Shown: positions 1 to 64,000 of the stretch, one piece after another | Layout: each line of letters begins with the position of its first letter | Position numbering within the stretch: the first letter of the stretch is position 1 | NCBI GenBank assembly: GCA_016699085.1 | Contig: CP064958.1 | Span: forward strand, 196,141 to 260,140 | Reading direction: 5' to 3' | Origin: Candidatus Nomurabacteria bacterium | Lineage (GTDB): Bacteria; Patescibacteriota; Minisyncoccia; Phycocordibacterales; UBA9973 | Length of the DNA stretch: 64,000 nt | Translations under genes and position numbers: made by a program | Notes under the pieces: model-generated | Database searches by the model: none | What the model saw: the letters and a program-made list of their open reading frames with translations, nothing else | Told to the model about the DNA's origin: nothing

Positions 1-346
1 CTCTATTTTCTATATCATTAGATTCTTCCCAATTTCCTTTGGCAATAAGAATATCTCCTTTTTCTAAAATTTCAATTTTTTTATTTATATACGTTGCAAT
101 ACCATAACGCTCCTCTAGTACATCACAAAATTCATAATTATGATTTTCTAGAGAATTTCTAATTTGCTCAAAAAGATCATATTTTACTTCCCGACCTGAA
201 ACCTGAACAAATGCTTGAGAATTTTGGTTCTGCTTATAAATTTCTTGAAAACAAAAGATATCTATCTCATTTTTTCTACTTTCGATAAAGTTCTTTAGTT
301 CAGGCCAGACTCTTCCACCCCATGCATTAAGTGTAATAAGTTTCAT
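1..346 (-). CDS. Endonuclease/exonuclease/phosphatase (EEP) family hydrolase, partial (N-terminal part only; continues off the window)
   Basis: Reverse-strand translation from the ATG at 344-346 gives MKLITLNAWGGRVWPELKNFIESRKNEIDIFCFQEIYK..., with the EEP-type N-terminus and D-x-x-CFQE motif. The ATG overlaps the ileS stop (ATGA). Not in the ORF track because it runs off the window edge. Confidence 0.5.
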   Translation of the reverse strand, partial: MKLITLNAWGGRVWPELKNFIESRKNEIDIFCFQEIYKQNQNSQAFVQVSGREVKYDLFEQIRNSLENHNYEFCDVLEERYGIATYINKKIEILEKGDILIAKGNWEESNDIENR

Positions 347-3300
347 CACTCTATGTTAATCGAAATAATAATTTCTCCAATACTTACTTCTTGTCCATTA
401 TTATCTGCAAACATGACTTCGCCTGCTAATACAGTCTTTTTGAAATCATTCATAAACGGCGTCACGAGTGATTCCGCCTCTGGAGAAATAGTAAGTATAA
501 TGACATCACTTGGTGTAAGACCAGCTTGTTTGCGCAAATCTTGTACTGCTCGGACAAATTCACGATACTCTCCTTCAAGTTTTAACTCCGGCGTAATGCG
601 CTCATCGAAAACAATCACTGGACCTTTCTCAACTGCTTTGACATTAAGCTCATCTTTGATAAGTTCTTTGTATTCATCCGCAAGATCTTCGGTGACGAAG
701 AAGAACGCGAGCGGCTGGCGCACGGGAATATTGGCTTTCTTTCTAAGTGCATTGCCAACCGTGCACAAATCCCGAACTATACCCATATTTTGCAAAATTA
801 CGGGATTAGGTTCTCCAGCTTTTTCTGGCCAATTAGAAAGATGTACACTTTCTACGTCTGCCTCATGTCGTAATCGTTGCCATATATCTTCCGAAGCAAA
901 TGGTGCAAATGGCGCCATCACTTGAGCGAGAGTTTTTAATACTGTATATAATGTTTGCTTCGCATCAACATCACCATCTTTGATGCGATCCCTCGAACGA
1001 CGCAAATACCATGTAGATAGGTCTCCAATAAAGTCTCGAATTGCCCGTACAGGCTCTAGTGCTTTGTATACATCCATCTTTTCTGTCGTAAGTCCCACAA
1101 CTTCATCAAGCCGAGCCAGTATCCATGCATCCAAAACATTTTTAGTCTGTTCACTATTTACTGTTCGCTGTTCACTTTCTGTATCTCTATACAATTCATA
1201 GAATGATAAAATATTGTACAGGAGCCCAAATACTTGCCGTTGGAGTTCCCCCACTGTTCGCTCATCGAAATTCTTGGATTCACCCGGCTGGTTGACTGAG
1301 TACATCCAAAGTCTCAGCGTATCCACACCGTATTTGTTAATCACAGTCCAAGGATCCACAACGTTCCCGATTGATTTCGACATTTTCTTGCCGTCTTTAT
1401 CGAGAATATGCCCGAGACAAATAACATTCTTGTATGCGGTGCCTCGATCCATAAGTACACCTACAGCGAGGAGTGTATAGAACCAACCGCGTGTCTGATC
1501 AATAGCTTCTGAAATAAAATCAGCTGGATAACCTGGACCTTCGACGAAGTCTTTATTCTCAAATGGATAATGATCCTGCGCGAATGGCATAGCACCTGAA
1601 TCAAACCAGACATCCATGACTTCTTTTACCCGGCGGAATTCCTTGCCCTCGTGTTCCAGTACGATTTCATCGATAAATGGCCGATGTGGATCAAGTTCAT
1701 AATTTTCATTGTGAGGAAGTGGTACAAACGGCAAGTCCCTCACCTCAGCATTGTCAAAACGTTTAAATTCTTGGACAAACACGTGAGAATTTGCCGGCTG
1801 GTATTCTTTATTTGTAGGAATAAATAACCCCGCATTCACAAAGAGTGCCCATGCTGGACCACCGTGCGTCACAATTAAAATATTTTTGTTTGTATAGGTT
1901 TTCTCTAAGTCATACAGTACCTTACCTGTACGTCTACCGACATCCTGGAGAGATTCACCACCCGGAATTTTTTCATCAAACCAGCTCTTTCCCTTTTGTA
2001 AAATATACTGGTGATATTCATCCCAGTTTTTGCCATCGAAATCTCCGCCGTCAATTTCGTGCAATTCATCGATATAAATAACCTGATTATTTGAAAGGCC
2101 GAGCTTTTCACGTAATATTTCTGCGGTTTCTTTCGTACGGATAAATGGCGAAGAAACAATGAGATCGATCCTTTTGTCTACTAAGCCTTGAGCCGTGGTT
2201 GCAACTTGCTTTTTACCTTCTACTGTTAAGTGATCATTTTCTTGATTTTTGAAGCTAATCACACCTTCAATATTACCTTCTGTGCCACCATGACGCATGA
2301 CAAAATATTGGTTTCCGGATTTCTTTGTATACTTTTTTAATGTTTCATACGAATCAACTACGAGACTCTCTCCATCGTCCGCAATCCAGATAGGCAGTGG
2401 TGTTCCCCAGTAACGCTCACGAGAAATCGCCCAATCTTTCACTTCACGGATCCACTCACCAAAGCGTCCTTCTTTAGTATGATCCGGCTCCCAATTAATC
2501 TTTTTATTTTCAGCAACCAGCGTATCTCGCAATTCTGACATGCGAATATACCAAGAATCGCGAGCATAGTAGATAAGCGCTGTTTTACATCGCCAACAAT
2601 GCGGATATGAGTGGGTATATTTTTCTTTCTTAAAAAGTAATCCTCGGTGTGCCAAATCTTTGATAACATCGACGGCCGTCTCTTCATCTTTCACAAATTT
2701 ACCCTCAAGAAAATCCGTACCTTTGATAAAATGCCCCGCTTCATCGACAAGGTGGAATTTTGGTAGTCCTACTTTCGTACCAAGCTCGAAGTCTTCTTGC
2801 CCGTACATAACTGCCGTATGCACAATACCCGTACCATCGGTCGTCGTCACAAAATCTGCAGGATACACTTTGTAGGCATTTACTATTTTTTCATCACCAG
2901 CATCAAGATTTTGAAGATATGGGTAGAGAGGTTCATATTGCATGCCAACCATTTCGCTACCCGTATGCTCTGCAACAATTTCATATGGCTCGGCAATAAC
3001 AGATAGACGTTCTTTTGCTAATACCAATATTTCATCTCCGACTTTTGCTTCTACATAGACCACATCTTTACCTACCGCCAAACCAACGTTGCCTGGCAAT
3101 GTCCACGGAGTCGTTGTCCATGCTAGAAAATACCCATTCTCTGTTCCGACAATTTTAAACTTTGCGGTGACTGAAAGATCTGTATCATCTTGATACCCTT
3201 GGGCAAGCTCGTGCGACGAAAGTGCTGTCCCACAGCGAGGACACCATGGTACGACTTTGTAATCTTTATAGAGCAAGCCTTTGTCATTTACTTTCGAAAC

Positions 3301-3828
3301 AATATTCCAAATTGATTCAATAAAATCACTCTTGTAGGTGATGTACGGATTCTTGTGATCTACCCAATACCCGGATCGATCAGTAAATCGTTCCCATTCA
3401 TCGATATACTTCCACACACTTTCACGGCATTTATCATTGAATGCGGCAATACCGTACGATTCGATTTCTTTTTTGGATTTAAGTCCCAATTCTTTTTCGA
3501 CTTGGAGCTCAACAGGCAATCCATGCGTATCCCAGCCACCTTTCCTGCGCACATGGAATCCCCGCATTGTTTTGTACCGTGGAAATGCATCTTTGAAACA
3601 CCGAGGTTCTAGATGGTGAATACCAGGCTTGCCATTGGCTGTCGGCGGACCATCATAGAAAACAAACTCACCTTTTGGAGAATCTTTATCGAGCGATTTT
3701 TGGAAAATAGTATTATCTTTCCAAAACTGCAAAACAGCTTCTTCCCTGCCCGCCGTAGCAGATTTTTCTGCACTGGAGGGACGAAGCGCTGCATCTGATT
3801 TATCCCCTTGTTCATTATCCTCTAACAT
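346..3828 (-). CDS. ileS: Isoleucyl-tRNA synthetase (type 2-like) with an inserted histidine-phosphatase (PGAM-like) domain
   Basis: HIGH-type motif PPTANGKPGIHH, CP1 editing motif TTPWTLPGN, YPHCWRCKTALIY, WAISRERYWGTPLPIW, DVWFDSG, KMSKS. About 175 extra residues (aa ~505-680) carry RHGGTEGN and VTHGGP motifs between the WG-PLPIW and DVWFDSG blocks. Confidence 0.9.
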   Translation of the reverse strand: MLEDNEQGDKSDAALRPSSAEKSATAGREEAVLQFWKDNTIFQKSLDKDSPKGEFVFYDGPPTANGKPGIHHLEPRCFKDAFPRYKTMRGFHVRRKGGWDTHGLPVELQVEKELGLKSKKEIESYGIAAFNDKCRESVWKYIDEWERFTDRSGYWVDHKNPYITYKSDFIESIWNIVSKVNDKGLLYKDYKVVPWCPRCGTALSSHELAQGYQDDTDLSVTAKFKIVGTENGYFLAWTTTPWTLPGNVGLAVGKDVVYVEAKVGDEILVLAKERLSVIAEPYEIVAEHTGSEMVGMQYEPLYPYLQNLDAGDEKIVNAYKVYPADFVTTTDGTGIVHTAVMYGQEDFELGTKVGLPKFHLVDEAGHFIKGTDFLEGKFVKDEETAVDVIKDLAHRGLLFKKEKYTHSYPHCWRCKTALIYYARDSWYIRMSELRDTLVAENKKINWEPDHTKEGRFGEWIREVKDWAISRERYWGTPLPIWIADDGESLVVDSYETLKKYTKKSGNQYFVMRHGGTEGNIEGVISFKNQENDHLTVEGKKQVATTAQGLVDKRIDLIVSSPFIRTKETAEILREKLGLSNNQVIYIDELHEIDGGDFDGKNWDEYHQYILQKGKSWFDEKIPGGESLQDVGRRTGKVLYDLEKTYTNKNILIVTHGGPAWALFVNAGLFIPTNKEYQPANSHVFVQEFKRFDNAEVRDLPFVPLPHNENYELDPHRPFIDEIVLEHEGKEFRRVKEVMDVWFDSGAMPFAQDHYPFENKDFVEGPGYPADFISEAIDQTRGWFYTLLAVGVLMDRGTAYKNVICLGHILDKDGKKMSKSIGNVVDPWTVINKYGVDTLRLWMYSVNQPGESKNFDERTVGELQRQVFGLLYNILSFYELYRDTESEQRTVNSEQTKNVLDAWILARLDEVVGLTTEKMDVYKALEPVRAIRDFIGDLSTWYLRRSRDRIKDGDVDAKQTLYTVLKTLAQVMAPFAPFASEDIWQRLRHEADVESVHLSNWPEKAGEPNPVILQNMGIVRDLCTVGNALRKKANIPVRQPLAFFFVTEDLADEYKELIKDELNVKAVEKGPVIVFDERITPELKLEGEYREFVRAVQDLRKQAGLTPSDVIILTISPEAESLVTPFMNDFKKTVLAGEVMFADNNGQEVSIGEIIISINIE

Positions 3829-4059
3829 ATTGACATTTTGTTAAAACTAATATAAAATATAAAAAATAATTAGAAATGGAAAACCAAATAATTATTCTAC
3901 TTTGGAGCATAATATGTATTTGTTACACAGGTATAGGATACCTTGTAACTCTTAAACTTATTATTTCTTCAAATCGCACTCCCGATCGCTTTACCAGATT
4001 CATAACAATTTTCCTATGGCCTTTTATGGGGCTACTAGCAATTGTTGCCCCAAAATCTA

Positions 4060-4300
4060 AGTAGAAAAACTCGTCCACGAATCACGAAAAAAAAATCATG
4101 ATTCAAGGACGAGTTTCTTTTTTATACAAGAAATCGTGGTACCACCTTAATTACTTCTCCTTTACCGCTATAACGGGCTTACCCGTCAGGTTCTACAGCC
4201 GTTCGGCTTTCTTCCTGAAGCTGTCCACCTAACGGAGGACTAAGGAATGATATGTCCTTAGTAGCTTGTAACTTCATCATAAGATACTTCAAATAAAAAG
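4060..4300 (-). promoter_or_regulatory. T-box riboswitch leader of ileS (specifier candidate AUC)
   Basis: Minus-sense sequence contains AATTAAGGTGGTACCACG, matching the T-box consensus AAUUAGGGUGGNACCGCG. An F-box-like CCCGUUAU lies upstream of it. A hairpin loop presents ACAUCAUU (AUC = Ile codon). A terminator hairpin (4064-4113) lies immediately 3' of the T-box sequence. About 250 nt of leader precede the ileS start. Confidence 0.65.
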
Positions 4301-4336
4301 CAAGAAAAAAACAAAACCCCGATAATTGGGGTTTAA
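4300..4336 (-). terminator. Rho-independent terminator after the membrane-protein gene
   Basis: Minus-sense CCCCAATTATCGGGG hairpin followed by TTTTGTTTTTTT. Confidence 0.55.
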
Positions 4337-4338
4337 CT

Positions 4339-4857
4339 TTAGAAAATATAGTTGTAATACTTCGAGGATTCATTCCTTAAATTCTCATACATTTTTGCAC
4401 ATTTGGGATCATTTCTGATCAGAGTGTATGCATACGTAGTTGGCTTGATATCGCTTATGCCAATGAACATGCCATCAATCTTGTTTTTCGTGCTCGAGTA
4501 CATATTGTGTTGACCGATCAAAATTAGGAGATCACTCCAGCGTGGATCTAGTTCGGGTTTCGAGTTTATATGTTGACTATCCACAAAGAAGATTTTCTCG
4601 CATAAATCTTCAATTTGCTCCTCTTTTCTATGGCGGATGCGAGATCTGCCAATCCTGTGATATATACATATCGCCAGGAGTACGGGCAAAACTATGACCA
4701 TAGTACCGATGGTTAGCGGGGTGTTGATAAAAATAACTAAAATATACAATTCCAGGATAGCCAGAGGAGAGACAATGAAAATTAATCCAACCAAATCTTT
4801 CTTCTCTGACCATGTCATAGGAAGAGAAGGGTATGTAAGAACGATTCGCGTTTCCAT
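4339..4857 (-). CDS. Membrane protein with conserved C-terminal soluble domain (paralog of 6195-6785)
   Basis: N-terminal hydrophobic helices. C-terminal block KPELDPRWSDLLILIGQHN...KIDG...LIRNDPKCAKM aligns with KPERHPEWEQLLFLIGSYN...KING...LIEHDPHCAQI of the 6195-6785 ORF. Confidence 0.5.
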   Translation of the reverse strand: METRIVLTYPSLPMTWSEKKDLVGLIFIVSPLAILELYILVIFINTPLTIGTMVIVLPVLLAICIYHRIGRSRIRHRKEEQIEDLCEKIFFVDSQHINSKPELDPRWSDLLILIGQHNMYSSTKNKIDGMFIGISDIKPTTYAYTLIRNDPKCAKMYENLRNESSKYYNYIF

Positions 4858-4948
4858 AAGCTTTATTTTCTTGCTTTATACCATATGCAAAACAAAATGT
4901 CTATAAATTCTTGAAAACCTATCCAAGGCAGTATGCTACAATATTTCC

Positions 4949-5191
4949 ATGGATCTCTCATCATTCGGACATACCATCCTTCTTACTATCACTAATATTC
5001 ACAATTTAACTATTGGCTTTTGGATTCTAGTTGCCTTAGTTGTCTTTATTTCTTTTATTTTGATCTCCAATTTCCGCTCATACGGTGAGAATTATTTAAT
5101 TGGATTTTTATTCTATACGTTCTACGGTTTTGGAGTATTTACCTTGCTTACTAATATTTACGGACAGCTCCAAATCATCGCTTCATTATGA
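4949..5191 (+). CDS. Small hydrophobic membrane protein
   Basis: 80-aa ORF with two hydrophobic helices, just upstream of the YdbT-like gene (its stop codon at 5189-5191 overlaps that gene's start at 5188 by 4 nt, ATGA). Confidence 0.35.
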   Translation: MDLSSFGHTILLTITNIHNLTIGFWILVALVVFISFILISNFRSYGENYLIGFLFYTFYGFGVFTLLTNIYGQLQIIASL

Positions 5192-5718
5192 CCTTACACC
5201 CAGGTGAAACTAAAATAGCAGTCTATCGCAGACACTGGTTCTATTTTGTCACTGAGACACTCCTCTTTGGATTGCTTGCTGTTTTCCCTCTTGTTGCAGG
5301 CACCATACTGCCGACCTATATACCATTTCAAATTCCCTCATATGTGTCAATTTTATTTCATTTTCTCTATACGCTCTGGCTTTTATTTGTTTGGATAACC
5401 TTTTTTATTTCCTACACCAATTATATTCTCGACCTTTGGATTCTGACTTCAGAGAGACTCGTCAATGTCGAGCAAATCGGCATATTCTCACGTGAGGTTT
5501 CAACTCTACAGATTGAGAAAGTTCAAGACATCACCGTTACAAGAAGTGGACTACTCGATGAGCTCTTAGGCACTGGCAGCCTTCTCGTCGAAAGCGCTGG
5601 TGCTGATAAAAAGTTTTTCATGTCGAAAATTGCTAATGCAGAACGCGTCAAAGAGCATATTCTCAAAATCGTCGAGGCAAAAACTCATGAAGTGAAGACC
5701 GTGCGAATCGAAAAGTAA
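5188..5718 (+). CDS. bPH_2 (YdbT/YdbS-like bacterial PH domain) membrane protein
   Basis: Multiple N-terminal TM helices, then VEQIGIFSREVSTLQIEKVQDITVTRSGLLDELLGTGSLLVESAGADKKFF, typical of the DUF304/bPH_2 fold. Confidence 0.5.
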   Translation: MTLHPGETKIAVYRRHWFYFVTETLLFGLLAVFPLVAGTILPTYIPFQIPSYVSILFHFLYTLWLLFVWITFFISYTNYILDLWILTSERLVNVEQIGIFSREVSTLQIEKVQDITVTRSGLLDELLGTGSLLVESAGADKKFFMSKIANAERVKEHILKIVEAKTHEVKTVRIEK

Positions 5719-6138
5719 TTACGCCGCTTTTTGTCGCCTTCCTTCTTCTCTTGCTTTCTTTTTTGCTAACTCTTCTCGCAGAAACCTGGGCATATCTTCC
5801 TCTTTCATTGTAAATATATTTTGTGCTTCGAAATCTGCAGTTGTTTTACAGTTCTCACAAAGCGAGACACCTGCCTTACCCCCAAAAGCAATATAAACGT
5901 CACGTGTTTTGGGATCAATACCAACAACTGGGCCATATTCTCGCATGGGCCAGCCTTGCTGCACATAGTCACCAGGCTTAAATGCAATACCTCCAAATGA
6001 CTCGGGATTAGTATCAAGCCAGATTTTATCTTGATTCCAATTACTCACAACAAACTCCTTGAGATGTGGGTTGTTTGGATGTTCCTGTAAAGGCTCCCCG
6101 ATATATTTGTTTTTCTCAGGAAAGTCATTTTCTATCAT
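5719..6138 (-). CDS. Hypothetical protein with basic C-terminal tail
   Basis: ORF 5719-6222, trimmed to the internal Met (MIENDF...) to avoid overlap with the upstream gene. Ends in ELAKKKAREEGRRQKAA. No recognisable family. Confidence 0.35.
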   Translation of the reverse strand: MIENDFPEKNKYIGEPLQEHPNNPHLKEFVVSNWNQDKIWLDTNPESFGGIAFKPGDYVQQGWPMREYGPVVGIDPKTRDVYIAFGGKAGVSLCENCKTTADFEAQNIFTMKEEDMPRFLREELAKKKAREEGRRQKAA

Positions 6139-6194
6139 AGGTGGATTGTAGCGCTTTCGTATAAAAAGAAAAGCCCAGAATGTCTGGGCTTTTA

Positions 6195-6785
6195 TTAGGT
6201 GAGATACGTATAGCAATCCCAATCGCCATTTTCTTTTACTTTAGAAATAATCTGCGCACAATGTGGATCGTGCTCTATCAGTGAACAGTGGTAACCCTTG
6301 GGTTTCTCAGCATGCTTGGCAAAGACAACAAGAATACCATTAATTTTCGCCTTATCTCCCACGAGCTGGTTGTATGAACCAATGAGAAATAGCAACTGTT
6401 CCCACTCTGGATGTCTTTCCGGTTTAGTTTTAACAGGATGATTGTTCATTAAAAATATTTGATCTTTCAATGCGTCAATCCGGCCCCTCTTTGTGCGTGC
6501 TTCATTAGCAATAAGGGAATTTTGAAGCGAAATTTTTGCAAGTACGCAAAGCGGAAACAATGCAATAATTCCTACAATGCCGCGAACGTCATTAAATTGA
6601 AAAAGTACTTTTAGATCAAAAGCAGCAATCAGCAATGAAACCACCATAAGTACAGAGTACATGCATTCACGAGATGTCATTGGAAGCTGATCATCATGTG
6701 CAACAAGTTGATTTTCCATAAAATGAATTTTTATTATTGTACCATATAATTTTTCACCTGTCGATGCAAAAGAAAAACCCACCAT
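6195..6785 (-). CDS. Membrane protein, paralog of 4339-4857
   Basis: TM segments plus a C-terminal domain alignable with the 4339-4857 product. Confidence 0.5.
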   Translation of the reverse strand: MVGFSFASTGEKLYGTIIKIHFMENQLVAHDDQLPMTSRECMYSVLMVVSLLIAAFDLKVLFQFNDVRGIVGIIALFPLCVLAKISLQNSLIANEARTKRGRIDALKDQIFLMNNHPVKTKPERHPEWEQLLFLIGSYNQLVGDKAKINGILVVFAKHAEKPKGYHCSLIEHDPHCAQIISKVKENGDWDCYTYLT

Positions 6786-6793
6786 TATGGGGG

Positions 6794-7150
6794 TTATTTT
6801 CTGTAAATAAATGCTTTAATACTGAGGTGTTTTAGTGCTTCACTGGGCCACTTTTTATAAATGAGTCCACATAACTCATCTACATTTTTCGATTTTGATT
6901 CATATAACACGTTACTCTCGTCAGTTAATATCTTTTCATATTTATCAAGGAATTTATTCAGTTCTTTATTGGCCTCTTCAAATGAGCCTGCTTGGGTCAC
7001 TTTCCATCGAGCCAATTCATAATCACTTTTTTCCTTGGTAGATTTTTTAATTTGCAAAATGAACATTACAAAGCCAGAAAAAACTGAATGTATTTTTTGC
7101 GTCATATTTTTCTTTTTACTATAGCATATATGACTACATTTGTCTAGCAA
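6794..7150 (-). CDS. Hypothetical protein
   Basis: 118-aa ORF, Lys/Glu-rich, no recognisable motif. Confidence 0.3.
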   Translation of the reverse strand: MLDKCSHICYSKKKNMTQKIHSVFSGFVMFILQIKKSTKEKSDYELARWKVTQAGSFEEANKELNKFLDKYEKILTDESNVLYESKSKNVDELCGLIYKKWPSEALKHLSIKAFIYRK

Positions 7151-7159
7151 TACTAAAGA

Positions 7160-8872
7160 CTACATTTTTTCTGGGACTTGTATGCCCAAGAGCCCTAGCC
7201 CATTTTTCATGACTATTGTAAAAGATTTTGTTAGAGCGATTTTGTATGGTGAATATTCATCAGTAGTATCGACAATCGGTGTTTCTGCATAAAAGCTATT
7301 AAACGCACTCGCAAGCTCTATCAGATACGTCGCTATGTGGTGTGGCGCATAACTCTCCCCTGCACGTACAACAATTTCAGGAAAACGATAGAGCAAGTGT
7401 TCGAGTAAACTAACTTGGCTTGGTGCTTGGCCTGCATCGATTGCAATCCCCTCTGCTTCAGCTTTCCGCAAAACTGACTTGGCGCGCGTCGCACTGTATT
7501 GAAGATAGGGTCCTGAATCACCCTCAAAAGAAATCGACTTGTCGAAATCATAGACTATATCGCCACCAATAGCCGAACGCAGAATCGCATATTTGATTGC
7601 CGCAACCGCCACTTGCGTGACGACTTCCTCGCGCTCAAATGCAGTAAATGCCCGCCCCTGAACACGCTCAAGGATCACCTGCATTGCTTCATTGAGTAAC
7701 GACTCACCGGTAACCACATTACCTTTACGTGAGGCCATTTTGCCTGATACGAGGCGCATCATGCCGTTGGTGATATGCATCGTTCTATCTGCCCACAATG
7801 GCTCAATTTGGCGCATAGCCTCTTTGACCACTTTCATATATTCACCTTGCTCAACAGCTGTCGTAACAATAGAGAGATCAGGGTTTTCATACGCAAATTT
7901 CTGCTTAGTCAAACCAAGCTCTTTGGTCTCATAGGTTGGTAGCCCTTGAGAGTTCACGAATACGCGTGTGTGAAGCGCTGGGTTATATTTCTCACCGTGA
8001 AAGACAACTGCTCCATCACTTTTCTCAAAAATTCCTTTCTCGAGATATTCATTCACTATCGCAAGACCGATCGGCGCCATCTCACTTTCAAAAAAAGAAT
8101 AATCAAACTTTGTTCCGAGTATTGTGTAGAGTGATTCAAATGCAGCAAGTGTTACACCTCTGCCCCAGTCATAAAGCTCGTTGATTTTGTCTTCACTTCG
8201 ATCGTAGATTTTTTTATTAATCGCATCTATTTCTTTTTTAGCTTCAACATCATTTTCGTATGCATCGTTACCTTTGGCATAGCATTCGCCGATATAGAGT
8301 GCTTGCGCCGATATAGCTTCGAGTTCAGCTGGCGTAGGATTTTTCATGAGACCATATATCGCTTTCGCTACGTGTGGTCCGACGTCACCTTGGTAGTTGG
8401 CACGGATTACTTTGGCACCGTGGTATTCGACAATTCGTGAAATGGATTCACCAATCGCATTCGTCATTAAATGTCCAATATGAAATGGCTTAAATGGGTT
8501 CGGTTGCGTATACTCAACCATGACTTTTTTCCCAGAAAGTATTTCGTTTTTACCATAGTTTTCATGTGCCTTGAGTATTGCCGCAACTTCATTTGTAAAA
8601 AATTCTCTACTCAAGTAGAAATTAATAAATCCAGGACCTGCAATTTCGATTTTCTCGATTTCTGGCAGTTTAGTTTTCTCAAGTTCAGTAAGTATAAGCT
8701 TGGCAACGTCTTGTGGAGATTTGCCGAGTGGTTTTGCAAGTGCGAGTGCAACATTGGTCGAGTAGTCACCATGAGCAAAATCCCCGGGGTGGTCGAGTTT
8801 TATCTCTGATTCGCCAAGGTCAAGAGCTGTGAGGGCGGATTGTATAAAGGTTTTAATAGTGTCAGCAACCAT
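7160..8872 (-). CDS. argS: Arginyl-tRNA synthetase
   Basis: Class I HIGH variant PNPFKPFHIGHLMTNAIGES and overall ArgRS architecture at 570 aa. Confidence 0.9.
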   Translation of the reverse strand: MVADTIKTFIQSALTALDLGESEIKLDHPGDFAHGDYSTNVALALAKPLGKSPQDVAKLILTELEKTKLPEIEKIEIAGPGFINFYLSREFFTNEVAAILKAHENYGKNEILSGKKVMVEYTQPNPFKPFHIGHLMTNAIGESISRIVEYHGAKVIRANYQGDVGPHVAKAIYGLMKNPTPAELEAISAQALYIGECYAKGNDAYENDVEAKKEIDAINKKIYDRSEDKINELYDWGRGVTLAAFESLYTILGTKFDYSFFESEMAPIGLAIVNEYLEKGIFEKSDGAVVFHGEKYNPALHTRVFVNSQGLPTYETKELGLTKQKFAYENPDLSIVTTAVEQGEYMKVVKEAMRQIEPLWADRTMHITNGMMRLVSGKMASRKGNVVTGESLLNEAMQVILERVQGRAFTAFEREEVVTQVAVAAIKYAILRSAIGGDIVYDFDKSISFEGDSGPYLQYSATRAKSVLRKAEAEGIAIDAGQAPSQVSLLEHLLYRFPEIVVRAGESYAPHHIATYLIELASAFNSFYAETPIVDTTDEYSPYKIALTKSFTIVMKNGLGLLGIQVPEKM

Positions 8873-8931
8873 AATGCACAGTCTAGCATATAAAAACCCC
8901 TTTGTTATAGGAGTTTTTATTACATTTTATT

Positions 8932-10107
8932 TTATTTTTGTCGTAATACTTTATCGATCTTCCTCGCTATAGTTAGCATATCTTTTTCTTTTTTGCCTCT
9001 AGTTGTCTCAGCTGGAGTACCGAGTCGTATGCCTGAAGGATCCATCACACCACGAGGATCTTGAGGAATGGTATTCATGTTCACAATAATACCTGCACGT
9101 TCGAGGCGATTACTAGCGTCTTTACCTGAAACCCCCTCACCATTCATCCACGTATCCATGAGAATAAGATGTGAATCTGTTCCTCCTGAAATTATCCGCC
9201 AGCCGAGTTTTTGAAGTTCTTTAGCAAGTGCAGCCGCATTTTTAACAACTTGCTTGGCATACTTTTTATATTCAGGTGTCATGGCTTCTTTGAGTGCAAC
9301 TGCAACACCTGCAATATTATTCTCATGCGGACCACCCTGAAGACCTGGGATAATAACCTTATCGATTTTCTTATCAAATTCTCGCGCATCGCGCTTTACG
9401 AATATCATCGCCGAGCGCGGTCCACGAAGCGTCTTGTGTGTCGTCGTTGTGACAATATCTGCATATGGAAATGGTGATGGATATACCCGACCTGCTACGA
9501 GTCCTGCAAAGTGGGACATGTCGACCATAAGAAGTGCATCTGAAGCATCAGCAATCTCACGGAATTTCTTGAAATCAACGATTCGCGGATATGCAGTAAA
9601 ACCCGCAACGATAATATTTGGCTTTTCTGCGATAGCGATTTTCTTCAGTTCTCCGTAATTCAATAATTCAGTTTTCGGATCTACTTCATACGGCACCTGC
9701 TTCCAGAATTTACCTGTCATTGAGACACTCTGTCCGTGGGTCAAATGTCCACCGGAGGAGAGCTTCATACCCATGATCTTGCCACCTGGTGGTACAAGTG
9801 CAGCATAGACAGCAAAGTTTGCTGGTGATCCAGAAAGCGGTTGTACATTCACATGCCATTTTTCTGGTGTAAGTCCAAAAAGTTTGAGTGCTCGTTCGAT
9901 CGTCAAACTTTCAACTTGGTCAATAATACTATTGCCGCCATAGTAGCGTCGTCCTGGATACCCTTCAGCATACTTATTGGTAAGCTCTGAACCCAATGCT
10001 TCGAGCACATCTTTGGAGACATAGTTTTCTGAGGCAATCAAATTAATCACGCTTTTTTGGCGCTTTTTCTCCGCATCGATTAATTTTTTGATTTGAATGT
10101 CTTTCAT
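8932..10107 (-). CDS. glyA: Serine hydroxymethyltransferase
   Basis: LIASENYVS, TTTTHKTLRGPR, PLP-lysine context. 391 aa. Confidence 0.92.
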   Translation of the reverse strand: MKDIQIKKLIDAEKKRQKSVINLIASENYVSKDVLEALGSELTNKYAEGYPGRRYYGGNSIIDQVESLTIERALKLFGLTPEKWHVNVQPLSGSPANFAVYAALVPPGGKIMGMKLSSGGHLTHGQSVSMTGKFWKQVPYEVDPKTELLNYGELKKIAIAEKPNIIVAGFTAYPRIVDFKKFREIADASDALLMVDMSHFAGLVAGRVYPSPFPYADIVTTTTHKTLRGPRSAMIFVKRDAREFDKKIDKVIIPGLQGGPHENNIAGVAVALKEAMTPEYKKYAKQVVKNAAALAKELQKLGWRIISGGTDSHLILMDTWMNGEGVSGKDASNRLERAGIIVNMNTIPQDPRGVMDPSGIRLGTPAETTRGKKEKDMLTIARKIDKVLRQK

Positions 10108-10527
10108 TTATTTTCCAGTGCTCCCAAACCTGCCTTCACCTCGAACAGATTCAGAGAGTGCATCAGCTTCTTCCAATGTTGCAATCGTAACAGGGAAAAG
10201 TATAAGCTGAGCTATTTTATCTCCTATCTCTACGGTATATGCTTCCTTGCCTACATTCATAAGCTGGACGTTGTATTCGCCTCGATATCCAGCATCATAC
10301 ACTCCACCCATGGTGTGGAGACCTTTCTTGGCCATACCGCTTTTATCTTTAACGATGGCAGCATACCCTTCTGGAAACTCTAATGCAAATCCAACAAAAA
10401 ATATGTGCTGATCGCCTGGTAATAAAGTCATTGATTCCCGAGAATACATATCAAGACCAACATCTCCAGGATGACTATAGCTTGGTAACTTAGTATCCGA
10501 ATATAGTTTTTTTATTTTTAATAACAT
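10108..10527 (-). CDS. dut: dUTP pyrophosphatase (trimeric dUTPase)
   Basis: GDVGLDMYS, KSGMAKKG, GVYDAGYRGE and C-terminal RGEGRFGSTG motifs. Confidence 0.9.
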   Translation of the reverse strand: MLLKIKKLYSDTKLPSYSHPGDVGLDMYSRESMTLLPGDQHIFFVGFALEFPEGYAAIVKDKSGMAKKGLHTMGGVYDAGYRGEYNVQLMNVGKEAYTVEIGDKIAQLILFPVTIATLEEADALSESVRGEGRFGSTGK

Positions 10528-10565
10528 AGCTTAATCTTAACAAAAAAGTTGAAATAGTAAGATTT

Positions 10566-10595
10566 GACAAGTTATTTTTTAAAGTGTAAGGTGAA
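10566..10595 (+). promoter_or_regulatory. Candidate sigma70-like promoter for the thyX-like gene
   Basis: TTGACA, 17 nt spacer, TAAGGT, located upstream of the 10611 ATG in the divergent dut/thyX intergenic region. Confidence 0.25.
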
Positions 10596-10610
10596 GACAA
10601 ATTTAAAAAC

Positions 10611-12053
10611 ATGAATAACGAAACAAGTGACAATTCTTTTGTTGTAAATCTTGAAGCAAACGCACTTCACCGAAAAAATGCAATCGAGTTTGCAATAAAA
10701 CACATTTCAACTGATAAACGGATTATAGTTGTTGATGGTCTTGATCCTCAAGACAATGCAATGATTCAGGCAGTTTTATCTCGTGACCCAAAAAGTGTTC
10801 TCCCTCATCTAGAGAAACTCAAAAAGGAAGGTTCTGGAAAAATTATGGGACTCTTTTATGTAGGTTATGGCCATGGATCAATAGGTCAATGCGGACATAC
10901 AACAATCTTCTTTGAAAATGTCTCAATGCTGGTTGCGAAAGCTGTGCAAGATTCAATAATGTATATTGGGCAAGAATCAAGTACTCGTTATCTAAATATG
11001 TCATTGCAGGCAACAAAAAATCCCGCCGGAACAATCTTCGGAGAAAATCTGCAAAAAGAAAGCATGGATTTCTATGAACAAATTCTTGCTGATCTTATTC
11101 CAGAGCTTACTGCACGTTTCCCAATGCCTGAACATAACGAAACTGATGTAGACAAAATACAGAGAAAAGTAACAGACTACAAAAAGAGTATCAAAGCAAA
11201 AGCATTTGATATTGCGCGAGGTTTCTTGCCAGCTGGAGTAACTACATATGTTAGTTGGCATACTAGCCTTCAAAATGCTAAGAAGCAATTGGATTACTTA
11301 ACGCAACATCCTGTGGCTGAAGTATCTGTACTTGCAACACAAGCTATGCAAGCAATGAAAGAAGTGTACCCAGAAAGTTTTGGACACAAAGAACATCCAG
11401 AACAAACTGTCTATCTTGCTCATCTTGCTGGGAAATATGCTTATTGGGATTTAAAATATGATTCATTTTCTATTTTAAAGAATACGCTGAGCCCACATGA
11501 ATTATGTCAATATGAAGAATTAATGACGAAACGACCTGAGTACGCCGAATTACCTTCTTTCTTAAATGAATGCGGACAAATTCGTGCAACATTCCCACTT
11601 GATTTTGGATCATTCCGGGATATGCAGCGGCATAGACCATGGGTAAATAAAATGCCTTTGCTGCATACTGATTTCGGATTTTTTGAATGGTATTTGGAAC
11701 AGCTACCACAAGTACTTCGTAATAGAGCCGAAAAACATTTGGAGAAATTCGAAGCAAATCTCCAGGAAATAAAACTATCCCGAGAAGAGCTACAGAATTA
11801 CATACTTATGGGTTATACGGTGCAAACACAAACAACTGGCGGATTGCCACAATATGTGTATGTTTGCGAATTACGTACAAAGCAAACAGTACATCCAACT
11901 TTCAGAAAACCTGAACAACAAATGGCCACATACCTACAAGAGTGGTTTAAGGAAAACGTTGGATTTGATCTCCCATTATATGTAAACATGGATACGGATG
12001 AATTCAGTACGAAACGCGGAACACAGGATATTGTGAAGAAAGAAGTTATATAG
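10611..12053 (+). CDS. thyX: Flavin-dependent thymidylate synthase ThyX-like, tandem two-domain (pseudo-dimer) form
   Basis: N-half has GHGSIGQCGHTTIFFENVS and ESSTRY (matching the ThyX S-x-RY part) but lacks RHR. C-half has SFRDMQRHRPW (RHR present, serine part absent). 480 aa is about twice a canonical ThyX. Confidence 0.6.
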   Translation: MNNETSDNSFVVNLEANALHRKNAIEFAIKHISTDKRIIVVDGLDPQDNAMIQAVLSRDPKSVLPHLEKLKKEGSGKIMGLFYVGYGHGSIGQCGHTTIFFENVSMLVAKAVQDSIMYIGQESSTRYLNMSLQATKNPAGTIFGENLQKESMDFYEQILADLIPELTARFPMPEHNETDVDKIQRKVTDYKKSIKAKAFDIARGFLPAGVTTYVSWHTSLQNAKKQLDYLTQHPVAEVSVLATQAMQAMKEVYPESFGHKEHPEQTVYLAHLAGKYAYWDLKYDSFSILKNTLSPHELCQYEELMTKRPEYAELPSFLNECGQIRATFPLDFGSFRDMQRHRPWVNKMPLLHTDFGFFEWYLEQLPQVLRNRAEKHLEKFEANLQEIKLSREELQNYILMGYTVQTQTTGGLPQYVYVCELRTKQTVHPTFRKPEQQMATYLQEWFKENVGFDLPLYVNMDTDEFSTKRGTQDIVKKEVI

Positions 12054-12059
12054 AAAACA

Positions 12060-12094
12060 CCCGGGATCAACTGATCCCGGGATTTTTATTTTTC
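12060..12094 (+). terminator. Rho-independent terminator (possibly bidirectional)
   Basis: CCCGGGATCAACTGATCCCGGG hairpin followed by ATTTTTATTTTT. Confidence 0.6.
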
Positions 12095-12099
12095 TGTCT

Positions 12100-12696
12100 C
12101 TATTTGTTTTCTTCAATTAAAATAAGTGCGAAAAGTGCATAATTAGCTATATCCATATAATTTTGGTCGATCCCTTCTGAGCTACCCGACCCATTAGATT
12201 CCATTTGTCGAATACGGATAATCTTTACCAAAATTTCGTCTGTTATACTCGGTATTCTCATCTGTCGCCACGCTTCACCATAATCATGATTTTTCTTTTG
12301 CATTAATTCGAGGATTGCTTGGCGATATTTTTTAAATGAAGCTAGTATCTTTTCCTTACTAACTGACTCAGGAATGATTGTGTTACCAATTTCAAGCTGC
12401 ATTAAACTACAGATAGCATAATTAAGAATACCTTGAAATTCATCTTTGATCGAATTCCCTTTTCCTTCAACCAATTGCTCTTTCTGTATTTGCAATGACC
12501 GGATTCGATTGGCTTTAATAAACAATTTATCAGTTAAAGATGAAGGCCGGTACCAAAGAAATGATGCATTATAGTCACCTAATTTTGATTCAAAAATACT
12601 TTGAGCAAGGTCAAATTGTTCCTTGTACTGAGCATCCGTATTAGTTTTCATAAAAACAGTTTCACTAACATTATCTTGTTCAATGCAAAAAGTCAA
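12100..12696 (-). CDS. Hypothetical all-alpha protein, possibly a nucleotide pyrophosphohydrolase-like (DUF1599-like) protein
   Basis: 198 aa, motif HDYGEAWRQMRIPSITDEILVKIIRIRQME. Sits between thyX-like and dCTP-deaminase-like genes. Assignment is by weak recollection only. Confidence 0.25.
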   Translation of the reverse strand: MTFCIEQDNVSETVFMKTNTDAQYKEQFDLAQSIFESKLGDYNASFLWYRPSSLTDKLFIKANRIRSLQIQKEQLVEGKGNSIKDEFQGILNYAICSLMQLEIGNTIIPESVSKEKILASFKKYRQAILELMQKKNHDYGEAWRQMRIPSITDEILVKIIRIRQMESNGSGSSEGIDQNYMDIANYALFALILIEENK

Positions 12697-12699
12697 AAC

Positions 12700-12730
12700 C
12701 CGACCTTTTGGTCGGGTTTTACTCTAAAAA
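12700..12730 (-). terminator. Rho-independent terminator
   Basis: Minus-sense AAACCCGACCAAAAGGTCGGGTTTT. Confidence 0.55.
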
Positions 12731-12733
12731 AGT

Positions 12734-13879
12734 TTAGAGTATGAATTGTTTTGCGAGTCTGGCACCAATCTGCTTTGCATATGTTCCGCTTGTTTGAGCA
12801 TATAATTGGCTTGGAATATCCGCCATTTGCTCAAATTGCAATGATACAATTGGTTGTCCGTGATATAAACAGGTTTTCTCATAGACTCTAACTTCCAAAG
12901 TCATAGTATTACCCAATGTTTGATCATCAAAGCAATATCCAAATCCAGGATCAAAAAAACCAGCATAATGAGTTCTAAACTCCCCAAATCGTTCATCGAT
13001 TGCTTTTACTTCTGCGGCAAATCCAGGCGGAATCGAAATACGCTCAGGTGTGGAAAGGATGTAGAATTTATCTGGGTCAAGTTCAATATATTTTGCTTTT
13101 TTAATTGGCTCAAAATATTTTTCCCATGACAAACAACTTATACCTCCCAAAGGAACTTCTGTTTTTGCTTTCTTTGCTTCATACCCAATAATATCTGTTT
13201 CATCATGACCCAAGCAATCAACCGAGAAAAGAATGTACCCATGATCTCCACCGCCTGTAAGAAAACCTCCATCAAGCACTGGTTCATCGTACTGATTTTT
13301 CAGCATGTGAAATTTAAACTGCAGTGACATAATCTCAAGCTCTGAGAGTCGAGTATCACTTGTCATTATACGCAACTGACTAGCTGAATCCTTGCCTGGT
13401 ACATATGATATTGGAAATACTTGGGGTCGTAATAAATTCCAATGCTGACCAGACCACCCATGTGGAATTGAATCATATTGAGCAACACTATCTGCAAGTA
13501 ATCTGGCATGAAGAAATGTTCTGCCGGTTGTAGACTTAGGATTTGCATATCCGTAAATCTGACTTGGAAAATTAAACATTTCTTCATGTAACACTAGATA
13601 CTTTTCCCCTGGAATAAGCGTGCCACCTTTATGACGTACACCACCCATTTCATTTTTTATAAGCTTGTACACACTTTCTCCTGGCTTAGGAAATATTACT
13701 CTTTTGATTTTATAGCACTCTTCACTTAATACCAGATCAAGAGATGCTGGCCCAGGTGTTACTTTTGAATTTCGTATGAAATATGCTTCTTTCATTGCAT
13801 TTATAGTCTGGTACGGCAAAGCTCCATGACCATCCTCAATAAGCCTTAATTCTTTTGTTTTCATAGAATTGATTTGCAC
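12734..13879 (-). CDS. dCTP deaminase-like protein, large duplicated-barrel (DCD family-like) form
   Basis: GFFDPGFGY matches the dCTP deaminase/dUTPase motif-3 pattern G-x-[IF]DPGF-G. 381 aa length is consistent with the long DCD-type proteins. Confidence 0.5.
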   Translation of the reverse strand: MQINSMKTKELRLIEDGHGALPYQTINAMKEAYFIRNSKVTPGPASLDLVLSEECYKIKRVIFPKPGESVYKLIKNEMGGVRHKGGTLIPGEKYLVLHEEMFNFPSQIYGYANPKSTTGRTFLHARLLADSVAQYDSIPHGWSGQHWNLLRPQVFPISYVPGKDSASQLRIMTSDTRLSELEIMSLQFKFHMLKNQYDEPVLDGGFLTGGGDHGYILFSVDCLGHDETDIIGYEAKKAKTEVPLGGISCLSWEKYFEPIKKAKYIELDPDKFYILSTPERISIPPGFAAEVKAIDERFGEFRTHYAGFFDPGFGYCFDDQTLGNTMTLEVRVYEKTCLYHGQPIVSLQFEQMADIPSQLYAQTSGTYAKQIGARLAKQFIL

Positions 13880-13950
13880 TCACCCTACCAAAAAAAACAC
13901 CTAATTACAAGAAATAGAAAAACGGCATCATGTATCATGATGCCGTTTAC

Positions 13951-14397
13951 TTATTTCGTGAATCCTTCGGGGATAGGTACTTCTTTTTCTGCGAAATATT
14001 TCTCCCATATTTTATTCAATTCTTCAATTATGTGAGATACATTCGTGTAACTCACAAAAGTGTAGTTATGCCTCTTCCTCTTGTACGTCCGCACAAAGAC
14101 ACTGCGTTCACCGTAACCCGCCTCAGAAATCGCGAGGACATATTTCTGACTGGCAGCGTGCATCGTCAGCATCCCTACTTCATTTGACGGTACCGTCATA
14201 ATTGAAACAACAATGTCAGCCTTTTCGATAAGGCCGAGTTTCACTTCAATAAACTTTTCATGGTCAAACATTTCAGGCATTGCGACAAATTCATATTTCT
14301 CTTGTTGCAAGATATATTCCTTTAACTCATTAATTTTATCCTGAAACCAGGGTTCAATTTTGCTGGTTGCATGAAGAAGAAGGATTTTTATTTTCAT
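13951..14397 (-). CDS. Nucleoside 2-deoxyribosyltransferase / DNPH1(Rcl)-like protein
   Basis: ADIVVSIMTVPSNEVGMLTMHAASQKYVLAI aligns with the DNPH1 core ADVVVAEVTQPSLGVGYELGRAVALGKPIL. 148 aa Rossmann-like. Confidence 0.5.
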   Translation of the reverse strand: MKIKILLLHATSKIEPWFQDKINELKEYILQQEKYEFVAMPEMFDHEKFIEVKLGLIEKADIVVSIMTVPSNEVGMLTMHAASQKYVLAISEAGYGERSVFVRTYKRKRHNYTFVSYTNVSHIIEELNKIWEKYFAEKEVPIPEGFTK

Positions 14398-14507
14398 TTT
14401 TGAGACAATTTTGTTCGGGGACAGTATAGCACCTACAATTTTGAGTGCAAGAAACCCGAAGCCTTTGGCTTCGGGTTTCTTTGTAAACTATCCTTTCCTA
14501 AAAGGAC

Positions 14508-15464
14508 TTAATTATACTGTTCAAGCACTTGCTCCTCAACATTTGAGATTTGTAGAATGCCACCAGAAATATCAGAGACTTTGACTCCACCTATCATTGC
14601 TGTTATGCCAATTTTGTAGGTCCCATTTTCAAGGGTTGTCGGAAGGACGACATTTTCAGATTTATCCATGATGGTACTTGAGACAACGGTGGTAATTTTA
14701 CCAGTTTGTTGATTGCTCATTTGGATTGTTCCTGTACTAGTACCTGCGATATTACACGTACTCCATCCCACATAAAGACCAGCACCAGCAGACGCACTTA
14801 GGATTTGACCTGGATTTAATGAATTAATTTTGAGTTGGGGAACTGATGGCTGGCAACCAGTGGTAAAAGAGAGAATTTCTCCTTGCTTTATTGTTGAACC
14901 ATACTTTGCATAGGCTTGGAAGTAATATGTTTTGTTGTTTTGAATCAATGCTGGTCCGATAAGAAATGCAGCAGTATTCATATTGCCTACTGCATAACCG
15001 GATGTTTTATGAGACAAGTTAGTTTGTGATGTTCCCCATTGAAACCATTGCTGAGAAGGCTTGGTGCCTGCATACGTGGCATTTAAGCTAGCCCAATCAT
15101 ATCCTACACCTGATACAGCCTTAGTAACTATAGTTCCAGCCTGACCAGTACTTCCTATCTCTCCTCCAGTTGTCTGACCAGATGTTGTTCCACTTGTACC
15201 AGATCCATTAGAAATAGTGCCTGCAGAACCAGAAGTTGTAGAGCCACCTGTTGTAGCGATACCACCCGCCCAGCCATCAAGTTCAGGATCACCTCCCTCA
15301 AGAATATCTTTTTTCCAATCATTATAGACCAAACCTTCCTGATTTGCCTGACGATCAGAAATATTGATAAATATAAAATATCCTGCGATTGCAATAATGA
15401 CAATCAAGAGAAAAACTCTGACCGAACTGTATTGTGGATCTTTAAAAAAATTCATAATAAACAT
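14508..15464 (-). CDS. Membrane-anchored or secreted Gly/Thr/Ser-rich protein
   Basis: N-terminal TM/signal segment, then a long low-complexity G/T/S region and a C-terminal beta-rich domain. Confidence 0.4.
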   Translation of the reverse strand: MFIMNFFKDPQYSSVRVFLLIVIIAIAGYFIFINISDRQANQEGLVYNDWKKDILEGGDPELDGWAGGIATTGGSTTSGSAGTISNGSGTSGTTSGQTTGGEIGSTGQAGTIVTKAVSGVGYDWASLNATYAGTKPSQQWFQWGTSQTNLSHKTSGYAVGNMNTAAFLIGPALIQNNKTYYFQAYAKYGSTIKQGEILSFTTGCQPSVPQLKINSLNPGQILSASAGAGLYVGWSTCNIAGTSTGTIQMSNQQTGKITTVVSSTIMDKSENVVLPTTLENGTYKIGITAMIGGVKVSDISGGILQISNVEEQVLEQYN

Positions 15465-15591
15465 TGCTCACATATATTTATGTGAGTACTAAATTAATAA
15501 ATAAATTTCGACGAGAAACATATCGTATGAATTGTAAGATATTTTGCATCCAGAGCACAATCATCGCTGTGGATAATAAAATTATGGCAAA

Positions 15592-15630
15592 AGTAAAAAC
15601 TGCCTTTGGCAGTTTTTACTTTTGCAAATG
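15592..15630 (-). terminator. Rho-independent terminator directly after rplK
   Basis: Minus-sense GTAAAAACTGCCAAAGGCAGTTTTTAC followed by TTTTGCC. Confidence 0.6.
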
Positions 15631-15648
15631 AGTTGTTAAGCTCTATAT

Positions 15649-16074
15649 TTATTTTACAATATCGATACCTGCTGACCGAGCTGAGCCTTCAACGATTTTC
15701 ATCGCACCAGCGAGGTCTTTAGCATTCAAGTCCCTCATTTTCTTTTCAGCGATCTGCTTGACCTGCTCTTTGGTAATCTTGCCTACCTTTGAGGTATTTG
15801 GTTTGCCTGAGCCTTTCTCGATACCTGCTGCCTTCATGATAAGACCGGCCACAGGAGGTGTTTTGACGACAAAGTCATAACTGCGATCTTCATAGACGGT
15901 AATGTGAGCTGTCACAGTCTCCCCGGCAAATTCCTGAGTAACTGCATTAAATTTCTGCACAAAGTCTCCTATGTTAATACCCGCTTGGCCAAGTGTTGGG
16001 CCTAGAGGTGGTGCTGGAGTCGCTTTGGCGCCCATTGCTCGAACTTTTACTTTTTTGATGATTTTTTTAGCCAT
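15649..16074 (-). CDS. rplK: Ribosomal protein L11
   Basis: PPLGPTLGQAGINIGDFVQKFN and L11 length. Confidence 0.93.
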   Translation of the reverse strand: MAKKIIKKVKVRAMGAKATPAPPLGPTLGQAGINIGDFVQKFNAVTQEFAGETVTAHITVYEDRSYDFVVKTPPVAGLIMKAAGIEKGSGKPNTSKVGKITKEQVKQIAEKKMRDLNAKDLAGAMKIVEGSARSAGIDIVK

Positions 16075-16120
16075 ATAATTATTGCGGAATAAGAAGCATA
16101 TCCGATTGCTCTACCTTACT

Positions 16121-16669
16121 CTAAATCTTCTTGACTTGCAAGAAATCAAGTTCAACTGGGGTTTCGCGACCGAACATTGAAACAAGGACTTTAATCTTAC
16201 CTCGCTCATGGTCAATACCGTCAATTCTGCCTTCAAGCTCTTTAAACGGTCCATCATTGATACGAACGATTTCACCGACATCGAGATTGATGTTGTGTTT
16301 AGCAGTCTTGGCGCCTTCCATCTTGCCGAATAGTGCAGTAATCTCTTCTTGATTTAGTGGCACAGGATTAACACCCGCACCAACGAACCCAGTAACTCGA
16401 GGAGTATTTCTAACCACAAACCATGAGTCATCAGTCACGATCATGTCGACAAGTACATATCCTGGATAGACTTTTTCTTCAACTTCGACTCGTTTGCCGC
16501 CTTTGATCTTGATTTTCTTTTCTGTCGGCACTATAACCGCAAAAATCTTATCATGCATACCGAGTGATTCAATACGCTGCAATAAATTACGCATAACTGC
16601 GTTTTCATAGCCAGAATACGTATGTATTGCGTACCAATTGCGTGTCCCTAATGTTTCTTGTTTTGACAT
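16121..16669 (-). CDS. nusG: Transcription termination/antitermination factor NusG
   Basis: NGN domain (WYAIHTYSGYE) and KOW (GEIVRINDGPFKELEGRI). Confidence 0.9.
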   Translation of the reverse strand: MSKQETLGTRNWYAIHTYSGYENAVMRNLLQRIESLGMHDKIFAVIVPTEKKIKIKGGKRVEVEEKVYPGYVLVDMIVTDDSWFVVRNTPRVTGFVGAGVNPVPLNQEEITALFGKMEGAKTAKHNINLDVGEIVRINDGPFKELEGRIDGIDHERGKIKVLVSMFGRETPVELDFLQVKKI

Positions 16670-16673
16670 ATAG

Positions 16674-16856
16674 TTAAAATGGAAGAATTGTTTCTAATCC
16701 TTTTGAGAACAAGAAGTCAAACAAACCTAAGAGGTACGCTAAAATACCAGAGATAATGAGGACAGCAATAGTTAAGAGAATTGCCTGTTGTCTGGTTGGC
16801 CAAATAACATGTTTGAGTTCTGCTTTTGTTTCTCGTAAATAGGTGATAATTTTCAT
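16674..16856 (-). CDS. secE: Preprotein translocase subunit SecE
   Basis: ITYLRETKAELKHVIWPTRQQAILLTIAVLIISG. The ORF is trimmed to the internal Met (MKIITYL). Confidence 0.8.
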   Translation of the reverse strand: MKIITYLRETKAELKHVIWPTRQQAILLTIAVLIISGILAYLLGLFDFLFSKGLETILPF

Positions 16857-16934
16857 ATTTATTAAAAACCGCCCCGGAGGGCTTAATACATTCATAGTAG
16901 CAAGCAAGCCTTCTGAAGTCAACATGCACAAAAA

Positions 16935-16966
16935 AACCGCCCTTATGAGCGGTTTTTTTGAAATTG
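16935..16966 (-). terminator. Rho-independent terminator
   Basis: AAAAAAACCGCTCATAAGGGCGGTTTTTTT hairpin with flanking T/A runs on both strands. Confidence 0.6.
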
Positions 16967-16969
16967 CGT

Positions 16970-17758
16970 TTATCGAATTTCGTAGGTAATCGTTACGCTT
17001 GAGGTTATTTTGTTCTCACCTGCTGGCAGCTGTGGTGCCTGAGATTCATTGGCAACACTATCCATAGTCATACCTCCTTTGGCATAGTACATAGGCATTG
17101 GATAATTGCCGGATTCACTAAAACCAACTACGCCGACAATTTTTACACCTAATTCTTTGGCAAGTTCGTCGGCTTTGGCTTTAGCGTCATTGATAGCATT
17201 AGTACGAGCTTCTGCCTGAAGAGCTGTATCATCATCAATAGTAAAATTTGGACCAATTATTTCTGTCATACCTGCTCTAACCAATGCTTCAATAACATCG
17301 CCTGCTTTGCCTGTATCACGAACCTTAACTTCGAGTGTCTCTCGGATTTCATAGCCTGTAATTTTTGGATTTGAAGGACACCCCCGATCATAGTAGCCAT
17401 AGCATGTCTCATAGACTGGGTTGGCCATGTAACTTATAGTTTTAACATCAGTCGATAAAATGCCAAGCGCTTCCACTGCTGCTAAAGCTTTTTCTTCTCG
17501 TGCAGTTGCATTGCTTTGTGCGTCACTAATAGTATTTGCTTTTTCAATAACAGTAAAATCAATAGTTGCAATGTCAGGAATTGCAAATACTTCTCCAGTG
17601 CCAGAGACATTAATTGTTGTTCCTGCAACCCCGCCTACATAGTGATAAGCTTTGGCGGTATTAAGAAACTGCATAAAAAGAAACAATACCAGAGCAACAG
17701 CTCCAGCTGTAAGGATATAAAAAAGTACTTTTTGTTCTTCGTGTTTTATGGTAATCAT
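16970..17758 (-). CDS. SIMPL-domain (DUF541, YggE-like) periplasmic protein
   Basis: N-terminal TM segment. Characteristic SIMPL layout: ...ISDAQSNATAREEKALAAV...GYEIRETLEVKVRD... Confidence 0.6.
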   Translation of the reverse strand: MITIKHEEQKVLFYILTAGAVALVLFLFMQFLNTAKAYHYVGGVAGTTINVSGTGEVFAIPDIATIDFTVIEKANTISDAQSNATAREEKALAAVEALGILSTDVKTISYMANPVYETCYGYYDRGCPSNPKITGYEIRETLEVKVRDTGKAGDVIEALVRAGMTEIIGPNFTIDDDTALQAEARTNAINDAKAKADELAKELGVKIVGVVGFSESGNYPMPMYYAKGGMTMDSVANESQAPQLPAGENKITSSVTITYEIR

Positions 17759-17812
17759 ATATTTTCTATGGCGTATGGAAGAATATTTTCTTACATACTG
17801 ATTAAATAATAA

Positions 17813-18265
17813 TTATACATGCACATTGCTAACACTATCAACGGGAGCCTTAGGCTTTGTGCTTTGAAAGAATTTCTTTGTTTCTGCGTATGGATCAACT
17901 CCAAGCAAAGTTTGCACTGCACCTTCCCGTTTCGCGTGACCAGAAAGAGCTACAATAAACCGAAGCATTGTCCCAATCCCTAAAAATACATAGATGATAG
18001 TAAATATTTTAGCAGCATCAGTACTTGGTACCAATTGCCCCCCGGCGCCGACAGTTGAAAGTGTGGTAACACTAAAATATAACGCATCCAAATATTTCCA
18101 ATGCTCGACAAAATGGTAAAATATTGAGCCTGAAATTAAAAGTATAACTAAAAATGTCAGTAAGCTCCGAAGCTCTCGATCACGCAATACATCTCGCATC
18201 GTTCTCGTAAAGCGCACAATCATAAGAATAAAAGTTGCACTCATGACTGCCTTACTTAATCGCAA
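17813..18265 (-). CDS. Two-TM ion-channel (K+ channel-like) protein with atypical filter
   Basis: TM-pore-TM layout with TTLSTVGAGG in the selectivity-filter position (canonical TVGYGD). Confidence 0.5.
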   Translation of the reverse strand: MRLSKAVMSATFILMIVRFTRTMRDVLRDRELRSLLTFLVILLISGSIFYHFVEHWKYLDALYFSVTTLSTVGAGGQLVPSTDAAKIFTIIYVFLGIGTMLRFIVALSGHAKREGAVQTLLGVDPYAETKKFFQSTKPKAPVDSVSNVHV

Positions 18266-18725
18266 GCAATGTCACATCAAAAATAAGTGTAGCATTCGGA
18301 GGAATAGTCCCCGGAATACCTGACGGACCATAAGCTAAATTGCCTGGAATAACAAGCTTGCGCTCTTCACCAACTTTCATACCGGCAACACCCTCATCCC
18401 AACCTGCAATCACCTGATGCGCACCTAAAGGAAAATCAAACGCCCCTCCGTGATTGGCACTAGCGTCAAATATTGTTCCATCTTCGAGCATACCAACATA
18501 TGAAACAGAGACAGTCTGGCCGCTTGCTGCTATAGCGCCAGTGCCTTCTTTTATAATGGTATATCTAAGACCACTTGCAGTTGTTGTTTCTTGCATATCT
18601 AAAGTATTTGATTGATTGGTAGTATCCTCAATTGAGGATGAACGCTTATGCATACCAATAGCAATCGCTAAAATAATAAGAATACCCATAATAGCACACG
18701 CACTCATAATTTGCTTTTTATTCAT
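18252..18725 (-). CDS. FKBP-type peptidyl-prolyl cis-trans isomerase (membrane/secreted)
   Basis: GLRYTIIKEGTG...VSVSYVGMLEDGTIFD...FPLGAHQVIAGWDEGVAGMKVGEERKLVIP...LIFDVTLL. Confidence 0.85.
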   Translation of the reverse strand: MNKKQIMSACAIMGILIILAIAIGMHKRSSSIEDTTNQSNTLDMQETTTASGLRYTIIKEGTGAIAASGQTVSVSYVGMLEDGTIFDASANHGGAFDFPLGAHQVIAGWDEGVAGMKVGEERKLVIPGNLAYGPSGIPGTIPPNATLIFDVTLLAIK

Positions 18726-18894
18726 ATGCTCTAGTATAACGTTGCAAATTGGTAAAAGAAAGTATGCTACACTAATTCCATCTTAGGTAAAGAGATACAA
18801 ATCACTATGCTTACACAAAAAGATTTACTCACAGGTAAATCCAACAACTCATGCCAAAGAAGTCCTCAGTGATATTGAAACGCTTCGCTAATAA

Positions 18895-18930
18895 TAAAAA
18901 CCCTGCTTAGCAGGGTTTTTATTATTAGCG
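18895..18930 (-). terminator. Rho-independent terminator
   Basis: AAAAACCCTGCTAAGCAGGGTTTTTATTATT. Confidence 0.6.
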
Positions 18931-18932
18931 AA

Positions 18933-19199
18933 CTATTGAATATTAGTATTTAATTCGTCAAAATTCGTCGCATCGAGATCTTCTGATATATCATTAAGCT
19001 CATCAGAATAGGTATCATTTCCAGACTGAATTGATGCTTCTTCCTGTATGACTGTTGGTGCTTCTACTTTTTCGCGTTGCATGAAGAAGTACACGCCGCC
19101 CGCGATAATAATAGCAATGACAAGTACAATCGCAAGCGATGAACCTTTTTTGTTTTCTGGCTCCATATTTGGCAAAGTGTTAGATGTGTTTGTATCCAT
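18933..19199 (-). CDS. Small membrane-anchored acidic protein
   Basis: 88 aa with one TM segment and an acidic C-terminus. Confidence 0.35.
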   Translation of the reverse strand: MDTNTSNTLPNMEPENKKGSSLAIVLVIAIIIAGGVYFFMQREKVEAPTVIQEEASIQSGNDTYSDELNDISEDLDATNFDELNTNIQ

Positions 19200-19207
19200 A
19201 TAAATAA

Positions 19208-20020
19208 TTATTGTGTGCTAGTTGCTTGATCGAGAATAGTATTTGTTGTTGTATTGACAGGAATATCATTGGCCGTAGGTGAAATAGTCGTAGTATTTTT
19301 TACTTGCCCAGAAGTAGATCCTGAGACTCCTAAAACAGCTTTCATATTTTCAATAATCGCTGTCAGTGCTTTCTTGGCTGTAGTAATTTCTTGACGTAAT
19401 GCTTCTGCTTTGCTTTTTAGGCTGCCATCAGCATTTGTATCTGTTGTTGCTGAAGCTTGAAGCGCCGCCAAATCTCTTTCTGCAAGATCTATAGCATTGT
19501 TAGCAGTTTCCAACATAGCTTCAAATGTACTAGTATCACGGCCGGTTGCTTGTACTTTGGCAATCCTACTTTCTATCCGAGTAGCAATCTCATGTAACAT
19601 CACAATTGCATTTGTAAAGCGCTCTGTTACATTTTCTCGAACCTTAATTATCTCCCCTGCTTTTTCTTCGCCAAATTTTTGACTGAGCATATCTTTGCGC
19701 GCGGCGAGGCTTGATTTAAAAACTGCTGTATCACCTTCCATTTTTGTTACCCGTGATTGCATAAGCTTTTCTATCTCAGCCCTATTTCTAGGAACAGGCA
19801 TGGTCTTGGCCTGACTATTAGATAGGGGCAACAGTTTTGTTTTTGGTACCACTGTGTCGGTATTAGTTCCAGTATTTGTATCCATCTCAGTATTCGTCGT
19901 ACTGACACTTTGAGTTTCAAGCTTTGGTGGCATCATATTGTTACCCGGTAATCCAATCGCATGAGCACCATGGGCGGAAACCATAAAAACCATAACAAAA
20001 ATAGCTATATATGTTTTCAT
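19208..20020 (-). CDS. Secreted coiled-coil protein
   Basis: Signal peptide MKTYIAIFVMVFMVSAHGAHA, Thr/Asn-rich termini, central helical region. Confidence 0.4.
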   Translation of the reverse strand: MKTYIAIFVMVFMVSAHGAHAIGLPGNNMMPPKLETQSVSTTNTEMDTNTGTNTDTVVPKTKLLPLSNSQAKTMPVPRNRAEIEKLMQSRVTKMEGDTAVFKSSLAARKDMLSQKFGEEKAGEIIKVRENVTERFTNAIVMLHEIATRIESRIAKVQATGRDTSTFEAMLETANNAIDLAERDLAALQASATTDTNADGSLKSKAEALRQEITTAKKALTAIIENMKAVLGVSGSTSGQVKNTTTISPTANDIPVNTTTNTILDQATSTQ

Positions 20021-20098
20021 TTTTATGAAATTAAATTATAAGAGGCACTATAAGATGTGGCTTACAGATACCAGTGTAAGTATAGCAAACAAAGCAAA

Positions 20099-20875
20099 TT
20101 AGCTATCCACATCTTTAGAGTTTCGAGAAGGACTAGCGGCAAGGCCTTGCCAGACTTGTTCCCATTCTGCAAGTTCTTCACAATGTACTTTCCTATAGAG
20201 AGAGAACGCAAGGGGTGTTTCTATTTCAATACTTTTATTTTCTTTTGTTTTCATGCCAAAAAATAAGAGTGGATCAACAGCAACTATCACATCTTTCTTA
20301 CGGAACTCCATCTGGATGTGCACATGAGAAATAGTGCCATGTATATTGCCTGTCTTTCCTACGCGCCCAAGCGCGCGAGTAGCTTCAATAGGCAAAAGCG
20401 GATACGTATGGAAACTTATTTCACGCAGAAACTTCTGACGACGATTAAACTTAACCGTAAATTTTGATAAATGCATATACAGACTATACAGAACAAAACC
20501 GTCTTCTGTTTTTATTTCTGGGTGTGATAACAATACATATTTGCCATTTGTTTCGTTAAATCCAGAATATTCAAAAATACCAGATGCTATTGGATAGACC
20601 AAGGTTCCAGTGCGGTTGGGAATATCAATGCCAATATGGAAATAATTCGACTTGTGTTTGATTGGATGATAGCGAAAACCAAAATAGCCGAAATGCTTAT
20701 CAATCTCTCGACTGCCGCGTTTTATAGGAAATTGCAATCCATCTAGTCGTTTGACTATTTTGTATAATTTCTCCCAGAATTTTTTATCTTTGTCTGGAAT
20801 ATAGTGCTCAATTTTTGAAGCATAAACACCAGGGCGTTTTTGTATGTGCTTTCCAATTGGTGGCAACAAAATCAC
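20099..20875 (-). CDS. M23 (LytM-type) metallopeptidase
   Basis: HIGIDIP...GTLVYPIASG...YSLYMHLS...GNIHGTISHVHIQ, matching HxxxD and HxH M23 motifs. Confidence 0.75.
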   Translation of the reverse strand: MILLPPIGKHIQKRPGVYASKIEHYIPDKDKKFWEKLYKIVKRLDGLQFPIKRGSREIDKHFGYFGFRYHPIKHKSNYFHIGIDIPNRTGTLVYPIASGIFEYSGFNETNGKYVLLSHPEIKTEDGFVLYSLYMHLSKFTVKFNRRQKFLREISFHTYPLLPIEATRALGRVGKTGNIHGTISHVHIQMEFRKKDVIVAVDPLLFFGMKTKENKSIEIETPLAFSLYRKVHCEELAEWEQVWQGLAASPSRNSKDVDS

Positions 20876-20936
20876 GATACTTAAAGTATACTCCAGGTTT
20901 TTTGGGTTACCAACCTGCTTTCAATAAGCTACTATC

Positions 20937-21614
20937 TTAACTATTTTTCTCGATAGCAACAACTTCCCCATCGCGGAGCGTAATAATCCGATTAGCCAAA
21001 TGGGCATACTCATCTTCGTGGGTAACCATAATAATGGTCTGCCCTTCTTTGTGTAAATCTATAAAAGCATCAAGCACGGCTCGAGACGTTTCGCTGTCTA
21101 AGTTTGCAGTCGGCTCATCAGCAAAAATAATTTTTGGATTATGCGCAATCGCTCGCGCAATAGCGACTCGCTGCTGCTGACCTCCCGATAATTGTGACGG
21201 TAAACTGTGCAAGCGATTACCAAGACCAACTCGTTCAAGCGCCTGCTCGGAAGCAAGCATCGCTTCGGATGTTGCAGCACCTTGCATCAAAAGTGGTAAA
21301 CTCACATTCTCAAGTGCAGTGAGCGAAGGTAATATTGCATAGTCTTGAAAGACATAGCCCAAATGTGCAAGACGAAATTCTGTTCGCTCATGACTTGAAA
21401 GATCATTAGTGGCAATACTGTCAATAAAAATTGTGCCACTTGTTGGATGATCTAATAGTCCTAACTGATACAAGAGTGTACTTTTCCCTGATCCAGATCG
21501 GCCGGTAATAGCAATAAATTCTCCAGTCTCGACCCGAATATCAATATTTCGAAGCGCAGTAACAGGACCTGCACCACTTTGAAATGTTTTAGTTAATTGT
21601 TTTGTTTCGATCAT
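20937..21614 (-). CDS. ABC transporter ATP-binding protein (FtsE/LolD/MacB-type)
   Basis: Walker A GRSGSGKST, signature LSGGQQQRVAIARA, Walker B IIFADEPT. Start trimmed to MIETKQ. Confidence 0.85.
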   Translation of the reverse strand: MIETKQLTKTFQSGAGPVTALRNIDIRVETGEFIAITGRSGSGKSTLLYQLGLLDHPTSGTIFIDSIATNDLSSHERTEFRLAHLGYVFQDYAILPSLTALENVSLPLLMQGAATSEAMLASEQALERVGLGNRLHSLPSQLSGGQQQRVAIARAIAHNPKIIFADEPTANLDSETSRAVLDAFIDLHKEGQTIIMVTHEDEYAHLANRIITLRDGEVVAIEKNS

Positions 21615-21618
21615 ATAA

Positions 21619-22899
21619 TTATCTGCCAAGTATGGCATCAAGTGTATTTTGTTTAATGACAATTCTCGCAGGGATGTAGCCGGCAATAATAGTTGCTACA
21701 AAAAGTATAATAGCTCGCACCAGTGTCCCGGATATTGTGGCTACTAAAATACCATCTGAAAATGGAAAATCAATCGGATGTGCTGCAATAAGAGGCTTAA
21801 GAAGAAGAAAGACAATGAGCACACCAAATCCGACACCTGCCATTGAATAGAAAAGTGACTGCATAACATACGAGAATTGTATTGCTTGCCCAGAAATACC
21901 AATACCTTTCAGTATGCCAATAAATCGTCTGCGGGTAATGGCATTGACGAAAATAACAATGAATATTGTAATCGATGCTACCGCAAGACCGATCGATCCA
22001 ATAATATTTCCAATGAGTGCAAATGTGAGTTTTATATCTTTAAGAAATTTAGGCTGAGCTTCCTGCCAGGTTTGAATGCGGGCATTTTCTGCGACACCCG
22101 AAGCAACAAGCGCTGCCTTAAACTCATCGGCCATCTTTGGGTCTGCAAGCTTGATCACAATTTCATCAAGATTCAGATCGCTTCGTCCGATTAATTTCCT
22201 GATTTCTGTATCAAGCATAAAAATTCTCGAGTCAACCTCACCGACTTTGCCTTTGATAATACCCTTTACTATTACTTCACGAGAATTACCAGCAATATTG
22301 AGTCGCACCTTGGATCCGACTTCTACATTTTTGAGTGTTTGAAATCCAGGGGAATCAATCGGCGTATATTTAAAAAGTAAATCACCTCCTATTAAAATAC
22401 TGTCAGTATCACCTGGCTCTAAGTATTCCCCCTCTACAACGAGCGAACCAAGCCCAGTAACTTTATCTTCGTTAACTGGATCAATACCGGCCACTAACCC
22501 ACCAGCACTACTAATGATTTGATTTGGTTTGAGCGTCTCTTTGTAATTTGATTCAATTTTACCACCCTGCGTATAACGTCCAGTATAAGCCACAAAGCCG
22601 GGTATAGTTTTTATAATATTAATTATTTCAGAACTTTGATCGATATATGAGCGATCAGAAAAAGGTGAAATGATAATATCACTCGTATAGTGGATTTTAT
22701 TTGCCTCTTCAGAACCTTGAATGAGTCCAACGAGAATACCCGAGACAACAATGAGATTCAGAAACGTAAGTGTCATCACAAAAATAATAAGTCCTGTCGT
22801 CCATTTGTTGGCATGGATAATGTCACGATAAGCCAAAAAAGCCCCAACCTTTAGGGATATTCTGGTTTTCGCTAATTTACTCATACTCGATTTCTGCAT
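21619..22899 (-). CDS. FtsX/MacB-like ABC permease
   Basis: One N-terminal TM, large extracytoplasmic domain, C-terminal FtsX-type TM bundle. Confidence 0.75.
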   Translation of the reverse strand: MQKSSMSKLAKTRISLKVGAFLAYRDIIHANKWTTGLIIFVMTLTFLNLIVVSGILVGLIQGSEEANKIHYTSDIIISPFSDRSYIDQSSEIINIIKTIPGFVAYTGRYTQGGKIESNYKETLKPNQIISSAGGLVAGIDPVNEDKVTGLGSLVVEGEYLEPGDTDSILIGGDLLFKYTPIDSPGFQTLKNVEVGSKVRLNIAGNSREVIVKGIIKGKVGEVDSRIFMLDTEIRKLIGRSDLNLDEIVIKLADPKMADEFKAALVASGVAENARIQTWQEAQPKFLKDIKLTFALIGNIIGSIGLAVASITIFIVIFVNAITRRRFIGILKGIGISGQAIQFSYVMQSLFYSMAGVGFGVLIVFLLLKPLIAAHPIDFPFSDGILVATISGTLVRAIILFVATIIAGYIPARIVIKQNTLDAILGR

Positions 22900-22983
22900 A
22901 CAACGTACTATAGCAGAAAAAGCATGTATTCATACTAGAGAGATACTACTTACTGTTCTACACACCGTGATTGCACGAGCCAC

Positions 22984-25620
22984 TCATGAAGATATTTTAA
23001 TATGCTTATTTCTACTACTTGAATATTGAAACCATAATTTTGCAAGCTCAACAAGTGCCACATTGAGCACGAGCCACACGCCGACTACCCAGAGCCACGA
23101 GAGTGGTAGTGGTGCTATACCAAACACTTCGCGCATAAATGGTATGGTAATTGTCGCGATCAATATGAGAAATGCAATGAGAACACTCAAGTTGAGTTTT
23201 TTGTTTGAGAAAACATTGTACGAAAAAAGTGGGCGGTGCAGACTTCGAAATGAAAAGGCCACCACTAAAATATATGAAGAAAAACAAACAAAGAATATTG
23301 AGCGCGCGACCGGTACAGCAAGTCCGATCGATATAAGCCACCAATAAAGGAAGAAAAGGAGCACTGAAGTCATTACACCAATACCAAGGGAAATCACCTT
23401 GACCTCTTTTGTAAATAAATCTTTTGCAAATGAATGATGATTTTTTTCCTTATCAAGATCTTGATCAAACGCAAATGCGAGTGCTGGTAGACTACCTGTA
23501 AAAAGATTAACCCAAATAATCTGTAGCGCAGTAACAGGAAGCGCGATGCCCGCGACCAAGCTTCCACCGACCACAATGACCTCATCCAAAGAATTAGACA
23601 TCAGGTACATAAACGTTTTACGTACATTCGCAAGAATCCGTCTTCCTTCATCGATTGCCATAGTAATGGTCTGGAAATTATCATCAAGTAACACCAGATC
23701 TGCTGCACTTTTTGCTACATCACTTCCAGACCCAAGTGATACTCCAATATCCATTGCTTTCAATGCTGGGGCATCGTTTACACCATCGCCTGTCATTGCC
23801 ACCACCTCACCTAAATCCCTATAGAGCATACCCACCCGCAACTTGTCTTCTGGTGTCACGCGGGCAAAAATCTTGATGCGTGGAATAATTTCTTTCAATT
23901 CTTCGTCATTCATTGTATGAATGTCATTACCTGTAATTATTTCTGTATCCGTCACATGCCAACCAAGCGCTGTTGCTACCGCAAGCGCTGTACCTCGCAA
24001 GTCTCCCGTCATAATCACGACTCGCACACCTCGTGCCTCAATCGTGCGAATCGCTTCCGGCACCTCTTCGCGGATCGGATCATGGAAAGACAAGATACCT
24101 TTAAATTCAATGTTGGTTATTGCGTCCGGATGCATGCGCGACACTTCTTCGTGCCTGAGTGTACCGAGCGCGATCAAGCGCTCGCCGCGTGAGCTAGTCT
24201 CATGGATCCATGATTCAATACGCAAATATTCATCTTTCCCGATCGCTGCTCGTTTGAGCAACACATCGGGAGCTCCCATCACTATATACATGCGGTCATG
24301 CGAGGACACTGAAAATTTATTGGTCGAATTGAAAGGAATATGCAAAAGTGATTTTTTGGAAAGCATTGAGTCGATCGAAATGTGGTGCAGAAGGCACGCC
24401 TTTGCAATATTCACTTCAAACGGCCGTCCGATAAACTTCCATTCGCTCTCGGGTGATTGTGGATTTTCAACAACCACATCTATGTTGGAAAGTGCGAGTG
24501 TCAAAATACTTTTTTGTTCCGGAGAAAGATGCGCAAGATGTCCTGAAGTATGCGAGGGCAGAAGAAGAACCGAGACTGGATACACGCCGACAAGCTGCAT
24601 GTCGGCTTTGGTAAGTGTGCCTGTCTTGTCTGTCATGATCATCGTCGTAGATCCAAGTGTCTCAGCTGCTGCGAGTTTCCGCACCACGCCCTTCCTCGCT
24701 GCAATACGCTCGGCGCCGACCGCAAGAATCACTGTAAGCGCTATCGGCAATGCTTCCGGAACAGCACCGACGGCAACAGCAAGCGAAAGTACGAGCATAT
24801 TAAAAATTGGTTCACCTTTCAAAAGCCCCAGGACAAAAATAGCAACTACGATCAGAATCGTGATGCAAAAAATAAACCATGACAATTTCTTAATGCCAGT
24901 CTGTATCGGGGTGGGGGCGCGGTCAATCGAGCTGACGATCCCAGCTATCTTCCCGATTTCAGTATGTATGCCCGTATGCACAACGAGCGCAGTTGCAAAA
25001 CCTTCCACAACAAGCGTCCCTGCGTGGACCATGTTGATGCGGTCCGCAACCAGCACCGCTTCGGCAATCTGATCAACCTTTTTTTCGATCGGGAGCGATT
25101 CACCAGTCAGTATGGCTTCATCGATACGCAGATTGTTTACAGAAATAAGCCGTGCATCTGCCGGTACTCTCGAACCATACGATAGTTTGATAATATCTCC
25201 AGGGACCAACATCATCGAGTCGATTTCTTGTTCGATTCCCTCACGCATAACTCGCGAACGATCCTTGATGTAGGTCGCAAGCTGATCGAGCGTGTGTTCA
25301 GCGTGATACTCGCGATAAAATCCAAGTCCCACATTTACCACAACCGCGCCGATGATGACACCCATGTTGACCCATTCACCGAGCACCCCGGTAAGTACTG
25401 CCGCTCCGACGAGTATAAAAATCAGCGGACTTGCAAACTGTTTTGCAAGCAATCGCGTCACGCTTGCACGTTCGCGTCTTTGAAAATCATTACTGCCATA
25501 CTCTGCCACCCTCGTAGCTACCTCTACCTCTGTGAGGCCTTCAGGACGTGCTTCTAATTTCCGCAATAATTCATCAGCGGTTGCAAACCATGGCGCTGAA
25601 ATTGATACTTTTTTATCCAT
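22984..25620 (-). CDS. Cation-transporting P-type ATPase (P2-type, Ca2+/Mg2+-like)
   Basis: DKTGTLT phosphorylation motif, TGDGVNDAPALK, N-terminal cation-ATPase domain. 878 aa with 10 predicted TM segments. Confidence 0.9.
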   Translation of the reverse strand: MDKKVSISAPWFATADELLRKLEARPEGLTEVEVATRVAEYGSNDFQRRERASVTRLLAKQFASPLIFILVGAAVLTGVLGEWVNMGVIIGAVVVNVGLGFYREYHAEHTLDQLATYIKDRSRVMREGIEQEIDSMMLVPGDIIKLSYGSRVPADARLISVNNLRIDEAILTGESLPIEKKVDQIAEAVLVADRINMVHAGTLVVEGFATALVVHTGIHTEIGKIAGIVSSIDRAPTPIQTGIKKLSWFIFCITILIVVAIFVLGLLKGEPIFNMLVLSLAVAVGAVPEALPIALTVILAVGAERIAARKGVVRKLAAAETLGSTTMIMTDKTGTLTKADMQLVGVYPVSVLLLPSHTSGHLAHLSPEQKSILTLALSNIDVVVENPQSPESEWKFIGRPFEVNIAKACLLHHISIDSMLSKKSLLHIPFNSTNKFSVSSHDRMYIVMGAPDVLLKRAAIGKDEYLRIESWIHETSSRGERLIALGTLRHEEVSRMHPDAITNIEFKGILSFHDPIREEVPEAIRTIEARGVRVVIMTGDLRGTALAVATALGWHVTDTEIITGNDIHTMNDEELKEIIPRIKIFARVTPEDKLRVGMLYRDLGEVVAMTGDGVNDAPALKAMDIGVSLGSGSDVAKSAADLVLLDDNFQTITMAIDEGRRILANVRKTFMYLMSNSLDEVIVVGGSLVAGIALPVTALQIIWVNLFTGSLPALAFAFDQDLDKEKNHHSFAKDLFTKEVKVISLGIGVMTSVLLFFLYWWLISIGLAVPVARSIFFVCFSSYILVVAFSFRSLHRPLFSYNVFSNKKLNLSVLIAFLILIATITIPFMREVFGIAPLPLSWLWVVGVWLVLNVALVELAKLWFQYSSSRNKHIKISS

Positions 25621-25724
25621 ACTTAGGGTAGTCTGTATTCTAAAGACTTCTCATTGGTAGTAATAATTACTATCTTACCTTATTTATGGTAAAAACTTTC
25701 AATAGTTCACTATTCAGAATTAAT

Positions 25725-27452
25725 TTACTGGCAGTATTCCCAAAAATCTTTTTTATAATTCGTTGCGCTCGCGACACCTGTCCCTATATACCCTCTGCCA
25801 CCAATACTAAAACCAGTAGCATTATTGCGAGCTATTCCCCCGAAGTCCGCTTTTTGTGTCCATGAATCAGCTATCGAATCATATTCCCAAAAATCTTTCT
25901 TGTAGCCACTTACTGCATTACCTGTCCCCACATATCCCTTGCTGCCAATAGTAAAACCCACTGCACCATCGCGTGCTACCCCACCAAAATCTGCTTTTTG
26001 AGTCCACGTGTTTAGAGTTGGATCATATTCCCAAAAATCATTCTTTTTACCCAACTCATCTTCTCCTGTTCCAAGGTATCCTTTTCCATTCAATGCAAAA
26101 CCAACCGCCCTACTTCGAGCAGTCCCCGCGAAATCAGCTTTCTGCGTCCAGGTATCCGTGGTCGGATCATATTCCCAGAAAAAATTATTATTCGGGCTAT
26201 TGATATTGTGCCCGGTGCCAATATATTCTTTAGAATTTAGTGAGGAGGCAACACTTTGATGCCAGCTAACAACATTAGCACTTGCCTTCTGTGTCCAAGT
26301 ATTCAACGCAGGATCATACTGCCACATATCATCAAACGGACCGGTCGCCCAATTTATCCCTGTCCCCACATATCCCTTGCCGCCGATCGCAAAACCGACA
26401 GCTGCCATACGAGCAGTCCCCGCGAAGTCCACTTTTTGGGTCCAGGTGTTTGTGAGTTGATCATACTGCCAAAAATCTTTACGAAATTTATTTGTTCCGC
26501 CATTATATGCGTATCCCGTTCCCACATATCCTTTGTTGTCGATAGAAAATCCTACGGCTTCATGGCGCCCCATACCCCCAAAATCTGCTTTTTGCGTCCA
26601 GGTATTTGGCGTACACGCCGCGAGCGCCACGTTTACCGTCGTCTGTGCCGATGTCGTATTCGCGGTGCCGATTGCAGTCAACTTAAAGAGTGTTGTTTGC
26701 GTAAGCGGTCCCGTGACAATAGAACCTTCAGCTATTGGTGCAGCTGCCCCCACGCCCTGATCGATCGATCCTGTATTGCAGTTTACTGTCTTCCAATTGA
26801 GCACGGTCGTCTGTCCATAGGTTACGGTTTGCGGTGTTGCATTAAAAATAGAGATCGTGCATTGCGGTGGCGGCACAACCGTCACAATCTTGGTGGCTGA
26901 TGTGGTGTTGATAGAGTTTGAGGCGGTCAGGATGAAAATGGTTGTTTGCGTAAGAGGGCCGGATGAAATAGTACCATCTACGGGAACATTGCCGGTCACA
27001 GGTGAGATAGAAACAGTCGTGCAGTTGGTGGTGTTCCACGTGAGAGTAGCAGTGGCGTTGTAAGGAATAGATGGCGGTAATGCAGTGAAAGAATTAATCA
27101 TACACGGAGTAGGAATCCCAACCGTCACTTTAGCAGTCGCAGTGATAGTATTGGTGTCTCCGACGGCAGTAAGAAGATACACTTTTGTAGAAGTGAGCGG
27201 ACCGGTACCAACTGATCCTGTAGGAAAAGGCGAGTTAATAAGAGTCGTAGAACCTTGCGTGATCGCATGGGACATGCAGCCTGTCGTGGACCAACTAAGA
27301 GTAGAGGATCCACCTGAAGCAACTGTAGCAGGCACAGCTTTAAACGAAATAATCGCACATGGAGCAAGGGTTTCATCATCCGCAGAAACCGTAAAAGGGT
27401 TGCTGTATGTAAAAGCTACAACTATAAGGACTCCCCAAAATATGTTTTTCAT
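25725..27452 (-). CDS. Secreted Ig-like plus beta-propeller repeat protein
   Basis: Signal peptide, three N-terminal Ig-like modules, then about 7 repeats of the form WTQKADFGG-AR--AVGF-IG-KGY-GTG...KDFWEYD. Confidence 0.5.
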   Translation of the reverse strand: MKNIFWGVLIVVAFTYSNPFTVSADDETLAPCAIISFKAVPATVASGGSSTLSWSTTGCMSHAITQGSTTLINSPFPTGSVGTGPLTSTKVYLLTAVGDTNTITATAKVTVGIPTPCMINSFTALPPSIPYNATATLTWNTTNCTTVSISPVTGNVPVDGTISSGPLTQTTIFILTASNSINTTSATKIVTVVPPPQCTISIFNATPQTVTYGQTTVLNWKTVNCNTGSIDQGVGAAAPIAEGSIVTGPLTQTTLFKLTAIGTANTTSAQTTVNVALAACTPNTWTQKADFGGMGRHEAVGFSIDNKGYVGTGYAYNGGTNKFRKDFWQYDQLTNTWTQKVDFAGTARMAAVGFAIGGKGYVGTGINWATGPFDDMWQYDPALNTWTQKASANVVSWHQSVASSLNSKEYIGTGHNINSPNNNFFWEYDPTTDTWTQKADFAGTARSRAVGFALNGKGYLGTGEDELGKKNDFWEYDPTLNTWTQKADFGGVARDGAVGFTIGSKGYVGTGNAVSGYKKDFWEYDSIADSWTQKADFGGIARNNATGFSIGGRGYIGTGVASATNYKKDFWEYCQ

Positions 27453-27602
27453 AAGCGCGTTATATCATATGCGTATTATTTGTCAAATACAGAGTAGTTG
27501 ACTTATTTGATAATTTAAGGTACAACGTTACCAAGCTGTTACTCGCGCCTGGACCTTTCCTTGCGGATAAAGAGCAGTTTCTTAACAAAAAAATAACAAG
27601 AG

Positions 27603-29165
27603 ATGAAAAAGATTACAACTTTTTTTCTTGCACTGACACTGTCGTGCATTGCAGTTTACTCACAATCACCACCTGTGATAGAAGAGGTTAAAAACATTGG
27701 AGGCAGCGCTAATGACTCTGCGTGCGGTTCAATTGTAACCCCGGATGGGGGCTACATTATCTTTGGCAGAACTGAGTCTGAAGATGGTGATGCTCCAAAC
27801 AATTTCGGGAAATATGATGCCTATGCAATAAAATTTAATTCTGCCGGCACCAAAGTATGGGGAAACAATTTTGGTGGCAGCCAAAATGAAATTTTTAACA
27901 ACGGTATTGCCCTTTCCGGCGGCGGATATGCATTTGTTGGTTATACATTTACTGCCAATGATAGCGATCAGGTAAAAGGTAAGCATGGAGGTGGGAGTAC
28001 TAGCGACATCTGGTTTGTTAAAACAGATGCCCAGGGCAATCTTACTCAGCAGAAATGTGTAGGCGGATCTGGTAACGACATAGGTGTTGGCCTTACTGAA
28101 TTAGCTAATGGAGGAATACTCATCTTCGGTAATACTTACTCAAACGATTTTGAGGTTTCCGAAAATTTTGGAGGATCTGATATGTGGCTAGTTGCCTTAG
28201 ATGCAAATGCAGAAAAAGCCTGGGACTTAAGCTACGGAGGAAGTGGTGATGATGCAATTAATGATATTTACGTTTCAGGCACTCAAACCAGTATCGCTGG
28301 AAAAACAAACTCTCTGGACTTCGGTTATTATTACAGTACAGGAGGTAATGATGGAGTATTTTTGAAGATCCAAAATTCTAATGGCTTGCAATTAGGTCTG
28401 ACAATTTTTGGAAGCACCTCAGATGATGAATTTATTTCTATCACTGCAGATGGAAGTACACTACTTCTTACCGGTACCACATCTGATGCAGGAACTGAAG
28501 ACTTCTGGTCCGCACGCATAGACGATAATGGTAATCTTTACTGGCAAAATCTTCAGGGAGGTTCAGGAAGTGATCAACTAAATAGTGGCTGTTTCAAGGG
28601 ACCTTTTGTGTTTACTGTAGGATCGACGAATTCCAACGATGGAGTATTTGTAAATAACCATGGTGGAACCGACGGATTTATCGACAAAAGAGTCTTACAG
28701 GAGTATGAACAGGGTGCACTTGAATGGCAAATGTTAGTCGGAGGAAGTGGTGATGATGCTATCGTATCAATTACCGATCTCGGTAGTGGAAGTTACCGTG
28801 TTGTTATGAATAGCAACTCTACTGACGGAGATCTTGCTGCTGGCAACCCAAAGGGCGGAAGTGATATTGTCATTGTAAGACTCGGAGGTGACTTTCCGAC
28901 AAATGGGGATAACATCATTGATGAACAATCAATAAATGTTTATCCAAATCCTGTTGCAGATGTTGCCACTATTTCGTTCGGTAATATTGCACCGGAAGAA
29001 TACGCAATAGTAAATATGCATGGACAGACTGTACTGTGTGGAAATTTGGTGCCTGGCACACAGAACATCATAGTTAACGGCAACGATTTGTCTACTGGTA
29101 CTTATTTCCTTTACCTTTCTATTGGTGAAGAAATAATTACAAAAGAACTCGTAGTTCAAAAATAA
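27603..29165 (+). CDS. Secreted beta-propeller (SBBP-like repeat) protein with T9SS-type C-terminal sorting domain
   Basis: Signal peptide. GGS-ND...DGGY...G-T-S-DGD repeats. C-terminus INVYPNPVADVATISFGN...YAIVNMHGQTV...GTYFLYLSIGEEIITKELVVQK matches the Por_Secre_tail pattern. Confidence 0.6.
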   Translation: MKKITTFFLALTLSCIAVYSQSPPVIEEVKNIGGSANDSACGSIVTPDGGYIIFGRTESEDGDAPNNFGKYDAYAIKFNSAGTKVWGNNFGGSQNEIFNNGIALSGGGYAFVGYTFTANDSDQVKGKHGGGSTSDIWFVKTDAQGNLTQQKCVGGSGNDIGVGLTELANGGILIFGNTYSNDFEVSENFGGSDMWLVALDANAEKAWDLSYGGSGDDAINDIYVSGTQTSIAGKTNSLDFGYYYSTGGNDGVFLKIQNSNGLQLGLTIFGSTSDDEFISITADGSTLLLTGTTSDAGTEDFWSARIDDNGNLYWQNLQGGSGSDQLNSGCFKGPFVFTVGSTNSNDGVFVNNHGGTDGFIDKRVLQEYEQGALEWQMLVGGSGDDAIVSITDLGSGSYRVVMNSNSTDGDLAAGNPKGGSDIVIVRLGGDFPTNGDNIIDEQSINVYPNPVADVATISFGNIAPEEYAIVNMHGQTVLCGNLVPGTQNIIVNGNDLSTGTYFLYLSIGEEIITKELVVQK

Positions 29166-29174
29166 AAAGAACAA

Positions 29175-29212
29175 TGAGCCTTTCCAAAACATGGAAAGGC
29201 TTTTTTATTTTG
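29175..29212 (+). terminator. Rho-independent terminator
   Basis: AGCCTTTCCAAAACATGGAAAGGCT followed by TTTTTTATTTT. Confidence 0.6.
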
Positions 29213-29243
29213 ACTTTTTATAATCCCTTAAAAATAGAGAAAC

Positions 29244-30281
29244 TTACAAGACAGGCTCTTGTACTTGCTTCTTATACCAATGGTGCTCGATCGTATATTC
29301 GTCATAGCCATGGACGAATGTTGCGATAGCAGTACCGATAAGTATGAGGTGTGGCCAGACCGCTTCTCCAAAAAAGAGAAGTGACATCGTTAGGAACGAG
29401 AGGAAGAAGAGCGACGTGAATCGTATTTCAAATCCAATCATAAAGAAAAGACCAATCAGAAGTTCAAGTGCAAATGCACCGAAAACGAGAAACATCGGAT
29501 CAAATGGAAAGTAGTTTGTTAGGTTATATTTAGCGACCGTATCAAGCGCAAGCGTGCCATGGAGAAACTTGGCGTAGCAAGAGGCAAACATAAGGGATAC
29601 ACCAAAGAGTATCCGCATAATCAGAAAGCTATACGGTCGTATATGAGCTGCCATTTGGGTCAACATAACTGACCAAGACGTAGGCTTTGAGTATATGCGA
29701 TATGCACCGCCAAAAATAACAAGGACTGTTGCTTCACCTAAGTACGTAAAGTAGCTAACCATGTAGATTCCTTTTTTGGAAAACATATAAAGAAAAAGTA
29801 ATCCAACGATAAAACTTCCAATTCGAGGAAAGAATCCAAAAAGTACTGAGACGCCCACAGCATAGACAATAAACTGAAATAAGAGTGTGTGGGCTGGGAA
29901 AAAGTAACTAAATGGTAATTCCAATCCAAAAATTGATCCATAATATGCACTTGCTATGAGCGCCAATCCGAAAGTTGCCTGTGCAATGTGACCTGCGTAT
30001 GGTTTTATTTTGAACAGTAATGGATCAATCTTGCGTTCGAGCCATTTTGAGATTGAAAGAAAAAAGACAAGCGTAATACTAATGCAAACAACGAAGCCCC
30101 AAAAAAGAAACTCATACGTATGCCCTAAAACAACTTCTCTAAAATTAAGCGCTGGGGCTTGGAGGGCACTATTTACTTCCTCACTATTTAACACATAGAC
30201 TTCATGTGCGCGAGCTATGTATGGCAATAGGATGGCACTAAGACCAGCTAGTAGGAAACCAAAACGTTTTGAGAGTTGCAT
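29244..30281 (-). CDS. Polytopic membrane protein (about 9 TM), unknown function
   Basis: Hydrophobic throughout. No diagnostic motif. Confidence 0.4.
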   Translation of the reverse strand: MQLSKRFGFLLAGLSAILLPYIARAHEVYVLNSEEVNSALQAPALNFREVVLGHTYEFLFWGFVVCISITLVFFLSISKWLERKIDPLLFKIKPYAGHIAQATFGLALIASAYYGSIFGLELPFSYFFPAHTLLFQFIVYAVGVSVLFGFFPRIGSFIVGLLFLYMFSKKGIYMVSYFTYLGEATVLVIFGGAYRIYSKPTSWSVMLTQMAAHIRPYSFLIMRILFGVSLMFASCYAKFLHGTLALDTVAKYNLTNYFPFDPMFLVFGAFALELLIGLFFMIGFEIRFTSLFFLSFLTMSLLFFGEAVWPHLILIGTAIATFVHGYDEYTIEHHWYKKQVQEPVL

Positions 30282-30424
30282 AGAAAAAGTATATCAAGAA
30301 AAAGAACTTATTTGTAATTTTTATATGCTGCAATTTCACCTTTGTGGAAAGTATTGACGACACTTTGCTGCATACTATAATACATAGAGGCCGAATTTAT
30401 TAAAGTATTGCTACTTATAATTAT

Positions 30425-30616
30425 ATGCTTAAATGGAGTGTTATTTTTCTCATCATTGCAATTATCGCGGGTTTACTAGGCTTTACGACAATCGCTGGAA
30501 CCTCAATAGCAATTGCAAAAATTCTTTTCTTTGTATTTTTAGTTATATTTATTATTACCTTGCTTATTGGAGGAGCATTATTTAAAGGTATTAAAAATAC
30601 AATTTCAAAGCAATAA
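30425..30616 (+). CDS. DUF1328 (UPF0391) small membrane protein
   Basis: [42 protein letters not shown], the classic DUF1328 sequence. Confidence 0.7.
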
Positions 30617-30637
30617 AATTCCTAATTGTTGAAATAA

Positions 30638-30666
30638 AAACTCCCGTTCCGGGAGTTTTTATTATT
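30638..30666. terminator. Bidirectional terminator between convergent genes
   Basis: AAAAACTCCCGTTCCGGGAGTTTTTATT. Confidence 0.6.
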
Positions 30667-32448
30667 TTATACGCGTTCTCCTATTTGCTGACGCCACATG
30701 GCAAAGTAGAGACCTTTTTTGTCTAACAGCTCATCATGATTTCCGACTTCGACTATGTTGCCTTTTTCTAATACATAGATACGGTCAGCATGCATAATGG
30801 TTGAGAGTCGGTGAGCAATAAGTACAGAAATTCTTTCATTGCCTACTGATACATCACGAATAGTTTTAGTAATTTCTTCTTCAGTAATTGAATCAAGTGA
30901 TGATGTTGCCTCGTCAAAAATAAGAATAGTTGGTTTGCGTAATAATGCTCTGGCAACAGACAGGCGCTGTTTTTCGCCTCCTGAAACCTTTACCCCACCT
31001 TCACCAATAACGGTATCGAGCCCTGCCCCACCGCGCGCAAGCAAGTTCTGACATTGTGCAGAAGCAAGTGCACCTAGGCATTCATCGTCAGTTGCATACG
31101 GATTCACAAAGAGAAGATTTTCTCGTATCGTGCCAGCAAAAAGTTGAGTATCTTGTGTGACAAATCCAAACTGTCCTCGCAATACATTCATATCTAATGC
31201 ATGCATCGGAATGTCATTAAAAGTTATCTCCCCTGATTTTGGTGTATATAATCCAACCAATAACTTAACTAAACTAGTTTTTCCTGAGCCTGAGGGACCG
31301 ACGAAAGCAATCGTCTCCCCCTGAGTTACTTCAAATGTAATATTCTCAAGCGCTGCATTCCCTGCGCTTTTATATTTAAACGAAATATCTTTAAACGCAA
31401 CGTGTGTAATATTTGGTATCTGAGTACTATTGTCAGGTTTTGGTTCAGACGGCGCGTGCATAATCTCTTCAAAGCGTTTAAGCGCAACCTGCGCCTCTCG
31501 ATAGCTATTGATAACATTACCAAGCTCCTGGAGTGGCTGAAAAATAAAAAATGAGTATATATAGAGGGAGAAAAATTGGCCAAAGGTGACAATTTTGGCA
31601 AATACGAGATAGAGGAGGAATGCCAATATAAGGGTACGCATTAAATTAATAAGCGTTCCTTGTACAAATGAAATACTTCTAATGTAGCGGAGCTTCTTGA
31701 GCTCAAGCTTGAGTATTTTATCTGTTGTTGCATTCAGCCGATTTATTTCTTGAGTAACTAATCCCAAACTTTTCACAAGCTCAATATTTCGGAGTGACTC
31801 AGTCGTTGATCCAGCTAGTGCTGTTGTTTCAGCTAAAATAATTTTCTGAATCTTTTTCACTTTAGCTGTTAGGGCGTACGATAATCCACCAATAATAGGG
31901 ATAGTGAGCGCATATACGACAGCGACGCCCCAATAAATTTTGGCAGCGTATATTGTGACAAAAATAAACCCGATAATCGAAACAAACAAGACATTAATGA
32001 AAGCATTTATAAATGTCTCACTTGAGGTTCTCACTTTCTGCAACGTACCGAGAGTCTCACCACTGCGCTGGTCTTCAAATACTTCGTATGGCAACGCAAG
32101 AGAATGTTCAATGCCATCATTGTAAATCTTTGCACCAGTTCGTTGGGTGACAGTATTTAAATAATAGTCTTGGAAATTTTTCGCGACCCGTGATACAAAG
32201 GCCGCACCAACAGCAAGTAACAAAAGATATGATACGCCTCTAAAAAACTCAACAAAAGTAAAAGAGTCAAACTTAGTAGCATAGTCATCTATAATATGGC
32301 GAAAAATGAGCGGATCTAGGAGCGAAAAAGTCTGATTAATTGTTGCCAATAGAATAACCCCAACACAGAGCCATGTATGCTGTTTTAAATACGAAACAAG
32401 AATCTTCATGCTGTAATTTGAGGAGCTGGTGCGTCCATACCTGCCCAA
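30667..32448 (-). CDS. ABC exporter, fused permease/ATPase (MsbA-like)
   Basis: Six-TM N-terminal domain, then GPSGSGKTS and LSGGEKQRLSVARALL. Confidence 0.88.
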   Translation of the reverse strand: MGRYGRTSSSNYSMKILVSYLKQHTWLCVGVILLATINQTFSLLDPLIFRHIIDDYATKFDSFTFVEFFRGVSYLLLLAVGAAFVSRVAKNFQDYYLNTVTQRTGAKIYNDGIEHSLALPYEVFEDQRSGETLGTLQKVRTSSETFINAFINVLFVSIIGFIFVTIYAAKIYWGVAVVYALTIPIIGGLSYALTAKVKKIQKIILAETTALAGSTTESLRNIELVKSLGLVTQEINRLNATTDKILKLELKKLRYIRSISFVQGTLINLMRTLILAFLLYLVFAKIVTFGQFFSLYIYSFFIFQPLQELGNVINSYREAQVALKRFEEIMHAPSEPKPDNSTQIPNITHVAFKDISFKYKSAGNAALENITFEVTQGETIAFVGPSGSGKTSLVKLLVGLYTPKSGEITFNDIPMHALDMNVLRGQFGFVTQDTQLFAGTIRENLLFVNPYATDDECLGALASAQCQNLLARGGAGLDTVIGEGGVKVSGGEKQRLSVARALLRKPTILIFDEATSSLDSITEEEITKTIRDVSVGNERISVLIAHRLSTIMHADRIYVLEKGNIVEVGNHDELLDKKGLYFAMWRQQIGERV

Positions 32449-32906
32449 AGATTAATCGTGCCAATCGAAGCATCACTACTTGCTTTGATATACAAGAACA
32501 GCTGCATTTTATATGCTGTTATCATTTTTAACGCATCTAAAATAAAAAATCTTTTCTCTGCAGTCCTGCCCCAGAGTGAGAGTGCTTTTCCTAGTTCAGC
32601 ATCATCAAATTTCTCATATAGCTCTTTCATTTCTATCTCTTGTTTGTCCATCATTACGGCAAAATTCTCTAGTGTTATTCCTTCTGACTCTGTGATATAG
32701 CCAGTAAAACCTTCAGCTCTCTCTTCGAGCACTGCTCGGAACACTCCTTTGCCCATTCTTGCTATGTACTGCATAAGCTCAAGTGTTGTTCTTTGTTTTT
32801 CTGTTGGCCTATGATCAAGCCCATCTGGTGATATTTTCTCTCCTAAATGTTTAATAATTCTTATTTCATTGCTAAACGATGACCAGATTTCTTCTTTTGT
32901 ATACAT
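32406..32906 (-). CDS. Hypothetical helical protein (possibly DinB-like)
   Basis: 166 aa, no confident motif. Overlaps the ABC gene start by about 40 nt. Confidence 0.3.
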   Translation of the reverse strand: MYTKEEIWSSFSNEIRIIKHLGEKISPDGLDHRPTEKQRTTLELMQYIARMGKGVFRAVLEERAEGFTGYITESEGITLENFAVMMDKQEIEMKELYEKFDDAELGKALSLWGRTAEKRFFILDALKMITAYKMQLFLYIKASSDASIGTINLWAGMDAPAPQITA

Positions 32907-33064
32907 GTGAATAAAATGATTAATAAGTCCCGCAAGTATAGCAAACTATGCTAAATAGAAAAACCACTCAAAATAAAAACTTAACTTGCCTTAAGTTGTT
33001 CATATTCAAAGCATACACACTTAAAACTTACACGGGCAATACATTGTCTGATAAAACATTTATT

Positions 33065-33850
33065 TTAGGCAAATAAACTCAGTAAAGTAGCGATCCATGC
33101 TTGCCATCCTGCTGGCTCATCACCATGATCAACTTGATCGCGCTCTTGTACTGACTGAAGATAATAATCAATCATAGAAGGATCTATTGTCATCCCTGGA
33201 TACGGTTCTTGACTAGGAGGTACCCGATTAACAACTTTTTGCACTAATACCTTAAGTCTTATATCTGCAAGCCCATATTTTTGAAGCATAATCGTCTGTA
33301 CCTCTGGATCACCAACTTTGAATACTTCATAGACTATTTTGTCGTAATTACCAAATTGACCGATAGTAGGATCAATGTACATAAATCTGTTGTCAAAGTA
33401 GATTTCAAGCCATGCATGATCAACCATATGTTGGTCTTTTTTACTTTCTGGATTCTGAAAAGCAAAGCTGAATCGCTCAACTATTTCATGTGTATTGCCG
33501 TGATAGGTAGCACCAATTGGAAGCTCATTATTAAAGAATTTTTGGTTAAGTATTTTTGCCAACGCATAACTTGAAGGGCCACAACCCCACGATGGAATAT
33601 TATTTTCTTGAGATAAGGCTTTAACTGTTGCAATAAATTCAGGCGAAATATTATCGAGATATGCCCCTATTTCTTGAATTTTTTTATCATCATCATTTTT
33701 CCAAAAAATAATAGATTTATTATGAGTTGCAGTTGTATATATCTGCCAACCAAGTTGACCGAGAGTAAGCAAGAGTGTAAAACAAGCAATACAGAAAGTT
33801 GCCACAATCTTTCTGTTTATTTTTTTTGTTTGATTTTCCATACAGATCAT
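33065..33850 (-). CDS. Membrane-anchored transglutaminase-like cysteine peptidase fold protein
   Basis: N-terminal TM segment. WGCGPSSYALAKIL ... HAWLEIYFD ... D is the Cys/His/Asp arrangement of the TGc core. Confidence 0.45.
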   Translation of the reverse strand: MICMENQTKKINRKIVATFCIACFTLLLTLGQLGWQIYTTATHNKSIIFWKNDDDKKIQEIGAYLDNISPEFIATVKALSQENNIPSWGCGPSSYALAKILNQKFFNNELPIGATYHGNTHEIVERFSFAFQNPESKKDQHMVDHAWLEIYFDNRFMYIDPTIGQFGNYDKIVYEVFKVGDPEVQTIMLQKYGLADIRLKVLVQKVVNRVPPSQEPYPGMTIDPSMIDYYLQSVQERDQVDHGDEPAGWQAWIATLLSLFA

Positions 33851-33879
33851 TCAAAATCCAAATGTCGTATCTATAGTAA

Positions 33880-34125
33880 CTAATTATCTTTCTTGCCTGC
33901 TGATTGCGTTGTTGTATGCACATGAATAACAGATTCATCGGGCGACGCGGGAATAATGAGGATTGAGATACCATATGCAATAAGTCCCGGGATGAGGCCT
34001 GTCACAAATGACAGAAAAAGAAATACTACTCGAATAAGTACTGGATCTATTTCAAAATACTCTCCTATACCACCACAAATACCACTTACTACTCGATTTG
34101 TCTCACTTCGATAAAGTCTTTTCAT
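33880..34125 (-). CDS. PspC-domain membrane protein
   Basis: LYRSETNRVVSGICGGIGEYFEIDPVLIRVVFLFLSF. Confidence 0.7.
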   Translation of the reverse strand: MKRLYRSETNRVVSGICGGIGEYFEIDPVLIRVVFLFLSFVTGLIPGLIAYGISILIIPASPDESVIHVHTTTQSAGKKDN

Positions 34126-34149
34126 GTGGGTAGTATAGCAAGTAACAAG

Positions 34150-34192
34150 TTACCTGACCAAACAAAAAATGCCTTTGGGCATTTTTTGTTTG
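34150..34192 (-). terminator. Rho-independent terminator
   Basis: Minus-sense AAAAAATGCCCAAAGGCATTTTTTGTTTGG. Confidence 0.6.
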
Positions 34193-34195
34193 GTC

Positions 34196-36673
34196 TTATA
34201 ATTTTGGACATGTTTCTTGAGTCCAAGTAGTGTAGAGTCCTTGTGTTATCTTGCCCCAAAGGCCATCAACTTTAGTTCCGAGAATTGTTTGAGCTGTCTT
34301 AATGCCACTAAGTGATTTTGGTCCAATAATACCATCAGTCACTAGTTCCGGAGTAGCTGCATCTAGTTGATTGACTGCCTTTTGTACCACCTTTGCATCT
34401 TCACCTTTGAGTCCAATTTTAACAAGTAAAACAGGAGTTCCAGCAACTTCACATCCAAGCGCAAAGTCACTAGGATCTATTTCATTATCATCGAGGGTAC
34501 TTGTACAACCTGGATCACTCGGATAATCCATCTTGCCATCACTATCATTATCTTGTCCATCACCGCAACTGTAGGAAATATAGTTACCACCGGAGCCAGC
34601 TGGAGGAGCTGGAGTTTCTTCAACAATTACTTCTTCATCAGCTTCATTATCATCATTACTATCGGTACAACCTGGATCATCTGCATCAATAATACTGTCA
34701 CCATCATTATCAACATCATCTCCGCACTGATAGGTTACAGTATTGCCTGTTGTAAAGGTTTGATCACTAGATGTTGCTATATTGCCACTTGCATCTGTTG
34801 ATATAAGTGAAACATAGTAAAGCGTACCTGGAGTAAGGCTCTGTAGTGTAACGGAATGACTAGTAACACGAGGTAATGTGTCACTCGTACCAGTCGTTAA
34901 ACCGTAACTTGTTGTAGTGCCATAGTTTACTAGCGTCGAAGCTAATTCATCAGTTGTCCAAGTGGCTACAGCCGTAGTATCCGTAGGGGAAATTGTAATA
35001 CTTGATATTACTGGAGCAGTGATATCTGGTGTATCTGGTGTCACTTCTGTATAACTAAAGCCTGCTGAACAACCAGAGACATTACCAGAACTATCAGTTG
35101 CCGTTGCTTTAAATGTTGTTGTTGAATTGTCTGCAACTGAGACTGTGAGACCTGGGGAGGCAAATTTATTTGACGTGCCGGAAATAACAACACTTTCGGC
35201 ACATGCGCTATCTGCGTATATTTTTACTGTTGTACCACTTGGTGCTGTTCCTTTTAGTTTTGGACTATTGTTGTTTGATCCAGAAATTGGATTAGCAGAA
35301 GTGATTGTTGGAGTTACCGGTAAAACAATAGCGAGTGTTGTAAAGAAATTATCCGACGAAGCCCCAATATTCCCTGCCGCATCTTTTGATTTTACAGAAA
35401 AATGGTACAGCGTATTGGCAGCTAGTCCGGTTATTGTCACGGTATGGTTAGTCACTTTGGGGGAAATATTTGTTTCGCTTGTCGAATTAGTATATGAGGT
35501 TGTTGTACCATAATCTACACTGGATGAAGATGCTTCATTAGTAGACCAGGTAATAGTTGCTGTCGTCTGGGTAGATGTAACACCGATTGAAGAAATAACT
35601 GGATCAGTAGTATCTGGTGTCACTTCTGTATAACTAAAGCCTGCTGAACAACCAGAGACATTACCAGAACTATCAGTTGCCGTTGCTTTAAATGTTGTTG
35701 TTGAATTGTCTGCAACTGAGACTGTGAGACCTGGGGAGGCGAAAGCTGCTGCAGTTCCAGAAGTAACCGCACTGCCAGTACAGCCAGCTGTTGTATAAAG
35801 TGCAACAGTCGTGCCTGAGTCAGCAGAGCCTAGAAGCTTCGGGCTTGTATTATTCGATCCAGAAATTGGATTTGAAGAAGTTATAGTAGGCGTGACTGGA
35901 GGAATTACAACAGCTGCGTCTGTTGTAAATGTATTATCTGAAGAAGTGCCTGTATTGCCACTTGCATCTTTTGACTTCACATCAAAATGATAGGCCGTAT
36001 TTTGCGTAAGCCCAGTAATCGTAACTGAATGTTGAGTTACCATTGGCAATACATCCTCTTCAGTTGTTGTTCCGTATGAAATTGTCCTACCATATTCAAC
36101 AATAGAAGAAGCATTTTCATTAGTATTCCAGGTTATTGTGGCAGATGTTTCACCAGGATCAACCGCAATTGAAGATATAACTGGATCAGTTGTATCTGGC
36201 ACTACAATATCACTTATAACTACGGTAATTGGATCACTCTGTTCTGATGTATTACCACTTGTATCTGTAGCACTAACCGCGAAGATATAGGTGCCAGCAG
36301 AAAGACCAGTAATTGTTGCTGTATTGGTTGTTACTGTTGCAACGACATTGCTTGTTTTATCATTAATGTTATTTTGATTTGCATTTGGAGTCAGTGCACT
36401 CTTAATACTGCCACCAAAATCAACAATACTATTAACAACAGTTGAGAATGTACTTTGTTGTTTTGGTCCCGGGCCCGTGGTCGTTTCATCAACCGGCGTT
36501 GGCCGCTGCCGCACCGGGGTATCAGAGACTGGAGATGGATCTGCATCAATAACTCTAGCTACCCCAGTAAAATTTTGATTACTGTGGGTGAGTATAAAAT
36601 AACCACCGCCAATAATAACAGCGAGAAGTAACACTATTTTTGCTGCGTTGTAGTTCGGATTAGAAAAATTCAT
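34196..36673 (-). CDS. Large secreted FN3-repeat protein with C-terminal peptidoglycan-binding domain
   Basis: N-terminal TM/signal segment. Repeated about 95-aa FN3-like units (ATITWNTNE...YGTTTSY...TVTITGL). C-terminal LVTDGIIGPKSLSGIKTAQTILGTKVDGLWG (PG_binding_1-like). Confidence 0.55.
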   Translation of the reverse strand: MNFSNPNYNAAKIVLLLAVIIGGGYFILTHSNQNFTGVARVIDADPSPVSDTPVRQRPTPVDETTTGPGPKQQSTFSTVVNSIVDFGGSIKSALTPNANQNNINDKTSNVVATVTTNTATITGLSAGTYIFAVSATDTSGNTSEQSDPITVVISDIVVPDTTDPVISSIAVDPGETSATITWNTNENASSIVEYGRTISYGTTTEEDVLPMVTQHSVTITGLTQNTAYHFDVKSKDASGNTGTSSDNTFTTDAAVVIPPVTPTITSSNPISGSNNTSPKLLGSADSGTTVALYTTAGCTGSAVTSGTAAAFASPGLTVSVADNSTTTFKATATDSSGNVSGCSAGFSYTEVTPDTTDPVISSIGVTSTQTTATITWSTNEASSSSVDYGTTTSYTNSTSETNISPKVTNHTVTITGLAANTLYHFSVKSKDAAGNIGASSDNFFTTLAIVLPVTPTITSANPISGSNNNSPKLKGTAPSGTTVKIYADSACAESVVISGTSNKFASPGLTVSVADNSTTTFKATATDSSGNVSGCSAGFSYTEVTPDTPDITAPVISSITISPTDTTAVATWTTDELASTLVNYGTTTSYGLTTGTSDTLPRVTSHSVTLQSLTPGTLYYVSLISTDASGNIATSSDQTFTTGNTVTYQCGDDVDNDGDSIIDADDPGCTDSNDDNEADEEVIVEETPAPPAGSGGNYISYSCGDGQDNDSDGKMDYPSDPGCTSTLDDNEIDPSDFALGCEVAGTPVLLVKIGLKGEDAKVVQKAVNQLDAATPELVTDGIIGPKSLSGIKTAQTILGTKVDGLWGKITQGLYTTWTQETCPKL
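35030..35739. repeat. Intragenic direct repeat: 131 bp identical at 35030-35160 and 35609-35739 (period about 579 bp)
   Basis: Both copies of GTATCTGGTGTCACTTCTGTATAACTAAAGCCTGCTGAACAACCAGAGAC...GAGACCTGGGGAGGC can be read directly in the sequence. Confidence 0.85.
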
Positions 36674-36744
36674 ATTGGTTTTAATTTTAACATACTAATA
36701 CGATTAAGTTAATTACTACTCGATGCATAACATTCCATGTACAG

Positions 36745-39561
36745 TTAATTTAAAATTTTTGTAATATTACTATAGCTTTGTGGGCAACCACCTACAATAA
36801 CATCAGTATATAGTTTTGAAAAAATATCCGGAATAATCTCATCAGCATGCCCTACTTTATGACCCGTATCAGGCCAATGGGTAAATGTTGATGGAATAAC
36901 AGTCATAATCTGATCAAAAGCACTTTTAACCAATGTGTAGTCAAGTGTAGCATCATCTTCACCATGATAATCATGCATTGGTCCATCGTTCGCATCAAGA
37001 AATGTATTAAGCATTGTCATAGTCACACCTCCTGGATGTCCAGCAGCAGAACAAATCCATGATGGTTCACTCATATTACTCAAACTCACTCGCGCATCGC
37101 TTGTAATCGCTACATTATTCATGTTATTACCAAGCATATCAGCCGTAAATGAAGTAAGTCCACCTGCCGAGGTACCTGTTGCCACAATTCGATTTTTATC
37201 AAAATTATAAAGTCCAGCATTCGCGCGAGCCCATCGCACCGCAGCTGCAAGATCGGTGCCTGCTAAAATTTGATTGGCATTATTAAAATTACCGCCACCT
37301 GCACCTCGATAGTTTATCGATGCACATGCCCAACCTCGCATGGTGAAATCCTTGCACCAACCACTGTCAGCCTTATCTCCCCCGCCACCATGTAGATTAA
37401 ATGCAAGTGGTAATCGTTCGTTGGATTCATTTGGTGGTAAATATAAATCAAGTTTTAAATCAGAATTATCATTATCTGGAGCTGATGCGTATTGAATATT
37501 AGCTATTTTAGTTACCTCTGCAAATTCATATATTTCATTACAATAACGAATTGACCCGGTATCATTAGTATTACTTGTTACACAATTTGTCGATCCTCCT
37601 ATTCCTACATCATTTTGCCCTTCTTCATTGCCGTCTTCATCAATAATCTGATACACCGTATACTCTTCTATCTCACCACTATTATCTATTGATGGATCCC
37701 ATGTAAGTGTCACGCTAGATGGTGACTGTTCGGTTACTTCAATATCTGTAGGTGGAGTCGGTGGAACTTTATCTTCAATTGATAGCTCTTCACTATCTAG
37801 GCCTTCGATCCTGGTAATACTAAATGGCCTGAGCACTACAGCACTTGTACCGGAAAAAGAAACCGAATCCCCATCAATAATTGGAGTAAAGGCATCGGTA
37901 TTGCGCTCATCGGCACGTCCGTATGTAGAAGAGAGTTTTTGTCCATAGACTTCAGTCAGTGTAATATTCGCACCCGGATCGTTTATTGCCACACCGTCAA
38001 ATGAAATTGCTGAAAGCGGAATACTTTTATTTGACCAGTTAAATATAAAGTAGAGATTTTCACCACTATTTAAATCCGTAAATCCATAAAGTTGCGCCTG
38101 ACCGATCGGTACATCAGCTGGGAAAGTTGGCACCACATCGAGCACATCATGGAATCCGTCGAAGACTGGTTTTATAAGTTTATAAGTAAGACCTACTGCA
38201 TTTAATTTAAGTGCATTTTTTGTGTAATATGAACCATACAGTTCGTCAACAGGAATGGTACTGTCATTGGTATTTGGTTTTGTTTTCGAGACAAGATTTT
38301 TTAAACTACCACTAAAACTCATAAGTGAAGCGCTTTTTACCGCATTGTTGTGGTCATCATTAAATTCAGCGATTTTAAATAGCATTTCTCCCATAGTTGC
38401 AGCATTTGCGAACGTATTCTCAAATGCAGCCGTTGAAAATTCAGGATTGATAGTACTTTGATCATAATTATTTATATTGATCTGCGTGGCACGAAATCCG
38501 CGAGCTGGTCCGAAGTACGAGGTATATGCATCGAGTACATTGGGCACATGCACGTCGAGCATTTCACGTGCACGGTCTCGAAAGCAGGCAAATATATCAA
38601 ATCCTGTCACCTCAGGATTATTGACTGGATCACATACCTCGTCAGTATTTACAAATCCATCGGTCCACAAATACGCACCAATGTCTAGTTTGTCGATATC
38701 AGCAAACGCAGTCCGGATTGCAGCATTCCAATTCGAACTTACACCATAGTCAGCCTGATTTGGATTAGGCACTACTGTGTGAAGTTGAATACGGATATCA
38801 GGATAGTTCTGTTGAATTGCGAGTGCGATTGGATGAACACGAGCAATGAAATGATCAACGTCAGGAAATGCAACTTGGCCGTTTTCTCGTGATGGAGCAT
38901 TGGGGCCACATTCAGAACAAAGCTGGACTCCCTCCACGACAATTCCTTGATCAATAAGTCCCTGGATAGCAGAGAGGCTCTCACTAATTGCAAGATTGAT
39001 ACTTGCCGAATCAACAGGCACTGGTGCTGTCAAACCAACCGCACTTTGTGTAACAACGTTCAAACTATACGTCACCACTGGACGGCGAATATTTTGGGCG
39101 AGATCAATGTATTTATCATAGAAGCGAGTAAACGGATTCCCATTGCTACCATTAAATGTGGTTGAGTAAGACATTTCCGTATCCTTAGTGCCATCGCTAT
39201 TCCAAAATTCGTTTTCTTCAAAAATAAGTCCCATACCTGGTCCGTCGTGGTGAGCGTAGTTAGAAGTTACGCCTGGATGGATACGGAGCATGTTAATACC
39301 AGTATCAGAAAAAATCTTTCGGATATCAGTATTGGAAGTATCAAAAAGCGTGCCCGCGCCCGTATCAAATCCAGTAGAGAGGAGTGACGGCAATACTGCA
39401 CCTTCTTCAATTGGACCTCCAAGATCAATCACCTGAGCACGGTTAAAAAAATTCCTTATACTAGTGTTGAAAACTATAAAAATCCCAAGAGCAACAACAG
39501 CAAGAACTAGTAAAGTAAACTTGATGGCATCGTTATGATGATTTTTTAAAAAGGTAAGCAT
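36745..39561 (-). CDS. Secreted multidomain protein: N-terminal TM anchor, glycoside-hydrolase-like barrel region, FN3, C-terminal alpha/beta-hydrolase (esterase)
   Basis: C-terminal LAFNLHGGGGDKADSGW...YRGAGGG...GTSAGGLTS (HGGG oxyanion and GxSxG). FN3 TDIEVTEQSPSSVTLTWDPSIDNSGEIEEYTVYQ. Start trimmed to MLTFLKN to avoid overlap with the upstream paralog. Confidence 0.5.
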   Translation of the reverse strand: MLTFLKNHHNDAIKFTLLVLAVVALGIFIVFNTSIRNFFNRAQVIDLGGPIEEGAVLPSLLSTGFDTGAGTLFDTSNTDIRKIFSDTGINMLRIHPGVTSNYAHHDGPGMGLIFEENEFWNSDGTKDTEMSYSTTFNGSNGNPFTRFYDKYIDLAQNIRRPVVTYSLNVVTQSAVGLTAPVPVDSASINLAISESLSAIQGLIDQGIVVEGVQLCSECGPNAPSRENGQVAFPDVDHFIARVHPIALAIQQNYPDIRIQLHTVVPNPNQADYGVSSNWNAAIRTAFADIDKLDIGAYLWTDGFVNTDEVCDPVNNPEVTGFDIFACFRDRAREMLDVHVPNVLDAYTSYFGPARGFRATQININNYDQSTINPEFSTAAFENTFANAATMGEMLFKIAEFNDDHNNAVKSASLMSFSGSLKNLVSKTKPNTNDSTIPVDELYGSYYTKNALKLNAVGLTYKLIKPVFDGFHDVLDVVPTFPADVPIGQAQLYGFTDLNSGENLYFIFNWSNKSIPLSAISFDGVAINDPGANITLTEVYGQKLSSTYGRADERNTDAFTPIIDGDSVSFSGTSAVVLRPFSITRIEGLDSEELSIEDKVPPTPPTDIEVTEQSPSSVTLTWDPSIDNSGEIEEYTVYQIIDEDGNEEGQNDVGIGGSTNCVTSNTNDTGSIRYCNEIYEFAEVTKIANIQYASAPDNDNSDLKLDLYLPPNESNERLPLAFNLHGGGGDKADSGWCKDFTMRGWACASINYRGAGGGNFNNANQILAGTDLAAAVRWARANAGLYNFDKNRIVATGTSAGGLTSFTADMLGNNMNNVAITSDARVSLSNMSEPSWICSAAGHPGGVTMTMLNTFLDANDGPMHDYHGEDDATLDYTLVKSAFDQIMTVIPSTFTHWPDTGHKVGHADEIIPDIFSKLYTDVIVGGCPQSYSNITKILN

Positions 39562-39613
39562 GTATTGATAGTATAGCAGTTTCTTATTTTTTTTCGCTAT
39601 AGCAACGCTTGTC

Positions 39614-40783
39614 CTAGTCAATAATATGGGAAAGATTGCTATAACTTTGAGGACAGCTCTCAACTATAAGTTCTTTGTATGCAGTGGGTATCACTATTTT
39701 ATCCATTGCAGCATCTTCTCCTAGTCCATGCCCTGAATCATCAAAACATTTGAAATAACTTGGGATACCAAAGCTTTGCATAATTCCAAGCGCTTCATCA
39801 CCATCATCATTTTGTGAATCATCTGGATCTGAACAGTGCCAACCATGAGTCGTATCTTCACCTCCCAAGAAAAACACAGATGGCGGATCATTGGCATCAA
39901 TATAGTCATAAGCAAAAGGTGCAAGTGGTCCAGACGTACTCGTCACCATACAACTCCATGATGGGACAATACTACTTTGATACATTTGGTTATCTCTGTT
40001 AACTAGTGCATCACTTGATGGGTAAAAAGATGCATCATTAGCCGTAGCCGCAGCGAGCATCGAAGTGATTCCTCCAGCAGAAGTCCCCGCTAGTAGTATT
40101 TTATTTGGGTCAATGCCATATTCACTAGCATGAATTCGGGCAAATCGTATAAGTGCAAGCATATCTGAGGCTGCATGCTTCTGCTCTGACATGGTAAAAC
40201 CCATATTTGTGTGATCAGTTCGATAGTCACCTGAGATGCAAACATAGCCAAGACGGGCAGCTTCATTGCATGGCGCTGCTCCACCTTCAGCTTCTCCTCC
40301 ACCTCCATGCATAAATATTTTAAGTGGACGGTTAGTTACAATATCGGAAAGCGGTGGTGTATACAGATCAAAACTCAAATTATAAGTTTCTGAAAACTCT
40401 CTTGAAATTGGATCTGGTATCTCTGATTGGTCAAAAATCTCATTGCAGTAGCGGAGTGTACCTGGAGTACCAGCCACATCTGGATCACAAATTGGAATTT
40501 CCTCTTCATCTTCGCCAGTAATTTGGTATACCGTATATTCTGCTACATCACCACTATCATCGGATGAAGGATCCCATGAGAGAGTGGCTGATGATGACGT
40601 TGTTGATTGAACAGCAAGATTGGTAGGGATGGATGGTGCAATCAAATCAATCACCTGAGCTGGATTAAAATTATTCCTAAGATTCGTATTAAAAACGATA
40701 AAAACTCCAAGCGCAATAATGGCAACTATAAAGAAAAAGAGTTTAACGACATCGTATTGGGGATTTCGTAGAAAATAAAACAT
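39614..40783 (-). CDS. Secreted FN3 plus alpha/beta-hydrolase (esterase), paralog of the 3' half of 36745-39561
   Basis: Shares the N-terminal anchor (LGVFIVFNTNLRNNFNPAQVIDL), the FN3 (ATLSWDPSSDDSGDVAEYTVYQ), HGGGGEAEGG, GTSAGGITS and the C-terminal CPQSYSN motif with the larger neighbour. Confidence 0.55.
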   Translation of the reverse strand: MFYFLRNPQYDVVKLFFFIVAIIALGVFIVFNTNLRNNFNPAQVIDLIAPSIPTNLAVQSTTSSSATLSWDPSSDDSGDVAEYTVYQITGEDEEEIPICDPDVAGTPGTLRYCNEIFDQSEIPDPISREFSETYNLSFDLYTPPLSDIVTNRPLKIFMHGGGGEAEGGAAPCNEAARLGYVCISGDYRTDHTNMGFTMSEQKHAASDMLALIRFARIHASEYGIDPNKILLAGTSAGGITSMLAAATANDASFYPSSDALVNRDNQMYQSSIVPSWSCMVTSTSGPLAPFAYDYIDANDPPSVFFLGGEDTTHGWHCSDPDDSQNDDGDEALGIMQSFGIPSYFKCFDDSGHGLGEDAAMDKIVIPTAYKELIVESCPQSYSNLSHIID

Positions 40784-40850
40784 CGTAGCTAATGGTATAG
40801 TAGCAAATTAGAAAATGACAAGCAAAAACACGTTACTATACATAGCTATT

Positions 40851-41558
40851 TTATTTTTTCTGATTTTTGTATGAGATATTTTTTTTGATCAGTGATTTTG
40901 CTGACGATGAATGAAGCAATCGCGCATTTGGAATAATACAGTGGCCGCCGATTGGTCCATCGATATGTTTCAAATATGGTCGCAATACTTCGTGTCTGCC
41001 TAATTTTATATAGCCTTCATTGTAGGTTTGATTACCGAGGCGATAGACAACATCGGCATCTAAACCAAGTGCTTTACAATACGTATAGATTTCCTTCTCA
41101 AGTGCAATCAGCACACCATACTGCGTCGTATCCCAAAGTTTCAATGCTTCAGTCGTTTCAGAAAGTGCAGTTGTATAGACATTGATACCTCTATTTTTAA
41201 ATAGCTTGGCTGCCTGCTTCGCATCTTTGCCGCCAAAAAATTTCACAAATGTCTTTATGCCTTTTGCTATATGAGGATGAACTCCTCGCACAGGCGAATG
41301 CACAGCAGCGAGTTTGCGCGATGTACCAACAGAAACAGATGAGTGAATAATCGTTAACGTTGGTTTAAATAATTTCTGATAACTTTTAACATGTCGTATA
41401 AATGTAGGGGTATATGGGATAGCAATATGCATGACATCGTAGTGTTTCCTAGGTGCAACCATATGCTTGTATGGGTCATGGCAATCGCAGGCTAAAACCT
41501 CTTTTAGTGCTTGCCCAACTTCCCCGTATCCAATGACGACTTGAGATCTATATGCCAT
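40851..41558 (-). CDS. NAD(P)-binding Rossmann-fold oxidoreductase, unassigned
   Basis: N-terminal VIGYGEVGQAL glycine-rich loop. 235 aa. Confidence 0.35.
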   Translation of the reverse strand: MAYRSQVVIGYGEVGQALKEVLACDCHDPYKHMVAPRKHYDVMHIAIPYTPTFIRHVKSYQKLFKPTLTIIHSSVSVGTSRKLAAVHSPVRGVHPHIAKGIKTFVKFFGGKDAKQAAKLFKNRGINVYTTALSETTEALKLWDTTQYGVLIALEKEIYTYCKALGLDADVVYRLGNQTYNEGYIKLGRHEVLRPYLKHIDGPIGGHCIIPNARLLHSSSAKSLIKKNISYKNQKK

Positions 41559-41656
41559 AGCAAAAGTATACTATAGTTTTTCTTGCCTGATTACCGAACT
41601 TACCATTGGGTCCACAGACTATATATTCCCTTAGAATAGCTTTTATAGTAAACTTT

Positions 41657-42064
41657 AAAGCAGTAATGGATACATCATTAGATACAAGAAAAATCTTAAT
41701 TGTTGAGGATGAAGAAATCATGCTTAATCTTTTGGGCGATGCACTTGAAAAAAAGGGCTGCGTGGTCTTTAGAGCAAACAATGGTGAGGATGGATTAAAA
41801 CTTGCCTTGAGTGAGAGCCCTGATTTAATTTTGCTCGATATCCTTTTGCCAAAAATTGACGGACTTCAAGTTTTAAAGAAAATCCGTGAAGGAGCTGAAG
41901 CTATAAAGGATGTTCCAGTCATACTCCTAACTAATTTGAATCCTGACAAGGAAGAGATAAACCAAACAATCACCCAAACCTACCCTGCCTACTACCTTGT
42001 CAAGTCCAATTGGAACGTTGATGACGTCATTGATAAAGTCCGCGAGCGACTATCTCGTAAATAA
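41657..42064 (+). CDS. Stand-alone response-regulator receiver domain (CheY-like)
   Basis: KILIVEDEEIM...DLILLDILLPKIDGLQVLKKIR...PVILLT. Start trimmed to MDTSLD. Confidence 0.8.
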   Translation, partial: KAVMDTSLDTRKILIVEDEEIMLNLLGDALEKKGCVVFRANNGEDGLKLALSESPDLILLDILLPKIDGLQVLKKIREGAEAIKDVPVILLTNLNPDKEEINQTITQTYPAYYLVKSNWNVDDVIDKVRERLSRK

Positions 42065-42079
42065 ATATAGTAATTAACT

Positions 42080-42280
42080 CTACTCAGTCGTCGTAGCTTC
42101 AAATGCAGTAACCTCTGCATTTTCTACTTCATAGCTAATGTCGATTGGATGGCAGCAAACTTCACAATCCTCAATATAACTTTGACTACCAGCTGAAAGA
42201 TCTAAAATCACTGATATTTCTTCTCCGCAGTATGGGCAATTAAAAAAGTGCTCTTTGGTTTCCATTCTTGTAGTATACAA
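42080..42280 (-). CDS. CPXCG-motif zinc-ribbon protein
   Basis: FFNCPYCGEEISV...EDCEVCCHPIDI. Confidence 0.55.
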   Translation of the reverse strand: MYTTRMETKEHFFNCPYCGEEISVILDLSAGSQSYIEDCEVCCHPIDISYEVENAEVTAFEATTTE

Positions 42281-42340
42281 TTGATTGCGCAGACAATGTC
42301 ACATTATTGACTTCTGATTCGTCTATTTTAATATAAATCT

Positions 42341-43555
42341 ATGAGCAAATCTTCAAAAAATTTTTCTATAGCATTTTCTTTTGTCGTAATAATACTTACG
42401 CTTTTTGGTATATCACAAACGAGCTTTGCAGCGACTACACAAGCAAAACCATTTGAAGTCACCGGCTGGATTCCCTACTGGAGTATAACTGCAGGCACAA
42501 CCGTAGCAAATAAAAATTTAACTACTTTAACCTCGATATTTCCTTTCGGCTACGGTGTCAACACTGACGGCACCCTTACTGATCTCGCCAAACTCGCTAC
42601 ATCACCTACCTGGGCAAGTCTTAAGATTAATGCCAAGGCTAAACAAGTAAAGTTCATCCCAACTATTACCTGGACTGATGGTACGGCAATCAATCAAATC
42701 CTTTCTGATAAAACCCTTCGAACAAAACATATCGATACTATTGTTTCAATGGTAGAAAATGGCAAATTTGATGGTGTCGATATTGACTATGAGAAGAAGT
42801 TAGCTATAACCAAAGATAACTTCTCTGCGTTTCTAACGGAGCTCAAAACAAAACTTGGCAGTAAAACTCTCGTATGCTCGATCGAAGCACGCACGCCGCT
42901 ATCTTCACTATATCGTGTCATTCCAACAAACATCCAATACGCCAATGACTACAAAGCTATCGGCAAAGCATGCGACAGAGTCGCCATACTCGCCTATGAT
43001 CAAGGCCGCGCAGATTTCGTTTTGAATAATGCCAAAGCTGGCGCACCATATAATCCGATCGCTGATGCTGAGTGGGTAAGAAAAGTAGCAATGCTTGCGA
43101 GTGAATCAATTCCAAAAGAGAAAATTCTTCTCGGTGTTCCAACGTACGGATTTAACTATGAAGTAACGATCGCACCGAACTGGTTCAAGGGTTACAAAAA
43201 GGTCTCTTCTGCTACCGCTTCCTACGCTACTAAAACTGCAACACTCTTTGGCATCACCCCTACTCGCAATAAATCCGGCGAGATGAGTTACTCATTTGCT
43301 TCTGGATCTACACCAAAAGAAGTCGCGACTTATAAGCTACCAAGCACGCTCACCACTGATACCTTTGCCAACCGTGCACTCGCCTATGCTAATGCTACTG
43401 GCAAAACGTTTACCTTTAACACTGTCTGGTGGAGTGATGCTGATGCTATCAAACAGAAAGTAACTCTCGCCAAAGAATTAGGCCTCGCTGGTATCTCTCT
43501 ATTTAAAATCGACGGCAATGAAGATCCAAATATCTGGACTATGCTTGCAAAATAA
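42341..43555 (+). CDS. Secreted glycoside hydrolase family 18-like protein (YaaH/YdhD-type peptidoglycan or chitin hydrolase)
   Basis: Signal peptide. DGVDIDYEKK in the position of the GH18 catalytic motif DGxDxDWE. C-terminal ...[18 protein letters not shown] typical of this subgroup. Confidence 0.55.
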   Translation: MSKSSKNFSIAFSFVVIILTLFGISQTSFAATTQAKPFEVTGWIPYWSITAGTTVANKNLTTLTSIFPFGYGVNTDGTLTDLAKLATSPTWASLKINAKAKQVKFIPTITWTDGTAINQILSDKTLRTKHIDTIVSMVENGKFDGVDIDYEKKLAITKDNFSAFLTELKTKLGSKTLVCSIEARTPLSSLYRVIPTNIQYANDYKAIGKACDRVAILAYDQGRADFVLNNAKAGAPYNPIADAEWVRKVAMLASESIPKEKILLGVPTYGFNYEVTIAPNWFKGYKKVSSATASYATKTATLFGITPTRNKSGEMSYSFASGSTPKEVATYKLPSTLTTDTFANRALAYANATGKTFTFNTVWWSDADAIKQKVTLAKELGLAGISLFKIDGNEDPNIWTMLAK

Positions 43556-43599
43556 TAGCTAGAAGAAAAATGTACTAAATTTTTTACGTATAGGTTTTG

Positions 43600-44148
43600 T
43601 CAAGATTTTTGTTTTATATACACCATCGTGTCATAACCGTGAGTTACTTGATCATTCAGATCAACTCCAAGACTAACCAGAAAATTAAAAAGTTCTTTTT
43701 GCACTATTTCTGCATCAACATCTTCATCCATAATTTTCTCTGCTTCTATAAATGAACCCAGGTCTCTGACTTCATCTAAACAAATTTCGATATCTTGATA
43801 TGTTGTTTTGATTCTCTCTTTGTGAATATAGACTACTTCTTTGTATCCCATGACGAGGAGTGCTGCCTTGAATTCCACAGGGTCAGCTATTTCTGTTTCG
43901 TGCTCTATTGCATCAAATTCATTCTTATTGGGTTGCTTGAGGGTAAAGATAAATTTCCCGTTTGATTCTCGAATTCGTAATATATTTTTACCTGTCTGAA
44001 ATTCATCATACGCACCATAGTTTTGATCTACAAAAGTAATGTCATCTTGGACAACTGGCGCAGATAACGTGCACCCAAGCTCTGTAAGCTTTTCTATAAT
44101 TTTCTCTTTATCTTTTAATTTTGCTTTGACTTCAATTTCTTTTCGCAT
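43600..44148 (-). CDS. CYTH-domain protein (CyaB/thiamine-triphosphatase-like)
   Basis: EIEVKAKL...LRIRE...FTLK...HETEI acidic beta-strand pattern of CYTH. Confidence 0.55.
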   Translation of the reverse strand: MRKEIEVKAKLKDKEKIIEKLTELGCTLSAPVVQDDITFVDQNYGAYDEFQTGKNILRIRESNGKFIFTLKQPNKNEFDAIEHETEIADPVEFKAALLVMGYKEVVYIHKERIKTTYQDIEICLDEVRDLGSFIEAEKIMDEDVDAEIVQKELFNFLVSLGVDLNDQVTHGYDTMVYIKQKS

Positions 44149-44159
44149 ATATTGTTTTT

Positions 44160-44229
44160 GGGATGCCTATTGAGATTTCCCGCGACTCAAAGTTCGTCGC
44201 CACTCATTTTAGTCTAGATACCAGCTCGT
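44160..44229. repeat. Repeat B copy 1: degenerate tRNA-His 3'-end fragment plus 51-bp conserved box
   Basis: GGGATGCCTATTGAGATTT followed by CCCGCGACTCAAAGTTCGTCGCCACTCATTTTAGTCTAGATACCAGCTCGT. The box is identical to 49945-49995. Confidence 0.8.
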
Positions 44230-44247
44230 TTATTTCTGTATTGAAAA

Positions 44248-45504
44248 TTATTTGTTGTTTATAATATCTTCGATTTCCATAAGTCTATTATATTTGCAGA
44301 CTCTCTCAGCACGAACAAGTGATCCCGACTTAATATAGTCACTGGCAAGTCCAACTGCAAGATCGGCAATAAACGTATCTGTCGTGTCACCGGATCGATG
44401 GGATACAAACGGAGACCAGCCCTGCTTTTTTGTCAGCTGAATCGCCTCTATAGTTTCAGTCAACGTGCCAATTTGATTTGGTTTGATAAGCACAGCATTG
44501 ATCGCCTGTTTGTCGATAGCAACTTGTATTCTTTTACTATTTGTCACCGTGAGATCGTCGCCAACGATTTTTATCTTGTCGCCCAATCTTTTTCTCATTT
44601 CGACAAAACCCTCCCAGTCGTCCTCTGCTAGACCATCCTCGATAGAAATAATTGGATGTCTTTCGATCAATTCCTCATACCAATCAATTACTTGATTGGT
44701 TGTTCTATCTGCGCTTTCTCCTGCAATTTTCAATCGGTATATACCATTCTTATAGAAACTCGATGCAGCCGCGTCTATTGCGATCTTAACCTGGTCTAAT
44801 GTGTAGTTAGCAGCTACAATCGCCTCTTCAATAAGTTCCAATGCCTCTTCAGAGGTTGTGAGTCTTGGCGCAAAACCACCTTCGTCGCCGACACTTGTTG
44901 TATAACCCTTAGATTTCAATATCTTTTTCAATGACAAAATGATTTCCCCCGTAGCTTGCACTTTCCGACGGAAAGAATCAAAACCAATGGGAGCAAGCAT
45001 GAATTCCTGAATATCTAAGCCACTATCAGCATGCTTGCCACCATTAATAACATTAAACATTGGTTGTGGAAGTTTAAAGGTCATGGTACTCCCCAGTCCC
45101 CCCAAATATTCGTACAGCTCAACCTTTTGCTCTTCTGCACAAGCACGGGCAAAAGCCAAGGAGACTCCGAGAAGTGCATTTGCACCGAGGCGTGATTTGT
45201 TTTCCGTACCATCTCGCTGAATTAGAGCCATATCGAGACTAGTCTGATCAAAGTCTTTATCTTTGATAGACTCATAAATTTCTGTATTTACATTTTCGAT
45301 AGCTCTAAGTACGCCGAGTCCTCCGTATCTGCTCTGATCGTGATCACGCAATTCAAGAACCTCATGAACTCCAGTACTTGCTCCGGAGGGGACAGATGCC
45401 TTTGCCATCACACCACCGCGCGAGAGTGTACAGCAAACCTCTAACGTTGGATTGCCACGGGAATCGATAATCTCTTTTGCTGTAACTGATTGTATCTTTG
45501 CCAT
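44248..45504 (-). CDS. eno: Enolase
   Basis: MAKIQSVTAKEIIDSRGNPTLEV and full-length enolase signature regions. Confidence 0.93.
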   Translation of the reverse strand: MAKIQSVTAKEIIDSRGNPTLEVCCTLSRGGVMAKASVPSGASTGVHEVLELRDHDQSRYGGLGVLRAIENVNTEIYESIKDKDFDQTSLDMALIQRDGTENKSRLGANALLGVSLAFARACAEEQKVELYEYLGGLGSTMTFKLPQPMFNVINGGKHADSGLDIQEFMLAPIGFDSFRRKVQATGEIILSLKKILKSKGYTTSVGDEGGFAPRLTTSEEALELIEEAIVAANYTLDQVKIAIDAAASSFYKNGIYRLKIAGESADRTTNQVIDWYEELIERHPIISIEDGLAEDDWEGFVEMRKRLGDKIKIVGDDLTVTNSKRIQVAIDKQAINAVLIKPNQIGTLTETIEAIQLTKKQGWSPFVSHRSGDTTDTFIADLAVGLASDYIKSGSLVRAERVCKYNRLMEIEDIINNK

Positions 45505-45505
45505 A

Positions 45506-46318
45506 TTATATGCTTTTCAGTTGGTTAAAAGTGACACTACCAGAGAGATGTTTCTCTGCTTCAATAATAATTTTCTCCATCATTATTACCGCTTCGACTG
45601 GATACTTACCTTTTGCTGTTTCGTCCGAAAGCATAACTGCATCAGCACCCTCGAGTATGGCAGTAGCCACATCGGTCACTTCCGCCCGAGACGGTGTAAG
45701 GTTTTCTACCATAGAAAGAAGCATCTGGGTAGCGACGATGACAGGTTTGCCTGCTTTTCGTGCTTTTTTGATTATCCGATCTTGTATAAACGGTATCTGT
45801 TCGAGAGGCACCTCATTGCCGAGATCGCCACGGGCTATCATAACAGCATCAGCTTCGGCAATAATCTGTTCGAGTGACAGAAGTGCTATAGCTCTTTCTA
45901 TTTTTGCTATTACCATCTGCCTACCTCCAAAACCATGCACCAATCCTCTACATTTTTTTATATCCTCCGGACCAGCGACGAAAGAAACAGCTACGTAGTC
46001 AACAGCATGAAGAGCAGCAAATTTTATGAACTCCTCATCATTGCTCGTAATCGATGAGAGCGCTCGAGAGTCATACGTATGACTCTCATTTTCCTGGACC
46101 CGAGGACCAGGTAAGTCGATGATAATCGGAATTCGCCGACCACATTCTTTTTCGAGTTGTCGTATAAAAGTGATTTGTTCTGCCCATAAGGCGAGATCGC
46201 CCCAGGAAAAGTTAAGTCTCACCACATCTAGCTGGTGACTCACCATCGCCCTTAGGATGTCTGCTTTTTCTGACACCGGACCGAGTGTGACTACAATTTG
46301 TGCTTTGGAATTTGTCAT
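45506..46318 (-). CDS. pyk: Minimal pyruvate kinase (A-domain barrel only; B lid and C-terminal domains absent)
   Basis: KAQIVVTLGP, VRLNFSWG, MIARGDLG, ATQMLLSM, MLSDETAKGKYP. Only 270 aa. The B-domain position is filled by a short linker. Confidence 0.65.
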   Translation of the reverse strand: MTNSKAQIVVTLGPVSEKADILRAMVSHQLDVVRLNFSWGDLALWAEQITFIRQLEKECGRRIPIIIDLPGPRVQENESHTYDSRALSSITSNDEEFIKFAALHAVDYVAVSFVAGPEDIKKCRGLVHGFGGRQMVIAKIERAIALLSLEQIIAEADAVMIARGDLGNEVPLEQIPFIQDRIIKKARKAGKPVIVATQMLLSMVENLTPSRAEVTDVATAILEGADAVMLSDETAKGKYPVEAVIMMEKIIIEAEKHLSGSVTFNQLKSI

Positions 46319-46947
46319 GAGGGTACTTGTGATTCAGTCTGGCGAATCTCCTTGTGTATCATATGGCCAGTCTCGTCAATATCATAAATAAGAATCGAGC
46401 CAAAGGGTATCTCGATATCTGCTATATTCTCGTCGGAAATGTTCTCAATATATTTGACGAGCGTGCGAAGTGAATTACCATGCGCTACGACCAGTATATT
46501 TTTATTTTCCATAACTCGTGGCAAGATTTTTTCTAAAAAATAAGGGACCGCGCGATCATAGACCATCTTAAGCGATTCGCCATTGGGTATGGGATATTCC
46601 CAGCCTCGTCGGAGTTTCTTAAATTCTTCTTCGCCGAGAATCTTCTCCATTTCCCATTTATTCTTTCCTGTATAGTCACCATAATCGCGTTCATTCAAAG
46701 CGGCAGCGTGTTCCGTTGGTACTTTGTATCGCTTACATACATTGAGCATGCATGAAAGTGTCTCAATAGAACGTACGAGCATCGAAGCAAAGGCATAGTC
46801 GATCTCGATATCCTGTATGAGGGATCCCATATCTTCGGATTTATTGAATCCATATTGGTCCAAATGGCGATCACGCAAACCCGTCCATTTGCCGAGCTTG
46901 TTCCATTCTGATTCGTGATGTCGTACCAAGAGAAGTTTGCTTGTCAT
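46315..46947 (-). CDS. gpmA: 2,3-bisphosphoglycerate-dependent phosphoglycerate mutase (histidine phosphatase family)
   Basis: LLLVRHHESEWN (RHG-type variant) and VVAHGNSLR second-His motif. Confidence 0.8.
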   Translation of the reverse strand: MTSKLLLVRHHESEWNKLGKWTGLRDRHLDQYGFNKSEDMGSLIQDIEIDYAFASMLVRSIETLSCMLNVCKRYKVPTEHAAALNERDYGDYTGKNKWEMEKILGEEEFKKLRRGWEYPIPNGESLKMVYDRAVPYFLEKILPRVMENKNILVVAHGNSLRTLVKYIENISDENIADIEIPFGSILIYDIDETGHMIHKEIRQTESQVPS

Positions 46948-46950
46948 AGT

Positions 46951-47925
46951 TTAAGGATTAACAATATTCTCTGGAGTTCTGCCTTCAAAGAAGCTAATAA
47001 TATTGCGAGCTACAATTTCAGCCATCTGGTTTCGAGCCCCAATACTTGCGGAGGCGATATGTGGAGTCAGAATAATATTTTGTAATCTGAGAAGTCCCGG
47101 AACGGTTTTGGGTTCAAATTCGAAAACATCGAGAGCTGCACCGCTAATACTTTTTTCTCTCAAAGCCACCTCAAGAGCCTTCTCATCAATAATTGGACCA
47201 CGTGAAGTATTGATGAGAAAAGCAGATGGTTTCATAAGTCGAAGGCGTGCTTCATTTATCAGATGCCTTGTCGAATCAAGGAGTGGTACATGCAGACTCG
47301 TGACATCCGCCTGGGGTAAAAGCGTCTCAATTGTACTACAGTATGTCGCACCACATTCTTTTTCGATACGATCATTTCTAGCCACGTCAGTGTAGATAAT
47401 TTTCATACCAAGACCCTTAGCGTAATAAGCAACTCTCTCACCGATCCGACCGGCCCCAACAAGACCAAGTGTGCTCCCAAGAATGTCTGTACCGATAAAC
47501 TGCATCGGCGCCCAGCCTTTATACTTTCCTCGCCTGACAAACTCATCAGCTTCGACAATCCTCGCCGCAAGAGCAAGCATGAGAGCTATTGTGTGTTCTG
47601 CAACAGCTTCAGTGGAGAGAGGAGTGGGGGCATTTGTTACTGTTATTCCAAGTTTTTTTGCTTCTGTCACATCTATATTGTCGAAACCAGTAGCATAGTT
47701 GGCATATAGCTTTATATTTGGCACATGATGAAACACCTTTGCGTCTATACTGTCAGTCAAAAGGACGAGTACGGCATCATATGGTTTCTTTTTCAAAAAT
47801 GAAATGAGTTTTTTTTGAGAAAGTGGAGAATCGTTTGGATTGATATCCACCGTATATCCTTTTTGCTTCAGCATATTAATTCCAATATTAGGAATTTGTC
47901 GAGTTACAAAAATATTCTTTGACAT
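46951..47925 (-). CDS. D-isomer-specific 2-hydroxyacid dehydrogenase (glycerate dehydrogenase/hydroxypyruvate reductase-like)
   Basis: GLVGAGRIG NAD-binding loop and conserved catalytic R/E/H layout. Confidence 0.8.
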   Translation of the reverse strand: MSKNIFVTRQIPNIGINMLKQKGYTVDINPNDSPLSQKKLISFLKKKPYDAVLVLLTDSIDAKVFHHVPNIKLYANYATGFDNIDVTEAKKLGITVTNAPTPLSTEAVAEHTIALMLALAARIVEADEFVRRGKYKGWAPMQFIGTDILGSTLGLVGAGRIGERVAYYAKGLGMKIIYTDVARNDRIEKECGATYCSTIETLLPQADVTSLHVPLLDSTRHLINEARLRLMKPSAFLINTSRGPIIDEKALEVALREKSISGAALDVFEFEPKTVPGLLRLQNIILTPHIASASIGARNQMAEIVARNIISFFEGRTPENIVNP

Positions 47926-48012
47926 ACCTATATCTTAGCAGGTATCTACACAAATTGCTGACTTACACAAGGGAAGCTAGTAAATGGTATTGTGTTTTCC
48001 TAAAGAAACAAT

Positions 48013-48083
48013 CTGCACTGTTCAAATCTGAGCGCGAGTGAACCATTTCACTCGCTTATTCACCACTCGCCTTGCTCGTGGGT
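48013..48083. repeat. Repeat A copy 1 (71 bp, contains a 9-bp perfect inverted repeat; ends in GGGT)
   Basis: CTGCACTGTTCAAATCTGAGCGCGAGTGAACCATTTCACTCGCTTATTCACCACTCGCCTTGCTCGTGGGT. Identical except one base to 50021-50091. Confidence 0.85.
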
Positions 48084-48319
48084 CCTTCCAAATTAAAATT
48101 AAGAACCATATTCCGATAAAGCCAATAGTACCAGGGTTTAGGGTTTCCAGAAATGGCAAATCTAATGGTACCACAGGGACAATAGGCCGAATACTGTATT
48201 GGCATAGAGTTGAAAATGACCTGTATACCCTTTCGAATATTATGAAGGAGTATATGGGAAAGGTGCAGAAGAAGACTGATAAGACTGACTTCTTTTCACA
48301 GTTTGATGAACCTGTTTAG

Positions 48320-48468
48320 GATTGATGTCTGGGAAGCAAGATTTGCTGATGCTATCAAGCAGAAAGTAACTCTCGCTAAAGAATTAGGCCTTGCAGGCAT
48401 TTCTCTATTTAAAATAGATGGCAATGAAGATCCAAATATTTGGACTATGCTTTCTACTGCAAAGTAAA
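48320..48468 (+). pseudogene. Decayed duplicate of the 3' end of a GH18 gene (paralog of the 3' end of 42341-43555)
   Basis: Translates in frame to [48 protein letters not shown]. About 88% nucleotide identity to 43436-43555. No upstream ORF continuity. Confidence 0.7.
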
Positions 48469-48493
48469 TAGATTATATTTTTGTCGAATTTTT

Positions 48494-49873
48494 TCATATA
48501 TATTTCTCTATCAACTCACTCAATTTACCACTGGCAAGCATTACTCCAATTTCATCATCGATAAGATTTTTTAGTGAGAGATCGTCTTTCTTGAAAACAA
48601 AAGTGTTTTCATATATGCGAATAGGGTCGCTTGTTGCTTGAACCAATTTTTTCTGTTTTGTTTTTGTAAAAATTTCCATCAGATTAATTTCTGCAAATGT
48701 CATATCTCCCTTTCCGTCAGTAACAAACTGTAGTAACTCTTGCGGGTCTGAAAGCTGCGGCACAAACACTAGTCGTGCATTTGGAAAATCAGCTTTTGCG
48801 ATCGAATGAGATATATCGTTTTCTTTTACCACCACTCTCAATTCGGGGCTGTTCTTTAGTTTTTCATATTCAATGCCTGGCAATGTCCATGGATATGCAT
48901 TACTCGTGTATATAGATTTTGAAAAAGATGCTTTCTCCTTTCGTTCAGGCGTCGGCCAAACAGTACTTCCAAATAAGTCAAAACGATTATGGTCCAAACC
49001 ATCGATCACAACACCATATCCAGTTTCTTCACTCCACTTGATCTGCCATTCATGCTTCTTTGCTATAGCAGTAATAATCTCATAGAAAATACCCGAGAAA
49101 GTGTCGGTTTCGTGATTATAAAATAGTGCAGGTGGATAATTGGTGAAAGCTACACGTAGCGTCTTTGTCTTTTCTACGCGATCAAGAGCGGAAGTATAAC
49201 TTCCATTCTCATTATCTTCATCGCCCCACACAGAACGATACGTCTCCCAAGGATTTTCCATCAGCAGAAAATCGACACTATCTTTTGACTTTCCGTCGTA
49301 CTTTCCTGCGATATAGTTTTCATAGACCGGCCAGTTTTTGTGATAAATGTAGACCACTTTTTCAGCACCTAAAAACCCCGGCGCAAAATCAAGAAACGCG
49401 AATTCTGATAGTAAGTAGTGAACTGCTGTTTTTACCGCAACAGCTACATCTGCGATTTCTTTCTTCGATCCTGTAATAACACCTTTTGTGGTCTCATTCG
49501 CATCGTACTCAAACTGTTTGTTTGATTCGTATAGCTGTCGAATATACTCATAGGACTTTTTATAATTCTCATTTGGCTCTATTTCATTTTCCCAATCTAT
49601 GATTCTCACTTGGTCTTTTGTATATCCAAGTTGGACGACGGCTCGCTCAGTTCTATTCTTCAGGAGATTTCCTTGTGGCAGGGCCTTATCGCGCCGCGCG
49701 CGATTTTCAGGATATCCAAGGGCAATATAAGTCGAGATAGCGGGAATATCAGCGATCATAACAGCAACTTTTCCATAGCGGTCAATGGCCGTCTTGAGGA
49801 GGTATTTAATCTCTTCATCCTTGAAGTAGCTATTGCCGGGACTCATACCGATGATTGGATATATATTCTGCAT
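48494..49873 (-). CDS. Cyclodipeptide synthase (tRNA-dependent CDPS) fused to a C-terminal SBP_bac_3-like (type-2 periplasmic-binding-fold) domain
   Basis: N-half: IIGMSPGNSYFKDEEIKYLL (CDPS catalytic-Ser motif, as in GISPFNSRFS/ISAGNSYFS), NRTERAV, HYLLSEFAFL (Y-x3-E catalytic pair), YHKNWP. C-half: LRVAFTNYPP...GIFYEIITAIAK...ERKEKASFSKSIYTS aligns along its length with GlnH-type solute-binding proteins. No TM or signal segment. Confidence 0.7.
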   Translation of the reverse strand: MQNIYPIIGMSPGNSYFKDEEIKYLLKTAIDRYGKVAVMIADIPAISTYIALGYPENRARRDKALPQGNLLKNRTERAVVQLGYTKDQVRIIDWENEIEPNENYKKSYEYIRQLYESNKQFEYDANETTKGVITGSKKEIADVAVAVKTAVHYLLSEFAFLDFAPGFLGAEKVVYIYHKNWPVYENYIAGKYDGKSKDSVDFLLMENPWETYRSVWGDEDNENGSYTSALDRVEKTKTLRVAFTNYPPALFYNHETDTFSGIFYEIITAIAKKHEWQIKWSEETGYGVVIDGLDHNRFDLFGSTVWPTPERKEKASFSKSIYTSNAYPWTLPGIEYEKLKNSPELRVVVKENDISHSIAKADFPNARLVFVPQLSDPQELLQFVTDGKGDMTFAEINLMEIFTKTKQKKLVQATSDPIRIYENTFVFKKDDLSLKNLIDDEIGVMLASGKLSELIEKYI

Positions 49874-49925
49874 ATTTTTAATTCACGTTGTTTTAGTGAT
49901 TACTTAAACTCATTTAGTTTTGATT

Positions 49926-49995
49926 GGGTGCCTATCGGGATTTTCCCGCGACTCAAAGTTCGTCGCCACTCATTTTAGTCTAGATACCAGCTCGT
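49926..49995. repeat. Repeat B copy 2: exact 18-nt tRNA-His 3'-end copy plus conserved box
   Basis: GGGTGCCTATCGGGATTT is identical to the tRNA-His 3' end at 50088-50105. It is followed by the same box as at 44179-44229. Confidence 0.85.
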
Positions 49996-50020
49996 CATTT
50001 TTTCTGCTGAAAAAATATTA

Positions 50021-50091
50021 CTGCACTTTTCAAATCTGAGCGCGAGTGAACCATTTCACTCGCTTATTCACCACTCGCCTTGCTCGTGGGT
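50021..50091. repeat. Repeat A copy 2, abutting and overlapping the last 4 nt of tRNA-His
   Basis: Same 71-bp sequence as 48013-48083. Its final GGGT is the tRNA-His 3' terminus. Confidence 0.85.
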
Positions 50092-50161
50092 GCCTATCGG
50101 GATTTGAACCCGAACTGAGAGTTCCACAAACTCTAGTGCTAACCATTACACTATAGGCACC
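50088..50161 (-). tRNA. tRNA-His (GTG) with encoded G-1
   Basis: Minus-sense GGTGCCTATAGTGTAATGGTTAGCACTAGAGTTTGTGGAACTCTCAGTTCGGGTTCAAATCCCGATAGGCACCC. Cloverleaf fits with anticodon loop TTGTGGA. Confidence 0.85.
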
Positions 50162-50275
50162 ATATTACTTGTTTGTAATTCTTAGTTTTTCTCCTTATCC
50201 AAAAACTACAAACTAGTCCCTGTTATAGCAAAATTTGCCTGAAAAATCTAGCTTTTTGAAATTACTACTACGTTC

Positions 50276-50833
50276 TTAGCTATACGTTGGGACTTGTTCA
50301 CCTTTGTCTTCTATGTGATTAACTAATCGTGCCAAGGCATAGAGAACAGATGATAGCCGGTTAAGGTAACGAAGTGTTTCAGCGTCGACGAGATTGTTTT
50401 CTTCTTGATATGCCACAATGAGCCGCTCGAGACGCCTTGCTACCGTTCGAGTAACATCAAATCTCGCACCTGCTTCAGTTGCCCCGGGAATAAAAAAAGT
50501 TTTGATCGGCGGCAAAATATTTTCGATAGTTGTCGTAAGTGTTTCGAGGTGGACTATTTTTTCTGACTGGATCTTCATGTCTGCACCAGCGATTTCAGCT
50601 TGGATGATAAACATATCCTGCTGCAAATCCAAAACAGCATCAGACAGTAATTTCCCATCTGGCAATGCGTACTTTTTTTCATTAACTGAAGCTCTTGCAA
50701 GACCAAGAAACGAATTGAGCTCATCAAGTGTACCCAAGACTTCAAAGACGAGTGCACTTTTAGAAACTCGAACTCCCTTTTCAGTATTAAAAAGTTTGCT
50801 TGTTCCCTGATCACCTTTGCCTGTATAGAGCAT
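50276..50833 (-). CDS. ATP:cob(I)alamin adenosyltransferase, PduO-type
   Basis: MLYTGKGDQGTSKL...GTLDELNSFLGLA, matching the PduO/MMAB N-terminus. Confidence 0.7.
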   Translation of the reverse strand: MLYTGKGDQGTSKLFNTEKGVRVSKSALVFEVLGTLDELNSFLGLARASVNEKKYALPDGKLLSDAVLDLQQDMFIIQAEIAGADMKIQSEKIVHLETLTTTIENILPPIKTFFIPGATEAGARFDVTRTVARRLERLIVAYQEENNLVDAETLRYLNRLSSVLYALARLVNHIEDKGEQVPTYS

Positions 50834-50834
50834 A

Positions 50835-51833
50835 TTATTTTTTTGCTACGTAGATATAGTCATAGAGTTGACTACCAATGATCGCAAGCACGAGTAGCGT
50901 GAGATAGAAAACAATAAGCGTTGCAAATGAAAAAGACACATTACGAAGTGCCCCAAGTACAAACGTAAAGTACCACGTGGTGATCGATATAGCGCCGAGC
51001 GCATATGAGAGATGACGAAGCCTATGCAGCTCACCAGGCTTGTGCGGATGCGGTTCACCAAAGGTAATATGCACAAGCTTCGGTGCAATAATGATATTAA
51101 GGAGAAATCCGTTGACGATCAGTACTACTACCGCTATCATCTTGATCAAGAATTTCGAAGACTCGGCAAGTGTGTCTGCTTGTGGCAAATAAAGCCCAAC
51201 ACCACTTGCAACCAGTATACCTAGCGCACACCAAATGACATGTGAAAGCGTATTCATTATGTCTGATTCTTCTTCAGATATTCTATAGTCTCGTAAGAAC
51301 TTAAAGAAAAAGATATCAGTAATCGTTGCTGCACCAACACCTATCGCCATGCCGAACAAATGAAATATCGTTATGATTCGTTTGTGCTCAAGCAAAAACG
51401 GCGTGATATTGATCGGTATACTCGTCACCGTCAATAGAAAAATAACCGTACATAGGAATGCCGAGAAGAGACACCAGGTACACCACTGCTTGAGAACGAA
51501 AGCTTGAATAGATACTAAATACAGGGAGAACAAGAATGAAAAGAAAGAAATAACGAGCACCACGAACGAAAACCACCCTGGGGTACCATTCTTGTAAGCC
51601 AATAAGAAAAGGTGGGATACAGCAATGAGCGCATAGTAGGCAAGACCAAACAGTTCTACAGGCACGCCAAGAAATTTTGAGTAGTTACTATGAACGACAC
51701 TTTCGCAACTCGAACGAAGCGGACAGACGAGTGGCTGTTTAGCTTTCTTCTTGGTATGAATATAGAACGCTAAAATAAATCCGCAAAAGCCTGCCAATAT
51801 TAAGAAAAGTTGAGTTAGTGTCTCTGGTATCAT
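50835..51833 (-). CDS. Vitamin K epoxide reductase (VKOR) family membrane protein with extra C-terminal TM domain
   Basis: CPLRSSCESVVHSNYSKFLGVPVELFGLAYY loop Cys pair and CTWC redox motif. Confidence 0.7.
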   Translation of the reverse strand: MIPETLTQLFLILAGFCGFILAFYIHTKKKAKQPLVCPLRSSCESVVHSNYSKFLGVPVELFGLAYYALIAVSHLFLLAYKNGTPGWFSFVVLVISFFSFLFSLYLVSIQAFVLKQWCTWCLFSAFLCTVIFLLTVTSIPINITPFLLEHKRIITIFHLFGMAIGVGAATITDIFFFKFLRDYRISEEESDIMNTLSHVIWCALGILVASGVGLYLPQADTLAESSKFLIKMIAVVVLIVNGFLLNIIIAPKLVHITFGEPHPHKPGELHRLRHLSYALGAISITTWYFTFVLGALRNVSFSFATLIVFYLTLLVLAIIGSQLYDYIYVAKK

Positions 51834-52168
51834 ACACGATGCATACTATCATCAATCTTGGCAGCTACAATAAAATCATTTTCAGTGAGCTCACCGATTG
51901 AGTGCGTTGAGAGTGTCAAAGTAACTTTATTATATTCAATCATAATATCAGGATGGTGCCCTTCGCCTTCGGCAATATCAGCAACCATATCGACGAAATT
52001 CACCGCACCGATAAAGTCCTTGAACTCAAACATTCGAGATATACTTTTGCCATCTTTGGCAAGGGCCCAGTGGTGTACCTCATCGAGAAAATCCTGCAAA
52101 TCCGCCTGGGCAATACCCTTGGTTTTTTTGTCTTCACACGGTTTACATTTTTTTCGAGCGAGCTCCAT
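51830..52168 (-). CDS. Pterin-4a-carbinolamine dehydratase (PCD/DCoH)
   Basis: EGEGHHPDIMIEYNKVTLTLSTHSIGELTENDF. Confidence 0.8.
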   Translation of the reverse strand: MELARKKCKPCEDKKTKGIAQADLQDFLDEVHHWALAKDGKSISRMFEFKDFIGAVNFVDMVADIAEGEGHHPDIMIEYNKVTLTLSTHSIGELTENDFIVAAKIDDSMHRV

Positions 52169-52331
52169 ATTAATAGCTACCTGCTTCTACATTGGCAATA
52201 CTAACTTGAAGCGCAATTGCCTGAACATTACGAGTAAAAAATACGGCAAAGAGGATAAGCGCGATCCCCACGATGAGCAGTGTCCCACTACTAGCTTTTG
52301 ATTGAAATTGTTTCATATAAATACATGCTAA

Positions 52332-53087
52332 TTATAAAGTTGTAAAACTGAGTATATCACCATTTAAACGCTGATTGTTTTCAGGTTTGGGTGTTGCGTT
52401 AAAATCAAGCACTGCTTTGTAATAATATGTTGTATGTGGCTGCAAATTGATTAAAGGACTCGAAAACGGCCCAATAACCCGAAAGGAAATGCCTCCAGTT
52501 GAGGTAAAATTTAAACTTTCCTTTGAAGTGCCATATAAAAAATGAGGTAGATTTGCCGGAGGTATAGTATTGGCAGTATTTGTAATAATCCCATTTAAAA
52601 TTACTGACGTTTCTGTTACATTTGTTGCTGTCATGGTTGCGACTGAATAATTTTCAATTTTATTAGCTGTCTCTCTTCCTTCTTGCATTCTTTTTTCTCC
52701 ATAGCCTTGCCCATAGAGTCGCTGCTCTTCCTTTATGCTATTTTTATGTTGGATATAATCTACAAATGGTTGCCTGCACAAAACTAGAACAGGAACAATA
52801 AAGCTCACTACAAACATAATCGGAAAATAGGATAGCGTCGAATATTTTTTTATCGGCACAAGCCAAATAAGAAACAAAAGAATAGGTGGAGCAAAAATTA
52901 CAAAGATAAAAAAATATGCCAAATATGCCACTGGTACAATTGAAGGCGCAAAAGCTAAAGCAGAGAAAAAGAAAAGCAGAATAACAATAGACAAAATTTG
53001 TGCCAACGGAATCAAGAAAGTCCATTTACTAATAATTTTTCTCTTTTCAATGGGCTGACTATTTGCAACTTGATTTTCAATTTCCAT
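52332..53087 (-). CDS. Membrane protein with C-terminal extracytoplasmic domain, unknown function
   Basis: Three to four TM helices, then a beta-rich C-terminus. Confidence 0.35.
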   Translation of the reverse strand: MEIENQVANSQPIEKRKIISKWTFLIPLAQILSIVILLFFFSALAFAPSIVPVAYLAYFFIFVIFAPPILLFLIWLVPIKKYSTLSYFPIMFVVSFIVPVLVLCRQPFVDYIQHKNSIKEEQRLYGQGYGEKRMQEGRETANKIENYSVATMTATNVTETSVILNGIITNTANTIPPANLPHFLYGTSKESLNFTSTGGISFRVIGPFSSPLINLQPHTTYYYKAVLDFNATPKPENNQRLNGDILSFTTL

Positions 53088-53133
53088 AATAACAATAGTA
53101 TATCAATTTTCTTATATTTTTAAGAGAATATTG

Positions 53134-53217
53134 TGCGCGGGAGAAGATTTGAACTTCCATTCCCTTGCGGGAGCTACCACCTCAAGGTAGTGCGTCTACC
53201 AATTTCGCCACCCGCGC
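53134..53217 (-). tRNA. tRNA-Leu (GAG)
   Basis: Minus-sense GCGCGGGTGGCGAAATTGGTAGACGCACTACCTTGAGGTGGTAG...long variable arm...GTTCAAATCTTCTCCCGCGCA. Anticodon loop TTGAGGT. Confidence 0.85.
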
Positions 53218-53289
53218 ATGGACGTTACTATACAGAAAAGACTCTTTCTTTTCAACTAAAACAAAACATCCCGATATATGCGAGATGTT

Positions 53290-53685
53290 TTATACTGCTG
53301 TTTCGTCTTTTGTTTCTTCGTCAGTAATGTAGGTTTTGGCTGTCTTCATTTTACGGCGAATATCACGGACTGCTTTCTCACGGATATAGTAAAGCTTACT
53401 GCGTCGTGCTCGAGTCTTCTTGACGATCTCGATCTTGTCGATCATTGGAGAATAGAGGGGGAAAATACGTTCAACACCCACACCACTTGCAACTTTGCGG
53501 ACCGTAAAGGTTGCGCCAGCTTCATTGCCATGCTTCCTCGCGAGCACCATACCTTCAAATGCCTGGAGACGAAACTTGCCCTTATCGAGAATTTTTGACC
53601 AAACTTTGACCGTATCTCCAGACGAAAAAGCAAGCTTGGTTCGCTCGTCGACTGATACAGGAGTTTGATTTGCTTTGACCTTCAT
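53290..53685 (-). CDS. rplS: Ribosomal protein L19
   Basis: GDTVKVWSKI...RLQAFEGMVLARK...TFTVRKVASGVGVERIFPLYSPMIDKIEIV...RRSKLYYIR. Confidence 0.88.
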   Translation of the reverse strand: MKVKANQTPVSVDERTKLAFSSGDTVKVWSKILDKGKFRLQAFEGMVLARKHGNEAGATFTVRKVASGVGVERIFPLYSPMIDKIEIVKKTRARRSKLYYIREKAVRDIRRKMKTAKTYITDEETKDETAV

Positions 53686-53714
53686 AATGGGATTACCTTA
53701 CCATACTTACCTTT

Positions 53715-53752
53715 TTCCTGCAAGAATACAAAAACCCCTCTCCGTTAGGAAA
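53715..53752 (-). terminator. Rho-independent terminator after purL
   Basis: Minus-sense CCCCTTTCCTAACGGAGAGGGG followed by TTTTTGTATT. Confidence 0.55.
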
Positions 53753-53763
53753 GGGGTTAGCTC

Positions 53764-56700
53764 TTACATATGACTAACAAGCCACTGACGAGCATTTTCT
53801 ACTAATTTAATATATGGGCTTACTTTCATGCCTTTTGCGTACCCTTCTTTCCAGCTAAAATTAAGCATAGAAAGAGCACGTTCTGGGTGTGGCATAAGCC
53901 CAAGGAACCGTCCATCTTCAGAAACACAACCAGCAAAACCATATGGCGAACCATTAGGATTGTCTGGATACGTTTCAGTTAATTGACCATTATGATCAAC
54001 AAAGCGAATAGGCGATAATCCTTTGTCACGGAATTTCTCTGCACATTGCACATCTTTAAAGGTATACTTACCTTCACCATGAGCTACAGGAATCGGAAGC
54101 TTTGCGCCTTCAAAGCCAACAAGCCATGGTGAATTGCTTTTAAGAAAGCTCACCGTTGGTTCCCTTGCCTCAAATTTACCAGAGATATTATGCAGAAGTC
54201 TTGGTCGCTCATCCAATGGAATGCTCGGAAACATAAAGTGTAAATAACGATCAAGCAAAGAAAAAGCTTGATTACCATTACAAACCCCAAGCCCCATAAC
54301 ATCAAGACGAGCAAAATGTCTCGTAACTTCTGCAAATAAAACTGGATGCTCGACAATGCCAGCTACCCATCCAACCGCACTTCCAAAGACATCGCCAAAT
54401 GACCATCCTCCGACCCACGCTGTCATGCGAAAATCATCGAGAGTGGCCTGTTTGTTTCGAAGCATATCCATTGACACACTGTGTGGATGAAGTCCCCCTG
54501 CTTTGAGATATGCAGCCATCTCTGGCACACCATTACTTCCCTCTTCAAAAAGGATTGCGACTTTTGGATCAGTACCGTGTCGCTGCCTGCTATAACTAGT
54601 AAATGGCACAACATATGGCGTAGGTGATTTCTCCTTAGTAAGTACCTCAAATTCAGTCATTGCAAGTGCGGGTCCAATTTTACTTTTGTTAATCTCAGAA
54701 GAAGTCCGTTCAATCATTTGCAATAACTCAGTCGTCGTAAAACTTTCACTGCTTGCATTCTGATTAACGTACAGATTTGTGTCTTCACTGTCAGTTATGC
54801 AAATTGTATTGAATGAAACTCCATATATACGCACCTGTCTCTCAATCTCATCAAAAGATTCTTCAGTGTACTCCACAAGCATGCCTGGTGCTTCCGAGAA
54901 AGCGAACTTCAGGAATTCATTCTCTCGATTCGAATACGTCTGTCCTCCACTACAACCAGCAACCAGCATTTCAGTAAGTGCAATCAGAAGTCCGTCACCA
55001 ACCCGATCATGGCACGCAGTAATTAATTTGCGACGTTTCAGTTCCATCACAAAACGAAGTCCTTGCATAAATTGTTTCGGATCCACTTTTGGATATGTCT
55101 TACCGATCTCACCGTGGGCTTGAGCCAATGCTGAACCTGCAAGCGATATATCACCAGCTGCAAAATCCACCAATCCAATCATGCTTTTGCCAGGATTTTT
55201 AACATATGGGGTCATTGCACTTCGAACATCCGGGACAGCAGCGTATGCAACCATTGCAAGTGTATCGAGTGATTTCACAAACTCTTCCATCACTTTCGTC
55301 TTCATTTTAAGGGAATCTTTCCCTCCATTTATATGAAGACCACAAGCAATGAGAAACTCTGACACAATTTTCACTGATCGATACATTCTTTCATTCTCAT
55401 CAGGATCTCCGGTGGAATACATTTCATTTACCAGGAAAGCAATGTCAGATAATTCAAGTGACGACGGCGCTCCTGCTATCAAGTTTGAAAGCGCCTCAAC
55501 AATTGTCTGTATTGATCCACCTTCCGCATCAGCCAAAAGGGTGTTGGGTTTATACCCAATCCCTAGGCAAATGCCACTATAGTCATCAGGATGAACGCTC
55601 ATTTTAATAATTGCACAATCGTTCACCGTCATACCAAGTGGTCCACTAAATTGATGCTGCACCGTACGTCCGCCGACTGTCTGATCCATTTTGTTTACTA
55701 TCCATCGTTTCGATCCAACTGCTAGTTGGGCAAATGTTATTTCGAGCGCTTTCTTAAGCGATAGGTCACTTGGTGGAACAAATTCTCTTCTTGATTGATC
55801 AATGCGTGATGCAACAATTACTTTTTCCTCCGCACGATCAAATGCACTGAGTCGCATATCCATAAGCGTCTGACCAGTCACTCCATCTATCATTTTGATT
55901 CTCCCTGTATCAACAATTTCACCAAGTATTTCCGGAACGATGCCTGTCTGACGACCAAGGACATTGAGAGCATTAAGATTTTGCTTTTTGATGATAAGGA
56001 TGAATCGCTCCTGTGACTCACATAACCATTTCTGCGTATTCGACATGTCTGCACCCACATGTACTTTGCTTAGGTCTACTTCACCACCGACTGAACCAAT
56101 AGCTTCGAGAAGTGCATTGCAAATACCTGCAGCACCTTGATCATTTGCAAGATCAATTATTTGCTGACCAGAAACAATTCTTAAATTAACACAACTTACT
56201 ATCAAATCATGTACGTTTCTCGCCATGAGTGCATCACCCCGCTGAACCGAATTTTTATCCTTATCTTCCGATTGTGTTCCATGTGCGAGTGATGATGCCA
56301 GTCCCCCTCCAAAACCAATAGGATAAACTGGGCCACCAATACCTATAATAAGCATGCCGGGTTCTGGGTTTGATTTCTTGATATTGTCATGCGGCATAAT
56401 ACCGACACCACCAACATATACAACAGGCTTCAAATTTTCCCACCGTTTACCATCAGGAAGTATAAAAATACTTGATGACAAACTTCCAGCAATACCTGGT
56501 GTTCCATGTGGATTACCATAATCGCAAATACCATCTGATCCTTGTGACAGAATTGGGAACGGACGTGCACATGTTTTCGGATACACCAAATTTAAACCTT
56601 GGCCAGGAATTACATAGTCACCCAGATCTAGCGCACCAACTCCTAATATATTAAATGATCCAAAGAGAAATCCTCCTTGGCCATTGATATACACATCTCT

Positions 56701-57597
56701 CATCAGTCCTCCTAACCCAGTTTCAGCACCAGGCTTGGGTGAAATACCCGTTGGGTGATTGTGAGTTTCAGCTTTCATAACTGCGTCCATATCGGTCATT
56801 AAATACTCAAATGGATGCATGTTATTTTTCTCTACAGGAAGCAAGTGAGGAACCTGGAATCCTCGAATTGCACTTGCGTTATCATGAAATGCAATAACTG
56901 ATTTTCCTGGATTTATTTTCCACGAAGCTTTTACTACATTCATAAGAGGCTCATGGCCAACACCGTCAATTCTATGAATACTCGTGAAATGTGGATGTTT
57001 AGAATGTTCAGTATAACCATAGAGTGGCGTCATAACTTCCAATATTCTCGCATTTCTTTTTTCTTCGTTCACAAAATAGTCATACCAATATTCTGCCACT
57101 ACTTGCTTCATACCCAGATCAGTAAGATTCTTGATTCCATCACTTTTTCGAATTCCCAAAAGCTTTATTTCTTCTGGAAATGAAATGTAGGATGTGCCAA
57201 TTTCTTCAGCAAAAATTGCTTCAGCTTCATAGACACACTCCTGCATGGAGTCGAAATCAGGAAGTGTTTCAAGGAAATTTTCTGTTGATATGTTCACGTC
57301 AACAAAATAGCGTCTGGCTTCTTCGCATCGCAATACACCATCAATACCAATGTGTCCAAACTGACGCAATGCTTTAGATGACCGAGGTGATGCATATTCA
57401 AGGATTGGACGAATTTCAACAACTCGCTTACCTTCTCTAATTTGAGCAGGTACGTAACTTACGGGGTAAAGACCGTGTTGTGAAAAGTGTAATCGCTCTA
57501 ATGTTTGCAGATTATTTTCAGTAAAATTTTCGTTAACATGAAGTATGAAGCATACTTCATGTGTACGGCGTAGAGAATACATTCTAATCGTTTTCAT
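53764..57597 (-). CDS. purL: Phosphoribosylformylglycinamidine (FGAM) synthase, large single-chain form with C-terminal glutaminase domain
   Basis: 1277 aa. C-terminal class-I GATase GVCNGNQAFSLL. KVAILFEEGSNGVPEMAAYLKAGGL. Central AIR-synthase-related domains. Confidence 0.85.
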   Translation of the reverse strand: MKTIRMYSLRRTHEVCFILHVNENFTENNLQTLERLHFSQHGLYPVSYVPAQIREGKRVVEIRPILEYASPRSSKALRQFGHIGIDGVLRCEEARRYFVDVNISTENFLETLPDFDSMQECVYEAEAIFAEEIGTSYISFPEEIKLLGIRKSDGIKNLTDLGMKQVVAEYWYDYFVNEEKRNARILEVMTPLYGYTEHSKHPHFTSIHRIDGVGHEPLMNVVKASWKINPGKSVIAFHDNASAIRGFQVPHLLPVEKNNMHPFEYLMTDMDAVMKAETHNHPTGISPKPGAETGLGGLMRDVYINGQGGFLFGSFNILGVGALDLGDYVIPGQGLNLVYPKTCARPFPILSQGSDGICDYGNPHGTPGIAGSLSSSIFILPDGKRWENLKPVVYVGGVGIMPHDNIKKSNPEPGMLIIGIGGPVYPIGFGGGLASSLAHGTQSEDKDKNSVQRGDALMARNVHDLIVSCVNLRIVSGQQIIDLANDQGAAGICNALLEAIGSVGGEVDLSKVHVGADMSNTQKWLCESQERFILIIKKQNLNALNVLGRQTGIVPEILGEIVDTGRIKMIDGVTGQTLMDMRLSAFDRAEEKVIVASRIDQSRREFVPPSDLSLKKALEITFAQLAVGSKRWIVNKMDQTVGGRTVQHQFSGPLGMTVNDCAIIKMSVHPDDYSGICLGIGYKPNTLLADAEGGSIQTIVEALSNLIAGAPSSLELSDIAFLVNEMYSTGDPDENERMYRSVKIVSEFLIACGLHINGGKDSLKMKTKVMEEFVKSLDTLAMVAYAAVPDVRSAMTPYVKNPGKSMIGLVDFAAGDISLAGSALAQAHGEIGKTYPKVDPKQFMQGLRFVMELKRRKLITACHDRVGDGLLIALTEMLVAGCSGGQTYSNRENEFLKFAFSEAPGMLVEYTEESFDEIERQVRIYGVSFNTICITDSEDTNLYVNQNASSESFTTTELLQMIERTSSEINKSKIGPALAMTEFEVLTKEKSPTPYVVPFTSYSRQRHGTDPKVAILFEEGSNGVPEMAAYLKAGGLHPHSVSMDMLRNKQATLDDFRMTAWVGGWSFGDVFGSAVGWVAGIVEHPVLFAEVTRHFARLDVMGLGVCNGNQAFSLLDRYLHFMFPSIPLDERPRLLHNISGKFEAREPTVSFLKSNSPWLVGFEGAKLPIPVAHGEGKYTFKDVQCAEKFRDKGLSPIRFVDHNGQLTETYPDNPNGSPYGFAGCVSEDGRFLGLMPHPERALSMLNFSWKEGYAKGMKVSPYIKLVENARQWLVSHM

Positions 57598-57689
57598 GGG
57601 CTGTTATTTAGTTTAAAATATACGCTTTGTTTCCAAACTACAGTAATAAAATACCGCTGTCAACGACAGCGGTATTTTATTACTTTTTC

Positions 57690-58426
57690 TTATTTTACAT
57701 ACTTCTGGAACAACTCAGGCAGAGGCGCTTGGACAGATAGTTGCTCACCATCAGGTTTGGTAAAGGTGAGTACGTACGCATGGAGCGCCAGGCGGTCAAA
57801 ACCAAGCATGTAGGGCTTCTTGGAAGCATAGAGACTATCTCCAACGATAGGATGATTCCTGTACGCCAGATGCACACGGATCTGGTGCGTGCGACCTGTC
57901 TTCGGATGGACCTCGAGATAGCTAAATGCCGTATCTGCTTCTTCAAAGTAGCGAAGGACATAGAATTGCGTAACCGCATCACGAGTCTCTCCTCTAATAC
58001 CTCGCCCTGCATGCCACTTACGAAAGTCACTAGCACTTCTGCCGATCGGAGCAGTGATCGTGCCACTTGAGTCTTTCATGGTACCCCACGCTATCGCATG
58101 GTAAGTTTTTTTGATTTTGTGTTCTTGAAATTGTTTTTTAATGAAAAGAAATGTTGGCTGATCTTTTGCAATCAAAAGTACACCTGAAGTTTCTTTGTCG
58201 AGCCGATGGACGATACCTGGCCGTGGCACCTTAATCACTTCACCCTTTAGTGTCATTTCGACTGGTTCGCCAATAGTTTCCAATTCTGGATACACTTCCA
58301 AAATATACTCGGACAGAGTTTTTTCTTTTGATCTACCATCGCCGTGCACCATGAGCCCCGAAGGCTTATTGATGACGAAGAGGTGTTCATCTTCGTAGAG
58401 TATGCTTTTTTTGAGATTGAATTTCA
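57690..58426 (-). CDS. RluA-family pseudouridine synthase
   Basis: HRLDKETSGVLLIAK catalytic-Asp motif. ORF trimmed to the GTG start (VKFNLKK) just 3' of tRNA-Val. Confidence 0.75.
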
Positions 58427-58431
58427 CGCTG

Positions 58432-58504
58432 TGCGCGATGAGGGACTCGAACCCCCGACCTTCCCAGTGTAAATGGGTTGCTCTACCAACTGAGCTAATC
58501 GCGC
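58432..58504 (-). tRNA. tRNA-Val (TAC)
   Basis: Minus-sense GCGCGATTAGCTCAGTTGGTAGAGCAACCCATTTACACTGGGAAGGTCGGGGGTTCGAGTCCCTCATCGCGCA. Confidence 0.8.
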
Positions 58505-58651
58505 ATATATTCATACTTTCATGGTCACAACTCTCGATTCGCCGTCGCTCATCTCGGTCACGACCCTGCCTCGCGGTTTTATCTGCTGATAAAACATCGT
58601 TCCGGCTCACAAAGCCGCAAAATTGCCATGCAATTTTAAAATTCGGCTTTG

Positions 58652-58723
58652 TGCCCCTGGTAGGAATCGAACCTACATCGACGGCTTAGAAGTCCGCAGT
58701 TCTATCCATTGAACTACAGGGGC
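58652..58723 (-). tRNA. tRNA-Arg (TCT)
   Basis: Minus-sense GCCCCTGTAGTTCAATGGATAGAACTGCGGACTTCTAAGCCGTCGATGTAGGTTCGATTCCTACCAGGGGCA. There is one A-G mismatch at the base of the anticodon stem. Confidence 0.75.
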
Positions 58724-58795
58724 AATGCAGGACGAGGCAGTAGAAACATTATCGAAAAGCTTCTAGACTATAGCAGTCAAAATTCGCTTGGTCAA

Positions 58796-59098
58796 TTATT
58801 TAGCTGGATCAGGCAGTATGACAGTCGAAGTTTCTATCGCTTTGGTTTTTTCTGCGCGCTTGGCAAAAAATGAGAGTACTTGTTCGAGCTCGTTGCGCTT
58901 AATAATGTCTATTGGCACTGTTTCTTCTGGTGCCTTAGTCAAAAAGTAATCATTGCTAATTCGAACAAAATAAAGTGCGCTCAATGCCAATATGATAAGA
59001 AAAGCGACAGCACAGCCACCTATCATCAAAAGCCATGATGAAAAATGATGTTTTTTTGAATGAGTATTTCTTTTGAAATGTGGAAATGTAATAGACAT
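58796..59098 (-). CDS. Small membrane protein downstream of pilO
   Basis: 100 aa with a single TM segment. Confidence 0.35.
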   Translation of the reverse strand: MSITFPHFKRNTHSKKHHFSSWLLMIGGCAVAFLIILALSALYFVRISNDYFLTKAPEETVPIDIIKRNELEQVLSFFAKRAEKTKAIETSTVILPDPAK

Positions 59099-59099
59099 A

Positions 59100-59639
59100 T
59101 TATTTTGATACGTAGCTTGTTAATTCAATTTGAATATCAGCCTCCCACAATTTTGAAGGATTTTCTGGTGTCGATGCTGGGTCGTCTCGTGTGGCAAGGG
59201 AAAGAGTTTTTACTTCTGTCGCATACGGCACTTGTTCAATGAGCTGAAGAAAACGAAATACGTTCCCAAAATCTCCTACTGATGATAGAGCAACAGACAA
59301 TTTCTTATCCTCCGTATTCTGTATGACAGAAGAAATTTTTACATCAGTACCAGATGTAGCACCTAATGCTTCGAGATTTTCCAGAAAAATAACAATGGTA
59401 TCATCAGTGACAAAGTATGAGGATAATGTCTGACGATCTTCTTCACTTGTTGAGATAGTTTTCTTCAGGGTAACTAATTCTTGGTTTTTCTCTTCGGCTT
59501 TATCAACCTCAGCGAGAATAGTACTTGTTTCTTCGACAACTGATGTAATCGTGAAATACATAAAGAAATACCCGAGACCACCAACACAAAAGAGTGCTAT
59601 TGCAATACAAAATAGAAGAATGTTTTTTTTGATTTGCAT
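59100..59639 (-). CDS. pilO: Type IV pilus assembly protein PilO-like
   Basis: Single N-terminal TM and a coiled-coil region. Position after pilM-pilN. Confidence 0.5.
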   Translation of the reverse strand: MQIKKNILLFCIAIALFCVGGLGYFFMYFTITSVVEETSTILAEVDKAEEKNQELVTLKKTISTSEEDRQTLSSYFVTDDTIVIFLENLEALGATSGTDVKISSVIQNTEDKKLSVALSSVGDFGNVFRFLQLIEQVPYATEVKTLSLATRDDPASTPENPSKLWEADIQIELTSYVSK

Positions 59640-59640
59640 A

Positions 59641-60177
59641 CTATTCTTTGACAGAGAAACTGATAGTGTATGGAATATTTTTGCCAGAGACATACTCAGA
59701 CAAAGGTACAGAAACATCTTGTATATGTGGCAATTGCTCTAACGCCTGGGTAAATGATAGCAACGTTGCTCTGTTTTCGGATACACCAGTAATTTGGACA
59801 ACTGTTCCTTCTTTTTCTTTGGTTATAGCCATAGACGAAATCACAAGAAGTGGAGGTTTAGTCATAACGACGGGCTCGACAATCTCCTCACTATACAGAT
59901 GACTATCATCAGGCGAGCCAATCTTCTGCACTTTTGCATTAATATCATTGATGATTGTATTTAATGTTTCATCATTCTTGAAACCTTCGGATGATTTGAT
60001 GGCATCTAGTTTGCCTTGCGCAATATCACGTTTTGTCTCTGCAATCATATATGATGGCAACAAAAGCAAAATACCTACAATGCAAAGTGTTGTGAGGAGC
60101 ATCAGCGCAACAGAAAGCATACGGAATGTATGTCCGCGTTTGATGCGCTGCTTTTCTTCTGGAATTAAAAGATTAAT
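59641..60177 (-). CDS. pilN: Type IV pilus assembly protein PilN
   Basis: MINLLIPEEK start, single TM, periplasmic domain. Translationally coupled to pilM. Confidence 0.6.
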   Translation of the reverse strand: MNLLIPEEKQRIKRGHTFRMLSVALMLLTTLCIVGILLLLPSYMIAETKRDIAQGKLDAIKSSEGFKNDETLNTIINDINAKVQKIGSPDDSHLYSEEIVEPVVMTKPPLLVISSMAITKEKEGTVVQITGVSENRATLLSFTQALEQLPHIQDVSVPLSEYVSGKNIPYTISFSVKE

Positions 60178-61255
60178 CATTTTCGAAATGACCGAGTACA
60201 AGCCCGATCGCTGTTGCGTAGCCCAAAGCTTCGCGCTTATTCATGTCAGGTACTTCATCGGTATAGCCATCAACATTAATCCATGTATTCCCGAGTTCAA
60301 CCGGAAATCGCAAACTCTGACTCAAGTAGTCTCCGACCCCATACATGTTGGCATTGCCGCCACAGAGGAAAATCTTCTGGATAGGACTCCGATCACCACC
60401 ATTATCATCTTTGTGGGTTTGCCAGTATATAAAGTGTTTATTGATTTCATCACGCAACACACCGACACCATCAGTCATAATTTTGAACAATTCTTGACTA
60501 GACTGACTACTCTCTAAACTAAATGTTCGCTTCATTTTTTCTGCTTCTTCAAAAGGTATTGAGTATTTTTTCTCAATCATTTTAGTAATAGCATAGCCAC
60601 CGATTTCAACTGTTGAACTAAAGAGCGTGACGCCGTTGGCAACGATTGAGATACCCGTCCTGGTTTCACCGAAATCCACTATCATATAAGTATTAAGGTC
60701 GCCCTTTTTAATAAGTGCGCGGGCAAGTGCCGTACCTTCTAACTCAAAGGATAATGGGTATAATCCCGCTTCTGCAAACACATCCATATAGTTTTGAATA
60801 AGGACTGTTTGTGCTGCACAGACTTGGACATTGTAAGCATTACCTGTTTGAGAAATAACAGCAAAATCAAAAGTTGCTTCGGCCGCTGCGATAGGAATAT
60901 GCTCTTCGAGTGAAAATTCAATAGTATTTCGTAGCTCTTTTTCAGTCACATCAGTAAGTGTCAATCGAAAAGAATACACCTGCTCTTCAGGTAATGACAC
61001 TCGCACGTAAGAAATATTCTTATCTTTTTTAAGTGCCGCCAAAATCGGCACTAATTTCTCTTGGTCAACAATCTTTCCTGAAGCAATAATCCCAAGCGGG
61101 ATCGACACATGGCCGTAGTGTCCTAAAACCAAACCGCGCGGCTTGGCTACAAGCTCGACAAATTTTATCGATTGATCTGACACGTCGAGCCCGATAGCCG
61201 GCAATGTGATGTATGCCGGTTCAGGAAATAATCGTAATAGTGATTTGGTACTCAT
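60173..61255 (-). CDS. pilM: Type IV pilus assembly protein PilM (actin-like ATPase fold)
   Basis: AIGLDVSDQSIKFVEL..., MIVDFGETRTGISIV, and overall 360-aa PilM architecture. Confidence 0.75.
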   Translation of the reverse strand: MSTKSLLRLFPEPAYITLPAIGLDVSDQSIKFVELVAKPRGLVLGHYGHVSIPLGIIASGKIVDQEKLVPILAALKKDKNISYVRVSLPEEQVYSFRLTLTDVTEKELRNTIEFSLEEHIPIAAAEATFDFAVISQTGNAYNVQVCAAQTVLIQNYMDVFAEAGLYPLSFELEGTALARALIKKGDLNTYMIVDFGETRTGISIVANGVTLFSSTVEIGGYAITKMIEKKYSIPFEEAEKMKRTFSLESSQSSQELFKIMTDGVGVLRDEINKHFIYWQTHKDDNGGDRSPIQKIFLCGGNANMYGVGDYLSQSLRFPVELGNTWINVDGYTDEVPDMNKREALGYATAIGLVLGHFEND

Positions 61256-61295
61256 CGTATACTAGTATACGTGATTTCAATAAATACCGAAAGAC

Positions 61296-61634
61296 TTATT
61301 GAGCTTTTGTGCCTGGTGGAATCGTTTGATTTGGTTCAAGTAGTGAGAATGCACCATCTCCAGTCGAGAGTGCGAATAACATACCGTTTGATTCATGACC
61401 TTTGATCAAGCGAGGTTCCAAATTTGTCACAAACATACAGGTTTTGCCCACAAGCATACCTGGATCAGGAAAATACATCGCTATACCTGAGATAATTTGC
61501 CGAACACCTAGTCCTTCCCCACTACCAAAATCTACCGATAGCTTCAGTAGCTTATCAGTATCAGGAATCTTCTCCGCACTTAGAACTTTGCCTGCTCGAA
61601 TTTCTACTTTTGCAAAATCATCGTAGGTAATCAT
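61296..61634 (-). CDS. tRNA-binding domain protein (CsaA/Trbp111/EMAP-like OB fold)
   Basis: DFAKVEIRAGKVLSAEKIPDTDKLLKLSVDFG...RQIISGI. Confidence 0.7.
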   Translation of the reverse strand: MITYDDFAKVEIRAGKVLSAEKIPDTDKLLKLSVDFGSGEGLGVRQIISGIAMYFPDPGMLVGKTCMFVTNLEPRLIKGHESNGMLFALSTGDGAFSLLEPNQTIPPGTKAQ

Positions 61635-61658
61635 AGGATAGTAAATAGTTAATACATT

Positions 61659-62081
61659 TTAAAGATTAATTTTATCTAAATATCGCTGCAAAATAAGTGC
61701 AGCGGCCTTATCATCTGTTGGTCGTTGTTTTTCTTGCTTATTCTTTCGCGCATGCAAGCTTTTCTTCCCTTCTAAACTTCGTCTTGCTTCAACTGACGTA
61801 AAAGACTCATTCATGAGTATAACCTTTCCACCGACAGCATCCTCCAAAATTTTTTTGAATTCTACAATAACATGCATGACAGTATTTTCTTCACCTTTGG
61901 TATCTACTGATGAACCGAGAACAATATCCTTGCCATTAGTCTCGTCAATAATGGTAACAATTTCTACAAGAGCACTTGGAGTATTTTGAATAATTCTAAA
62001 TGGAAAAGCAATCCTGCCACCTTCGTCAGAGACTGCAATGCCTATTCGTTTTGTACCATAGTCGATACCAAGATATTTCAT
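61659..62081 (-). CDS. ruvX: Holliday-junction resolvase-like YqgF/RuvX
   Basis: MKYLGIDYGTKRIGIAVSD...ILMNESFTSVEA. Confidence 0.85.
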   Translation of the reverse strand: MKYLGIDYGTKRIGIAVSDEGGRIAFPFRIIQNTPSALVEIVTIIDETNGKDIVLGSSVDTKGEENTVMHVIVEFKKILEDAVGGKVILMNESFTSVEARRSLEGKKSLHARKNKQEKQRPTDDKAAALILQRYLDKINL

Positions 62082-62084
62082 TTG

Positions 62085-62171
62085 CGGAGGCGGTGAGATT
62101 CGAACTCACGATGCAGTTTCCCACATGACAGTTTTCAAGACTGTTGCCTTCAACCACTCAGCCACGCCTCC
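62085..62171 (-). tRNA. tRNA-Ser (TGA)
   Basis: Minus-sense GGAGGCGTGGCTGAGTGGTTGAAGGCAACAGTCTTGAAAACTGTC...long variable arm...GTTCGAATCTCACCGCCTCCG. Confidence 0.85.
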
Positions 62172-62290
62172 GTAATGTATTCCCACCTTACCTTAAAACA
62201 GCTTTTTTTTCAATGATTGTTTGCCCTAAACCACAAATTACAGGGGCATTTTATTGCTCTTATCACAAAAACCTATATGATACGTAATAT

Positions 62291-62872
62291 ATGACGAAGT
62301 GGCTAGATAATACCGAATCTGGAGATGACCCACAGGAGCTTTTGCGTAGAGCAAAAGCAGGCGACGAAGAGTCGTATGGCTTACTCTATAAGCTGTATTA
62401 CACTCCTATATATCGTTACCTATTTTTTAGGACGAAAGACAAGACTGAAGCAGAAGACCTAACGCAGGGTGTTTTTGTGAAAGTTTTCCAGGCACTCCCT
62501 AATGTTGAAGCAGGCATGAAGGAGCCAATTGCCTATTTTTATACCGTCGCGAGGAATATGCTCATCGACCATTACCGTAAACAGAAAGTGCGCCAGACAG
62601 TAAGTGAGGACGATATGGAAGATGTTCCCGACACCCGAGAAGATATTGCAGTGTCACTTGACATCATATTTACAACCGATAAAGTAAAGGAGACGTTGAA
62701 ATCTCTTACTGCCGAGCAACAAGAAGTTATTATATTAAAATTTGTGAACGAGCTCTCTAATAAAGAAATCGCTACTGTGCTCGGTAAAAACGAAGACGCA
62801 GTTCGTCAGCTTCAATCTCGTGCACTAAAACTTCTCCGACAAAAATTATTGTATTTACGTGAAAGTATGTAA
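62291..62872 (+). CDS. ECF-type RNA polymerase sigma-70 factor
   Basis: Region 2 (YKLYYTPIYRYLFFRT...EDLTQGVFVKV) and region 4 HTH (LSNKEIATVLGKNEDAVRQLQSRALKKL). Confidence 0.85.
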   Translation: MTKWLDNTESGDDPQELLRRAKAGDEESYGLLYKLYYTPIYRYLFFRTKDKTEAEDLTQGVFVKVFQALPNVEAGMKEPIAYFYTVARNMLIDHYRKQKVRQTVSEDDMEDVPDTREDIAVSLDIIFTTDKVKETLKSLTAEQQEVIILKFVNELSNKEIATVLGKNEDAVRQLQSRALKLLRQKLLYLRESM

Positions 62873-62879
62873 AATTTTT

Positions 62880-63395
62880 ATGAAAGACACCAGCCTACAA
62901 CATATAGAAAACTTTACTCATGCGCGCGGCGCCGGTACTTCAGCTCGGGAATTTTTAAATAAGCTCACCCTGGAAGAACAGCAAGAATTGTGCGACACGA
63001 TACTTTTTATTGAAGCTTTACAACAAGAGCGAGACAGTCTTGATGCCAAAGCCACGTTCAGTAAAGTATTCGCTACACTGCCTACACCAGCACAAGTACA
63101 CACAACAACAGCAAAAACTGCACCTAAAAAACGTTCAGTATCATGGTCCTTTATTGGCATGTTCGCTATCCCTGGTGCATTTATTGCTCTTATTGTCTTT
63201 ATTTCCAACACATCGTTAATGAACCTTTCTTTATCAAAAAGTATCCGGGGTGACGTTGCCGCCGTTAATACTATTGTTGTAAGCACCGATATAGATACTA
63301 GTTTATTCAATGAGGAAGACATGGCAAACAAGGCTGCTATTGAAACTGACTATAGCAATGACTTTACTGCAACATATTATGATGATGAACTCTAA
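62880..63395 (+). CDS. Putative membrane-anchored anti-sigma factor
   Basis: Immediately downstream of, and overlapping, the ECF sigma gene. Cytoplasmic N-terminal domain, single TM (FIGMFAIPGAFIALIVFI), external C-terminus. Confidence 0.45.
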   Translation: MKDTSLQHIENFTHARGAGTSAREFLNKLTLEEQQELCDTILFIEALQQERDSLDAKATFSKVFATLPTPAQVHTTTAKTAPKKRSVSWSFIGMFAIPGAFIALIVFISNTSLMNLSLSKSIRGDVAAVNTIVVSTDIDTSLFNEEDMANKAAIETDYSNDFTATYYDDEL

Positions 63396-64000
63396 ACAAT
63401 TCGCTACAGCATTTCTCGTATTGGCAGTAAGTGTCGGGCAATTTGCTTTTGTTCCTAATGCTTTTGCTGTGAATGAAGCAACGTTTTGCACGAACATTGA
63501 TGCAGCAATAACTAAAATCAAAACAACATTTGACGAACGACAAGCTCAATTCCAAGCAAAGGAGAAAGGTCAGCTCAGTACTCTTCAAGCAAGGTGGACT
63601 GACATAGACCAGAAACGAAGCAACGATAACAGTGCTACAGATAAGAAACGTGACGAAGTATTTGCAAAACTTGAAGCAAAAGTGGTGACAGAAGAACAGC
63701 GCACTGCGGTAACAATATTTGAAACAGCGATCCGATCCGCGGTAAATGCCCACCGCACGAGTATTAGAGAGGCAGTAGCAATGCACCGCGCGAGTGTGAC
63801 CAAACTTCTTACAGATGCTGCTACTCCAAACGATAAGTTGGTCAACAATTTAAAAAATGATTTTGATACAGCAATCCGTAAAGCTAAAGCAGACTGTGCC
63901 AATGGTATTGCACCTCAAACAATAAAAAATGAGTTACGCGATAGTTTAAAAATTGCCAAAGAATCACTCCAACAAAATATCAAAAATGATACTATAAATA
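63387..64000 (+). CDS. Secreted helical protein, partial (runs off the window end)
   Basis: MMMNSKQFATAFLVLAVSVGQFAFVPNAFA signal peptide, then an open frame to the window edge. Confidence 0.4.

What the first reader, a model, noticed from the sequence alone, without database searches (positions are those of the whole stretch)
1789..2316. Histidine-phosphatase (PGAM-like) domain inserted inside isoleucyl-tRNA synthetase
In canonical IleRS the blocks WG-P-P-W and DVWFDSG are separated by roughly 60-100 residues. Here they are about 260 residues apart. The extra approx. 175 aa (aa ~505-680) contain the two signature motifs of the histidine phosphatase superfamily: F-V-M-R-H-G-G-T-E-G-N (catalytic RHG) near the start, and I-V-T-H-G-G-P (second His) about 140 residues later. 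The same window also encodes a separate conventional gpmA (RHH variant), so this is not a misassembled gpmA. It is an in-frame domain insertion in an essential synthetase. It could dephosphorylate a small molecule, a nucleotide, or the tRNA itself.
Basis: partly seen in the sequence, partly recalled or inferred. Interest (0 to 1): 0.65.

Follow-up and report, generated by a model that had tools for sequence, protein, structure and literature searches.

The report
Phosphatase domain nested inside isoleucyl-tRNA synthetase
The essential enzyme that loads isoleucine onto tRNA in this Patescibacteria genome carries a complete, apparently active phosphatase inside its catalytic core; related genomes encode the same phosphatase as a separate gene right next to the synthetase gene, so the two appear to work together in a way nobody has described.

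Summary
ORF 346..3828 (-) is a 1160-aa type-2 IleRS with intact GIHH, KMSKS and editing motifs. A roughly 205-aa branch-1 histidine phosphatase (aa 502-709, Pfam E 9e-33) is nested in its variable CP3 subdomain.

It is not an assembly artefact. At least 74 species genomes and all 120 best database homologues have the same contiguous architecture. Catalytic R512, H513, N519, R564 and H655 are invariant, and E591 is kept in 74/75, while the insert averages 40% identity.

New evidence:
- In sister Patescibacteria the same phosphatase subfamily is a free gene in a tight argS-hp-ileS operon. ileS starts within 100 nt downstream in 47 of 55 cases.
- Some IleRS carry two to four intact copies, at three different sites.
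- Between near-identical IleRS backbones (93-97% identity) the phosphatase cassette is often replaced by a version only 38-46% identical, with elevated or saturated synonymous divergence.

The fold is closest to small-molecule phosphatases (PspA, GpgP, PhoE). The substrate is unknown. My best reading is a dedicated, IleRS-coupled phosphomonoesterase. No paper describing it was found.

The parts
346..3828 (-). ileS: type-2 (eukaryote-like) isoleucyl-tRNA synthetase, 1160 aa plus stop, with the nested phosphatase
   Evidence: ORF; TIGR00392, 878 bits against cutoff 621; 8c8w IleRS2 E 6e-235; 1ile E 3e-227; Foldseek TM 0.78-0.89 to IleRS structures
3613..3624 (-). Class I signature motif in its non-canonical form, GIHH (aa 69-72; the GXHH variant of HXGH)
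   Evidence: position; PMC10485003 read (GXHH variant in IleRS2)
2599..3216 (-). CP1 editing domain (aa ~205-410), with WTTTPWT (237-243) and GTGIVH (332-337)
   Evidence: editing-domain structures 1wk8/1wny match aa 211-410; the motifs are invariant in 65 homologues
2386..2439 (-). CP2-CP3 linker KDWAISRERYWGTPLPIW (aa 464-481). The yeast equivalent lines the tRNA CCA / reveromycin pocket.
   Evidence: PMC7955072 read
2326..2385 (-). Native N-terminal part of CP3 (aa 482-501: a strand plus the helix ETLKKYT). The Zn-knuckle cysteines kept in some homologues are lost here.
   Evidence: CP3 naming from PMC7191050
1702..2325 (-). Nested branch-1 histidine phosphatase domain (aa 502-709), including the conserved junctions KKSGN-YFVMRHG and FVPLPHN
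2287..2295 (-). RHG motif (R512, H513 the predicted phospho-accepting nucleophile, G514)
   Evidence: 75/75 invariant; kept in every complete copy of the multi-copy variants, except that G514 is Ala in three of them
2137..2139 (-). R564, the second phosphate-pocket arginine (SPFIRT motif)
   Evidence: 75/75
2056..2058 (-). E591, the predicted general acid/base
   Evidence: 74/75 E, 1 D
1864..1866 (-). H655, the second catalytic histidine (VTHGG)
   Evidence: 75/75
1729..2388 (-). Mosaic segment. Against the closest relative (P0082, locus L169), nucleotide identity drops from 0.85-0.92 to 0.32-0.73 and synonymous sites are saturated, while the flanks are 93-98% identical at protein level.
   Evidence: general pattern; second pair
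1615..1701 (-). Return limb of CP3 (aa 710-738, YELDPHRPFIDEIVLEHEGKEFRRVKEVM). It is native to IleRS.
1594..1614 (-). DVWFDSG strand of the second Rossmann half
1525..1566 (-). Loop equivalent to 'site B', where some homologues (P0342, P0292) carry another phosphatase copy. It is empty here.
1372..1386 (-). KMSKS motif (aa 815-819)
1138..1191 (-). Loop equivalent to 'site C' (aa ~880-897), where P0342, P0288 and P0257 carry another phosphatase copy. It is empty here.
349..1131 (-). Anticodon-binding domain (aa 900-1040) and C-terminal DUF5915 domain (aa 1071-1160)
7160..8872 (-). argS, upstream on the same strand. In most relatives it directly precedes ileS, or precedes the free phosphatase gene.
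   Evidence: synteny

Best explanation
The gene encodes the organism's working type-2 isoleucyl-tRNA synthetase. Its synthetic motifs (GIHH, KMSKS) and its CP1 editing domain are intact. A complete PhoE/PspA/CobC-like histidine phosphatase has been internalised into the structurally variable CP3 subdomain of the Rossmann fold.

The phosphatase is a dedicated partner of IleRS in Patescibacteria. In some lineages it is a free gene wedged between argS and ileS. In others, including this genome, it is nested in IleRS. In a few, two to four copies sit at up to three surface loops.

Inferred mechanism:
- IleRS charges and proofreads tRNA-Ile as usual.
- The tethered module hydrolyses a phosphomonoester through a phospho-His513 intermediate. 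R512, R564, N519 and H655 hold the phosphate, and E591 acts as general acid.
- The substrate is probably made, bound or encountered at IleRS. The most likely candidate is a small nucleotide-like phospho-compound, or a phosphorylated tRNA 3' end.

Shown here: the architecture, the conservation, the genetic linkage and the cassette exchange. Inferred only: catalysis, the substrate and the coupling to aminoacylation.
For: Identity of the two parts:
- Family and structure matches identify a type-2 IleRS and a branch-1 histidine phosphatase.

An active enzyme rather than a relic:
- R512, H513, N519, R564 and H655 are invariant in 75/75 species, and E591 in 74/75. The insert averages only 40% identity, against 56-62% for the IleRS catalytic and editing regions.
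- These residues are also invariant in 65 database homologues.
- The catalytic Arg, His and Glu residues are intact in every complete copy of the multi-copy variants.

A specific link to IleRS:
- Of the 150 closest cluster representatives of the insert, at least 90 are embedded in IleRS. The others are all 421 aa or shorter, so none sits in another large host protein such as ArgRS.
- Free members lie in a tight argS-hp-ileS operon, with 3-nt and 1-nt gaps in L085.
- In 47 of 55 free genes with enough sequence, ileS starts within 100 nt downstream. In 44 of 56, argS lies within 150 nt upstream.
- The free and nested forms replace each other. 10 of 13 nested metagenome loci and 48 of 60 GTDB loci have argS upstream with no free hp gene between (one search finds no free hp in the GTDB loci).
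- The domain has been acquired at three sites, in tandem, and in up to four copies.

Other points:
- The conserved junction motifs KKSGN.YF.MRHG and FVPLPHN suggest a fixed mounting on CP3.
- CP3 directly follows the linker that lines the tRNA CCA pocket (PMC7955072).
Against: - No experiment or coordinate-level model places the phosphatase active site near the synthetic site, the editing site or the tRNA. Model coordinates could not be inspected here.
- CP3 and the other two insertion loops are variable surface elements. They may simply be permissive sites.
- The synteny sample consists of the 80 best relatives of one ileS-adjacent query, so part of the conservation reflects shared descent.
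- Two other free members examined had different neighbours: a ROK kinase in L087 and unknown genes in L088.
Confidence: 0.55

Rival explanations
1. A housekeeping metabolic phosphatase, for example a metal-independent phosphoserine phosphatase or a PhoE-like broad-specificity enzyme. It is only co-expressed with IleRS, or hitch-hikes on it, in streamlined genomes. It has no mechanistic link to aminoacylation.
For: - The insertion points are variable surface loops.
- Some free relatives have unrelated neighbours.
- The window encodes glyA and a 2-hydroxyacid/PGDH-like dehydrogenase, so serine metabolism is present.
Against: - None of the 150 closest representatives of the insert sits in a large host protein other than IleRS; at least 90 are in IleRS.
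- There are repeated internal insertions at three sites and up to four intact copies.
- The free form abuts ileS in 47 of 55 cases across 39-62% sequence identity.
- No ArgRS fusion was seen, although argS is equally adjacent.
- The insert scores far below the PspA, CobC and dPGM family cutoffs.
Confidence: 0.25
2. A protein phosphatase acting in cis. It would remove inhibitory phosphorylation from IleRS itself, in the way HipA-type kinases silence class I synthetases at the KMSKS region, or from a neighbouring translation factor.
For: - The superfamily includes protein phosphatases (SixA, PGAM5, Sts), which are recovered as weaker structural matches.
- Tethering, the strict IleRS association and cassette turnover would fit a conflict with kinases. 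The HipA precedent comes from established knowledge and was not tested here.
Against: - No kinase was seen in the conserved neighbourhood.
- No phosphosite evidence exists.
Confidence: 0.1
3. A ligand-sensing or purely structural module. It would bind a phospho-metabolite or replace the lost CP3 zinc knuckle, without catalysis that matters.
For: - The window protein has lost the CP3 zinc-knuckle cysteines that insert-free relatives and some insert-bearing relatives keep.
- CP3 topology varies between IleRSs (PMC7191050).
Against: - All catalytic residues are invariant across 75 species at 40% overall insert identity, and in every extra copy.
- Homologues that keep the zinc knuckle also carry the insert.
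- The free form exists as a separate protein.
Confidence: 0.06
4. An assembly or binning artefact, or a decaying pseudogene.
For: Two relatives (L001, L002) have the gene broken into several ORFs.
Against: - The identical protein appears in two independent assemblies.
- 74 species genomes, and 120 of the 120 best database homologues, are contiguous full-length proteins with the same architecture.
- Base composition is similar inside and outside the insert: GC 0.389 against 0.427 (profile).
- The backbone shows strong purifying selection, with dN/dS 0.02-0.07.
Confidence: 0.01

Closest known systems
Type-2 (eukaryote-like, mupirocin-resistant) IleRS, e.g. Priestia megaterium IleRS2 (PDB 8c8w) and Thermus thermophilus IleRS (1ile)
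   Same: - Same domain order: Rossmann fold, CP core, CP1 editing, CP2, CP3, anticodon-binding domain and a DUF5915-type C-terminus.
- E 6e-235 and TM 0.78-0.89 to these structures.
- It carries the GXHH variant of the HIGH motif described for IleRS2.
   Different: - CP3 holds about 205 extra residues that form an independent phosphatase fold.
- The CP3 zinc knuckle is lost in the window protein.
PhoE / PspA / CobC / GpgP group of branch-1 histidine phosphatases (PF00300)
   Different: - It is nested inside another enzyme, or encoded next to ileS.
- It is below every curated subfamily cutoff: CobC 89.5 against 162.9, PspA 62 against 350, archaeal dPGM 63 against 225.
- Its substrate is unknown.
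NCBIfam NF040702, 'isoleucine--tRNA ligase, N-acetyltransferase domain-containing'
   Same: An IleRS that carries an extra catalytic domain of an unrelated superfamily. It shows that IleRS tolerates such additions.
   Different: - The added fold is different (GNAT, not histidine phosphatase).
- The window protein scores 312 bits against a cutoff of 1999, so it is not a member.
- The position of the GNAT domain was not examined here.
Bifunctional RNase H / acid phosphatase (PRK07238, Rv2228c type), the MutT1 Nudix-histidine phosphatase fusion, and the TFIIIC tau55 histidine phosphatase domain
   Different: - Those are end-to-end fusions, not nested insertions.
- The partners are different.
- The score of 84-88 bits is far below the cutoff of 326.
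CP1 editing domain of class Ia synthetases (works-like comparison only)
   Same: A hydrolytic domain nested in the Rossmann fold of IleRS that adds a second active site.
   Different: - CP1 hydrolyses mis-acylated tRNA and is universal in IleRS, ValRS and LeuRS.
- The module here is a phosphomonoesterase fold, is restricted to Patescibacteria, and can also exist as a separate protein.

Membership tests
Isoleucyl-tRNA synthetase, type 2 (TIGR00392 / IleRS2 clade) | The whole-protein score reaches the curated ileS equivalog cutoff | tested here: met
   878.4 bits against a cutoff of 621.4
Isoleucyl-tRNA synthetase, type 2 (TIGR00392 / IleRS2 clade) | Class I signature motifs HXGH (or the IleRS2-specific G/AXHH) and KMSKS | tested here: met
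   GIHH at aa 69-72 and KMSKS at aa 815-819. GXHH is accepted in IleRS2 according to PMC10485003.
Isoleucyl-tRNA synthetase, type 2 (TIGR00392 / IleRS2 clade) | CP1 editing domain with its conserved Thr-rich and His/Asp motifs | tested here: met
   WTTTPWT at 237-243 and GTGIVH at 332-337, with D346 invariant. The region matches the editing-domain structures 1wk8 and 1wny.
Isoleucyl-tRNA synthetase, type 2 (TIGR00392 / IleRS2 clade) | Closest to IleRS2 and eukaryote-like structures rather than IleRS1 | tested here: met
   8c8w IleRS2 at E 6e-235 against 8c9f/1ffy IleRS1 at E 2e-98. Foldseek gives the same order.
Isoleucyl-tRNA synthetase, type 2 (TIGR00392 / IleRS2 clade) | Charges tRNA-Ile with isoleucine and edits valine | not testable with these tools
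   Needs an enzyme assay
Histidine phosphatase superfamily, branch 1 (PF00300) | Score above Pfam's gathering threshold | tested here: met
   114-119 bits against 21.7
Histidine phosphatase superfamily, branch 1 (PF00300) | RHG nucleophile motif plus a second Arg, an acid Glu and a second His | tested here: met
   R512, H513, R564, E591 and H655 are present, and invariant or nearly so in 75 species
Histidine phosphatase superfamily, branch 1 (PF00300) | The alpha/beta fold of the superfamily | tested here: met
Histidine phosphatase superfamily, branch 1 (PF00300) | Phosphatase or mutase activity through a phospho-histidine intermediate | not testable with these tools
   Needs an enzyme assay
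2,3-BPG-dependent phosphoglycerate mutase (gpmA, TIGR01258) | Score reaches the pgm_1 cutoff | tested here: not met
   The insert gives no pgm_1 hit in the list. The best dPGM-type hit, NF038349, scores 63 bits against 225. The window's separate gpmA does pass, at 178 against 81.7.
Alpha-ribazole phosphatase CobC (TIGR03162) | Score reaches the equivalog cutoff | tested here: not met
   89.5 bits against 162.9
Metal-independent phosphoserine phosphatase PspA (NF045917) | Score reaches the equivalog cutoff | tested here: not met
   62 bits against 350, although PspA is the best structural neighbour
Phosphohistidine phosphatase SixA (TIGR00249) | Score reaches the cutoff, and a minimal cap-less architecture | tested here: not met

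The most novel reading that the evidence does not exclude
The phosphatase is a third catalytic site of IleRS. It would act on IleRS-bound tRNA-Ile (a phosphorylated or pyrophosphorylated 3' end) or on a phosphorylated IleRS-directed toxic ligand. Its frequent cassette replacement and copy-number expansion would then reflect an arms race with toxins or inhibitors aimed at isoleucine charging. That would be a built-in repair or immunity step in aminoacylation, unknown in any other synthetase.
Probability: 0.2. Interest if true: 0.9.

Novelty: new variant of a known kind. Interest (0 to 1): 0.68.

Why it matters
Aminoacyl-tRNA synthetases are among the best-studied enzymes, and their nested hydrolytic domains (the editing sites) define how translation keeps its fidelity.

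Here a different hydrolase, a phosphomonoesterase, is genetically welded to IleRS across a large part of the Patescibacteria. It appears as a neighbouring gene, as a nested domain, or in several copies. The module is also exchanged between lineages far faster than its host enzyme evolves.

That pattern argues for an unrecognised biochemical step or vulnerability connected with isoleucine charging in these reduced, host-dependent bacteria. It gives a directly testable target: one recombinant protein, one point mutant and a substrate panel. The architecture is also currently annotated only as 'class I tRNA ligase family protein'.

Tried and rejected
- **Literature.** Six full-text searches (IleRS or aaRS with histidine phosphatase, PGAM, CPR, fusion) found no description. 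A 2026 preprint on IleRS domain evolution mentions no phosphatase and no CPR.
- **Structure library.** The afdb50 fold library was not available.
- **Model coordinates.** These are not returned, so the distance from H513 to the synthetic site, the editing site or the tRNA could not be measured.
- **Phosphoesterase-rich neighbourhood.** I tested whether downstream phosphoesterase genes form a conserved theme: Exo_endo_phos in the source genome, and HAD and HD in L002. Among 70 nested loci with downstream sequence, Exo_endo_phos followed ileS in 0, HD in 0 and HAD in 3. I rejected this as a conserved feature.
- **RNA elements.** Rfam finds only five tRNAs in the window, with no T-box or other leader near ileS.
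- **Donor of the swapped cassette.** The nearest relative of the P0082 insert in everything fetched is only 53% identical, so no donor was identified. Only one pair has an insert much more similar than its backbone (L032 and L011, 77% against 51%).
- **Free phosphatase genes.** They evolve faster than ileS but did not show the clear two-mode pattern. The sample was small.
- **IleRS backbone tree.** A neighbour-joining tree interleaves the free-gene and nested lineages. Deep branches are short and have no support values, so the number of fusion events is left open.
- **Domain-copy tree.** The tree of phosphatase copies is star-like, with 22-35% identity between copies within one protein. It cannot separate duplication from independent capture.
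- **Window ORF at the free-hp position.** The ORF at 6195-6785, right after argS, has no Pfam match and does not match the phosphatase profile.
Full report
**1. The observation**

The minus-strand ORF 346..3828 encodes 1160 aa without interruption.
- Pfam splits the class I catalytic domain (tRNA-synt_1) around a His_Phos_1 match at aa 509-664 (E 9.3e-33).
- NCBIfam names the whole protein ileS (TIGR00392, 878 bits, cutoff 621). The next best models are the type-2 mupirocin-resistance models MupA and MupB.
- The closest solved structures are type-2 IleRS: 8c8w at E 6e-235 and 1ile at E 3e-227. The alignment jumps from query 491 / chain 467 to query 710 / chain 484.
- WGTPLPIW (474-481) and DVWFDSG (739-745) are 258 residues apart. 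The gap is about 58 residues in an insert-free relative.
- By that alignment the insert proper is aa ~502-709, or nt ~1702-2325.
It lies at 46315..46947 (-), carries 'RHHES', passes TIGR01258, and sits next to enolase.

**2. Not an artefact**

- The identical protein is on an 808-kb NCBI contig annotated 'class I tRNA ligase family protein [Candidatus Nomurabacteria bacterium]', and on an independent 88.8-kb Logan contig.
- All 120 best database homologues (60-84% identity, 1104-1348 aa) carry PF00300.
In the best 80 loci, 74 have a contiguous ORF of 1000-1290 aa with the phosphatase at about residue 500-700.
- Record titles name Nomura-, Zambryski-, Taylor-, Adler-, Magasanik- and Colwellbacteria, Paceibacteria and Minisyncoccia.
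- GC content of the insert matches that of the flanks.

**3. Anatomy**

- Published IleRS structures call the segment between the 'RYWG' linker and the second Rossmann half CP3. It is residues 473-534 in Candida IleRS and 459-526 in yeast. Its topology differs between species, and it holds a zinc knuckle in Thermus (PMC7191050; PMC7955072).
- The insert sits between the two halves of that knuckle. Several homologues still have CxxC...CxC around the phosphatase. The window protein has lost the cysteines.
- The linker just upstream (window KDWAISRERYWG, aa 464-475) corresponds to the yeast segment that lines the tRNA CCA / reveromycin pocket.
- The synthetase parts are complete:
  - GIHH, the GXHH variant of HXGH that Brkic et al. 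link to mupirocin hyper-resistance in IleRS2.
  - KMSKS, the CP1 editing motifs, the anticodon-binding domain and the DUF5915 C-terminus.
- AlphaFold2 gives mean pLDDT 83 for the whole protein and 92-96 over the phosphatase. The model superposes on IleRS2 and Thermus IleRS at TM 0.78-0.89.

**4. Is the phosphatase alive?**

- Across 75 species the insert averages only 40% identity to the window, against 56-62% for the catalytic and editing parts. Yet R512, H513, G514, N519, S560, R564, R633 and H655 are invariant, and E591 is E in 74 and D in 1.
- The same holds in 65 database homologues.
- The insert modelled alone (pLDDT 89.5) is closest to capped small-molecule phosphatases:
- Protein phosphatases of the fold come lower: SixA 15.4, PGAM5 14.3, Sts-2 13.0.
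- It reaches no curated subfamily cutoff. It is therefore 'PGAM-like' only at superfamily level.

**5. The same phosphatase as a free gene next to ileS**

- I searched 1.84 billion cluster representatives with the insert alone. Of the best 150, at least 90 are inside IleRS. The rest are 130-420 aa, and none is in another large host protein.
- Looking up free members gave an unexpected result. P0260 and P0271 lie between argS and ileS.
- In L085 the gaps are 3 nt and 1 nt. The ileS there is a 931-aa type-2 enzyme with an ordinary zinc-knuckle CP3, and it is 43% identical to the window's.
- A metagenome scan with an alignment of free members returned 80 loci at 39-62% identity. Of these, 62 are free and 18 nested.
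  - Of 55 free genes with at least 300 nt downstream, 47 have ileS starting within 100 nt on the same strand, and 3 more within 1.4 kb.
  - 44 of 56 have argS within 150 nt upstream.
  - 10 of 13 nested loci have argS directly upstream with no free copy between.
- In the GTDB nested loci, argS is upstream on the same strand in 48 of 60, and no free copy lies in the flanks.
- In the window, argS is at 7160..8872 (-), 3.3 kb upstream, with unannotatable small ORFs between it and ileS.
- Named free-form genomes are also Patescibacteria, for example Staskawiczbacteria.
- The free and nested forms are therefore alternative states of one association.
- Caveat: the loci are relatives of one query, so shared descent contributes to the count.

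**6. More copies, more sites**

Some IleRS carry the domain in other arrangements:
- twice in tandem in CP3 (P0305, P0335);
- in CP3 plus the loop after DVWFDSG (P0292);
- in that loop plus the loop between the stem-contact fold and the anticodon-binding domain, with CP3 left short (P0342, with six cluster members on contigs up to 1.06 Mb; probably also P0288);
- in CP3 plus the third site (P0257, P0291);
- four times (P0202, a fragment).

The catalytic Arg, His and Glu residues are intact in every complete copy; individual copies vary at G514, N519, E625 or R633. Copies within one protein are only 22-35% identical, so they are old. These variants form one clade in a rough IleRS tree.

**7. 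Cassette exchange**

- Comparing the window gene with its closest relative (P0082, locus L169) gave a sharp mosaic.
  - The backbone is 93-98% identical, with pS 0.33-0.54 and dN/dS 0.02-0.07.
  - Residues ~516-690 are 46-49% identical, with synonymous sites saturated (pS 0.79).
  - Nucleotide identity falls from about 0.9 to 0.32-0.73 between gene positions 1441 and 2100, which is window nt 1729-2388.
- A second pair fetched for this purpose behaves the same way. For P0159 and P0096, the backbone is 97% identical with pS 0.32, and the insert is 44% identical with pS 0.59. The break falls directly after MRHG.
- Among 194 nested IleRS, pairs with at least 93% identical backbones have inserts that are either 78-100% or 38-46% identical.
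- 7 of 17 backbone clusters hold two or three insert types.
- There are 88 insert types at 55% identity. The window's type ('RHGGTEGN') is the commonest.
- Saturated synonymous divergence points to replacement by recombination from diverged donors rather than local hypermutation. No donor was found in the data fetched.
- This exchange fits diversifying selection. It also fits easy recombination at the conserved junction motifs. I cannot separate the two.

**8. Interpretation**

- Shown: a working-looking IleRS; a working-looking phosphatase; a lineage-wide genetic bond between them, seen in adjacency, nesting, multiplication and mutual exclusivity; and modular turnover of the phosphatase.
- Inferred: the phosphatase acts on something connected with IleRS.
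- The fold favours a small phospho-compound. Candidates that follow from IleRS chemistry are nucleotide products or by-products and the phosphorylated end of the flexible CCA tail. A cis protein-phosphatase role is less favoured by the structural ranking.
- A purely metabolic enzyme that merely rides on IleRS remains the main rival. It explains the fold matches. It does not explain the IleRS-only host range, the repeated internal insertions or the multiple copies.

**9. Novelty**

- The architecture is visible in public databases under generic names.
- I found no paper describing it, nor the argS-hp-ileS operon, the multi-copy forms or the cassette exchange.
- Synthetases with added domains are a known kind. 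NCBIfam even has an IleRS-with-GNAT model, which the window protein does not match.
- I therefore rate this a new variant of a known kind, with an open and testable function.

Noticed in passing
window 3613-3624 (-), aa 69-72: The class I HIGH motif is the swapped form GIHH (GXHH). Brkic et al. 2023 (PMC10485003) link this form to mupirocin hyper-resistance in type-2 IleRS. The insert-free IleRS of L085 has the canonical HYGH, so the motif variant and the phosphatase state are not tied to each other.
   Followed up: partly
window 44248-47925 (-): A lower-glycolysis cluster. It holds enolase (44248-45504), a short 270-aa pyruvate-kinase-like ORF (45506-46318), a 210-aa dPGM with RHH in place of RHG (46315-46947, passes TIGR01258), and a 2-hydroxyacid/PGDH-like dehydrogenase (46951-47925). 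The enolase, kinase-like and dehydrogenase labels are my reading of the translations; none was scanned against a family library. The kinase-like ORF is far shorter than normal pyruvate kinases.
   Followed up: partly
window 1-346 (-); full gene in L170:11483-12241: A 252-aa endonuclease/exonuclease/phosphatase-family gene starts on the last base of the ileS stop codon. Only its first 115 codons are in the window. It is not xthA by score, and this adjacency is not conserved (0 of 70 related loci).
   Followed up: yes
P0166 (aa ~1127-1334) and P0191; L002:7848-8528: Two IleRS homologues (1334 and 1348 aa) have an HD/HDIG-type domain fused to the C-terminus in place of the end of DUF5915. It is homologous to a free HD gene that lies two genes downstream of ileS in L002. 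These look like secondary fusions with a downstream neighbour.
   Followed up: partly
L083:6001-10260 (P0346/P0342 cluster); P0202; P0335; P0257; P0292: IleRS variants of 1379-1489 aa carry two phosphatase copies at other sites, and one fragment carries four. The clade also has about 75 extra residues in the C-terminal domain. The P0342 cluster is on contigs up to 1.06 Mb, next to genes such as DAHP synthase and adenylosuccinate synthase, which is unusual for very reduced Patescibacteria.
   Followed up: partly
L001:219-3563 and L002:3720-7242: In two close relatives the ileS gene is called as three or four separate ORFs (N-part, phosphatase, C-parts). These are probably frameshift errors in the assemblies, or decaying copies. 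This is why the first protein search returned 'free' phosphatase fragments 77% identical to the insert.
   Followed up: no
window 3829-7159: Between argS and ileS, where relatives have nothing or the free phosphatase, the window has five small ORFs. Only one has a Pfam match (bacterial PH domain, 5188-5718 +); the 80-aa ORF at 4949-5191 (+) was not scanned. The same block is present in the closest relative, L169.
   Followed up: partly
L078 (QYPD01000003.1): A contig binned as 'Spirochaetia bacterium' carries the Patescibacteria-type IleRS with the phosphatase. It is probably a mis-binned contig.
   Followed up: no
window 8932-12053: Upstream of argS lie glyA (SHMT), a dUTPase/dCTP-deaminase-like gene and, on the other strand, thyX. 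This thymidylate and one-carbon cluster is conserved with L169 and L170.
   Followed up: no
window 50088-62171 (-): Five tRNA genes (His-GTG, Leu-GAG, Val-TAC, Arg-TCT, Ser-TGA). No tRNA-Ile gene and no other Rfam family is present in the window.
   Followed up: no

Follow-up and report, generated by a model that had tools for sequence, protein, structure and literature searches.

RESULTS AND DISCUSSION

Organization of the locus

The window analyzed here is a 64-kb stretch of a chromosome of Candidatus Nomurabacteria (CPR). Reading its ORFs recovered, between positions 8932 and 14397, all six genes that an initial annotation had described at these coordinates. The leftmost is glyA (8932 to 10107, minus strand), which encodes a serine hydroxymethyltransferase (SHMT) of 391 amino acids and whose start abuts the stop of dut (10108 to 10527, minus strand; trimeric dUTPase, 139 amino acids), the gap between the two genes being 0 bp. 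Direct reading of the sequence places an AT-rich divergent intergenic region of 83 bp (10528 to 10610) between dut and the only plus-strand gene of the set, which encodes a double-length ThyX of 480 amino acids (10611 to 12053). The other three genes lie on the minus strand and encode a tandem DUF1599 protein (12100 to 12651; 183 amino acids from the likely ATG at 12651), a two-domain dCTP deaminase (DCD) of the 2R9Q/PRK07559 type (12734 to 13879; 381 amino acids), and a 148-amino-acid near-orphan with the DNPH1/MilB/nucleoside 2-deoxyribosyltransferase fold (13951 to 14397).

The SHMT and dUTPase calls of the initial annotation are borne out by scores above the curated cut-offs in both Pfam and NCBIfam. 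SHMT matches PF00464 with 537 bits and, over its full length, NCBIfam PRK00011/NF000586 with 527.6 bits (cut-off 335), and its family membership indicates that it would supply 5,10-methylene-THF. The dUTPase matches PF00692 (92.4 bits), NCBIfam dut NF001862 (114.2 bits; cut-off 103), and TIGR00576 (113.7 bits; cut-off 102.55).

The right-hand part of the island is rich in terminator-like hairpins, which flank each of the 148-amino-acid, DCD, and DUF1599 genes. One, with a 9-bp stem containing 7 GC pairs and with T-runs on both strands, lies where thyX and DUF1599 converge (12060 to 12081) and would be bidirectional. The second (12694 to 12721, minus strand; 12-bp stem) separates the stop of the DCD gene from the ATG of DUF1599, and the third, again bidirectional (13920 to 13948; 13-bp stem), lies between the 148-amino-acid gene and the DCD gene. 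The region holds 12 terminator-like sites, compared with 4.2 ± 2.3 in shuffled sequences. Since the hairpins separate these three genes, their position does not imply co-transcription, and hence does not imply a functional coupling of the accessory genes. The dut/thyX intergenic region contains a single sigma-70-like match (10549 to 10578, plus strand), and matches in the promoter scan were not enriched relative to shuffled sequences. The GC content of the region is slightly low (0.365 to 0.375, versus approximately 0.40).

Double-domain ThyX and dCTP deaminase

The 480-amino-acid protein exceeds the Pfam cut-off for Thy1 (PF02511; 45.6 versus 24.8 bits) over residues 68 to 255 only, and it falls under the TIGR02170 thyX equivalog cut-off (20.8 versus 87.9 bits). 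HMMER searches with the protein alone or with its family profile gave no match to solved ThyX structures. Long ThyX proteins of 430 to 490 amino acids, this one among them, form a family that is common in CPR (1432 matches), with named members from Parcubacteria, Paceibacterota, and Peregrinibacteria. A domain-duplicated ThyX from Chloroflexi was noted in 2009 as uncharacterized (PMC3224940).

The two halves were aligned separately to the ThyX of T. maritima (TM0449, PDB 1O26) using hhalign, which gave weak alignments (E values of 0.0055 and 0.33). In the N-terminal half, this weak alignment pairs H53, E86, S88, R90, Y91, and R147 of TM0449 with H88, E122, S124, R126, Y127, and R203; the S124-T-R126-Y127 motif is kept, and D114-S115-I116 replaces RHR. 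The C-terminal half keeps RHR (R340-H341-R342) and lacks S-x-RY, and motif matching within a nonsignificant alignment (E value, 0.33) pairs its R422 and H428 with R174 and H178. The contiguous RHR-x7-S-x-RY signature was not found in either domain and is complete only across both halves. Equivalents of all the residues considered in the canonical homotetrameric enzyme are thus present somewhere in the polypeptide, but distributed over two ThyX-like halves, with RHR in one and S-x-R-Y in the other. The protein, which the initial annotation rightly described as ThyX-like and of double length, appears to be a fused duplicate whose halves carry complementary parts of the active-site motifs. In the subclade of the window protein, S219 and Q221 stand at the N-half positions of the FAD-contacting N163 and R165. 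Family membership, together with the conserved neighborhood of tmk, dut, and glyA in relatives, suggests that it methylates dUMP to dTMP in an FAD- and NADPH-dependent manner.

A similar architecture is found for the deaminase, which matches the Pfam families DCD_N, DCD_C, and DCD (81, 145, and 110 bits, respectively) and aligns collinearly over its full length with PDB 2R9Q from Agrobacterium (E value of 4.8e-47, residues 43 to 379). The two proteins have in common the DCD_N and DCD_C architecture and the HYAGFFDPGFG and LEVR motifs. The window protein differs in coming from a CPR bacterium and not from a proteobacterium, and in scoring below the NCBIfam PRK07559 equivalog cut-off (229.6 versus 283 bits). 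The GFFDPGFGY motif by which it had been labeled dCTP-deaminase-like lies at approximately residues 307 to 315. It belongs to the C-terminal domain, where FFDPGFG begins at residue 308 and TLEVR at residue 327, which makes E329 the catalytic Glu of the TLE motif. The N-terminal domain keeps PKSTTGR (114 to 120) and has NLLRP in place of TLE. This DCD, too, appears to be a fused duplicate, the halves of which have lost complementary catalytic motifs, and by its family it is predicted to deaminate dCTP to dUTP. To our knowledge, no member of the 2R9Q family has been characterized biochemically. Both ThyX and the two-domain DCD are probably pseudo-heteromers in which only half as many active sites are formed as usual. 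A secondary and more speculative point is that the CPR ThyX and the two-domain DCD could be pseudo-heteromers of an obligate kind, each made of duplicates that are half dead in complementary ways.

Conservation of the island in related bacteria

The island occupies a slot between argS and rplK-nusG-secE that is common to many CPR relatives, in which it contains the same core genes together with tmk, encoding thymidylate kinase. The arrangements include a co-directional L11-DCD(376 amino acids)-thyX-glyA-tmk-dut-argS array (locus L151), argS-x-glyA-tmk / thyX / DNPH1-like-dCMP deaminase (L001), L11 / DCD / DNPH1-like / thyX-tmk-glyA-argS-ndk (L112), and tmk / thyX-DCD / L11-nusG-secE (L113 and L114). 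The neighbors of long-ThyX genes were also counted in 33 metagenome loci with a length of 9 kb or more, and they included L11 (20 loci), dut (19), dCMP deaminase (18), tmk (14), argS (11), SHMT (10), and some DCD (9). The recurrence of the enzyme set in the equivalent syntenic slot of dozens of related contigs indicates that the clustering is not due to chance. Unlike the islands of these relatives, that of the window has thyX inverted and is devoid of tmk. Given that tmk was not found anywhere in the 64-kb window, the last step, the formation of dTDP, would have to be encoded elsewhere.

Taken together, these genes very probably direct the synthesis of thymidylate de novo by the "dCTP route." Families and conserved synteny are direct results of the tools used, and the enzymatic activities are predicted from family membership. 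The two-domain DCD would convert dCTP to dUTP, which the trimeric dUTPase would hydrolyze to dUMP and PPi. The fused double-domain, flavin-dependent ThyX would then convert dUMP to dTMP, using methylenetetrahydrofolate regenerated by SHMT. The DUF1599 and 148-amino-acid genes would be accessories with an uncertain role. The four reactions, assigned by family, are those that Dcd, Dut, thymidylate synthase, and GlyA carry out in the de novo dTMP pathway of the Gram-negative type. This is, however, a clustered version of that pathway, in which ThyX takes the place of ThyA and both Dcd and ThyX are double-domain fusions. The island is therefore essentially ordinary and present in related bacteria, with the exception of two poorly understood add-on genes. 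Of the proposal that the cluster serves both dTMP synthesis and salvage, the first part is supported by these consecutive steps and by the similar content of the slot in relatives, whereas the salvage component is probably not a working N-glycosidase (see below).

dCTP deaminases also serve defense, through the depletion of dCTP, and the long deaminase and its neighbors could in principle form an anti-phage nucleotide depletion system. The terminators around the DCD gene and the slightly low GC content of the region speak in its favor. We nevertheless give this explanation hardly any credence, as no protein of the island is matched by PADLOC models and the DCD is homologous over its full length to the 2R9Q/PRK07559 family, which is of the housekeeping type, and lacks the regulatory, kinase-like domain that characterizes DCDs used in defense. 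Moreover, relatives carry the two-domain DCD inside the tight array from L11 to argS described above.

The 148-amino-acid DNPH1-like protein

The description of the 148-amino-acid protein as DNPH1-like holds at the level of fold and homology. It has the flavodoxin-like NDT fold (DNPH1/MilB/nucleoside 2-deoxyribosyltransferase), its best structural match is MilB, a hydroxymethyl-CMP hydrolase, and it is related by profile homology (E value of 2e-7) to the DNPH1-like genes in the islands of relatives. A profile search of 13951 to 14397 gave no PF05014 match, and a relative's protein (L112:2698-3153) reached 24 bits against this family, below the cut-off of 28.8. The Glu of the P-S-x-G-x-G-x-E helix start is present in all seven island DNPH1-like sequences. 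In the window protein this nucleophile (PSxGLGxE) is replaced (PSNEVGMLTM), as it is in protein P0241 (PSTEVGILIA), and inspection of the sequence showed no Gly-rich phosphate loop at the N terminus. A single homologue was found among 1.84 billion representatives, and its gene adjoins DHFR. DNPH1-like genes adjoin thyX in 5 of 80 metagenome loci, in addition to L001 and L112. The protein most likely represents a degenerated version of the dNMP N-glycosidase (DNPH1-like) kept in the islands of relatives, with the glycosidase activity probably lost.

The initial annotation had also raised the alternative of modified pyrimidines. Under this explanation, the island would make a noncanonical pyrimidine, for example 5-hydroxymethyl-dU, 5-hydroxymethyl-dC, or a base modified beyond these. 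The ThyX-like protein would then be a hydroxymethylase, DCD and Dut would tune the nucleotide pools, and the NMAD1 (DUF1599) and MilB/DNPH1-like proteins would be modification accessories, in parallel with MilA/MilB and with phage hypermodification. Such a role would be compatible with the structural match to MilB, with the divergence of ThyX below its equivalog cut-off, with the substitutions at the FAD site, and with the Pfam name of DUF1599, which goes back to a predicted link to nucleotide modification. However, the missing Glu argues against a functional hydrolase, and the long-ThyX family is widespread in CPR, typically together with thymidylate kinase, dUTPase, SHMT, and dCMP/dCTP deaminase, neighbors that argue for dTMP as the product. 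In addition, among the island genes and the other ORFs of the window (best 25 of 64 families), neither a hypermodification family nor, in or next to the island, a dedicated dNMP kinase, a glycosyl-, amino-acyl-, or methyltransferase, or a DNA glycosylase-like gene was found. PADLOC gave no match, and no kinase, transferase, defense, or mobile-element signature of such a system was found. The locus is chromosomal with housekeeping flanks, not phage, and for the most part its genes fall into standard families with similar arrangements in ordinary relatives. We therefore consider the synthesis of a modified pyrimidine highly unlikely and retain dTMP as the predicted product.

The DUF1599 protein

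The ORF at 12100 to 12696, previously left without assignment, consists of two repeats (153.6 bits, Pfam) of DUF1599/PF07659 (NMAD1), a family of Bacteroidota and phages. Read mechanically, it extends to a TTG at 12696. The ATG at 12651 is favored as the start because the hairpin at 12694 to 12721 overlaps the TTG, and the resulting 183-amino-acid version is identical to an NCBI protein of Candidatus Nomurabacteria encoded on a contig of 808 kb. In an alignment of 57 sequences, the invariant motifs KNHDYGEAWR, TD..I.K..R, and SEG.D...D..NY are kept, and the first repeat departs from the family at two nearly invariant positions, W31 and R32.

DUF1599 was compared with the all-alpha NTP pyrophosphatases (MazG, dimeric dUTPase, HisE, and AF0060-like proteins). 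Foldseek gave no significant match (best E value of 0.44, TM below 0.32), and the DUF1599 profile HMM found no match in the PDB. When aligned by hhalign with MazG of E. coli and with a MazG profile from enterobacteria, itself of low diversity, it gave E values of 0.5 to 0.6. The EExxE...ExxD metal-binding motif of these pyrophosphatases does not occur in DUF1599, which has K/R residues in the helix (TDQ.fIKAnRIR) aligned with the EExxE helix of MazG.

Bacteroidota proteins of 180 amino acids are approximately 50% identical to the window protein. Their genes are accompanied by folP (divergent, 24 of 67 loci), MauE/DoxX (59 of 69), and tpiA, and by folE in P. gingivalis; no dut, thyX, DCD, or SHMT gene was found within 6 kb in 80 loci. 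This is in contrast with the window, where the neighbors are thyX and DCD, and it fits the explanation that the DUF1599 and 148-amino-acid genes are unrelated passengers in a recombination-prone argS/rplK slot, with a module made up of glyA, dut, thyX, and DCD only. The hairpins bracketing each accessory gene point in the same direction, as do the presence of DUF1599 in just 1 of 80 long-ThyX loci and the highly variable content of the slot. Here the slot holds a 318-amino-acid secreted protein, in L111 it has a cytidylyltransferase-like gene together with DHFR, and in L116 its only gene is DUF1599 (L11-DUF1599-argS). On the other hand, nearly all entrants into the slot are related to thymidylate or folate, the 148-amino-acid protein is homologous to the recurrent DNPH1-like genes of the islands, and its sole homologue adjoins DHFR. 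Furthermore, DUF1599 has come independently to adjoin thyX or dUTPase genes elsewhere. L127 carries DUF1599-thyX-dCMP deaminase on one strand, a lineage of PolB viruses shows dUTPase-DUF1599 in 69 of 80 loci, and the arrangement in Asgard wyrdviruses is dUTPase-ThyX-DUF1599 (bioRxiv 10.1101/2021.07.29.453957). On balance, we regard the passenger explanation as less likely than not.

With low confidence, DUF1599 is most likely a helper protein that binds nucleotides or pterin phosphates in dUMP/dTMP/folate metabolism and that may resemble all-alpha NTP pyrophosphatases. A candidate activity could be that of a dimeric-dUTPase-like all-alpha pyrophosphatase acting on dUTP or dCTP or, in the case of Bacteroidota, on dihydroneopterin triphosphate. 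That DUF1599/NMAD1 is a previously unrecognized accessory enzyme or subunit of this metabolism is a speculative proposal, on which we would place only a minor share of our confidence, and it is the most useful lead to come from the island. If true, it would explain the four contexts in which the domain is found, namely, folP/folE in Bacteroidota, the dUTPase of the PolB viruses, the dUTPase and ThyX of the Asgard viruses, and the thyX islands of several CPR bacteria.

Gene content and transcription units of the island

An ORF scan recovered the six genes of the initial annotation at the same positions, next to argS (7160-8872, minus strand), and profile searches assigned a family to five of them. 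These are glyA, encoding SHMT (8932-10107, minus strand; 537 bits); dut, encoding a trimeric dUTPase that scored above the NCBIfam equivalog cut-off (10108-10527, minus strand); a Thy1/ThyX gene of 480 aa, matched over its N-terminal half only (10611-12053, plus strand; 45.6 bits); a 198-aa ORF with two DUF1599 domains (PF07659, “nucleotide modification associated domain 1”; 12100-12696, minus strand; 153.6 bits); and a 381-aa dCTP deaminase (DCD) with DCD_N and DCD_C domains (12734-13879, minus strand). The sixth is a 148-aa ORF (13951-14397, minus strand), beyond which the ORF scan placed a 318-aa protein (14508-15464, minus strand), then rplK, nusG, and secE. The N-terminal segment of the 318-aa protein is hydrophobic, and a long stretch of it is rich in Gly, Thr, and Ser; the protein matched no Pfam family and is absent at the equivalent position in relatives (e.g., loci L112 to L114). 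The GC content, about 0.40 in the window, dips slightly to 0.365 to 0.375 across 10 to 14 kb. An RNA element or riboswitch was also considered and dropped, since the Rfam matches in the window were tRNAs only.

The only contiguous genes of the island are dut and glyA. Terminator-like hairpins occupy the gaps between thyX and the DUF1599 gene (12060-12081, bidirectional), between the DCD and DUF1599 genes (12694-12721), and between the 148-aa and DCD genes (13920-13948), and the region holds 12 terminator-like sites versus 4.2 ± 2.3 in shuffles. Given these hairpins, the accessory genes look like separately transcribed cassettes within a variable slot, and their adjacency therefore has limited power as proof.

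A thymidylate island typical of the lineage

The long ThyX-like protein has 1432 homologues of 430 to 490 aa, the few named ones belonging to Parcubacteria, Paceibacterota, and Peregrinibacteria. A metagenome scan with the alignment of this family yielded 547 confirmed loci, of which 80 were analysed. Of these, 33 span at least 9 kb; they contain L11 (20 loci), dut (19), dCMP deaminase (18), tmk (14), argS (11), SHMT (10), and a dCTP deaminase (9). In relatives, locus L001 reads ileS-argS-x-glyA-tmk, then thyX, then DNPH1-like-dCMP deaminase; locus L112, whose ThyX is 66% identical to that of the window, reads secE-nusG-L11, a 142-aa gene, DCD, DNPH1-like, and then thyX-tmk-glyA-argS-ndk; and loci L113 and L114 read tmk, then thyX-DCD, then L11-nusG-secE. 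Locus L151 is a co-directional array of nusG-L11-DCD(376 aa)-thyX-glyA-tmk-dut-argS, and L193 shares its core order.

From these neighborhoods, including the two arrays, the window island is, as judged by gene order, a rearranged copy of the lineage-typical one. With respect to the relatives, thyX is inverted, tmk is missing, and three genes are additional (those of DUF1599, the 148-aa protein, and the 318-aa protein). No tmk, dCMP deaminase, DHFR, ndk, or canonical DNPH1-like gene was found elsewhere in the 64-kb window. The plain reading as a dTMP island is thus supported by both profile families and synteny: glyA, dut, thyX, and DCD fall into standard families, and ordinary relatives keep their orthologues in the same order. 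As a gene cluster, the island is of a known kind and serves ordinary housekeeping. On established knowledge of these families, DCD would convert dCTP to dUTP, Dut would convert dUTP to dUMP, and ThyX would methylate dUMP to dTMP with methylene-THF supplied by SHMT, which would give this reduced CPR bacterium a self-contained route from dCTP to dTMP kept in one place. The slot between argS and rplK is a hotspot for swapping thymidylate and folate genes, those exchanged being tmk, dut, DCD or dCMP deaminase, DHFR, DNPH1-like, and DUF1599.

Double-length ThyX and DCD

The ThyX-like protein scored far under the TIGR02170 cut-off. Searched against solved structures, it gave no match with phmmer, and the long-ThyX family profile matched no solved ThyX with HMMER. 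Each half of the family alignment was then aligned separately with the Thermotoga maritima sequence identical to 1KQ4/1O26. The N-half aligned over 196 columns (E 0.0055) and holds equivalents of H53, E86, S88, R90, Y91, and R147 (H88, E122, S124, R126, Y127, and R203, respectively), with D-S-I at the position of R78-H79-R80. The C-half aligned weakly (E 0.33), with RHR two residues out of register; motif matching on this weak alignment shows R340-H341-R342 kept, R422 and H428 matching R174 and H178, and S-x-R-Y missing. N163 and R165 contact FAD in T. maritima ThyX; at the equivalent residues, 219 and 221, the window protein and its subclade (P0121 to P0124) have S and Q, as against N and R in the other long-ThyX proteins.

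The window DCD aligned over its full length with PDB 2R9Q (E 4.8e-47), a structural-genomics entry titled “2'-deoxycytidine 5'-triphosphate deaminase.” Compared with the single-domain DCD of a relative, the N-domain keeps the nucleotide-binding motif PKSTTGR (residues 114 to 120) and has NLLRP in place of the catalytic T-L-E, and the C-domain keeps FFDPGFG and TLE (E329) and has DERFGEFR in place of KSSxGR. A defensive role for this deaminase is not supported: PADLOC returned no match, the domain architecture is that of the housekeeping 2R9Q enzymes, and relatives carry this gene within the biosynthetic array (e.g., L151).

Active sites are located at subunit interfaces in both ThyX tetramers and DCD/dUTPase trimers. 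Together with the complementary loss of motifs in the two fused duplicates, this suggests, on alignments that are weak, that the fused ThyX and the fused DCD may be pseudo-heteromers with half as many sites. Since ThyX is a drug target, a naturally half-site ThyX, if true, would be informative. To our knowledge, neither a solved structure nor an assay exists for the fused ThyX family found across CPR; this family and the fused DCD, with their putative complementary half-sites, are worth retaining. A domain-duplicated ThyX was described in Chloroflexi in 2009 as “not characterized” (PMC3224940).

The 148-aa protein and its DNPH1-like relatives

The 148-aa protein is a near-orphan: HMMER, run in full against 1.84 billion representatives, gave one real homologue. 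This homologue (P0241, 144 aa, 57% identity) is encoded on a 2-kb contig of a close relative, where rplK and a DHFR gene flank it (L111:265-2058), and the visible L11 fragment of that contig is nearly identical to the window L11. The slot after rplK there holds the 144-aa homologue, DHFR, and then a cytidylyltransferase-like gene. Set against the window, this content indicates that the argS-rplK slot gathers differing folate and thymidylate genes from strain to strain.

A phmmer search of the 148-aa protein against solved structures gave no match, and AlphaFold models it (pLDDT 76, pTM 0.75) as an alpha/beta fold with five strands. The islands of relatives encode proteins of 140 to 170 aa with a clear DNPH1-like signature (..PSxGLGxE..), found in L001, in L112, and in five of the 80 metagenome loci; one of them gave a sub-threshold match to PF05014. 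A profile of seven such proteins aligned collinearly with the window protein and P0241 over 113 columns (E 2e-7, probability 93.7%). The Glu of the signature acts as the nucleophile of NDT/DNPH1 enzymes. All seven relatives have it, the window protein (PSNEVGMLTM) and P0241 lack it, and the N-terminal strand of the window protein has no Gly-rich phosphate loop. The label “DNPH1-like” in the initial annotation thus holds for fold and homology; as read from its sequence, the protein has most likely degenerated or been re-purposed and is not a working dNMP N-glycosidase. What deserves keeping is a DNPH1-like accessory of CPR thymidylate islands, present in the window only as this Glu-less near-orphan. 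The DNPH1-like genes adjoining thyX suggest, short of establishing, that dNMP sanitation or recycling is tied to thymidylate synthesis.

The missing nucleophile also bears on the more exotic alternative raised from the sequence, that the island encodes a modified-pyrimidine pathway. The MilB-like 148-aa protein lacks the nucleophile; dedicated kinases, transferases, and glycosylase-like genes are absent from the island and its flanks among the matches listed, and the usual partners of the long-ThyX family include thymidylate kinase. This alternative is therefore not supported.

The DUF1599 protein

Read from the ATG at 12651, the DUF1599 protein is 100% identical to a Candidatus Nomurabacteria protein encoded on an 808-kb contig, and the window is therefore chromosomal DNA from a CPR bacterium. 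A search for the family gave 2242 proteins, almost all of them tandem repeats of ∼180 aa with ∼50% identity to the window protein, and the named ones are from Bacteroidota (e.g., Porphyromonas gingivalis, Prevotella, Flavobacteriia, and Hymenobacter). A scan with one genome per species gave at least 597 loci, and almost all of the 80 loci retained bear Bacteroidota titles; the protein is kept across this phylum, including Porphyromonas, Prevotella, and Bacteroides. Invariant charged residues are numerous in the alignment and group into two equivalent motif sets, K..DYG.aWR...TDQ..IKA.RIR...EG...EF....NY and KNHDYGEAWR...D.I..K..R....SEG.D...D..NY. AlphaFold models two four-helix repeats with high confidence (pLDDT 91). 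The two DUF1599 matches give a family to the protein described earlier as unknown and all-alpha.

No match to solved structures was obtained with phmmer, or with the profile HMM even at E values up to 10, and Foldseek of the model against PDB gave nothing significant. With hhalign, E was 0.51 against Escherichia coli MazG and 0.6 against a MazG profile, the latter a weak negative given that the profile held only enterobacterial MazG of ≥80% identity; a MazG-seeded viral scan gave 2 loci only. PHROGs lists DUF1599 as phrog_1485, function unknown, and the literature on DUF1599/NMAD1/PF07659 is sparse, with functional data in none. The description “NTP-pyrophosphatase-like” is hence a lead, not a finding.

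In Bacteroidota, the gene upstream of DUF1599 is folP in 24 of 67 loci, as a rule in divergent orientation. On the downstream side, 59 of 69 loci have a gene for a MauE/DoxX membrane protein and then tpiA, to which P. gingivalis adds SPOR and folE. The 80 Bacteroidota loci examined have no thyX, dut, DCD, or SHMT gene within 6 kb of DUF1599. In a viral PolB lineage, dUTPase is followed by a single-domain DUF1599, with stop/start overlap, and then by PolB (69/80 loci). The 80 viral loci, from a scan with single-domain DUF1599, form one lineage (71 to 100% identity), so that this adjacency counts as one event and not many. A dUTPase-ThyX-DUF1599 block is reported in Asgard wyrdviruses (preprint, bioRxiv 10.1101/2021.07.29.453957). 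Among CPR loci, L127 has dut on the minus strand, then DUF1599-thyX-dCMP deaminase on a single strand, and L116:226-2511 reads nusG-L11-DUF1599-argS, a slot without thymidylate genes in which DUF1599 is retained alone; DUF1599 was found in 1 of the 80 long-ThyX loci.

The common denominator of these contexts is deoxyuridine, thymidylate, or folate metabolism, recurrent but sparse. They point to nucleotide or folate chemistry without establishing it, and the recurrent link of DUF1599 to dUTPase, ThyX, and folP merits keeping. That the DUF1599 and 148-aa genes are mere passengers in the slot is the less likely reading but a viable one. In the Chryseobacterium jumbo phage MA9V-2 (L115:8004-9413), two DUF1599 domains are fused to a C-terminal region of ∼280 aa, next to a clamp-loader gene; this region has no Pfam domain, and the fusion is therefore uninformative on DUF1599.

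Other genes of the window

The window ileS (346-3828, minus strand; 1160 aa) carries an inserted histidine-phosphatase domain (His_Phos_1) at residues 509 to 664 that separates the two halves of its catalytic domain, and this architecture recurs in the ileS of the relative's locus L001 (L001:157-3777; 1206 aa). A Pfam match to CDPS (cyclodipeptide synthase; E 1.8e-27) was found among 51 other window ORFs; the ten mid-sized ORFs that were scanned one by one did not include it. At 45506-46318 (minus strand), the match to the pyruvate kinase barrel spans model positions 171 to 328 only, and pyruvate kinase may accordingly be split over the adjacent minus-strand ORFs 44248-45504 and 45506-46318, or frameshifted.

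Follow-up and report, generated by a model that had tools for sequence, protein, structure and literature searches.

Organization of the locus

At positions 27603–29165 of the window, by which I mean the whole 64,000-nucleotide stretch of DNA that was analysed, lies a complete open reading frame whose product ends in a C-terminal domain (CTD) of the kind that a type IX secretion system (T9SS) uses. The features of the gene and of its surroundings are the following.

25725..27452, minus strand: divergent gene of the 5′ flank, secreted product without a CTD; a Kelch propeller and, at the N-terminus, three Ig-like repeats
27453..27602, plus strand: intergenic promoter/leader, common to the divergent Kelch gene; conserved 5′ recombination flank
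27603..29165, plus strand: complete ORF of 520 aa with an ATG start; signal peptide, seven-bladed propeller, linker and T9SS type A CTD, in this order
27603..27662, plus strand: Sec/SPI-type signal peptide, residues 1–20, MKKITTFFLALTLSCIAVYS; predicted cleavage between VYS and QS
27663..27665, plus strand: Gln21, predicted to stand at +1 in the mature protein; hallmark of the Bacteroidetes Q-rule
27666..28898, plus strand: seven-bladed β-propeller body of the CylK-propeller type, residues 22–432; degenerate repeats of ~58 aa
28899..28937, plus strand: linker, residues 433–445, with a GDFPT motif; pLDDT <50 at 433–438
28938..29162, plus strand: T9SS type A CTD, residues 446–520; seven-strand Ig-like β-sandwich ending in KELVVQK, the last residue of the protein included
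29176..29212, plus strand: intrinsic terminator with an 11-bp stem, a 5-nt loop and a T-run; bidirectional between convergent genes, within the variable cassette
29244..30281, minus strand: DoxX-like membrane protein of 345 aa, 3′ flank and anchor gene; identical to GenBank QQR50509.1

The signal peptide was assigned by inspection and family alignment only: it begins with MKK, has a hydrophobic core with a maximal 12-mer hydropathy of 2.5, aligns with those of 74 family members and contains an N-terminal helix (residues 2–17) in the structure model. The linker motif, in the form GDF[PG]T, is common to the candidate phyla radiation (CPR) alleles in an alignment of the three. The divergent neighbour had been described initially as a secreted protein with Ig and propeller domains, and it does carry a signal peptide, Ig-like repeats and a Kelch propeller, the last matched by Kelch Pfam families. 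This gene is syntenic in sister genomes, with 75% nucleotide identity vs 87–92% in the surrounding genes, indicating faster evolution. On the other side, the anchor gene product shares 92% amino acid identity with its sister, with an omega (dN/dS) of 0.09. The conserved 5′ leader gave no Rfam match at E ≤ 1 and its folding energy is ordinary (z = −1.2); a riboswitch or other RNA element in it was rejected on these grounds.

The C-terminal domain is a T9SS type A CTD

The initial annotation had recognized a T9SS sorting domain at the C-terminus, and both sequence profiles and structure comparison bear this out. Residues 446–518 match PF18962 (Por_Secre_tail) over profile positions 1–75 of 75, with an E-value of 2.2e-10 and 41.1 bits (gathering threshold 27), and the NCBIfam profile TIGR04183 matches over positions 1–72 of 72, with an E-value of 1.4e-9 and 37.8 bits (cutoff 23). 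Searched against the PDB, the profile of the protein family reaches the CTDs of solved T9SS cargo proteins (8GLK_D, E 3e-10; 8GLJ_D, 1.6e-9; also 7PZJ, 5JVK, 5UYT and 8QB1). An AlphaFold (AF2) model of the CTD alone has seven strands and a pLDDT of 95.3. It superposes on 8GLK_D with TM-scores of 0.75/0.81 at 2.2 Å, on 8GL8_D with 0.71/0.77 and on the CTD of mirolase (8QB1) with 0.73/0.69, as well as on 8GL6_D and the RgpB CTD; for the cargo CTDs 8GLK, 8GL8 and 8GL6 the TM-scores span 0.70–0.81. Foldseek E-values for the CTD are only ~1e-3, as is usual for small Ig-like domains, and the specificity of the assignment comes from the sequence-profile matches.

Solved T9SS CTDs are seven-strand (3+4) Ig-like β-sandwiches (PMC11285876). 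The present domain, which scores above curated thresholds, lies at the extreme C-terminus, has a predicted signal peptide upstream and is modelled as a seven-strand sandwich, is accordingly of type A. It resembles the CTDs of NucA and RemA (Flavobacterium johnsoniae, in the SprA–PorV complexes 8GLK, 8GL6 and 8GL8), of mirolase (Tannerella forsythia, 8QB1) and of RgpB (Porphyromonas gingivalis, 5AG8 and 7PQ4) in its ~75-residue sandwich at the extreme C-terminus (TM-scores of 0.61–0.81) and in the YPNP, G.Y and C-terminal K..VV.K motifs. The difference lies in the partners: the solved cargo CTDs are recognized by PorV/SprA and those of type A are removed by PorU, whereas such partners are unexpected in the lineage of the window.

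The body is a predicted propeller homologous to that of CylK

The family consensus comprises seven repeats of ~58 aa, and the AF2 model of the full protein has seven blades with 28–29 strands (pLDDT 85.5 overall, mostly 85–97 in the body). When the family profile was compared with the PDB, positions 22–434 matched the propeller of CylK (7RON/7FH6) with an E-value of 2.5e-42; Foldseek with the model also found CylK (E 5e-20, TM-score 0.64, ~23% identity). In Pfam, PF18962 was the sole family to match the full protein at E ≤ 1, and no repeat family matched the body. Of the original description as an SBBP-like propeller, the propeller thus stands, on the seven-blade model and the CylK homology, while the SBBP label (PF06739), having no Pfam match, was not reproduced.

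CylK is a cyanobacterial Friedel–Crafts alkylating enzyme, and its seven-bladed propeller is homologous to the body of the window protein. Its active site is at the interface between the propeller and an N-terminal Ca2+-binding β-roll domain, which supplies Arg105 (PMC8916777). The match covers only CylK residues ~247–660, in contrast, and the window protein has no β-roll domain, its propeller starting at residue 22 directly after the predicted signal peptide. The lack of this domain makes a CylK-type catalytic role unlikely, to judge from the sequence.

Relatives of the protein point to the Bacteroidota

More than 1000 homologs share the propeller and CTD architecture. A look at their taxonomy, proposed at the outset, showed an otherwise Bacteroidota family of T9SS cargo proteins: 9 of the 10 named matches are Bacteroidota, taxon labels being available for only ~10 of the 120 homologs listed, and the names include Chryseobacterium, Flavobacterium, Chitinophagales, Bacteroidales, Flavobacteriales, Leeuwenhoekiella and Bacteroidota. 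The gene for one of the top matches, P0004, adjoins a PorV gene, and there are sister architectures with a type B CTD (PF13585). Counterparts of ~510 aa in Chryseobacterium foetidum (P0013), Flavobacterium enshiense (P0079) and Bacteroidales (P0045) are collinear with the query over 100% of its length at 28–36% identity (E 1e-60 to 1e-99), with a signal peptide ending in A before the Q, seven ~58-aa repeats and a CTD of type A. Their annotation reads "T9SS type A sorting domain-containing protein" or "delta-60 repeat protein". These counterparts belong to diderm organisms that possess a T9SS, whereas the window protein is encoded in a CPR genome, in an allele-swapping slot (see below), and its repeats are more degenerate, with 26–35% identity to family members compared with an average of 44% among the members themselves.

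The N-terminus bears a second mark of this affinity. A Gln at +1 after SPI cleavage, the so-called Q-rule, is specific to Bacteroidetes (PMC5837995). A cleavage site of the form [small]-x-[AGSC] followed by Q is present in 68 of 75 family members, both full-length CPR alleles included (VYS before Q21 in the window protein, AMA before Q in the sister allele P0017), while the remaining four cleavable signal peptides of the window all lack Gln at +1. Together with the family distribution and the PorV neighbour, Gln+1 favours a Bacteroidota origin, and the gene was most likely derived by transfer from Bacteroidota. The propeller bodies are roughly equidistant (27–38% identity), which precludes a rooted phylogeny. 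One of the best matches, P0003/P0032 (loci L034/L045), comes from a genome that is compact, and the family may thus extend beyond organisms with a T9SS; these loci have no genes in common with the CPR loci. A search of viral contigs with the single protein returned no relative and gave no evidence of a phage vector.

The host lineage and its secretion context

That the window belongs to a small-genome, monoderm-like lineage had been guessed at the start, and the guess corresponds to CPR/Nomurabacteria, as indicated by ArgRS, the anchor gene and a genome of ~0.8 Mb. The ArgRS encoded in the window is 94% identical to that of a CPR MAG and 47–62% identical to most other matches, which come from MAGs labelled Nomurabacteria, Paceibacterota, Parcubacteria or (uncultured) Saccharibacteria. 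The anchor gene gave a 100% match to IPF86_01130 of Candidatus Nomurabacteria bacterium, on a contig of 808,221 bp, and its remaining homologs are at most 55% identical and, wherever named, from Patescibacteria.

A T9SS was considered unexpected in such a lineage, in agreement with the literature on CPR bacteria: T9SS genes are reported absent outside the FCB phyla (PMC11285876) and the outer membrane has been proposed to be missing in CPR (bioRxiv 10.1101/2025.01.22.634366). A check for T9SS core genes had been proposed at the outset; a scan of ORFs of at least 150 aa from the 64-kb window and part of the flanks turned up no T9SS gene (SprA, PorV, PorU/PorZ, PorK/L/M/N, PorP and others) and no outer-membrane gene. 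The annotated ORFs of the window include no glutaminyl cyclase, the enzyme that would convert the Gln to pyroglutamate. The window does contain pilM-N-O-like genes, followed by a tRNA gene and not by a secretin gene. With a custom CTD HMM, neither the rest of the window nor ~450 kb of sequence taken from 23 related MAGs yielded a further CTD, and no CTD gene stands beside the anchor gene in distant relatives. I infer from the lineage and from these searches of the window and its flanks that the T9SS is probably absent in this Nomurabacteria genome. The literature search retrieved no paper on T9SS CTDs in CPR/Patescibacteria.

The gene lies in a slot of hypervariable alleles

The slot between the Kelch and DoxX-like genes is occupied by three allele classes, only 27–37% identical, in four related genomes. 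In pairwise comparisons the slot proteins are 35%, 31–37% and 27% identical, compared with 87–94% identity in the flanks. A metagenome scan with the anchor gene yielded 4 loci, among them one useful new allele (L036). The boundaries of the slot are sharp, at codon 5 and the terminator. On the 5′ side, the leader is ~97% identical to the sister genome L029 over its last 100 nt, and this identity continues across the RBS region and codons 1–4 before it collapses. On the 3′ side nucleotide homology with the sister restarts at 29204, and alleles B and C have a different hairpin at the position of the terminator. Flanks and alleles are incongruent, the former grouping L036 with L029 and the CTD grouping it with the window. 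The gene thus fills a cassette-like hypervariable allelic slot, an observation that is new here. The CPR loci carry no Shine–Dalgarno (SD) motifs, and this trait accordingly does not tell them apart from L034/L045.

Allelic replacement between conserved flanks is general in bacteria at hypervariable surface-protein and antigen loci. The present slot resembles such loci in its conserved flanks, its sharp boundaries at the gene ends, its purifying selection within an allele class, its flank/allele incongruence and its alleles, which predate the split of the species by far. It differs from them in that the cassette encodes a Bacteroidota-type, T9SS cargo-like protein in a CPR bacterium; the comparison rests on four sampled genomes.

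The CTD is present in all four genomes and in all three allele classes, and in every allele it scores above the curated thresholds or with a custom HMM E-value ≤ 1e-17. Between alleles A and C the CTDs are 53% identical and the bodies 25–38%. The family as a whole behaves in the opposite way: over 2536 pairs the CTD averages 25% identity, below the 44% of the body, and none of these pairs combines a CTD identity of at least 50% with a body identity below 40%. The allele B CTD, by contrast, aligns to that of the window protein with ~52 bits, and the best unrelated Bacteroidota CTDs with 50–53 bits; an exhaustive CTD-only search found that these nearest CTDs (~50–53 bits) belong to ordinary Bacteroidota-type cargo with unrelated bodies. 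An exclusive clade of all three CPR CTDs was rejected, only A and C being clearly related. A word-indexed search with the CTD-only alignment returned 84 candidates, all weak fragments, and missed the known alleles too.

The gene is native in composition and under purifying selection

The GC content of the gene (0.411), its GC3 (0.311) and its codon divergence (0.070) all fall inside the native range. A comparison of codon usage and GC with the flanks, suggested initially as a check for foreign DNA, therefore gave no foreign signal. Compared with a 94.6% identical ortholog in L040, the gene has an omega of 0.12; the neighbouring genes range from 0.04 to 0.12. Within this one close ortholog pair, omega is 0.44 for the CTD, with only 10 substitutions, vs 0.10 for the body. 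Three independent contigs encode an identical protein (JGI 3300056831, Logan SRR26425191). Native composition, the omega of 0.12 and synteny in at least four related genomes indicate an established, domesticated gene. That the transfer is not recent follows from the native codon usage, from a conserved leader and a terminator that belong to the gene itself, and from its dN/dS. The horizontal acquisition first proposed accordingly stands as to a Bacteroidota origin, given the family and Gln+1, but not as a recent event.

Discussion

Taken as a whole, the evidence makes it probable that the window contains a Bacteroidota-derived cargo gene that has been domesticated in a CPR lineage, where it resides in an allele-swapping slot and its CTD is kept in a non-secretory role. 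The weakest rival to this account is that a Bacteroidota fragment was joined to a CPR contig during assembly or binning, as metagenome-derived material and Bacteroidota relatives might suggest. The Kelch–CTD–DoxX-like order recurs, however, in independent assemblies of different samples (JGI 3300056831 and 3300045333, Logan SRR26425191, SRR23702518/9 and SRR17549186, NCBI GCA_964563615.1), composition is native and the flanks remain 87–94% identical right up to the ORF ends, by which a chimeric assembly is effectively refuted. Diversity-generating retroelements (DGRs) are common in CPR bacteria, and in-place hypermutation by such an element could be considered for a slot protein that is hypervariable. 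It is nevertheless highly implausible as the source of the allele differences: divergence and indels extend over the whole 500 aa and not one short variable region, evolution within an allele lineage is slow and conservative (94.6% identity, omega 0.12), and neither the annotated ORFs of the window nor those of at least 150 aa that were scanned include a reverse transcriptase. The gene was rejected as a DGR target. A T9SS-like export route or an outer layer of the organism's own, with the CTD as an ordinary working signal, would account for a CTD that is complete and canonical. It is very improbable in a CPR/Nomurabacteria lineage, for which the literature reports neither T9SS nor outer membrane, given a window with no T9SS or outer-membrane gene among the ORFs scanned and with pilM-N-O-like genes followed by a tRNA gene and not by a secretin gene; moreover, a single CTD protein was found, whereas real T9SS organisms have a very large type A cargo set (over 238,000 type A CTD proteins have been catalogued).

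Two further explanations concern why the CTD persists. The gene may have been imported whole, only the propeller mattering and the CTD and Gln+1 being a neutral relic that has so far escaped decay. The higher omega of the CTD in the only close ortholog pair and the fact that the allele B CTD is no nearer to that of the window protein than the best unrelated CTDs would fit this explanation, and compact, harmless orphan domains can persist. Against it, native composition and synteny across species with 6–17% flank divergence imply that a genome streamlined to 0.8 Mb has had time enough to let the domain decay, yet in every allele the CTD is still recognized above the curated thresholds or by the custom HMM, and CTD identity exceeds body identity between A and C, a pattern without parallel among the family pairs; a relic is therefore unlikely, though it deserves to be kept in mind. 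Alternatively, a CPR epibiont of Bacteroidota might retain the CTD and Gln+1 to engage the T9SS of its host, either by docking on surface-exposed PorV or on components of the attachment complex or because the host T9SS handles the delivered protein, with swappable propeller alleles following host-strain specificity. Such mimicry would agree with a CTD that each of the four genomes retains and that, contrary to what the family shows, is conserved relatively better than the body, with Bacteroidota hallmarks at both termini, with the hypervariability expected of a host-interaction factor and with the species specificity of CTD recognition in real T9SSs (PMC11285876). CPR bacteria, moreover, are generally regarded as obligate epibionts. 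I nonetheless consider it improbable: no known mechanism brings the exported protein of another cell to periplasmic T9SS components, a search for evidence on a host of this lineage found nothing, the ~64 kb contain a single CTD protein and 450 kb of DNA from related CPR bacteria contain none, and a generic role as an Ig-like stalk accounts equally well for retention. If true, the gene would represent secretion-signal mimicry of a new kind and would allow the Nomurabacteria host to be predicted from the genome.

The account that I favour, a domesticated Bacteroidota-derived cargo gene with a non-secretory CTD, would proceed as follows. The ancestor of a narrow CPR clade would have taken the whole architecture from the very large Bacteroidota T9SS-cargo family, and the capture would be old enough for full domestication. 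Its deeply diverged alleles would since have been exchanged by homologous recombination in the conserved flanks, the slot behaving like a surface adhesin or antigen locus, possibly under diversifying or frequency-dependent selection by hosts or phages. The product would be a Sec-exported surface or extracellular protein in which removal of the signal peptide exposes Gln21 and a flexible linker joins the propeller to the intact type A CTD. The propeller is most likely a ligand- or cell-binding module, with a probable surface or adhesive role. Since CPR bacteria are thought to have neither outer membrane nor T9SS, the CTD would not be an outer-membrane translocation signal here; I infer that it has been re-used in a non-secretory role, presumably as a module that aids folding, forms a stalk, provides an anchor or mediates interactions.

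Type A CTDs are taken as labels diagnostic of the T9SS of Bacteroidota and the FCB group, and genome surveys score CTD proteins as "T9SS-secreted". The presence of a CTD alone should not be read as T9SS secretion, and the present protein would offer a natural case in which to ask what a CTD does without the machinery, whether as stalk, anchor or interaction surface. For the Nomurabacteria lineage, the slot is a candidate locus of host or phage interaction, and the Bacteroidota hallmarks that it has kept hint at ecological partners or gene-donor neighbours.

A canonical T9SS sorting domain on a propeller

The target protein carries a signal peptide, a propeller body, a linker and a C-terminal domain (CTD), and its gene ends in a strong intrinsic terminator.

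27603..29165 (+): target ORF, ATG start, 520 aa
29176-29202 plus T-run: intrinsic terminator of the target

The initial annotation had recognized a T9SS sorting domain by its residue pattern, and this claim is upheld by profiles, solved structures and modeling. PF18962 (Por_Secre_tail) spans the last 75 residues over its full profile (41.1 bits, gathering score 27), as does TIGR04183 (T9SS type A sorting domain) on the CTD (37.8 bits, cutoff 23). A profile built from 75 family members matched two cargo CTDs caught in the SprA-PorV translocon of Flavobacterium johnsoniae (8GLK_D and 8GLJ_D) and the CTD-bearing chains 7PZJ, 5JVK, 5UYT and 8QB1. The AlphaFold model of the CTD alone (pLDDT 95.3, seven strands) superposes best on 8GLK_D (TM 0.75/0.81, 2.2 A), followed by the T9SS CTDs 8GL8_D, 8GL6_D, mirolase and RgpB. 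The CTD is real and canonical and, by profile, position and fold, the target belongs to the type A CTD family as a domain. The target is not put forward as a functional T9SS cargo, since this lineage is not expected to have the machinery that defines one.

As for the body, described initially as SBBP-like propeller repeats, the propeller stands while the SBBP label does not, since a Pfam search of the body returned zero families at E<=1. The family consensus consists of seven repeats of about 58 aa each, and the full-length model (pLDDT 85.5, pTM 0.80) shows seven blades of four strands. The body shares homology with the CylK propeller (profile E 2.5e-42; Foldseek E 5e-20). CylK is an enzyme whose N-terminal Ca2+-binding domain is required for catalysis and gives Arg105 at the domain interface (PMC8916777). 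It is this N-terminal catalytic partner that defines the enzymes; the target lacks it and is kin to CylK through the propeller only, which argues for a binding rather than an enzymatic role.

Host lineage

The ArgRS encoded in the window is 94% identical to that of a candidate phyla radiation (CPR) MAG (CAZLWF010000005.1), and most other matches (47-62% identical) come from MAGs labelled Nomurabacteria, Paceibacterota, Parcubacteria or (uncultured) Saccharibacteria. Directly 3' of the target lies the anchor gene, whose product matches GenBank QQR50509.1 ('IPF86_01130 [Candidatus Nomurabacteria bacterium]') at 100% identity; the record places that protein on a contig of 808,221 bp, and its remaining homologs are all at most 55% identical and, where named, Patescibacteria. 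Housekeeping genes typical of small genomes are present in the window. T9SS genes are reported to be absent outside FCB phyla (PMC11285876), and an outer membrane has been proposed to be missing in CPR bacteria (bioRxiv 10.1101/2025.01.22.634366); together with the CPR assignment, this literature bears out, at lineage level, the initial view that a T9SS would be unexpected in such a small-genome lineage.

A pilus gene cluster and several other features of the window were recorded:

59100-61255 (-): pilM (PF11104) and two small downstream membrane-protein ORFs, PilN/O-like by position
346-3828 (-): isoleucyl-tRNA synthetase, 1160 aa, with an in-frame histidine-phosphatase-superfamily insert
48494-49873 (-): one 459-aa ORF joining a tRNA-dependent cyclodipeptide synthase domain (TIGR04539, E 2.5e-34) to a periplasmic substrate-binding-protein domain
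10611-13879: nucleotide-metabolism/modification gene cluster
14508-15464, 34196-36673, 36745-39561, 39614-40783 (all -): four native surface/secreted proteins, fn3/BD-FAE esterase-like and unknown

No secretin gene follows the pilM-N-O-like genes, a tRNA-Arg gene coming next, an arrangement consistent with a monoderm-type type IV pilus. A Shine-Dalgarno-like motif (GGAG/GAGG/AGGA) within 22 nt upstream of called genes is as scarce in three CPR loci (L029, 0/22; L043, 1/11; L044, 1/9) as in Bacteroidota-type loci. The IleRS insert (residues about 502-673, cobC/GpmB-like, E 5e-24) lies between the N- and C-terminal halves; in 16 related Paceibacteria loci (L003-L024) an insert of this kind comes after the IleRS N-half, and it evolves much faster than the enzyme (51% identity to L003, versus 93% for the N-half). 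The nucleotide cluster encodes a 480-aa ThyX-like protein, a DUF1599 'nucleotide modification associated domain 1' protein and a 381-aa two-domain dCTP deaminase (PRK07559-like), and might point to a non-canonical pyrimidine pathway.

A probable import from Bacteroidota, long ago

More than 1000 homologs share the full-length architecture of the target, at identities that do not exceed about 36% once its own fragments are set aside. Nine of the ten with a named organism are Bacteroidota, the tenth being a Clostridia protein without CTD. In many relatives a type B T9SS CTD replaces type A, and a PorV gene adjoins one of the best matches. Signal peptides ending in [small]-x-[AGSC]|Q, the Q-rule specific to Bacteroidetes (PMC5837995), occur in 68 of the 75 family members; the target (VYS|Q) and the sister allele (AMA|Q) keep the rule, which none of the window's four other cleavable signal peptides follows. 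A purpose-built CTD HMM, run on the window and on about 450 kb of sequence drawn from 23 related MAGs, detected no further copy, nor does a CTD gene stand beside the anchor gene in more distant Patescibacteria; within this region of the CPR tree the CTD is a rarity. Family taxonomy, the PorV neighbor, the Q-rule and this rarity favor import from Bacteroidota, as first suggested, with donor and direction inferred since taxon labels are missing for most homologs.

The gene is no newcomer. GC (0.411), GC3 (0.311) and codon-usage divergence (0.070) fall where native genes comparable in length fall, so that composition gives no signal of recent transfer. Leader and strong terminator are the gene's own, and an ortholog 94.6% identical is encoded in a fourth genome, L040.

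The classical cleavable signal peptide of the target contrasts with the N-termini of the four native surface/secreted proteins, which bear an unusual signal-anchor, F-x-[KR]-[ND]-[PH]-x-[YN]...[KR], then a TM helix ending ...G.F I.F N (for example MFYFLRNPQYDVVKLFFFIVAIIALGVFIVFNT). This motif may be a lineage-specific sorting or anchoring signal.

A second reason for caution over donor and direction is a well-scoring pair of homologs (P0003/P0032, 31% identical to the target), inserted in an unclassified compact genome close to a 754-aa 'mini' SMC:

L034 9589-12052 and L045 7035-9468: propeller-CTD insertion between rpsP (S16, 99-101 aa) and khpA-trmD

A hypervariable slot

A finding new to this analysis is that the target occupies a hypervariable slot. 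The window and the corresponding locus of a sister species (L029) share 83-92% DNA identity in the flanks, but their alignment breaks at 27614, 11 nt inside the ORF, and restarts at 29204, just beyond the terminator. The L029 slot encodes a 538-aa protein of the same architecture, 35% identical to the target. The third allele comes from a third genome, L036, with a flank 93% identical to that of L029; this allele shares 31-37% identity with the target over its C-terminal 309 residues and 27% with the second allele. The 5' boundary is razor-sharp: identity is about 97% from the last 100 nt of the leader through codon 4, then collapses. At the 3' end, one terminator hairpin is common to the window and L040, a different one to L029 and L036. 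Flank DNA pairs L036 with L029, while the CTD pairs it with the window (53% identity, 85 bits, the top match among the 94 CTDs compared).

Between the target and its L040 ortholog, dN/dS is 0.12 overall (dS 0.20) and 0.10 in the body, comparable to the 0.04-0.12 of flanking genes; the CTD alone gives 0.44, an imprecise value from 10 substitutions only. Since evolution inside an allele class is slow and conservative, the low identity between classes (27-37%) is the outcome of old and deeply diverged alleles being swapped in by recombination within the conserved flanks, and runaway divergence in place is rejected. A DGR is likewise rejected: no RT was found among the scanned ORFs, and divergence extends across the whole protein.

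In 2536 pairs of family members, mean identity is 44% for the body and 25% for the CTD; the CTD is the more identical part in 0.6% of pairs, and none combines a CTD of at least 50% with a body below 40%. The window and L036 alleles show just this unseen combination (body 25-38%, CTD 53%), whereas between the window and L029 alleles CTD (33%) and body are conserved to about the same degree. A swap of the body that spared the CTD and a relatively tighter constraint on the CTD are the two readings; under both, the CTD is being retained in the CPR lineage. An exclusive clade of all CPR CTDs is not claimed, because in an exhaustive search of 1.84 billion representatives the CTD of the target matched that of L029 with 52 bits and the best unrelated Bacteroidota CTDs with 50-53 bits.

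Three genes at or near the slot were recorded:

25725-27452 (-): Kelch-propeller neighbor, secreted, with three N-terminal Ig-like repeats of about 95 aa and conserved Cys pairs
22984-25620 (-): P-type cation ATPase, 878 aa; GC 0.46 (window mean about 0.40)
L029 12790-13482 and L040 4296-4988: endonuclease V, 230 aa, between the DoxX-like and DUF1328 genes

The divergent neighbor is indeed a secreted Ig plus propeller protein, as initially described. It is the fastest-evolving flank gene (75% nt identity to the sister, versus 87-92%), which suggests that it and the target, secreted propeller proteins transcribed divergently, together make up a variable surface module. The leader at 27500-27602, about 97% identical to the sister genome, exceeds the neighboring coding DNA (87-92%); it has zero Rfam matches and ordinary predicted stability, and may be a promoter/operator common to both genes. 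The P-type ATPase adjoining the slot is a lineage-specific insertion, present only in the window lineage; in L029 an FtsX-like gene abuts the Kelch gene. Endonuclease V, across which L036 aligns to L029, is missing from the window (about 30282-30400) and found in the sisters only, a second indel at the slot border. Genes are thus both gained and lost in the immediate neighborhood.

Meaning of an orphan sorting domain

The target is an orphan cargo protein of T9SS type whose gene has been domesticated by a CPR genome and takes the form of a swappable allelic cassette. I propose that it is exported by Sec and cut by signal peptidase I, the mature protein presumably ending up outside the single membrane with the propeller as a variable binding surface. 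In a cell having no outer membrane the CTD would be unable to act as a T9SS translocation signal; it may persist as a compact Ig-like module serving stability, spacing, anchoring or partner binding. By analogy, the slot would act like a surface adhesin/antigen locus under diversifying or frequency-dependent selection.

That the CTD is a neutral relic appears unlikely, and mimicry directed at the T9SS of a host is a distinctly weaker candidate. An endogenous T9SS is very improbable, as no T9SS or outer-membrane gene was found among the window ORFs scanned. A chimeric artefact is excluded, because the same gene order around the target recurs in assemblies made independently from several samples.

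No paper on T9SS CTDs in CPR/Patescibacteria was found; the GenBank copy of the target is presumably already labelled a T9SS sorting-domain protein by automated annotation. This orphan shows that T9SS secretion cannot be read from counts of CTDs. With a solid descriptive side and a functional meaning that I infer, the domesticated cassette offers a testable lead on CPR surface biology and the partners involved.
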